Part shown: piece by piece, positions 1 to 23,033 of the stretch
How the letters are laid out: the number at the start of each line of letters is the position of its first letter
Numbering within the stretch: the stretch's first letter is position 1
Source of the DNA: a virus
Taxonomy: Duplodnaviria > Heunggongvirae > Uroviricota > Caudoviricetes
DNA length: 23,033 bases
IMG/VR virus record: IMGVR_UViG_2648501841_000003
Strand: one strand, 5' to 3'
Notes under the pieces: generated by a model
Database searches by the model: none
Seen by the model: the letters and a program-made list of their open reading frames with translations, nothing else
What the model was told of the DNA's origin: nothing
Program-made: the position numbers and the translations under genes

Positions 1-228
1 TCCATTTACGAATGTTTGCTGGGTTTCTGTTTTAACAACATTTTCTGCGCCGCCACAAATTTTAGCTGCATCGACAGTTTTCTTCTGCCCAATTCCAGAG
101 ACGAAGAAATGGTGGGTGATGGTTTCCTTTGGTGTTACTGCTGCCGGTTTGTTTTGAACAGTAAACGTCTGTTGGGCACATCCTGTAATAAGCAGGGCCA
201 GCGCAGTAGCGAGTAGCATTTTTTTCAT
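1..228 (-). CDS. bor: Bor outer-membrane lipoprotein (serum-resistance lysogenic-conversion protein); N-terminal 76 codons, 3' end runs off the window start
   Basis: Reverse-complement translation from ATG (complement of 226-228) gives MKKMLLATALALLITGCAQQTFTVQNKPAAV..., a lipoprotein signal peptide with lipobox LITGC, matching lambda Bor as I recall it. Opposite strand to the late genes, as in lambda. Confidence 0.85.
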   Translation of the reverse strand, partial: MKKMLLATALALLITGCAQQTFTVQNKPAAVTPKETITHHFFVSGIGQKKTVDAAKICGGAENVVKTETQQTFVNG

Positions 229-519
229 GGTGTTATTCCCGATGCTTTTTAAAGTTCGCAGAATCGTATGTGTAGAAAATTAAACAAACCCTAAACAATG
301 AGTTGAAATCTCATATTGTTAATATTTATTAATGTATGTCAGATGCGAAGGATCGTCACTGTATTCCCGGATTAACTATGTCCGCAGCCCTGACAGGGAA
401 ACTCCTCTGCGGGAGTGTCCGGGAATAATTAATAACGATGCACACAGGGTTTAGCGCGTACACGTATTGCATTATGCCAACGCCCCGGTGCTGACACGGA
501 AGAAACCGGACGTGATGAT

Positions 520-930
520 TTAGCGTGGAAAGATTTGTGTAGTGTTCTGAATGCTCTCAGTAAATAGTAATGAATTATCAAAGGCATAGTAATATCTTTT
601 ATGTTCGTGGATATTTGTAACCCATCGGAAAACTCCTGCTTTAGCAAGATTTTCCCTGTATTGCTGAAATGTGATTTCTCTTGATTTCAACCTATCATAG
701 GACGTTTCTATAAGATGCGTATTTCTTGAGAATTTAACATTCACAACCTTTTTAAGTCCTTTTATTAACACAGTGTTATCGTTTTCTAACACAATGTGAA
801 TATTATCTGTGGCTAGATAGTAAATATAATGTGAGACATTGTGACGTTTTAGTTCAGAATAAAACAATTCACAGTTTAAATCTTTTCGCACTTGATCGAA
901 TATTTCTTTAAAAATGGCAACCTGAGCCAT
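520..930 (-). CDS. ybcV: DUF1398-family protein (lambda p78 / DLP12 YbcV-like); ORF is open upstream to 1053 (177 aa) but the start at 930 has the better SD
   Basis: Six-frame ORF 520-1053 on the - strand. The internal Met ([11 protein letters not shown]...) is preceded by GGAAGG about 10 nt upstream and gives 136 aa; the upstream ATGs have no recognisable SD. Position between bor and the cos-proximal small ORFs matches lambda. Confidence 0.65.
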
Positions 931-1215
931 TGGTAAAACCTTCCATGTGATACGAGGGCGCGTAGTTTGCATTATCGTTTTTATCGTTTCAATCTGGTCT
1001 GACCTCTTTGTGTTTTGTTGATGATTTATGTCAAATATTAGGAATGTTTTCAATTAATAGTATTGGTTGCGTAACAAAGTGCGGTCCTGCTGGCATTCTG
1101 GAGGGAAATACAACCGACAGATGTATGTAAGGCCAACGTGCTCAAATCTTCATACAGAAAGATTTGAAGTAATATTTTAACCGCTAGATGAAGAGCAAGC
1201 GCATGGAGCGACAAA

Positions 1216-1422
1216 ATGAATAAAGAACAATCTGCTGATGATCCCTCCGTGGATCTGATTCGTGTAAAAAATATGCTTAATAGCACCATTTCTATGAGTT
1301 ACCCTGATGTTGTAATTGCATGTATAGAACATAAGGTGTCTCTGGAAGCATTCAGGGCAATTGAGGCAGCGTTGGTGAAGCACGATAATAATATGAAGGA
1401 TTATTCCCTGGTGGTTGACTGA
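1216..1422 (+). CDS. ybcW: small hypothetical protein, 68 aa (lambda p79 / YbcW-like)
   Basis: 68-aa [27 protein letters not shown]...; position and length correspond to the small ORF upstream of cos in lambda and DLP12-type prophages. Confidence 0.6.
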
Positions 1423-1586
1423 TCACCATAACTGCTAATCATTCAAACTACTTAACCTGTGACAGAGCCAACACGCAGTCTGTCACTGTCAGGAAAGTGG
1501 TAAAACTGCAACTCAATTACTGCAATGCCCTCGTAATTAAGTGAATTTACAATATCGTCCTGTTCGGAGGGAAGAACGCGGGATGT

Positions 1587-1781
1587 TCATTCTTCATCAC
1601 TTTTAATTGATGTATATGCTCTCTTTTCTGACGTTAGCCTCCGACGGCAGGCTTCAATGACCCAGGCTGAGAAATTTCCGGACCCTTTTTGATCAAGAGC
1701 GATGTTAATTTGTTCAATCATTTGGTTAGGAAAGCGGATGTTGCGGGTTGTTGTTCTGCGGGTTCTGTTCTTCGTTGACAT
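1587..1781 (-). CDS. small basic protein, 64 aa, with ribbon-helix-helix-like core (DUF3950 / YlcI-like), function unknown
   Basis: 64-aa ORF MSTKNRTRRTTTRNIRFPNQMIEQINIALDQKGSGNFSAWVIEACRRRL...: Arg-rich N-terminus, then a beta-strand-like IRFP segment and helices typical of Arc/MetJ/CopG folds. Weak SD (GGGG) upstream; sits about 200 bp from cosN. Confidence 0.45.
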   Translation of the reverse strand: MSTKNRTRRTTTRNIRFPNQMIEQINIALDQKGSGNFSAWVIEACRRRLTSEKRAYTSIKSDEE

Positions 1782-1980
1782 GAGGTTGCCCCGTATTCAG
1801 TGTCGCTGATTTGTATTGTCTGAAGTTGTTTTTACGTTAAGTTGATGCAGATCAATTAATACGATACCTGCGTCATAATTAATTATTTGACGTGGTTTGA
1901 TGGCGTAGATGCACGTTGTGACATGTAGATGATAATTATTATCATTTTGCGGGTCCTTTCCGGCGATCCGACAGGTTACG

Positions 1981-1992
1981 GGGCGGCGACCT
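1981..1992. other. cosN: the 12-nt cohesive-end sequence GGGCGGCGACCT where terminase nicks; virion right and left ends are joined here
   Basis: Exact GGGCGGCGACCT preceded by ...CCGACAGGTTACG (lambda right end) and followed by CGCGG...TTTATGAAAATTTTCCGGTTTAAGGCGTTTCCGTTCTTCTTCG (lambda left end). Confidence 0.9.
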
Positions 1993-2032
1993 CGCGGTTT
2001 TTCACTATTTATGAAAATTTTCCGGTTTAAGG

Positions 2033-2148
2033 CGTTTCCGTTCTTCTTCGCCGTAACCTAATGTTTTTATTTAAAACACCCCCTGAAAAGAAAGGAAACG
2101 ACAGGTGCTGAAAACGGGCTTTTTGGCCTCTGTCGTTTCCTTTCTCTG
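2033..2148. promoter_or_regulatory. cosB: terminase small-subunit binding repeats R3 (2033-2048), R2 (2091-2104, inverted) and R1 (2134-2148), with an AT-rich IHF-like site between R3 and R2
   Basis: Three copies of the CGTTTCC(T/G)TTCT core are visible. R2 and R1 form a perfect 14-bp inverted repeat (AAAGGAAACGACAG at 2091-2104 / CTGTCGTTTCCTTT at 2130-2143). Lies immediately upstream of Nu1. Confidence 0.8.
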
Positions 2149-2169
2149 TTTTTGTCCGTGGAATGAACA

Positions 2170-2689
2170 ATGGAAGTCAACAAAAAGCAGCTGGCTGACA
2201 TTTTCGGCGCGAGTATCCGTACCATTCAGAACTGGCAGGAGCAGGGAATGCCCGTTCTGCGGGGTGGTGGCAAGGGTAATGAGGTACTTTATGACTCTGC
2301 CGCCGCCATAAAATGGTATGCCGAAAGGGATGCTGAAATTGAGAACGAAAAGCTGCGCCGGGAAGTTGAAGAACTGAGGCAGGACAGCGAGACAGATCTC
2401 CAGCCAGGGACTATTGAGTACGAACGCCATCGACTTACGCGTGCGCAGGCCGACGCACAGGAACTGAAGAATGCCAGAGACTCAGCTGAAGTGGTGGAAA
2501 CCGCATTCTGTACTTTCGTGCTGTCGCGGATCGCAGGTGAAATTGCCAGTATTCTCGACGGGATCCCCCTGTCGGTGCAGCGGCGTTTTCCGGAACTGGA
2601 AAACCGACATGTTGATTTCCTGAAACGGGATATCATCAAAGCCATGAACAAAGCAGCCGCGCTGGATGAACTGATACCGGGGTTGCTGA

Positions 2690-2715
<26 letters not shown>
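2170..2715 (+). CDS. nu1: terminase small subunit Nu1 (DNA-recognition subunit, winged-HTH N-terminus)
   Basis: 181-aa ORF MEVNKKQLADIFGASIRTIQNWQEQGMPVLRGGGKGNEVLYDSAAAIKWYAERD...; recognised as lambda Nu1. Directly downstream of cosB and overlaps the start of A. Confidence 0.95.
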
Positions 2716-6396
<3,681 letters not shown>

Positions 6397-6416
<20 letters not shown>

Positions 6417-7716
6417 TCTCCCGCATATTGCCAGCATGGCTTTTAATGAGCCGCTGATGCTTGAACCCGCCTATGCGCGGGTTTTCTTTTGTGCGCTTGC
6501 AGGCCAGCTTGGGATCAGCCGCCTGACGGATGCAGTATCCGGCGACAGCCTGACTGCCGGAGAGGCACCCGCGGCGCTGGCGTTATCCGGTGATGATGAC
6601 GGACCACGACAGGCCCGGAGTTATCAGGTCATGAACGGCATCGCCGTGCTGCCGGTGTCCGGTACGCTGGTCAGCCGGACGCGGGCGCTGCAGCCGTATT
6701 CGGGAATGACCGGTTACAACGGCATTATCGCCCGTCTGCAACAGGCTGCCAGCGATCCGATGGTGGACGGCATTCTGCTCGATATGGACACACCGGGCGG
6801 GATGGTGGCGGGAGCATTTGACTGTGCTGACATCATCGCCCGTGTGCGAGACATAAAACCGGTATGGGCGCTGGCCAACGACATGAACTGCAGTGCAGGT
6901 CAGCTGCTTGCCAGCGCCGCCTCCCGGCGTCTGGTCACGCAGACCGCCCGGACAGGCTCCATCGGCGTCATGATGGCTCACAGTAATTACGGTGCTGCCC
7001 TGGAGAAACAGGGCGTGGAAATCACGCTGATTTACAGCGGCAGCCATAAGGTGGATGGCAACCCCTACAGCCATCTACCGGGTGATGTCCGGGAAACACT
7101 GCAGTCCCGGATGGATGCAACCCGCCGGATGTTTGCGCAGAAGGTGTCGGCATATACCGGCCTGTCCGTGCAGGCTGTGCTGGATACCGAGGCTGCAGTG
7201 TACAGCGGTCAGGAGGCCATTGATGCCGGACTGGCTGATGAACTTGTCAACAGCACCGATGCGATCACCGTTATGCGTGATGCACTGGATGCACGTAAAT
7301 CCCGTCTCTCAGGAGGGCGAATGACCAAAGAGACTCAATCAACAACTGTTTCAGCCACTGCTTCGCAGGCTGACGTTACTGGCGTGGTGCCAGCGACGGA
7401 GGGCGAAAACGCCAGCGCGGCGCAGCCGGACGTGAACGCGCAGATCACCGCTGCGGTTGCGGCAGAAAACAGCCGCATTATGGGGATCCTCAACTGTGAG
7501 GAGGCTCACGGACGCGAAGAACAGGCCCGCGTGCTGGCAGAAACCCCCGGTATGACCGTGGAAACGGCCCGCCGCATTCTGGCCGCAGCACCACAGAGTG
7601 CACAGGCGCGCAGTGATACTGCGCTGGATCGTCTGATGCAGGGGGCACCGGCACCGCTGGCTGCAGGTAACCCGGCATCTGATGCCGTTAACGATTTGCT
7701 GAACACACCAGTGTAA
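6397..7716 (+). CDS. C: head maturation protease C (S49/ClpP-like serine peptidase); GTG start inside the 3' end of B
   Basis: The ORF is open from 6262, but the sequence VTAELRNLPHIASMAFNEPLMLEPAYARVFF begins at GTG 6397, which is preceded by AGGAGGAGAAGA. 439 codons, overlapping B by 20 nt as in lambda. Confidence 0.9.
7111..7716 (+). CDS. nu3: scaffolding protein Nu3, from an in-frame internal start within C
   Basis: ATG at 7111 is in frame with C and gives MDATRRMFAQKVSAYTGL... sharing the C stop codon. This is the known nested C/Nu3 arrangement of lambda. Confidence 0.8.
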   Translation: MDATRRMFAQKVSAYTGLSVQAVLDTEAAVYSGQEAIDAGLADELVNSTDAITVMRDALDARKSRLSGGRMTKETQSTTVSATASQADVTGVVPATEGENASAAQPDVNAQITAAVAAENSRIMGILNCEEAHGREEQARVLAETPGMTVETARRILAAAPQSAQARSDTALDRLMQGAPAPLAAGNPASDAVNDLLNTPV

Positions 7717-7725
7717 GGGATGTTT

Positions 7726-8058
7726 ATGACGAGCAAAGAAACCTTTACCCATTACCAGCCGCTGGGCAACAGTGACCCGGCTCATACCGCAACCGCGCCC
7801 GGCGGATTGAGTGCGAAAGCGCCTGCAATGACCCCGCTGATGCTGGACACCTCCAGCCGTAAGCTGGTTGCGTGGGATGGCACCACCGACGGTGCTGCCG
7901 TTGGCATTCTTGCGGTTGCTGCTGACCAGACCAGCACCACGCTGACGTTCTACAAGTCCGGCACGTTCCGTTATGAGGATGTGCTCTGGCCGGAGGCTGC
8001 CAGCGACGAGACGAAAAAACGGACCGCGTTTGCCGGAACGGCAATCAGCATCGTTTAA
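7726..8058 (+). CDS. D: head decoration protein D
   Basis: 110-aa [55 protein letters not shown]...; the two upstream in-frame codons (MF) are probably not used. Confidence 0.95.
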
Positions 8059-8078
8059 CCTGACCCTTCATCACTAAA

Positions 8079-8100
8079 GGCCGCCTGTGCGGCTTTTTTA
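8079..8100 (+). terminator. short GC stem-loop followed by a T-run between D and E (terminator- or attenuator-like)
   Basis: GGCCGC-CTGT-GCGGC followed by TTTTTT; the stem is only 5-6 bp, so this may be a partial terminator or an mRNA-stabilising hairpin. Confidence 0.3.
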
Positions 8101-8112
8101 CGGGATTTTTTT

Positions 8113-9138
8113 ATGTCGATGTACACAACCGCCCAACTGCTGGCGGCAAATGAGCAGAAATTTAAGTTTGATCCGCTGTTTCTGCGTCTCTTTTTCCGTG
8201 AGAGCTATCCCTTCACCACGGAGAAAGTCTATCTCTCACAAATTCCGGGACTGGTAAACATGGCGCTGTACGTTTCGCCGATTGTTTCTGGTGAGGTTAT
8301 CCGTTCCCGTGGCGGCTCCACCTCTGAATTTACGCCGGGATATGTCAAGCCGAAGCATGAAGTGAATCCGCAGATGCCCCTGCGTCGCCTGCCGGATGAA
8401 GATCCGCAGAATCTGGCGGACCCGGCTTACCGCCGCCGTCGCATCATCATGCAGAACATGCGTGACGAAGAGCTGGCCATTGCTCAGGTCGAAGAGATGC
8501 AGGCAGTTTCTGCCGTGCTCAAGGGCAAATACACCATGACCGGTGAAGCCTTCGATCCGGTTGAGGTGGATATGGGCCGCAGTGCGGCGAACAACATCAC
8601 GCAGTCCGGCGGCACGGAGTGGAGCAAGCGTGACAAGTCCACGTATGACCCGACCGACGATATCGAAGCCTACGCGCTGAACGCCAGCGGCGTGGTGAAT
8701 ATCATCGTGTTTGACCCGAAAGGCTGGGCGCTGTTCCGTTCCTTCAAAGCCGTCAGGGAGAAGCTGGATACCCGTCGCGGCTCTCATTCCGAACTGGAGA
8801 CAGCGGTAAAAGACCTGGGCAAAGCGGTGTCTTATAAGGGAATGTATGGCGATGTGGCCATCGTCGTGTATTCCGGACAGTACGTGGAAAACGGCGTCAA
8901 AAAGAACTTCCTGCCGGACAACACGATGGTGCTGGGGAACACTCAGGCACGCGGTCTGCGCACCTATGGCTGCATTCAGGATGCGGACGCACAGCGCGAA
9001 GGCATTAACGCCTCTGCCCGTTACCCGAAAAACTGGGTGACCACCGGCGATCCGGCGCGTGAGTTCACCATGATTCAGTCAGCACCGCTGATGCTGCTGG
9101 CTGACCCTGATGAGTTCGTGTCCGTACAACTGGCGTAA
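8113..9138 (+). CDS. E: major capsid protein E (HK97-fold)
   Basis: 341-aa ORF MSMYTTAQLLAANEQKFKFDPLFLRLFFRESYPFTTEKVYLSQIPGLVNMALYVSPIVSGEVIRSRGG...; length and position as lambda gpE. Confidence 0.95.
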   Translation: MSMYTTAQLLAANEQKFKFDPLFLRLFFRESYPFTTEKVYLSQIPGLVNMALYVSPIVSGEVIRSRGGSTSEFTPGYVKPKHEVNPQMPLRRLPDEDPQNLADPAYRRRRIIMQNMRDEELAIAQVEEMQAVSAVLKGKYTMTGEAFDPVEVDMGRSAANNITQSGGTEWSKRDKSTYDPTDDIEAYALNASGVVNIIVFDPKGWALFRSFKAVREKLDTRRGSHSELETAVKDLGKAVSYKGMYGDVAIVVYSGQYVENGVKKNFLPDNTMVLGNTQARGLRTYGCIQDADAQREGINASARYPKNWVTTGDPAREFTMIQSAPLMLLADPDEFVSVQLA

Positions 9139-9140
9139 TC

Positions 9141-9166
9141 ATGGCCCTTCGGGGCCATTGTTTTTC
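9141..9166 (+). terminator. perfect 7-bp hairpin with TTCG loop and T-rich tail immediately after the E stop
   Basis: ATGGCCC-TTCG-GGGCCAT then TGTTTTTCTG; sits between E and FI. Confidence 0.4.
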
Positions 9167-9179
9167 TGTGGAGGAGTCC

Positions 9180-9578
9180 ATGACGAAAGATGAACTGATT
9201 GCCCGTCTCCGCTCGCTGGGTGAACAACTGAACCGTGATGTCAGCCTGACGGGGACGAAAGAAGAACTGGCGCTCCGTGTGGCAGAGCTGGAAGAGGAGC
9301 TTGATGACACGGATGAAACTGCCGGTCAGGACACCCCTCTCAGCCGGGAAAATGTGCTGACCGGACATGAAAATGAGGTGGGATCAGCGCAGCCGGATAC
9401 CGTGATTCTGGATACGTCTGAACTGGTCACGGTCGTGGCACTGGTGAAGCTGCATACTGATGCACTTCACGTCACGCGGGATGAACCTGTGGCATTTGTG
9501 CTGCCGGGAACGGCGTTTCGTGTCTCTGCCGGTGTGGCAGCCGAAATGACAGAGCGCGGCCTGGCCAGAATGCAATAA
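9180..9578 (+). CDS. Fi: DNA-packaging accessory protein FI
   Basis: ORF open from 9141, but MTKDELIARLRSLGEQLNRDVSLTGTKEEL begins at ATG 9180, preceded by GGAGGAG; 132 aa. Confidence 0.9.
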   Translation: MTKDELIARLRSLGEQLNRDVSLTGTKEELALRVAELEEELDDTDETAGQDTPLSRENVLTGHENEVGSAQPDTVILDTSELVTVVALVKLHTDALHVTRDEPVAFVLPGTAFRVSAGVAAEMTERGLARMQ

Positions 9579-9589
9579 CGGGAGGCGCT

Positions 9590-9943
9590 GTGGCTGATTT
9601 CGATAACCTGTTCGATGCTGCCATTGCCCGCGCCGATGAAACGATACGCGGGTACATGGGAACGTCAGCCACCATGACATCCGGTGAGCAGTCCGGCGCA
9701 GTAATACGTGGTGTTTTTGATGACCCTGAAAATATCAGCTATGCCGGACAGGGCGTGCGTGTTGAAGGCTCCAGCCCGTCCCTGTTTGTCCGGACTGATG
9801 ATGTGCGGCAACTGCGGCGTGGAGACACGCTGACCATCGGTGAGGAAAACTTCTGGATAGACCGGATTTCGACGGATGATGGCGGAAGCTGTCATCTCTG
9901 GCTTGGGCGGGGCGTACCGCCTGCCGTTAACCGTCGTCGCTGA
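9590..9943 (+). CDS. Fii: head completion / head-tail connector protein FII
   Basis: 117-aa ORF MADFDNLFDAAIARADETIRGYMGTSATMTSGEQSGAVIRGVFDDPENISYAGQGVRVEG...; synteny. Confidence 0.9.
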   Translation: MADFDNLFDAAIARADETIRGYMGTSATMTSGEQSGAVIRGVFDDPENISYAGQGVRVEGSSPSLFVRTDDVRQLRRGDTLTIGEENFWIDRISTDDGGSCHLWLGRGVPPAVNRRR

Positions 9944-9954
9944 AGGGGGGATGT

Positions 9955-10533
9955 ATGGCCATAAAAGGTCTTGAGCAGGCCGTTGAAAACCTCAGTCGTA
10001 TCAGCAAAACGGCGGTGCCTGGTGCGTCAGCAATGGCCATTAACCGCGTTGCTTCATCCGCGATATCGCAGTCGGCGTCACAGGTTGCCCGTGAGACAAG
10101 GGTACGCCGGAAACTGGTAAAGGAAAGGGCCAGGCTGAAAAGGGCCACGGTTAAAAATCCGCAGGCCAGAATCAAGGTTAACCGGGGGGATTTGCCCGTA
10201 ATCAAGCTGGGTAACGCGCGGGTTGTCCTGTCCCGACGCAGGCGTCGTAAAAAGGGGCAGCGTTCATCCCTGAAAGGTGGCGGCAGCGTGCTTGTGGTGG
10301 GAAACCGTCGTATTCCCGGCGCGTTTATTCAGCAACTGAAAAATGGCCGGTGGCATGTCATGCAGCGTGTGGCCGGGAAAAACCGTTACCCCATTGATGT
10401 GGTGAAAATCCCGATGGCGGTGCCGCTGACCACGGCGTTTAAACAGAATATTGAGCGGATACGGCGTGAACGTCTTCCGAAAGAGCTGGGCTATGCGCTG
10501 CAGCATCAACTGAGAATGGTAATAAAGCGATGA
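9955..10533 (+). CDS. Z: tail completion protein Z
   Basis: 192-aa ORF; position between FII and U. Confidence 0.9.
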   Translation: MAIKGLEQAVENLSRISKTAVPGASAMAINRVASSAISQSASQVARETRVRRKLVKERARLKRATVKNPQARIKVNRGDLPVIKLGNARVVLSRRRRRKKGQRSSLKGGGSVLVVGNRRIPGAFIQQLKNGRWHVMQRVAGKNRYPIDVVKIPMAVPLTTAFKQNIERIRRERLPKELGYALQHQLRMVIKR

Positions 10534-10925
10534 AACATACTGAACTCCGTGCAGCCGTACTGGATGCACTGGAGAAGCATGACACCGGGGCGACGTTTTT
10601 TGATGGTCGCCCCGCTGTTTTTGATGAGGCGGATTTTCCGGCAGTTGCCGTTTATCTCACCGGCGCTGAATACACGGGCGAAGAGCTGGACAGCGATACC
10701 TGGCAGGCGGAGCTGCATATCGAAGTTTTCCTGCCTGCTCAGGTGCCGGATTCAGAGCTGGATGCGTGGATGGAGTCCCGGATTTATCCGGTGATGAGCG
10801 ATATCCCGGCACTATCAGATTTGATCACCAGTATGGTGGCCAGTGGCTATGACTACCGGCGCGACGATGATGCGGGCCTGTGGAGTTCAGCCGATCTGAC
10901 TTATGTCATTACCTATGAAATGTGA
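10530..10925 (+). CDS. U: tail terminator protein U
   Basis: 131-aa [51 protein letters not shown]...; ATGA overlap with Z. Confidence 0.9.
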
Positions 10926-10932
10926 GGACGAT

Positions 10933-11673
10933 ATGCCAACACCAAATCCTCTGGCACCGGTGAAAGGGGCCGGGACCACACTGTGGGTTTATAACGGGAA
11001 CGGCGACCCATATGCAAACCCGCTTTCAGACAATGACTGGTCGCGTCTGGCAAAGGTTAAAGACCTGACGCCCGGCGAACTGACCGCTGAGTCCTATGAC
11101 GACAGTTATCTCGATGATGAAGATGCGGACTGGGCCGCGACCGGACAGGGGCAGAAATCCGCTGGAGATACCAGCTTCACGCTGGCGTGGATGCCCGGAG
11201 AGCAGGGGCAGCAGGCGCTGCTGGCGTGGTTTAATGAAGGTGATACCCGTGCCTATAAAATCCGCTTCCCGAACGGCACGGTCGATGTGTTCCGCGGCTG
11301 GGTCAGCAGTATCGGTAAGGCGGTGACGGCGAAGGAAGTGATCACCCGCACGGTGAAAGTCACCAACGTGGGACGTCCGTCGATGGCAGAAGATCGCAGC
11401 ACGGTAACAGCGGCAACCGGCATGACCGTGACGCCTGCCAGCACCTCGGTGGTGAAAGGGCAGAGCACGACGCTGACCGTGGCATTCCAGCCGGAAGGCG
11501 CAACCGACAAGAGCTTCCGTGCGGTGTCTGCGGATAAAACAAAAGCCACCGTGTCGGTCAGTGGTATGACCATCACCGTGAAAGGTGTTGCTGCAGGCAA
11601 GGTCAACATTCCGGTCGTATCCGGTAATGGTGAGTTTGCTGCGGTTGCAGAAATCAACGTCACCGCCAGTTAA
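10933..11673 (+). CDS. V: major tail tube protein V with C-terminal Ig-like (Big_2-type) domain
   Basis: [20 protein letters not shown]... begins at the ATG at 10933 (the ORF is open from 10903); 246 aa. The C-terminal ~80 aa are a Thr/Val-rich beta-sandwich-like segment ([65 protein letters not shown]). Confidence 0.95.
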
Positions 11674-11688
11674 TCCGGAGAATCAGCG

Positions 11689-12111
11689 ATGTTCCTGAAA
11701 ACCGAATCATTTGAACATAACGGCGTGACCGTCACGCTTTCTGAACTGTCAGCCCTGCAGCGTATTGAGCATCTCGCCCTGATGAAACGGCAGGCAGAAC
11801 AGGCGGAGTCAGACAGCAACCGGAAGTTTACTGTGGAAGACGCCATCAGAACCGGCGCTTTTGTGGTGGCGATGTCCCTGTGGCATAACCATCCGAAGAA
11901 GACGCAGATGCCGTCCATGAATGAAGCCGTTAAACAGATTGAGCAGGAAGTGCTTACCACCTGGCCCGCGGAGGCAATTTCTCATGCTGAAAACGTGGTG
12001 TACCGGCTGTCCGGTATGTATGAGTTTGTGGTGAATGATGCCCCTGAACAGGCAGAGGACGCCGGGCCTGCAGAGCCTGTTTCTGCGGGAAAGTGTTCGA
12101 CGGTGAGCTGA
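11689..12111 (+). CDS. G: tail assembly chaperone G
   Basis: 140-aa ORF MFLKTESFEHNGVTVTLSELSALQRIEHLALMKRQAEQAESDSNRKF...; ends shortly after the slippery site. Confidence 0.9.
   Translation: MFLKTESFEHNGVTVTLSELSALQRIEHLALMKRQAEQAESDSNRKFTVEDAIRTGAFVVAMSLWHNHPKKTQMPSMNEAVKQIEQEVLTTWPAEAISHAENVVYRLSGMYEFVVNDAPEQAEDAGPAEPVSAGKCSTVS
12087..12093 (+). promoter_or_regulatory. -1 programmed ribosomal frameshift slippery heptamer G GGA AAG that produces the G-T fusion
   Basis: GGGAAAG is in the G zero frame (gcg GGA AAG tgt); the -1 frame is open from here to 12527. Confidence 0.85.
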
Positions 12112-12527
12112 GTTTTGCCCTGAAACTGGCGCGCGAGATGGGGCGACCCGACTGGCGTGCCATGCTTGCCGGGATGTCATCCACGGAGTATGCCGACTGG
12201 CACCGCTTTTACAGTACCCATTATTTTCATGATGTTCTGCTGGATATGCACTTTTCCGGGCTGACGTACACCGTGCTCAGCCTGTTTTTCAGCGATCCGG
12301 ATATGCATCCGCTGGATTTCAGTCTGCTGAACCGGCGTGAGGCTGACGAAGAGCCTGAAGATGATGTGCTGATGCAGAAAGCGGCAGGGCTTGCTGGAGG
12401 CGTTCGTTTTGGCCCGGACGGGAATGAAGTTATCCCCGCTTCCCCGGATGTGGCGGACATGACGGAGGATGACGTAATGCTGATGACAGTATCAGAAGGG
12501 ATCGCAGGAGGAGTCCGGTATGGCTGA
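12093..12527 (+). CDS. T: tail assembly chaperone T, expressed only as a G-T fusion by -1 frameshifting (11689..12527 overall)
   Basis: The -1 frame relative to G is open to 12527 with no independent SD or start signal, and ends where H begins. This is the conserved G/GT arrangement upstream of the tape measure gene. Confidence 0.85.
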   Translation: MFDGELSFALKLAREMGRPDWRAMLAGMSSTEYADWHRFYSTHYFHDVLLDMHFSGLTYTVLSLFFSDPDMHPLDFSLLNRREADEEPEDDVLMQKAAGLAGGVRFGPDGNEVIPASPDVADMTEDDVMLMTVSEGIAGGVRYG

Positions 12528-15069
12528 ACCGGTAGGCGATCTGGTCGTTGATTTAAGTCTGGATGCGGCCAGATTTGACGAGCAGATGGCCAGAGTCAGG
12601 CGTCATTTTTCCGGTACGGAAAGTGATGCGAAAAAAACAGCGGCAGTCGTTGAACAGTCGATGAGCCGGCAGGCGCTGGCTGCACAGAAAGCGGGAATTT
12701 CCGTCGGGCAGTATAAAGCCGCCATGCGTATGCTGCCTGCGCAGTTCACTGACGTGGCCACGCAGCTTGCAGGTGGGCAAAGTCCGTGGCTGATCCTGCT
12801 GCAACAGGGGGGGCAGGTGAAGGACTCCTTCGGCGGGATGATCCCCATGTTCCGGGGGCTTGCCGGTGCGATCACCCTGCCGATGGTGGGGGCCACCTCG
12901 CTGGCGGTGGCGACCGGTGCGCTGGCGTATGCCTGGTATCAGGGCAACTCAACCCTGTCCGATTTCAACAAAACGCTGGTCCTTTCCGGCAATCAGGCCG
13001 GGCTGACGGCAGATCGTATGCTGGTCCTGTCCAGAGCCGGGCAGGCGGCAGGGCTGACGTTTAACCAGACCAGCGAGTCACTCAGCGCACTGGTTAAGGC
13101 GGGGGTAAGCGGTGAGGCTCAGATTGCGTCCATCAGCCAGAGTGTGGCGCGTTTCTCCTCTGCATCAGGCGTGGAGGTGGACAAGGTCGCTGAAGCCTTC
13201 GGGAAGCTGACCACTGACCCGACGTCGGGGCTGACAGCGATGGCGCGCCAGTTCCATAACGTGACGGCGGAGCAGATTGCGTATGTTGCTCAGTTGCAGC
13301 GTTCCGGCGAAGAAGCCGGGGCATTGCAGGCGGCGAACGAGGCCGCGACGAAAGGGTTTGATGACCAGACCCGCCGCCTGAAAGAGAACATGGGCACGCT
13401 GGAAACCTGGGCAGACAGGACAGCACGGGCATTCAAATCCATGTGGGATGCGGTGCTGGATATTGGTCGTCCTGATACCGCGCAGGAGATGCTGATTAAG
13501 GCAGAGGCCGCGTTTAAGAAAGCGGACGATATCTGGAATCTGCGCAAGGATGATTATTTTGTTAACGATGAAGCGCGGGCGCGTTACTGGGATGATCGTG
13601 AAAAGGCCCGTCTTGCGCTTGAAGCCGCCCGAAAGAAGGCTGAGCAGCAGAGTCAACAGGACAAAAATGCGCAGCAACAGAGCGATACCGAAGCGTCACG
13701 GCTGAAATATACCGAAGAGGCGCAGAAGGCTTACGAACGCCTGCAGACGCCGCTGGAGAAATATACCGCCCGTCAGGAAGAACTGAATAAGGCACTGAAA
13801 GACGGGAAAATCCTGCAGGCAGATTACAACACGCTGATGGCGGCGGCGAAAAAGGACTATGAAGCGACGCTGAAAAAGCCGAAACAGTCCGGCGTGAAGG
13901 TGTCTGCGGGCGATCGTCAGGAAGACAGTGCTCATGCTGCCCTGCTGACGCTTCAGGCAGAACTCCGGATGCTGGAGAAGCATGCCGGAGCGAATGAGAA
14001 AATCAGCCAGCAGCGCCGGGATTTGTGGAAGGCAGAAAGTCAGTTCGCGGTACTGGAGGAGGCGGCACAACGTCGCCAGCTGTCCGCACAGGAGAAATCC
14101 CTGCTGGCGCATAAAGACGAGACGCTGGAGTACAAACGCCAGCTGGCTGTACTTGGCGACAAGGTCACCTATCAGGAGCACCTGAACGCGCTGGCACAGC
14201 AGGCGGATAAATTCGCACAGCAACAACGGGCAAAACGGGCCGCCATTGATGCAAAAAACCGGGGGCTGACTGACCGGCAGGCAGCGCGGGAAGCCACGGA
14301 ACAGCGCCTGAAGGAACAGTATGGCGATAATCCTCTGGCGCTGAATAACGTCATGTCAGAGCAGAAAAAGACCTGGGCAGCTGAAGACCAGCTTCGCGGG
14401 AGCTGGATGGCAGGCCTCAGGTCAGGCTGGAGTGAGTGGGAAGAGAGCGCCACGGACAGTATGTCGCAGGTTAAAAGTGCTGCCACGCAGACCTTTGATG
14501 GTATTGCACAGAATATGGCGGCGATGCTGACCGGCAGTGAACAGAACTGGCGCAGCTTCACCCGTTCCGTGCTGTCCATGATGACAGAAATTCTGCTTAA
14601 GCAGGCAATGGTGGGGATTGTCGGAAGTATAGGCAGCGCCATTGGCGGCGGCGCATCAGCGTCAGGCGGTACAGCCATTCAGGCAGCTGCGGCGAAATTC
14701 CATTTTGCGGCCGGAGGGTTTACGGGAACCGGCGGCAAATATGAGCCAGCGGGGATTGTTCACCGTGGTGAATTTGTCTTCACGAAGGAGGCAACCAGCC
14801 GGATTGGCGTAGGAAATCTTTACCGGCTGATGCGCGGCTATGCCACCGGCGGTTATGTCGGTACACCGGGCAGCATGGCGGACAGCCGGTCGCAGGCGTC
14901 CGGGACGTTTGAGCAGAATAACCATGTGGTGATTAACAACGACGGCACGAACGGTCAGATAGGGCCACAGGCACTGAAGGCGGTTTATGACGTAGCCCGT
15001 AAGGCGGCAATGGATGTTGTGACCGGGCAGATGCGCGATGGTGGTCTGTTCTCCGGAGGTGGACGATGA
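12520..15069 (+). CDS. H: tail tape measure protein H
   Basis: 849-aa ORF MAEPVGDLVVDLSLDAARFDEQMARVRRHF...; long coiled-coil-rich middle, Gly-rich C-terminal region, ends ...INNDGTNGQIGPQALKAVYDVARKAAMDVVTGQMRDGGLFSGGGR. Confidence 0.95.
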   Translation: MAEPVGDLVVDLSLDAARFDEQMARVRRHFSGTESDAKKTAAVVEQSMSRQALAAQKAGISVGQYKAAMRMLPAQFTDVATQLAGGQSPWLILLQQGGQVKDSFGGMIPMFRGLAGAITLPMVGATSLAVATGALAYAWYQGNSTLSDFNKTLVLSGNQAGLTADRMLVLSRAGQAAGLTFNQTSESLSALVKAGVSGEAQIASISQSVARFSSASGVEVDKVAEAFGKLTTDPTSGLTAMARQFHNVTAEQIAYVAQLQRSGEEAGALQAANEAATKGFDDQTRRLKENMGTLETWADRTARAFKSMWDAVLDIGRPDTAQEMLIKAEAAFKKADDIWNLRKDDYFVNDEARARYWDDREKARLALEAARKKAEQQSQQDKNAQQQSDTEASRLKYTEEAQKAYERLQTPLEKYTARQEELNKALKDGKILQADYNTLMAAAKKDYEATLKKPKQSGVKVSAGDRQEDSAHAALLTLQAELRMLEKHAGANEKISQQRRDLWKAESQFAVLEEAAQRRQLSAQEKSLLAHKDETLEYKRQLAVLGDKVTYQEHLNALAQQADKFAQQQRAKRAAIDAKNRGLTDRQAAREATEQRLKEQYGDNPLALNNVMSEQKKTWAAEDQLRGSWMAGLRSGWSEWEESATDSMSQVKSAATQTFDGIAQNMAAMLTGSEQNWRSFTRSVLSMMTEILLKQAMVGIVGSIGSAIGGGASASGGTAIQAAAAKFHFAAGGFTGTGGKYEPAGIVHRGEFVFTKEATSRIGVGNLYRLMRGYATGGYVGTPGSMADSRSQASGTFEQNNHVVINNDGTNGQIGPQALKAVYDVARKAAMDVVTGQMRDGGLFSGGGR

Positions 15070-15395
15070 AAACCTTCCGCTGGAAAGTGAAACCCGGTAT
15101 GGATGTGGCTTCGGCCCCTTCCGTAAGAAAGGTGCGCTTTGGTGATGGCTATTCCCAGCGAGCGCCTGCCGGGCTGAATGCCGACCTGAAAACGTACAGC
15201 GTGACGCTTTCTGTTCCCCGTTGGGAGGCCACGGCGCTTGAGTCGTTTCTGGCTGAGCACGGGGGCTGGAAGGCCTTTCTGTGGACGCCGCCTTATGAGT
15301 GGCGGCAGATAAAGGTGACCTGCGCAAAATGGTCGTCGCGGGTCAGTATGCTGCGTGTTGAGTTCAGCGCAGAGTTTGAACAGGTGGTGAACTGA
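15066..15395 (+). CDS. M: minor tail protein M
   Basis: 109-aa ORF MKTFRWKVKPGMDVASAPSVRKVRFGDGYSQRAPAGLNADLKTYSVTLSV...; overlaps the H stop and the L start (TGATG). Confidence 0.9.
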   Translation: MKTFRWKVKPGMDVASAPSVRKVRFGDGYSQRAPAGLNADLKTYSVTLSVPRWEATALESFLAEHGGWKAFLWTPPYEWRQIKVTCAKWSSRVSMLRVEFSAEFEQVVN

Positions 15396-15676
15396 TGCAG
15401 GATATCCGGCAGGAAACACTGAATGAATGCACCCGTGCGGAGCAGTCGGCCAGCGTGGTGCTCTGGGAAATCGATCTGACAGAGGTCGGTGGAGAACGTT
15501 ATTTTTTCTGTAATGAGCAGAACGAAAAAGGTGAGCCGGTCACCTGGCAGGGGCGACAGTATCAGCCGTATCCCATTCAGGGGAGTGGTTTTGAACTGAA
15601 TGGCAAAGGCACCAGTACGCGCCCCACGCTGACGGTTTCTAACCTGTACGGTATGGTCACCGGGATGGCGGAAGAT
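15395..15676 (+). CDS. L: minor tail protein L, N-terminal 94 codons only; cut by the N10 gap at 15677
   Basis: MQDIRQETLNECTRAEQSASVVLWEIDLTEVGGERYFFCNEQNEKGEPVTWQGRQYQPYPIQGSGFELNGKGTSTRPTLTVSNLYGMVTGMAED, then the N run. The track ORF 15395-16222 is an artefactual read-through into a different gene. Confidence 0.85.
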
Positions 15677-15686
15677 NNNNNNNNNN
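15677..15686. other. run of 10 N (assembly gap / scaffold join)
   Basis: Exactly 10 n characters; sequence context changes from mid-L to the 3' end of a tape-measure gene. Confidence 0.95.
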
Positions 15687-16222
15687 GCAACATGGGAAAT
15701 GGCCTGGCAACTTTTGTCACTACCGGCAAACTCAATTTCAAATCCTTCACCTCTTCTGTGCTGTCAGATATGGCGAAAATCCTGGCGCAGGCAACCATGA
15801 TGAAATCGATAAAAGGGATTGGCAGTGTACTGGGATTTGATCTCAGCAGCCTTTCCCTGAATGCCAATGGGGGGATTTATCAGTCTGCTGATTTGAGTCG
15901 TTACAGTGGCACGGTGGTTAACCGTCCGACGTTTTTTGCTTTTGCAAAAGGCGCGGGTGTGATGGGGGAAGCGGGACCTGAAGCCATTCTGCCATTGCGT
16001 CGTGGTGCTGACGGTAAGCTGGGGGTTGTGGCGGATATTGGGGGTTCAGGTATGGCGATGTTTTCCCCGCAGTACAACATCGAGATCAATAACGATGGCA
16101 CGAACGGGCAGATAGGTCCGGCTGCCCTGAAGGCGGTTTATGACCTCGGGAAAAAAGCGGCAGCGGACTTTATGCAACAGCAGGCCCGTGATGGTGGTCG
16201 GTTAAGTGGAGCATATCGGTAA
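15687..16222 (+). CDS. H: second-allele tape measure protein, C-terminal 177 codons only (5' part missing at the gap)
   Basis: In-frame from 15689: NMGNGLATFVTTGKLNFKSFTSSVLSDMAKILAQ...INNDGTNGQIGPAALKAVYDLGKKAAADFMQQQARDGGRLSGAYR*. Shares the C-terminal INNDGTNGQIGP-ALKAVYD motif with H at 12520-15069 but is otherwise diverged. Confidence 0.75.
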
Positions 16223-16551
16223 TGGAGACGTTTCACTGGAAAGTGCGCCCGGATATGAATGTGGTATCAGAGCCGAAAGTGGTGACAGTGAAGCTGGGCG
16301 ATGGTTATGAACAGCGTCGTGCGGCGGGACTGAATAACCAGTTGTCGACTTACAGCGTGACGATACGTGTTCGTAAATGTGAACACCCATCTTTAAAAGC
16401 CTTTCTGGAACGGCACGGTGGCGTCCGTGCATTTCAGTGGACGCCACCTTATGACTGGAAACCGATCAGGGTGGTTTGTCGTAAATGGTCGGCAAGCGTG
16501 GGGGCGCTGTGGGTAACCATAACGGCAGATTTTGAACAGGTCGTGGCATAG
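16222..16551 (+). CDS. M: second-allele minor tail protein M (diverged from the copy at 15066-15395)
   Basis: 109-aa ORF METFHWKVRPDMNVVSEPKVVTVKLGDGYEQRRAAGLNNQLSTYSVTIRV...; same length and motif spacing as M (FxWKVxPxM, GDGYxQR, STYSVT, WTPPY) but clearly diverged. TAATG overlap with the preceding stop. Confidence 0.85.
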   Translation: METFHWKVRPDMNVVSEPKVVTVKLGDGYEQRRAAGLNNQLSTYSVTIRVRKCEHPSLKAFLERHGGVRAFQWTPPYDWKPIRVVCRKWSASVGALWVTITADFEQVVA

Positions 16552-16560
16552 GAGGCTCTG

Positions 16561-17259
16561 ATGCAGGATATTCCACAGGAAACACATCATGAGACGACAC
16601 GCCTCACTCAGTCAGCCCAGGCGGTGCTCTGGGAAATCGATCTGACAGAGGTCGGTGGTGAACGTTATTTTTTCTGTAATGAGCAGAACGAAAAAGGTGA
16701 GCCGGTTACCTGGCAGGGGCGGCAGTATCAGGCATACCCCATTCAGGGGACGGGATTTGAACTGAACGGCAAGGGCAGTTCTGCCCGTCCGACACTGACG
16801 GTTTCTAACCTGCACGGCATGGTCACGGGGATGGCGGAAGACCTGCAGAGTCTGGTCGGCGGAACGGTGGTCCGGCGTAAGGTTTACGCCCGTTTTCTGG
16901 ATGCGGTGAACTTCGTCAACGGAAACAGCGACGCCGATCCGGAGCAGGAGGTGATCAGCCGCTGGCGCATTGAGCAGTGCAGCGAACTGAGCGCGGTGAG
17001 TGCCTCTTTTGTACTGTCCACGCCGACGGAAACGGACGGCGCTGTTTTTCCGGGACGTATCATGCTGGCCAACACCTGCACCTGGACCTATCGCGGCGAT
17101 GAGTGCGGTTATCACGGTCCGGCGGTCGCGGATGAATATGACCAGCCAACGTCCGATATCACGAAGGATAAATGCAGCAAATGCCTGAGCGGTTGTAAGT
17201 TCCGCAATAACGTCGGCAACTTTGGCGGCTTCCTTTCCATTAACAAACTTTCGCAGTAA
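16561..17259 (+). CDS. L: minor tail protein L, complete second allele (mosaic: N-terminus diverged, remainder lambda-like)
   Basis: 232-aa ORF MQDIPQETHHETTRLTQSAQAVLWEIDLTEVGGERYFFCNEQNEKGEPVTWQGRQYQAYPIQGTGFELNGKGSSARPTLTVSNLHGMVTGMAEDLQSLVGG...CSKCLSGCKFRNNVGNFGGFLSINKLSQ. Contains a Cys-rich C-terminal region. Confidence 0.9.
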   Translation: MQDIPQETHHETTRLTQSAQAVLWEIDLTEVGGERYFFCNEQNEKGEPVTWQGRQYQAYPIQGTGFELNGKGSSARPTLTVSNLHGMVTGMAEDLQSLVGGTVVRRKVYARFLDAVNFVNGNSDADPEQEVISRWRIEQCSELSAVSASFVLSTPTETDGAVFPGRIMLANTCTWTYRGDECGYHGPAVADEYDQPTSDITKDKCSKCLSGCKFRNNVGNFGGFLSINKLSQ

Positions 17260-17264
17260 ATCCC

Positions 17265-18016
17265 ATGACACAGACAGAATCAGCGATTCTGGCGCACGCC
17301 CGGCGATGTGCGCCAGCGGAGTCGTGCGGCTTCGTGGTAAGCACGCCGGAGGGGGAAAGATATTTCCCCTGCGTGAATATCTCCGGTGAGCCGGAGGCGT
17401 ATTTCCGTATGTCGCCGGAAGACTGGCTGCAGGCAGAAATGCAGGGTGAGATTGTGGCGNNNNNNNNNNGGTCCACAGCCACCCCGGTGGTCTGCCCTGG
17501 CTGAGTGAGGCCGACCGGCGGCTGCAGGTGCAGAGTGATTTGCCGTGGTGGCTGGTCTGCCGGGGGACGATTCATAAGTTCCGCTGTGTGCCGCATCTCA
17601 CCGGGCGGCGCTTTGAGCACGGGGTGACGGACTGTTACACGCTGTTCCGGGATGCTTATCATCTGGCGGGGATTGAGATGCCGGATTTTCATCGCGAGGA
17701 TGACTGGTGGCGTCACGGTCAGAATCTCTATCTGGATAATCTGGAGGCCACAGGGCTGTATCAGGTGCCGTTGTCATCAGCACAACCGGGCGATGTGCTG
17801 CTGTGCTGTTTTGGTTCATCGGTGCCGAATCATGCCGCCATTTACTGTGGTGATGGCGAGCTGCTGCACCATATTCCTGAACAACTGAGCAAACGAGAGA
17901 GGTATACCGACAAATGGCAGCGACGCACACACTCCCTCTGGCGTCACCGGGCATGGCGCGCATCTGCCTTTACGGGGATTTGCAACGATTTGGCCGCCGC
18001 ATCGACCTTCGTGTGA
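17265..18016 (+). CDS. K: tail assembly protein K (JAB/MPN-type metallopeptidase N-terminus plus NlpC/P60-like C-terminus); interrupted by the N10 gap at 17460-17469
   Basis: N-terminal piece MTQTESAILAHARRCAPAESCGFVVSTPEGERYFPCVNISGEPEAYFRMSPEDWLQAEMQGEIVA, gap, then VHSHPGGLPWLSEADRRLQVQSDLPWWLVCRG...NDLAAASTFV*. The two pieces are in different frames only because 10 N replace what is probably one codon (Leu). Confidence 0.85.
17460..17469. other. run of 10 N inside K, next to the JAMM motif (HSHPGG); no duplicated flank here
   Basis: Exactly 10 n; the flanking codons are consecutive K residues, so the true missing length is probably about 2-3 nt. Confidence 0.95.
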
Positions 18017-18528
18017 AAACGGGGGCTGAAGCCATCCGCGCACTGGCCACACAGCTCCCGGTGTTTCGTCAGAAGCTGAGCGACGGCTGGTATCAGGTAC
18101 GGATTACCGGGCGGGACGTCAGCACGTCCGGGTTAACGGCGCAGTTACATGAGACTCTGCCTGATGGCGCTGTGATTCATATTGTTCCCAGAGTCGCCGG
18201 GGCCAAGTCAGGTGGCGTATTCCAGATTGTCCTGGGGGCTGCCGCCATTGCCGGATCATTCTTTACCGCCGGAGCCACCCTTGCAGCATGGGGGGCAGCC
18301 ATTGGGGCCGGTGGTATGACCGGCATCCTGTTTTCTCTCGGTGCCAGTATGGTGCTCGGTGGTGTGGCGCAGATGCTGGCACCGAAAGCCAGAACTCCCC
18401 GTACACAGACAACGGATAACGGCAAACAAAACACCTATTTCTCCTCACTGGATAACATGGTTGCCCAGGGCAATGTTCTGCCGGTTCTGTACGGTGAAAT
18501 GCGCGTGGGGTCACGCGTGGTTTCTCAA
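17914..18528 (+). CDS. I: tail assembly protein I, allele 1; 3' end cut by the N10 gap (last ~18 codons missing)
   Basis: MAATHTLPLASPGMARICLYGDLQRFGRRIDLRVKTGAEAIRALATQLPVFRQKLSDGWYQVRITGRDVSTSG...GEMRVGSRVVSQ then N. Start overlaps the 3' end of K in another frame, as in lambda. Confidence 0.85.
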
Positions 18529-18538
18529 NNNNNNNNNN
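18529..18538. other. run of 10 N (assembly gap); sequence restarts about 550 bp upstream in I/K with a different allele
   Basis: Exactly 10 n. The post-gap sequence TTTGCAACGATTTGGCCGCCGCATCGACCTTCGTGT repeats 17978-18013 with substitutions. Confidence 0.95.
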
Positions 18539-18539
18539 T

Positions 18540-19121
18540 TTGCAACGATTTGGCCGCCGCATCGACCTTCGTGTAAAAACGGGGGCCGAAGCCATCCGGG
18601 CGCTGGCCATGCAGATCCCGGCGTTTCGTCAGAAGCTGAGCGACGGCTGGTATCTGGTACGGATTGCCGGGCGTGATACAGGTGAAAATGAATTATCTGC
18701 CCGTCTTAATGAGCCGCTGGCAAATGGTGCCGTGATCCACATCGTGCCGCGCCTGGCGGGTGCTAAAAGTGGCGGTGTGTTTCAGGCAGTGCTGGGTGCG
18801 GCGCTGATTGCGGTGGCATGGTGGAACCCTGTGGGCTGGCTGGGGGCCGCGGCTGTATCGGGTATGTATGCAGCAGGGGCCAGTATGATCCTGGGTGGTG
18901 TGGCGCAGATGCTGGCACCGAAAGCCAGAACTCCCCGTACACAGACAACGGATAACGGCAAACAAAACACCTATTTCTCCTCACTGGATAACATGGTTGC
19001 CCAGGGCAATGTTCTGCCCGTTCTGTACGGTGAAATGCGCGTGGGATCACGTGTGGTTTCTCAGGAGATCAGCACGGCAGACGAAGGGGACGGTGGTCAG
19101 GTTGTGGTGATTGGTCGCTGA
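18540..19121 (+). CDS. I: tail assembly protein I, allele 2; 5' end missing at the gap, 3' end complete
   Basis: LQRFGRRIDLRVKTGAEAIRALAMQIPAFRQKLSDGWYLVRIAGRDTGENELSARLNEPLANGAVIHIVPRLAGAKSGGVFQAVLGAALIAVAWWNPVGWLGAAAVSGMYAAGASMILGG...VVSQEISTADEGDGGQVVVIGR*. The central segment is diverged from allele 1; both ends are near-identical. Confidence 0.85.
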   Translation: MQRFGRRIDLRVKTGAEAIRALAMQIPAFRQKLSDGWYLVRIAGRDTGENELSARLNEPLANGAVIHIVPRLAGAKSGGVFQAVLGAALIAVAWWNPVGWLGAAAVSGMYAAGASMILGGVAQMLAPKARTPRTQTTDNGKQNTYFSSLDNMVAQGNVLPVLYGEMRVGSRVVSQEISTADEGDGGQVVVIGR

Positions 19122-19138
19122 TGCAAAATGTTTTATGT

Positions 19139-19165
19139 GAAACCGCCTCCGGGCGGTTTTGTCGT
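19139..19165 (+). terminator. hairpin plus T-run between I and J (terminator- or attenuator-like)
   Basis: AAACCGCC-TCCG-GGCGGTTTT followed by GTCGTTT; an 8-bp stem including A-U pairs. Confidence 0.35.
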
Positions 19166-19181
19166 TTATGGAGCATGACGA

Positions 19182-19973
19182 ATGGGTAAAGGAAGCAGTA
19201 AGGGGCATACCCCGCGCGAAGCGAAGGACAACCTGAAGTCCACGCAGCTGCTGAGTGTGATCGATGCCATCAGCGAAGGACCGATTGAAGGTCCGGTGGA
19301 TGGATTAAAAAGCGTGCTGCTGAACAGTACGCCGGTGCTGGACAGTGAGGGGAATACCAATATATCCGGCGTCACGGTGGTGTTCCGGGCCGGTGAGCAG
19401 GAGCAGACACCGCCGGAGGGATTTGAATCCTCCGGCTCCGAGACGGTGCTCGGTACAGAAGTGAAATATGACACGCCGATCACCCGGACCATCACGTCGG
19501 CAAACATTGACCGTCTGCGTTTTACTTTCGGCGTGCAGGCACTGGTGGAAACCACCTCAAAGGGGGACAGGAATCCATCGGAAGTCCGCCTGCTGGTTCA
19601 GATACAACGTAACGGTGGCTGGGTGACGGAAAAAGACATCACCATTAAGGGCAAAACCACGTCGCAGTATCTGGCCTCGGTGGTGGTGGATAACCTGCCG
19701 CCGCGCCCGTTTAATATCCGGATGCGCAGGATGACGCCGGACAGCACCACAGACCAGCTGCAGAACAAAACGCTCTGGTCGTCATACACCGAAATCATCG
19801 ATGTGAAACAGTGCTACCCGAACACGGCACTGGTTGGCGTGCAGGTGGACTCGGAGCAGTTTGGCAGTCAGCAGGTGAGCCGTAATTATCATCTTCGCGG
19901 GCGCATTCTGCAGGTGCCGTCAAACTATGATCCGGAAAAACGCACTTACAGCGGCATCTGGGACGGAACGTTA
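19182..19973 (+). CDS. J: tail tip/central fibre protein J, segment a (N-terminal 264 codons), cut by an N10 gap
   Basis: MGKGSSKGHTPREAKDNLKSTQLLSVIDAISEGPIEGPVDGLKSVLLNSTPVLDSEGNTNISGVTVVFRAGEQEQTPPEGF...; SD GGAG upstream; synteny after I. Confidence 0.9.
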
Positions 19974-19983
19974 NNNNNNNNNN
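19974..19983. other. run of 10 N; following sequence re-covers the last ~180 bp of segment a at roughly 90% identity
   Basis: CGATGTGAAACAGTGCTACCCGAACACGGCACTGGT occurs on both sides (19795 and 19984) with scattered substitutions downstream. Confidence 0.95.
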
Positions 19984-19984
19984 C

Positions 19985-20587
19985 GATGTGAAACAGTGCT
20001 ACCCGAACACGGCACTGGTCGGCGTGCAGGTGGACTCGGAGCAGTTCGGCAGCCAGAAGGTGAGCCGTAATTATCATCTGCGCGGGCGTATTCTGCAGGT
20101 GCCGTCGAATTATAACCCGCAGACGCGGCAATACAGCGGTATCTGGGACGGAACGTTTAAACCGGCATACAGCAACAACATGGCCTGGTGTCTGTGGGAT
20201 ATGCTGACCCACCCGCGCTACGGCATGGGGAAACGTCTTGGTGCGGCGGATGTGGATAAATGGGCGCTGTATGTCATCGGCCAGTACTGCGACCAGTCAG
20301 TGCCGGACGGCTTTGGCGGCACGGAGCCGCGCATCACCTGTAATGCCTACCTGACCACACAGCGTAAGGCGTGGGATGTTCTCAGCGATTTCTGCTCGGC
20401 GATGCGCTGTATGCCGGTATGGAACGGGCAGACGCTGACGTTCGTGCAGGACCGGCCGTCGGATAAGGTGTGGACCTATAACCGCAGTAATGTGGTGATG
20501 CCGGATGATGGCGCGTCGTTCCGCTACAGCTTCAGCGCCCTCAAGGACCGCCATAATGCCGTTGAGGTGAACTGGATTGACCCGGAT
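19985..20587 (+). CDS. J: J, segment b (internal fragment, different allele from segment a)
   Basis: In frame from 19985: DVKQCYPNTALVGVQVDSEQFGSQKVSRNYHLRGRILQVPSNYNPQTRQYSGIWDGTFKPAYSNNMAWCLWDMLTHPRYGMGKRLGAADVDKW...NWIDPD. Confidence 0.85.
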
Positions 20588-20597
20588 NNNNNNNNNN
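20588..20597. other. run of 10 N; following sequence re-covers ~275 bp of segment b at roughly 96% identity
   Basis: CTTTGGCGGCACGGAGCCGCGCATCACCTGTAATGC is present at 20313 and again at 20598. Confidence 0.95.
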
Positions 20598-20598
20598 C

Positions 20599-21432
20599 TT
20601 TGGCGGCACGGAGCCGCGCATCACCTGTAATGCGTACCTGACCACGCAGCGCAAGGCGTGGGATGTGCTCAGTGATTTCTGCTCGGCGATGCGCTGTATG
20701 CCGGTATGGAACGGGCAGACGCTGACGTTCGTGCAGGACCGGCCGTCGGATAAGGTGTGGACCTATAACCGCAGTAATGTGGTGATGCCGGATGATGGCG
20801 CGCCGTTCCGCTACAGCTTTAGCGCCCTGAAAGACCGCCATAATGCCGTTGAGGTGAACTGGACTGACCCGGACAACGGCTGGGAGACGGCGACAGAGCT
20901 TGTGGAGGACACGCAGGCCATTGCCCGTTACGGTCGTAACGTCACGAAGATGGATGCCTTTGGCTGTACCAGTCGGGGGCAGGCACACCGTGCCGGGCTG
21001 TGGCTGATTAAAACGGAACTGCTGGAAACGCAGACCGTGGACTTCAGCGTGGGCGCAGAAGGGCTTCGCCATGTACCGGGCGATGTCATTGAAATCTGTG
21101 ATGATGACTATGCGGGGATCAGCATCGGTGGGCGTGTGCTGGCGGTGAACAGCCAGACCCGGACGCTGACGCTCGACCGTGAAATCACGCTGCCATCCTC
21201 CGGCACCACGCTGATAAGCCTGGTTGACGGAAGTGGCAATCCGGTCAGCGTGGAGGTTCAGTCCGTCACCGACGGCGTGAAGGTAAAAGTGAGCCGTGTT
21301 CCTGACGGCGTTGCCGGATACAGCGTATGGGGGCTGAAGTTGCCGACGTTGCGCCAGCGCCTGTTCCGCTGCGTGAGTATCCGTGAGAACGACGACGGCA
21401 CGTATGCCATCACCGCCGTGCAGCATGTACCC
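20599..21432 (+). CDS. J: J, segment c (internal fragment)
   Basis: In frame from 20599: FGGTEPRITCNAYLTTQRKAWDVLSDFCSAMRCMPVWNGQTLTFVQDRPSDKVWTYNRSNVVMPDDGAPFRYSF...AITAVQHVP. Confidence 0.85.
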
Positions 21433-21442
21433 NNNNNNNNNN
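21433..21442. other. run of 10 N; following sequence re-covers ~173 bp of segment c at roughly 94% identity
   Basis: GTCCGTCACCGACGGCGTGAAGGTAAAAGTGAGCCG is present at 21260 and again at 21443. Confidence 0.95.
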
Positions 21443-21443
21443 G

Positions 21444-21908
21444 TCCGTCACCGACGGCGTGAAGGTAAAAGTGAGCCGGGTTCCTGACGGTGTTGCTGAA
21501 TACAGCGTGTGGGGGCTGAAGCTGCCGACGCTGCGCCAGCGCCTGTTCCGCTGCGTGAGTATCCGTGAGAACGACGACGGCACGTATGCCATCACTGCCG
21601 TGCAGCATGTGCCGGAGAAAGAGGGCATCGTGGATAACGGGGCGCACTTTGACGGTGACCAGAGCAGCACGGTGAATGGTGTCACGCCGCCAGCGGTGTA
21701 GCACCTGACCGCCGAAGTCTCCGCAGACAGCGGGGAATATCAGGTGCTGGCGCGATGGGACACGCCGAAGGTGGTGAAGGGTGTGAGCTTCCTGCTTCGC
21801 CTGACCGTGGCAGCGGATGACGGCAGTGAGCGGCTGGTCAGCACGGCCCGGACGACGGAAACCACATACCGCTTCACGCAGCTGGCGCTGGGGAACTACA
21901 GGCTGACA
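21444..21908 (+). pseudogene. J: J, segment d: internal fragment carrying an in-frame amber codon (TAG at 21699-21701) where the other allele has CAG (Gln)
   Basis: Frame from 21444 reads ...[93 protein letters not shown]. The overlapping segment e reads ...[19 protein letters not shown]... at the same place. Confidence 0.5.
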
Positions 21909-21918
21909 NNNNNNNNNN
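21909..21918. other. run of 10 N; following sequence re-covers ~284 bp of segment d at roughly 94-95% identity
   Basis: CATCGTGGATAACGGGGCGCACTTTGACGG is present at 21625 and again at 21920. Confidence 0.95.
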
Positions 21919-21920
21919 CC

Positions 21921-23033
<1,113 letters not shown>

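Follow-up and report, generated by a model that had tools for sequence, protein, structure and literature searches.

Serially written assembly-graph arms as the very probable source of apparent tail-gene duplications in a lambdoid prophage record from Escherichia coli O157:H7

We have analysed a stretch of 23,033 nucleotides (the window), listed as virus record IMGVR_UViG_2648501841_000003 and corresponding to the whole of the public draft WGS record LCWU01000054.1, and we have little doubt that it represents a scaffold produced by assembling short reads of E. coli O157:H7 with a de Bruijn graph (k = 37), with both arms of assembly bubbles written one after the other. The data support that no gene is truly duplicated in it and that the repeated tail genes are an assembly artefact and not biology, and the value of the case is that of a quality-control warning.

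The window contains seven runs of N, each of exactly 10 and all at the positions listed in the original prediction (15677, 17460, 18529, 19974, 20588, 21433 and 21909), and no N outside them; they divide it into eight segments, S0 to S7. Alignment of the post-gap segments to the pre-gap flanks and to closed genomes, which had been proposed as a check, led to two distinct prophages. Prophage A is lambdoid, of the Sakai Sp8 type, and sits at the icd locus of closed O157:H7 genomes, and prophage B is of the Sakai Sp3 type and sits at the bio locus; in strain FRIK944 they are found at 1.72 Mb and 0.97 Mb, respectively, 750 kb apart in one closed genome. The features of the window are given below, with reference coordinates on L001 (the prophage A locus, from which the annotation was transferred) and L002 (the prophage B locus).

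1-15676, + strand: S0, prophage A contig, 99.99% identical (2 mismatches) to FRIK944 NZ_CP016625.1 1723585-1739260; bor fragment, ybcV/W, terminase, head genes, tail genes Z-U-V-G-T, H (12520-15069), M (15066-15395) and L nt 1-282 (15395-15676, truncated)
15677-15686, no strand: gap 1 (N10), preceded by an A contig and followed by a B contig beginning ~1.14 kb further upstream
15687-17459, + strand: S1, prophage B contig, matching FRIK944 973120-974892 and Sakai Sp3 at 100% identity; H(B) nt 2531-3066, M(B) (16222-16551), L(B) (16561-17259) and K nt 1-195 (17265-17459)
16930-18014, + strand: exact A/B repeat covering the end of L and most of K, with no diagnostic sites and all its 37-mers typed as both A and B, broken only by gap 2
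17460-17469, no strand: gap 2 (N10), hiding 2 bases between the end of S1 (L001 19293) and the start of S2 (L001 19296)
17470-18528, + strand: S2, 99.9% identical to L001 19296-20354; K nt 198-744 (17470-18016, A and B equal up to 18014), then I(A) nt 1-516 of 573 (18013-18528)
18529-18538, no strand: gap 3 (N10), between the A arm (17979-18528, S2) and the B arm (18539-19064, S3) of bubble 3
18539-19973, + strand: S3, A/B mosaic contig, best match 98.5% among 5,426 closed genomes; per-base typing B at 18539-19284, A at 19349-19613 (21 sites) and B at 19652-19973; I(B) nt 66-648 and J(B) nt 1-792 (19182-19973)
19974-19983, no strand: gap 4 (N10), between the B arm (19799-19973, S3) and the A arm (19984-20158, S4) of bubble 4
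19984-20587, + strand: S4, prophage A, J nt 618-1221, 99.7% identical to L001 21089-21692
20588-20597, no strand: gap 5 (N10), between the A arm (20311-20587, S4) and the B arm (20598-20874, S5) of bubble 5
20598-21432, + strand: S5, A/B mosaic contig, J nt ~945-1779, best closed-genome match 98.9%; B type to 21258 (21061, a lone A-type site, excepted), then A type from 21297 onward
21433-21442, no strand: gap 6 (N10), between the A-type arm (21261-21432, S5) and the B arm (21443-21614, S6) of bubble 6
21443-21908, + strand: S6, prophage B, J nt 1608-2073, 100% identical to FRIK944 977654-978119
21909-21918, no strand: gap 7 (N10), between the B arm (21626-21908, S6) and the A arm (21919-22202, S7) of bubble 7
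21919-23033, + strand: S7, prophage A, J nt 1790-2904 up to the last base of the record, 99.7% identical to L001 22261-23375

Each of gaps 3 to 7 is followed by a restart further upstream, where the very first post-gap bases align with the end of the segment before the gap. These overlaps measure 550 b for S2/S3, 175 b for S3/S4 (20 mismatches, 88.6% identity), 277 b for S4/S5 (11 mismatches, 96.0%), 172 b for S5/S6 (10 mismatches, 94.2%) and 283 b for S6/S7 (16 mismatches, 94.3%), with BLAST E-values of 1e-62 to 1e-130 that are far below chance. Five restarts of 170-550 bp at about 90-96% identity had been described from the sequence: the range is correct for these five gaps and the identity for four of the overlaps, whereas S2/S3 is only 77.5% identical over its full length; the example cited from within it, the shared end of I (18361-18528 versus 18899-19066), is indeed near-identical (164/168, 97.6%). 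The description has to be amended for the first two gaps. Gap 1 is a restart too, ~1.14 kb upstream in reference coordinates, in the 3' end of the tape-measure gene and at ~70% identity, which accounts for the second, complete M and L genes in the record. At gap 2 there is no restart and no overlap; its flanks abut, and two reference bases (CT, K nt 196-197) are replaced by 10 N. The spacer is constant whatever the true distance (from -1143 to +2 b), and at six of the seven gaps the flanks overlap in reference coordinates and are not 10 b apart. The window is longer than closed phages by 2,658 b, a figure that agrees within indel noise with the sum of the overlaps and Ns (2,668 b).

S0, S2, S4 and S7 are 99.7-99.99% identical to prophage A, and S1 and S6 are 100% identical to prophage B. 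Ordered as they are by reference start, the segments alternate in their identity to the A locus between 99.7-99.99% (S0, S2, S4 and S7) and 83-97.5% (S1, S3, S5 and S6), and this alternation between loci 750 kb apart bears out the proposal of at least two co-resident lambdoid prophages as the source. The diagnostic sites show the same pattern, with 384 B-only and no A-only sites in S1 (where A and B are equal from 16930 on), 125 A-only and one B-only in S2, 32 A-only and two B-only in S4, 29 B-only and no A-only in S6, and 30 A-only and three B-only in S7. Per-base typing of S1-S7 revealed no base matching neither A nor B. In Sakai, S0, S2, S4 and S7 correspond to Sp8, and S1 and S6, like the greater part of S3 and S5, to Sp3. 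A and B encode the same K protein, WP_000194779.1 being annotated at both loci, and sequence related to S0 is found in 11-16 places per O157:H7 genome. All the sequence is supplied by the two prophages, and at least four others (Sp6, Sp10, Sp11 and Sp14) shape the break points.

S3 and S5 were intact in none of the 5,426 closed genomes. Their allele switches coincide with 37-mers common to A and B, and the change from B to A in S5 takes place at the shared 37-mers 21259-21260. All of the 37-mers in S1-S7 are present in A or B except 18, with first bases at 21025-21042 in S5, which are absent from both reference alleles; therefore, at least one site among them is a real strain difference or an error. 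The A-type stretch in S3 comprises 214 k-mers (first bases 19400-19613) and its B counterpart is missing from the record, so not all bubbles have both arms written.

The segment boundaries were compared with k-mer membership flips in a de Bruijn graph built from a pool of O157 prophages, a mixture of those of FRIK944 and Sakai and not those of the source strain GCA_001006425.1. At k = 37, 13 of the 14 boundaries fell base-exactly on branch points (6/7 starts and 7/7 ends), while none of the seven starts did so at k = 32-36 or k = 38-43, against a background flip rate of 1.5% per position. The exception is the start of S1 (L002 23121), where no branch point was present in the assembled FRIK944 and Sakai pool. 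Furthermore, the first mismatch lies exactly 36 bases past the post-gap start in three overlaps (four counting S2/S3), all of these overlaps have their final mismatch at the base just before the gap, and the last base of S0 is the start of the last A-specific 37-mer. The gaps that hide bases follow the same rule. At gap 2, a 38-b stretch (L001 19294-19331) consists of two 37-mers that are also found in Sp6 and cannot be extended on either side, and the number of hidden bases, two, is the size of the skipped node (stretch length minus k plus 1). Along the A path, the 10 bases hidden between the end of S5 and the start of S7 correspond to ten 37-mers, in a 46-b stretch common to Sp10, Sp11 and Sp14. 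The segments thus very probably originate from a k = 37 graph, the coincidence being observed at that one specific k. The idea of unmerged contig ends agrees with these boundaries and with the reference-length paths that are restored when the arms are collapsed (see below); the overlaps are, more precisely, the two arms of one bubble and not arbitrary contig ends, and gap 2 stands for 2 missing bases. The A/B branch point in gene I is also where the contigs of five independent draft assemblies break, the offset there being 127 b and not 36 b. As a side observation, the node shared with Sp6 at gap 2 had been predicted ahead of its test.

The arrangement very probably arose as follows. The O157:H7 genome carries numerous lambdoid prophages with partial identity between their tail genes. 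Reads from places where A and B are equal for at least 37 bases collapsed to one shared graph node, and A/B differences opened a bubble with one A arm and one B arm. The shared nodes would have served the scaffolder as anchors and, as both arms link to the same flanks, the arms were written serially, with the 10-N minimum-length spacer appearing between them because the estimated gap was negative or tiny. The outcome is one H-M-L-K-I-J module plus the alternative allele of six stretches in series, and these alleles mimic duplications of M-L, I and part of J. The collapsed stretches between bubbles carry A or B bases at isolated variants or switch allele at a shared node, which accounts for the mosaicism of S3 and S5. 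We infer that the linking by read pairs was done inside the assembler, which was probably Velvet-like, with segments written minus their last k-1 bases.

Velvet is said, according to its manual, to write gaps of less than 10 bp as 10 N, and its node representation and scaffolding, with unresolved bubbles and repeat nodes, were reportedly described by Zerbino and Birney in 2008. The window resembles such output in several respects: each arm opens k-1 = 36 bases ahead of the first variant and lacks its final k-1 bases, very small nodes (of 2 and 10 k-mers) are left out, only one allele is kept at isolated variants, and any gap with a negative length or a length below 10 b is represented by 10 N exactly. 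It differs in one segment start that does not fit and in the long A-type stretch of S3 without a B counterpart. A literature search found no description of the assembly of LCWU01000054.1 or of the 10-N gap rule.

Alternatively, the same contigs could have been joined after assembly by a contig-ordering tool working on a reference prophage or genome with a fixed 10-N spacer, which we consider unlikely. The strict sorting of the segments by reference start coordinate would be expected from such a tool, as would the constant spacer and the inclusion of contigs from 750 kb away, which read pairs would allow only via shared nodes. However, the k-1 bases are missing at one end only, since the segments start 36 b before a variant and end on the last one, and this one-ended loss is what an assembler leaves when it concatenates nodes in k-mer space; contigs that stand alone usually have k-1 bases at both ends, as in the 127-b overhangs of other assemblies. 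Moreover, the nodes of 2 and 10 k-mers are skipped exactly. The two allele sets could also come from two strains, through a mixed culture or a contaminated library, and allelic overlaps of 89-96% identity could be obtained in this way. We regard this as very improbable, as both sets are found within single closed O157:H7 genomes, on the icd side (99.99%) and on the bio side (100%), and S1 carries the 3' end of a longer tape-measure gene H (3,066 nt in B versus 2,550 nt in A) that denotes a different prophage and not a strain variant, so that no mixture is needed.

The serial writing of bubble arms within one assembly is also what the reconstruction points to. When the redundant arms were deleted, the collapsed A path measured 20,375 b, the reference length, at 99.87% identity and with the M, L, K, I and J frames all intact; its 26 substitutions relative to FRIK944 prophage A are mostly B-type bases at collapsed sites. 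The collapsed B path measured 5,831 b, again the reference length, at 99.38% identity. ORF calling on the record as written gave two M, two L-like and two I ORFs. Pfam analysis of its gene calls identified the families TMP_2/Tape_meas_lam_C, Phage_min_tail, Phage_tail_L, NLPC_P60, Lambda_tail_I and FNIII-A_GpJ/Phage-tail_3/Ig_J, and the DNA identity to lambda-like phages is 95-97%; with the annotation of the identical closed loci, these results show both the H-M-L-K-I-J order and the homology of a lambda-like tail tip. Compared with Sakai Sp8 and Sp3 and with the tail-tip module of phage lambda, the window without the extra arms has the ordinary lambda-like H-M-L-K-I-J order and content, and no biological difference was found in it. 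All the closed prophages inspected (FRIK944 A, FRIK944 B and Sakai Sp8) have a single such module, and the query that extends over 11.0 kb in the window covers ~8.4 kb in sequenced phages. The warning that the M-L, I and J duplications should not be taken as biology is upheld by these single copies and by the restoration of both paths.

Real partial tandem duplications of M-L, I and J in one prophage, the Ns being masked or uncalled bases, would be in keeping with the duplicate ORF calls and with the homologous tail recombination that does occur in O157:H7 (PMC10925052), but they are so improbable as to be refuted for practical purposes, given that all the junctions lie under Ns and no novel junction is sequenced, six gap flanks overlap in reference coordinates, the arms are 99.7-100% identical to distinct distant loci and only 77-96% to their neighbours, each gene has one copy in FRIK944 A and B, Sakai Sp8 and sequenced phages, the k = 37 boundaries are partly set by other prophages in a way that no biological process would respect, and the deletion of one arm per pair gives the exact reference length and intact frames.

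False 'heterotype' duplications have been reported in genome assemblies (Ko et al. 2022, Genome Biol 23:205, PMC9516828), a class whose first description is attributed in that paper to Kelley and Salzberg (2010). Their hallmarks are also seen here: two diverged versions are adjacent on one scaffold with an assembly gap between them, each copy has its own k-mers (A-only or B-only, from distinct loci), and genes are, as a consequence, falsely gained, fragmented or made chimeric. The N10 joins, the copy-specific k-mers, the single copies in closed genomes and the colinearity after removal all point to false duplication; Ko et al. used four criteria, including read depth and discordant read pairs, while the likeness described here is drawn from sequence alone. 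In their case the versions are the two haplotypes of a diploid, whereas those of the window are prophage paralogues from two loci of a bacterial chromosome, which is haploid, and 'purging' one copy would therefore misplace real sequence that belongs 750 kb away. Inversions and deletions between homologous tail sequences of 5.8-10 kb have been described in O157:H7 (PMC10925052), and in short-read assemblies of STEC O157:H7, such as those of that work, the homologous prophage tail genes are likewise beyond the reach of short reads. The five other drafts that break at the same branch point leave their contigs unjoined, whereas in the window they are joined serially by N10, which results in the apparent duplications.

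A scan of the whole window found seven runs of N, each of exactly 10 N, at 15677, 17460, 18529, 19974, 20588, 21433 and 21909 (gaps 1 to 7), and no other N, so the original prediction was exact at every coordinate. The eight segments that these gaps delimit are listed here with the result of typing S1-S7 base by base against two prophages of closed E. coli O157:H7 genomes, A (Sakai Sp8 type) and B (Sp3 type); no position in S1-S7 matched neither of the two.

S0, 1-15676
S1, 15687-17459, pure B
S2, 17470-18528, A with one to three isolated B-type sites
S3, 18539-19973, B-A-B mosaic
S4, 19984-20587, A with one to three isolated B-type sites
S5, 20598-21432, B, then A
S6, 21443-21908, pure B
S7, 21919-23033, A with one to three isolated B-type sites

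Segment-versus-segment BLAST and ungapped comparison showed that, at gaps 3-7, the terminal bases before the gap align with the very first bases after it, with the following overlaps:

S2/S3, 550 b, 77.5% identity overall and 97.6% for 18361-18528 against 18899-19066, the example originally put forward
S3/S4, 175 b, 88.6%
S4/S5, 277 b, 96.0%
S5/S6, 172 b, 94.2%
S6/S7, 283 b, 94.3%

It had been proposed that the sequence restarts 170-550 bp upstream in the same gene, at about 90-96% identity, after five of the gaps; the allelic restarts were confirmed, with small numerical corrections to be made, for example at S2/S3. The restart at gap 1 is longer and more divergent than the others (about 1.14 kb upstream, about 70% identity) and thus yields complete second copies of the tail genes M and L, and at gap 2 the flanks do not overlap. 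In its tail region the window exceeds the closed prophage and sequenced lambda-like phages by 2,658 b, which equals, within indel noise, the summed overlaps plus the Ns.

Each closed O157:H7 genome holds 11-16 places related to S0, which is 99.99% identical to prophage A. In strain FRIK944 this prophage lies at 1.72 Mb and carries, in single copy and in this order, the tape measure gene H, M, L, K (a C40 peptidase), I, J, Lom and the tail fibre; in Sakai it is annotated as Sp8 and adjoins icd. S1 and S6 are 100% identical to prophage B (Sakai Sp3, adjoining the bio operon), which in FRIK944 is at 0.97 Mb, 750 kb away from A, and B is also the best match of S3 and S5, at just 98.5% and 98.9%. 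The segments are ordered along the map of prophage A strictly by reference start coordinate and their identity to A alternates, being 99.7-99.99% for S0, S2, S4 and S7 and 83-97.5% for S1, S3, S5 and S6. The isolated B-type bases in A-type segments (18429, 20212, 20455, 22244, 22691 and 22703) may be simple SNP bubbles that were collapsed to one arbitrary allele, or sites at which the source strain truly differs from FRIK944.

At four of the overlaps the segment after the gap starts exactly 36 identical bases ahead of the first allelic difference, and the last base of every segment before a gap falls exactly on an allelic difference. A 36-base lead together with an end on a variant is what the two arms of a de Bruijn bubble, one per allele, look like when k-1 = 36 and the last k-1 bases are not written. 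We asked whether the set of prophages holding the k-mer changes exactly at each of the 14 segment boundaries, with a pool that included nine further Sakai lambdoid prophages (Sp4, Sp6, Sp8, Sp9, Sp10, Sp11, Sp12, Sp14 and Sp15). At k=37 membership flips at 13 of the 14 boundaries (six of seven starts and all seven ends), the background flip rate being 1.5% per position along the tail regions of A and B; none of the seven starts fits at any k from 32 to 36 or from 38 to 43.

A and B are identical over 1,085 b covering the end of L and most of K; gap 2 interrupts this stretch and hides only two bases, CT. The two 37-mers that start at the hidden CT span 38 b that recur in the K gene of Sp6, where the match does not continue by even one base in either direction, so that a two-k-mer node common to a third prophage splits the A/B repeat at this gap. 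This node was predicted before testing and was borne out on reference k-mers; the k-mers inside the segments alone missed it because the Ns conceal the relevant 37-mers. On the A path the end of S5 and the start of S7 are ten k-mers apart (a 46-b stretch common to Sp10, Sp11 and Sp14), which is why S7 starts on a variant. The start of S1 (15687; 23121 in the FRIK944 prophage B locus, L002) is the sole boundary that coincides with no k=37 branch point of the pool, and at this position no stretch of at least 24 b is common with any of ten other prophage loci; it could reflect a prophage outside the pool, a coverage break or trimming. All 37-mers of S1-S7 are in A or B except 18, starting at 21025-21042, which are in none of the reference prophages. 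They cover a B-type base at 21042 and an A-type base at 21061, 19 b apart; a walk through shared 37-mers does not explain them, and they imply at least one site unlike both references, which is either a genuine SNP in the source strain or an error.

The same break is found elsewhere. In five other, unrelated draft O157 assemblies (L015-L019), B-type contigs begin exactly 127 b before the same first A/B variant in gene I, their position 1 being L002 25314, the K/I branch point, at which these assemblies leave the contigs unjoined. Assemblies of this lineage break reproducibly at the K/I branch point, and the offset varies in step with the k of the assembler.

When one arm per bubble was kept and joined at the inferred junctions, the A path (S0 + 16843-17459 + CT + S2 + 19065-19798 + S4 + 20875-21432 + ten reference bases + S7) came to 20,375 b, equal to the base in length to the interval of closed prophage A, with 26 mismatches to it (99.87% identity) and with the reading frames of M, L, K, I and J uninterrupted. 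Furthermore, the complementary arms gave a B path of 5,831 b, which is just as long as the B interval and 99.38% identical to it. The tails of both prophages thread one scaffold, and the "duplications" are alternative arms placed in series; they are not real biology, and what underlies them is the ordinary lambda-type tail module of Sp8 and Sp3. The segment identities, the k=37 boundaries and this reconstruction support, and make precise, the original prediction that the gaps join contig ends of co-resident lambdoid prophages without any duplication.

The record is most probably the output of a k=37 de Bruijn assembly that wrote the two arms of each unresolved bubble in series without their last k-1 bases, and the mosaic allele switches are of the kind that a graph walk through a node shared by A and B, or the collapse of simple bubbles, produces. 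We infer a Velvet-like assembler. That k-1 bases are missing at one end only, that tiny nodes are skipped and that the spacer is always 10 N presumably reflects the node representation of Velvet and the rule in its manual for gaps under 10 bp; a literature search for the "10 Ns" rule of Velvet returned just one irrelevant use of the phrase, and no publication that describes the assembly or mentions LCWU or GCA_001006425 was found. The same artefact could instead have been introduced after assembly, by reference-guided ordering of contigs with a fixed spacer, which we consider unlikely given that the k-1 trimming affects one end only.

The mosaic segments also admit a biological reading. S3 contains 21 A-type sites at 19349-19613 and, within this tract, an A-type stretch of 214 k-mers (first bases at 19400-19613) with no B counterpart in the record; S5 switches from B to A after 21258, being A-type at 21297-21432 and at the isolated site 21061. 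These tracts could in principle be real gene conversion, in which an Sp3-type J was patched from the co-resident Sp8-type J, although we regard this as very improbable. No closed E. coli genome out of 5,426 contains S3 intact, and their best full-length match to S5 is 98.9%. A 76-mer of the S3 mosaic had no match in viral, genome or metagenome contigs. The allele switches in both segments fall exactly at 37-mers common to A and B. The mosaics are most likely graph chimeras, and any J "allele" extracted from the record would be an artificial recombinant.

A mixture of strains as the source of two allele sets is an unnecessary assumption, as both sets occur together in single closed genomes. Genuine tandem duplication of the tail genes in one prophage is excluded for practical purposes: no junction has been sequenced, each arm is almost identical to a distant locus and not to its neighbour, the closed prophages and phages inspected are all single-copy, and the boundaries follow a k-mer rule that depends on other prophages. 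Simple base masking was rejected because six gaps have flanks that overlap, by 172-1,143 b, while those of the seventh lie 2 b and not 10 b from each other.

Reading the bubble arms as successive genes has damaged the public gene calls on LCWU01000054.1 (23,033 bp; assembly GCA_001006425.1), the NCBI WGS record of which the window is the entirety:

M, called twice
15395-16222, a 275-aa fusion ORF reading across gap 1, made of nt 1-282 (the first 94 codons) of the prophage A allele of L, X residues and the C-terminus of the prophage B allele of H
K, split into 65 and 181 aa because two bases are replaced by ten Ns
I, called twice, 187 and 193 aa
J, in five pieces of 264, 217, 278, 76 and 371 aa

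The record was recognised through the fusion ORF; the gap-1 junction, Ns included, had no match in viral contigs. The J fragment at 19182-19991 was not on record by exact look-up, and the chimeric 275-aa ORF was absent from the clustered protein collection. A split K (76 and 162 aa) in GCA_000462405.2 was considered as the same artefact and rejected, being an unrelated homopolymer frameshift without Ns: a one-base deletion beside a C run (AVRD01000003.1, L012 about 9950-9960; CCACAGCACCCC versus reference CCACAGCCACCCC), and seems to be a homopolymer error made in sequencing that other public draft.

Prophage catalogues, pangenomes and scans for tail-fibre or host-range diversification that read such records literally would list false gene gains, false pseudogenes and false mosaic J alleles. 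The case offers no new biology, and its value is a warning flag on a public record, together with a diagnostic that needs no reads: one asks whether the segment ends coincide, at one value of k, with branch points among the k-mers of the paralogue pool, and whether the reference length returns once one arm of each pair is deleted. As in the "false heterotype duplications" of vertebrate assemblies, the copies are separated by a gap, each has k-mers of its own, and genes are falsely gained or chimeric (PMC9516828); the present case is the bacterial equivalent, driven by paralogues. The artefact also agrees with the known fact that short reads do not resolve homologous lambdoid prophages of O157:H7 (PMC10925052).

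Prophage B of FRIK944 is itself a defective prophage, since its J is annotated as a pseudogene with an internal stop, its terminase genes are frameshifted or stopped and its portal gene is split (L002 26048-29461 and 11132-13724); its tail genes are probably relics. Downstream it carries nleB2, nleC, nleH1 and nleD. In Sakai Sp4 (L003 42677-43204) and Sp10 (L007 43674-44201) a moron, the Cu/Zn superoxide dismutase gene sodC, lies between I and J on the opposite strand, a position at which A and B have just a short spacer. Finally, the heptamer GGGAAAG is found at 12087-12093 of the window, at the end of G (11689-12111), which overlaps T (12093-12527). We take it to be the classic -1 programmed frameshift site of lambda G/GT, ordinary for a lambda-like tail.
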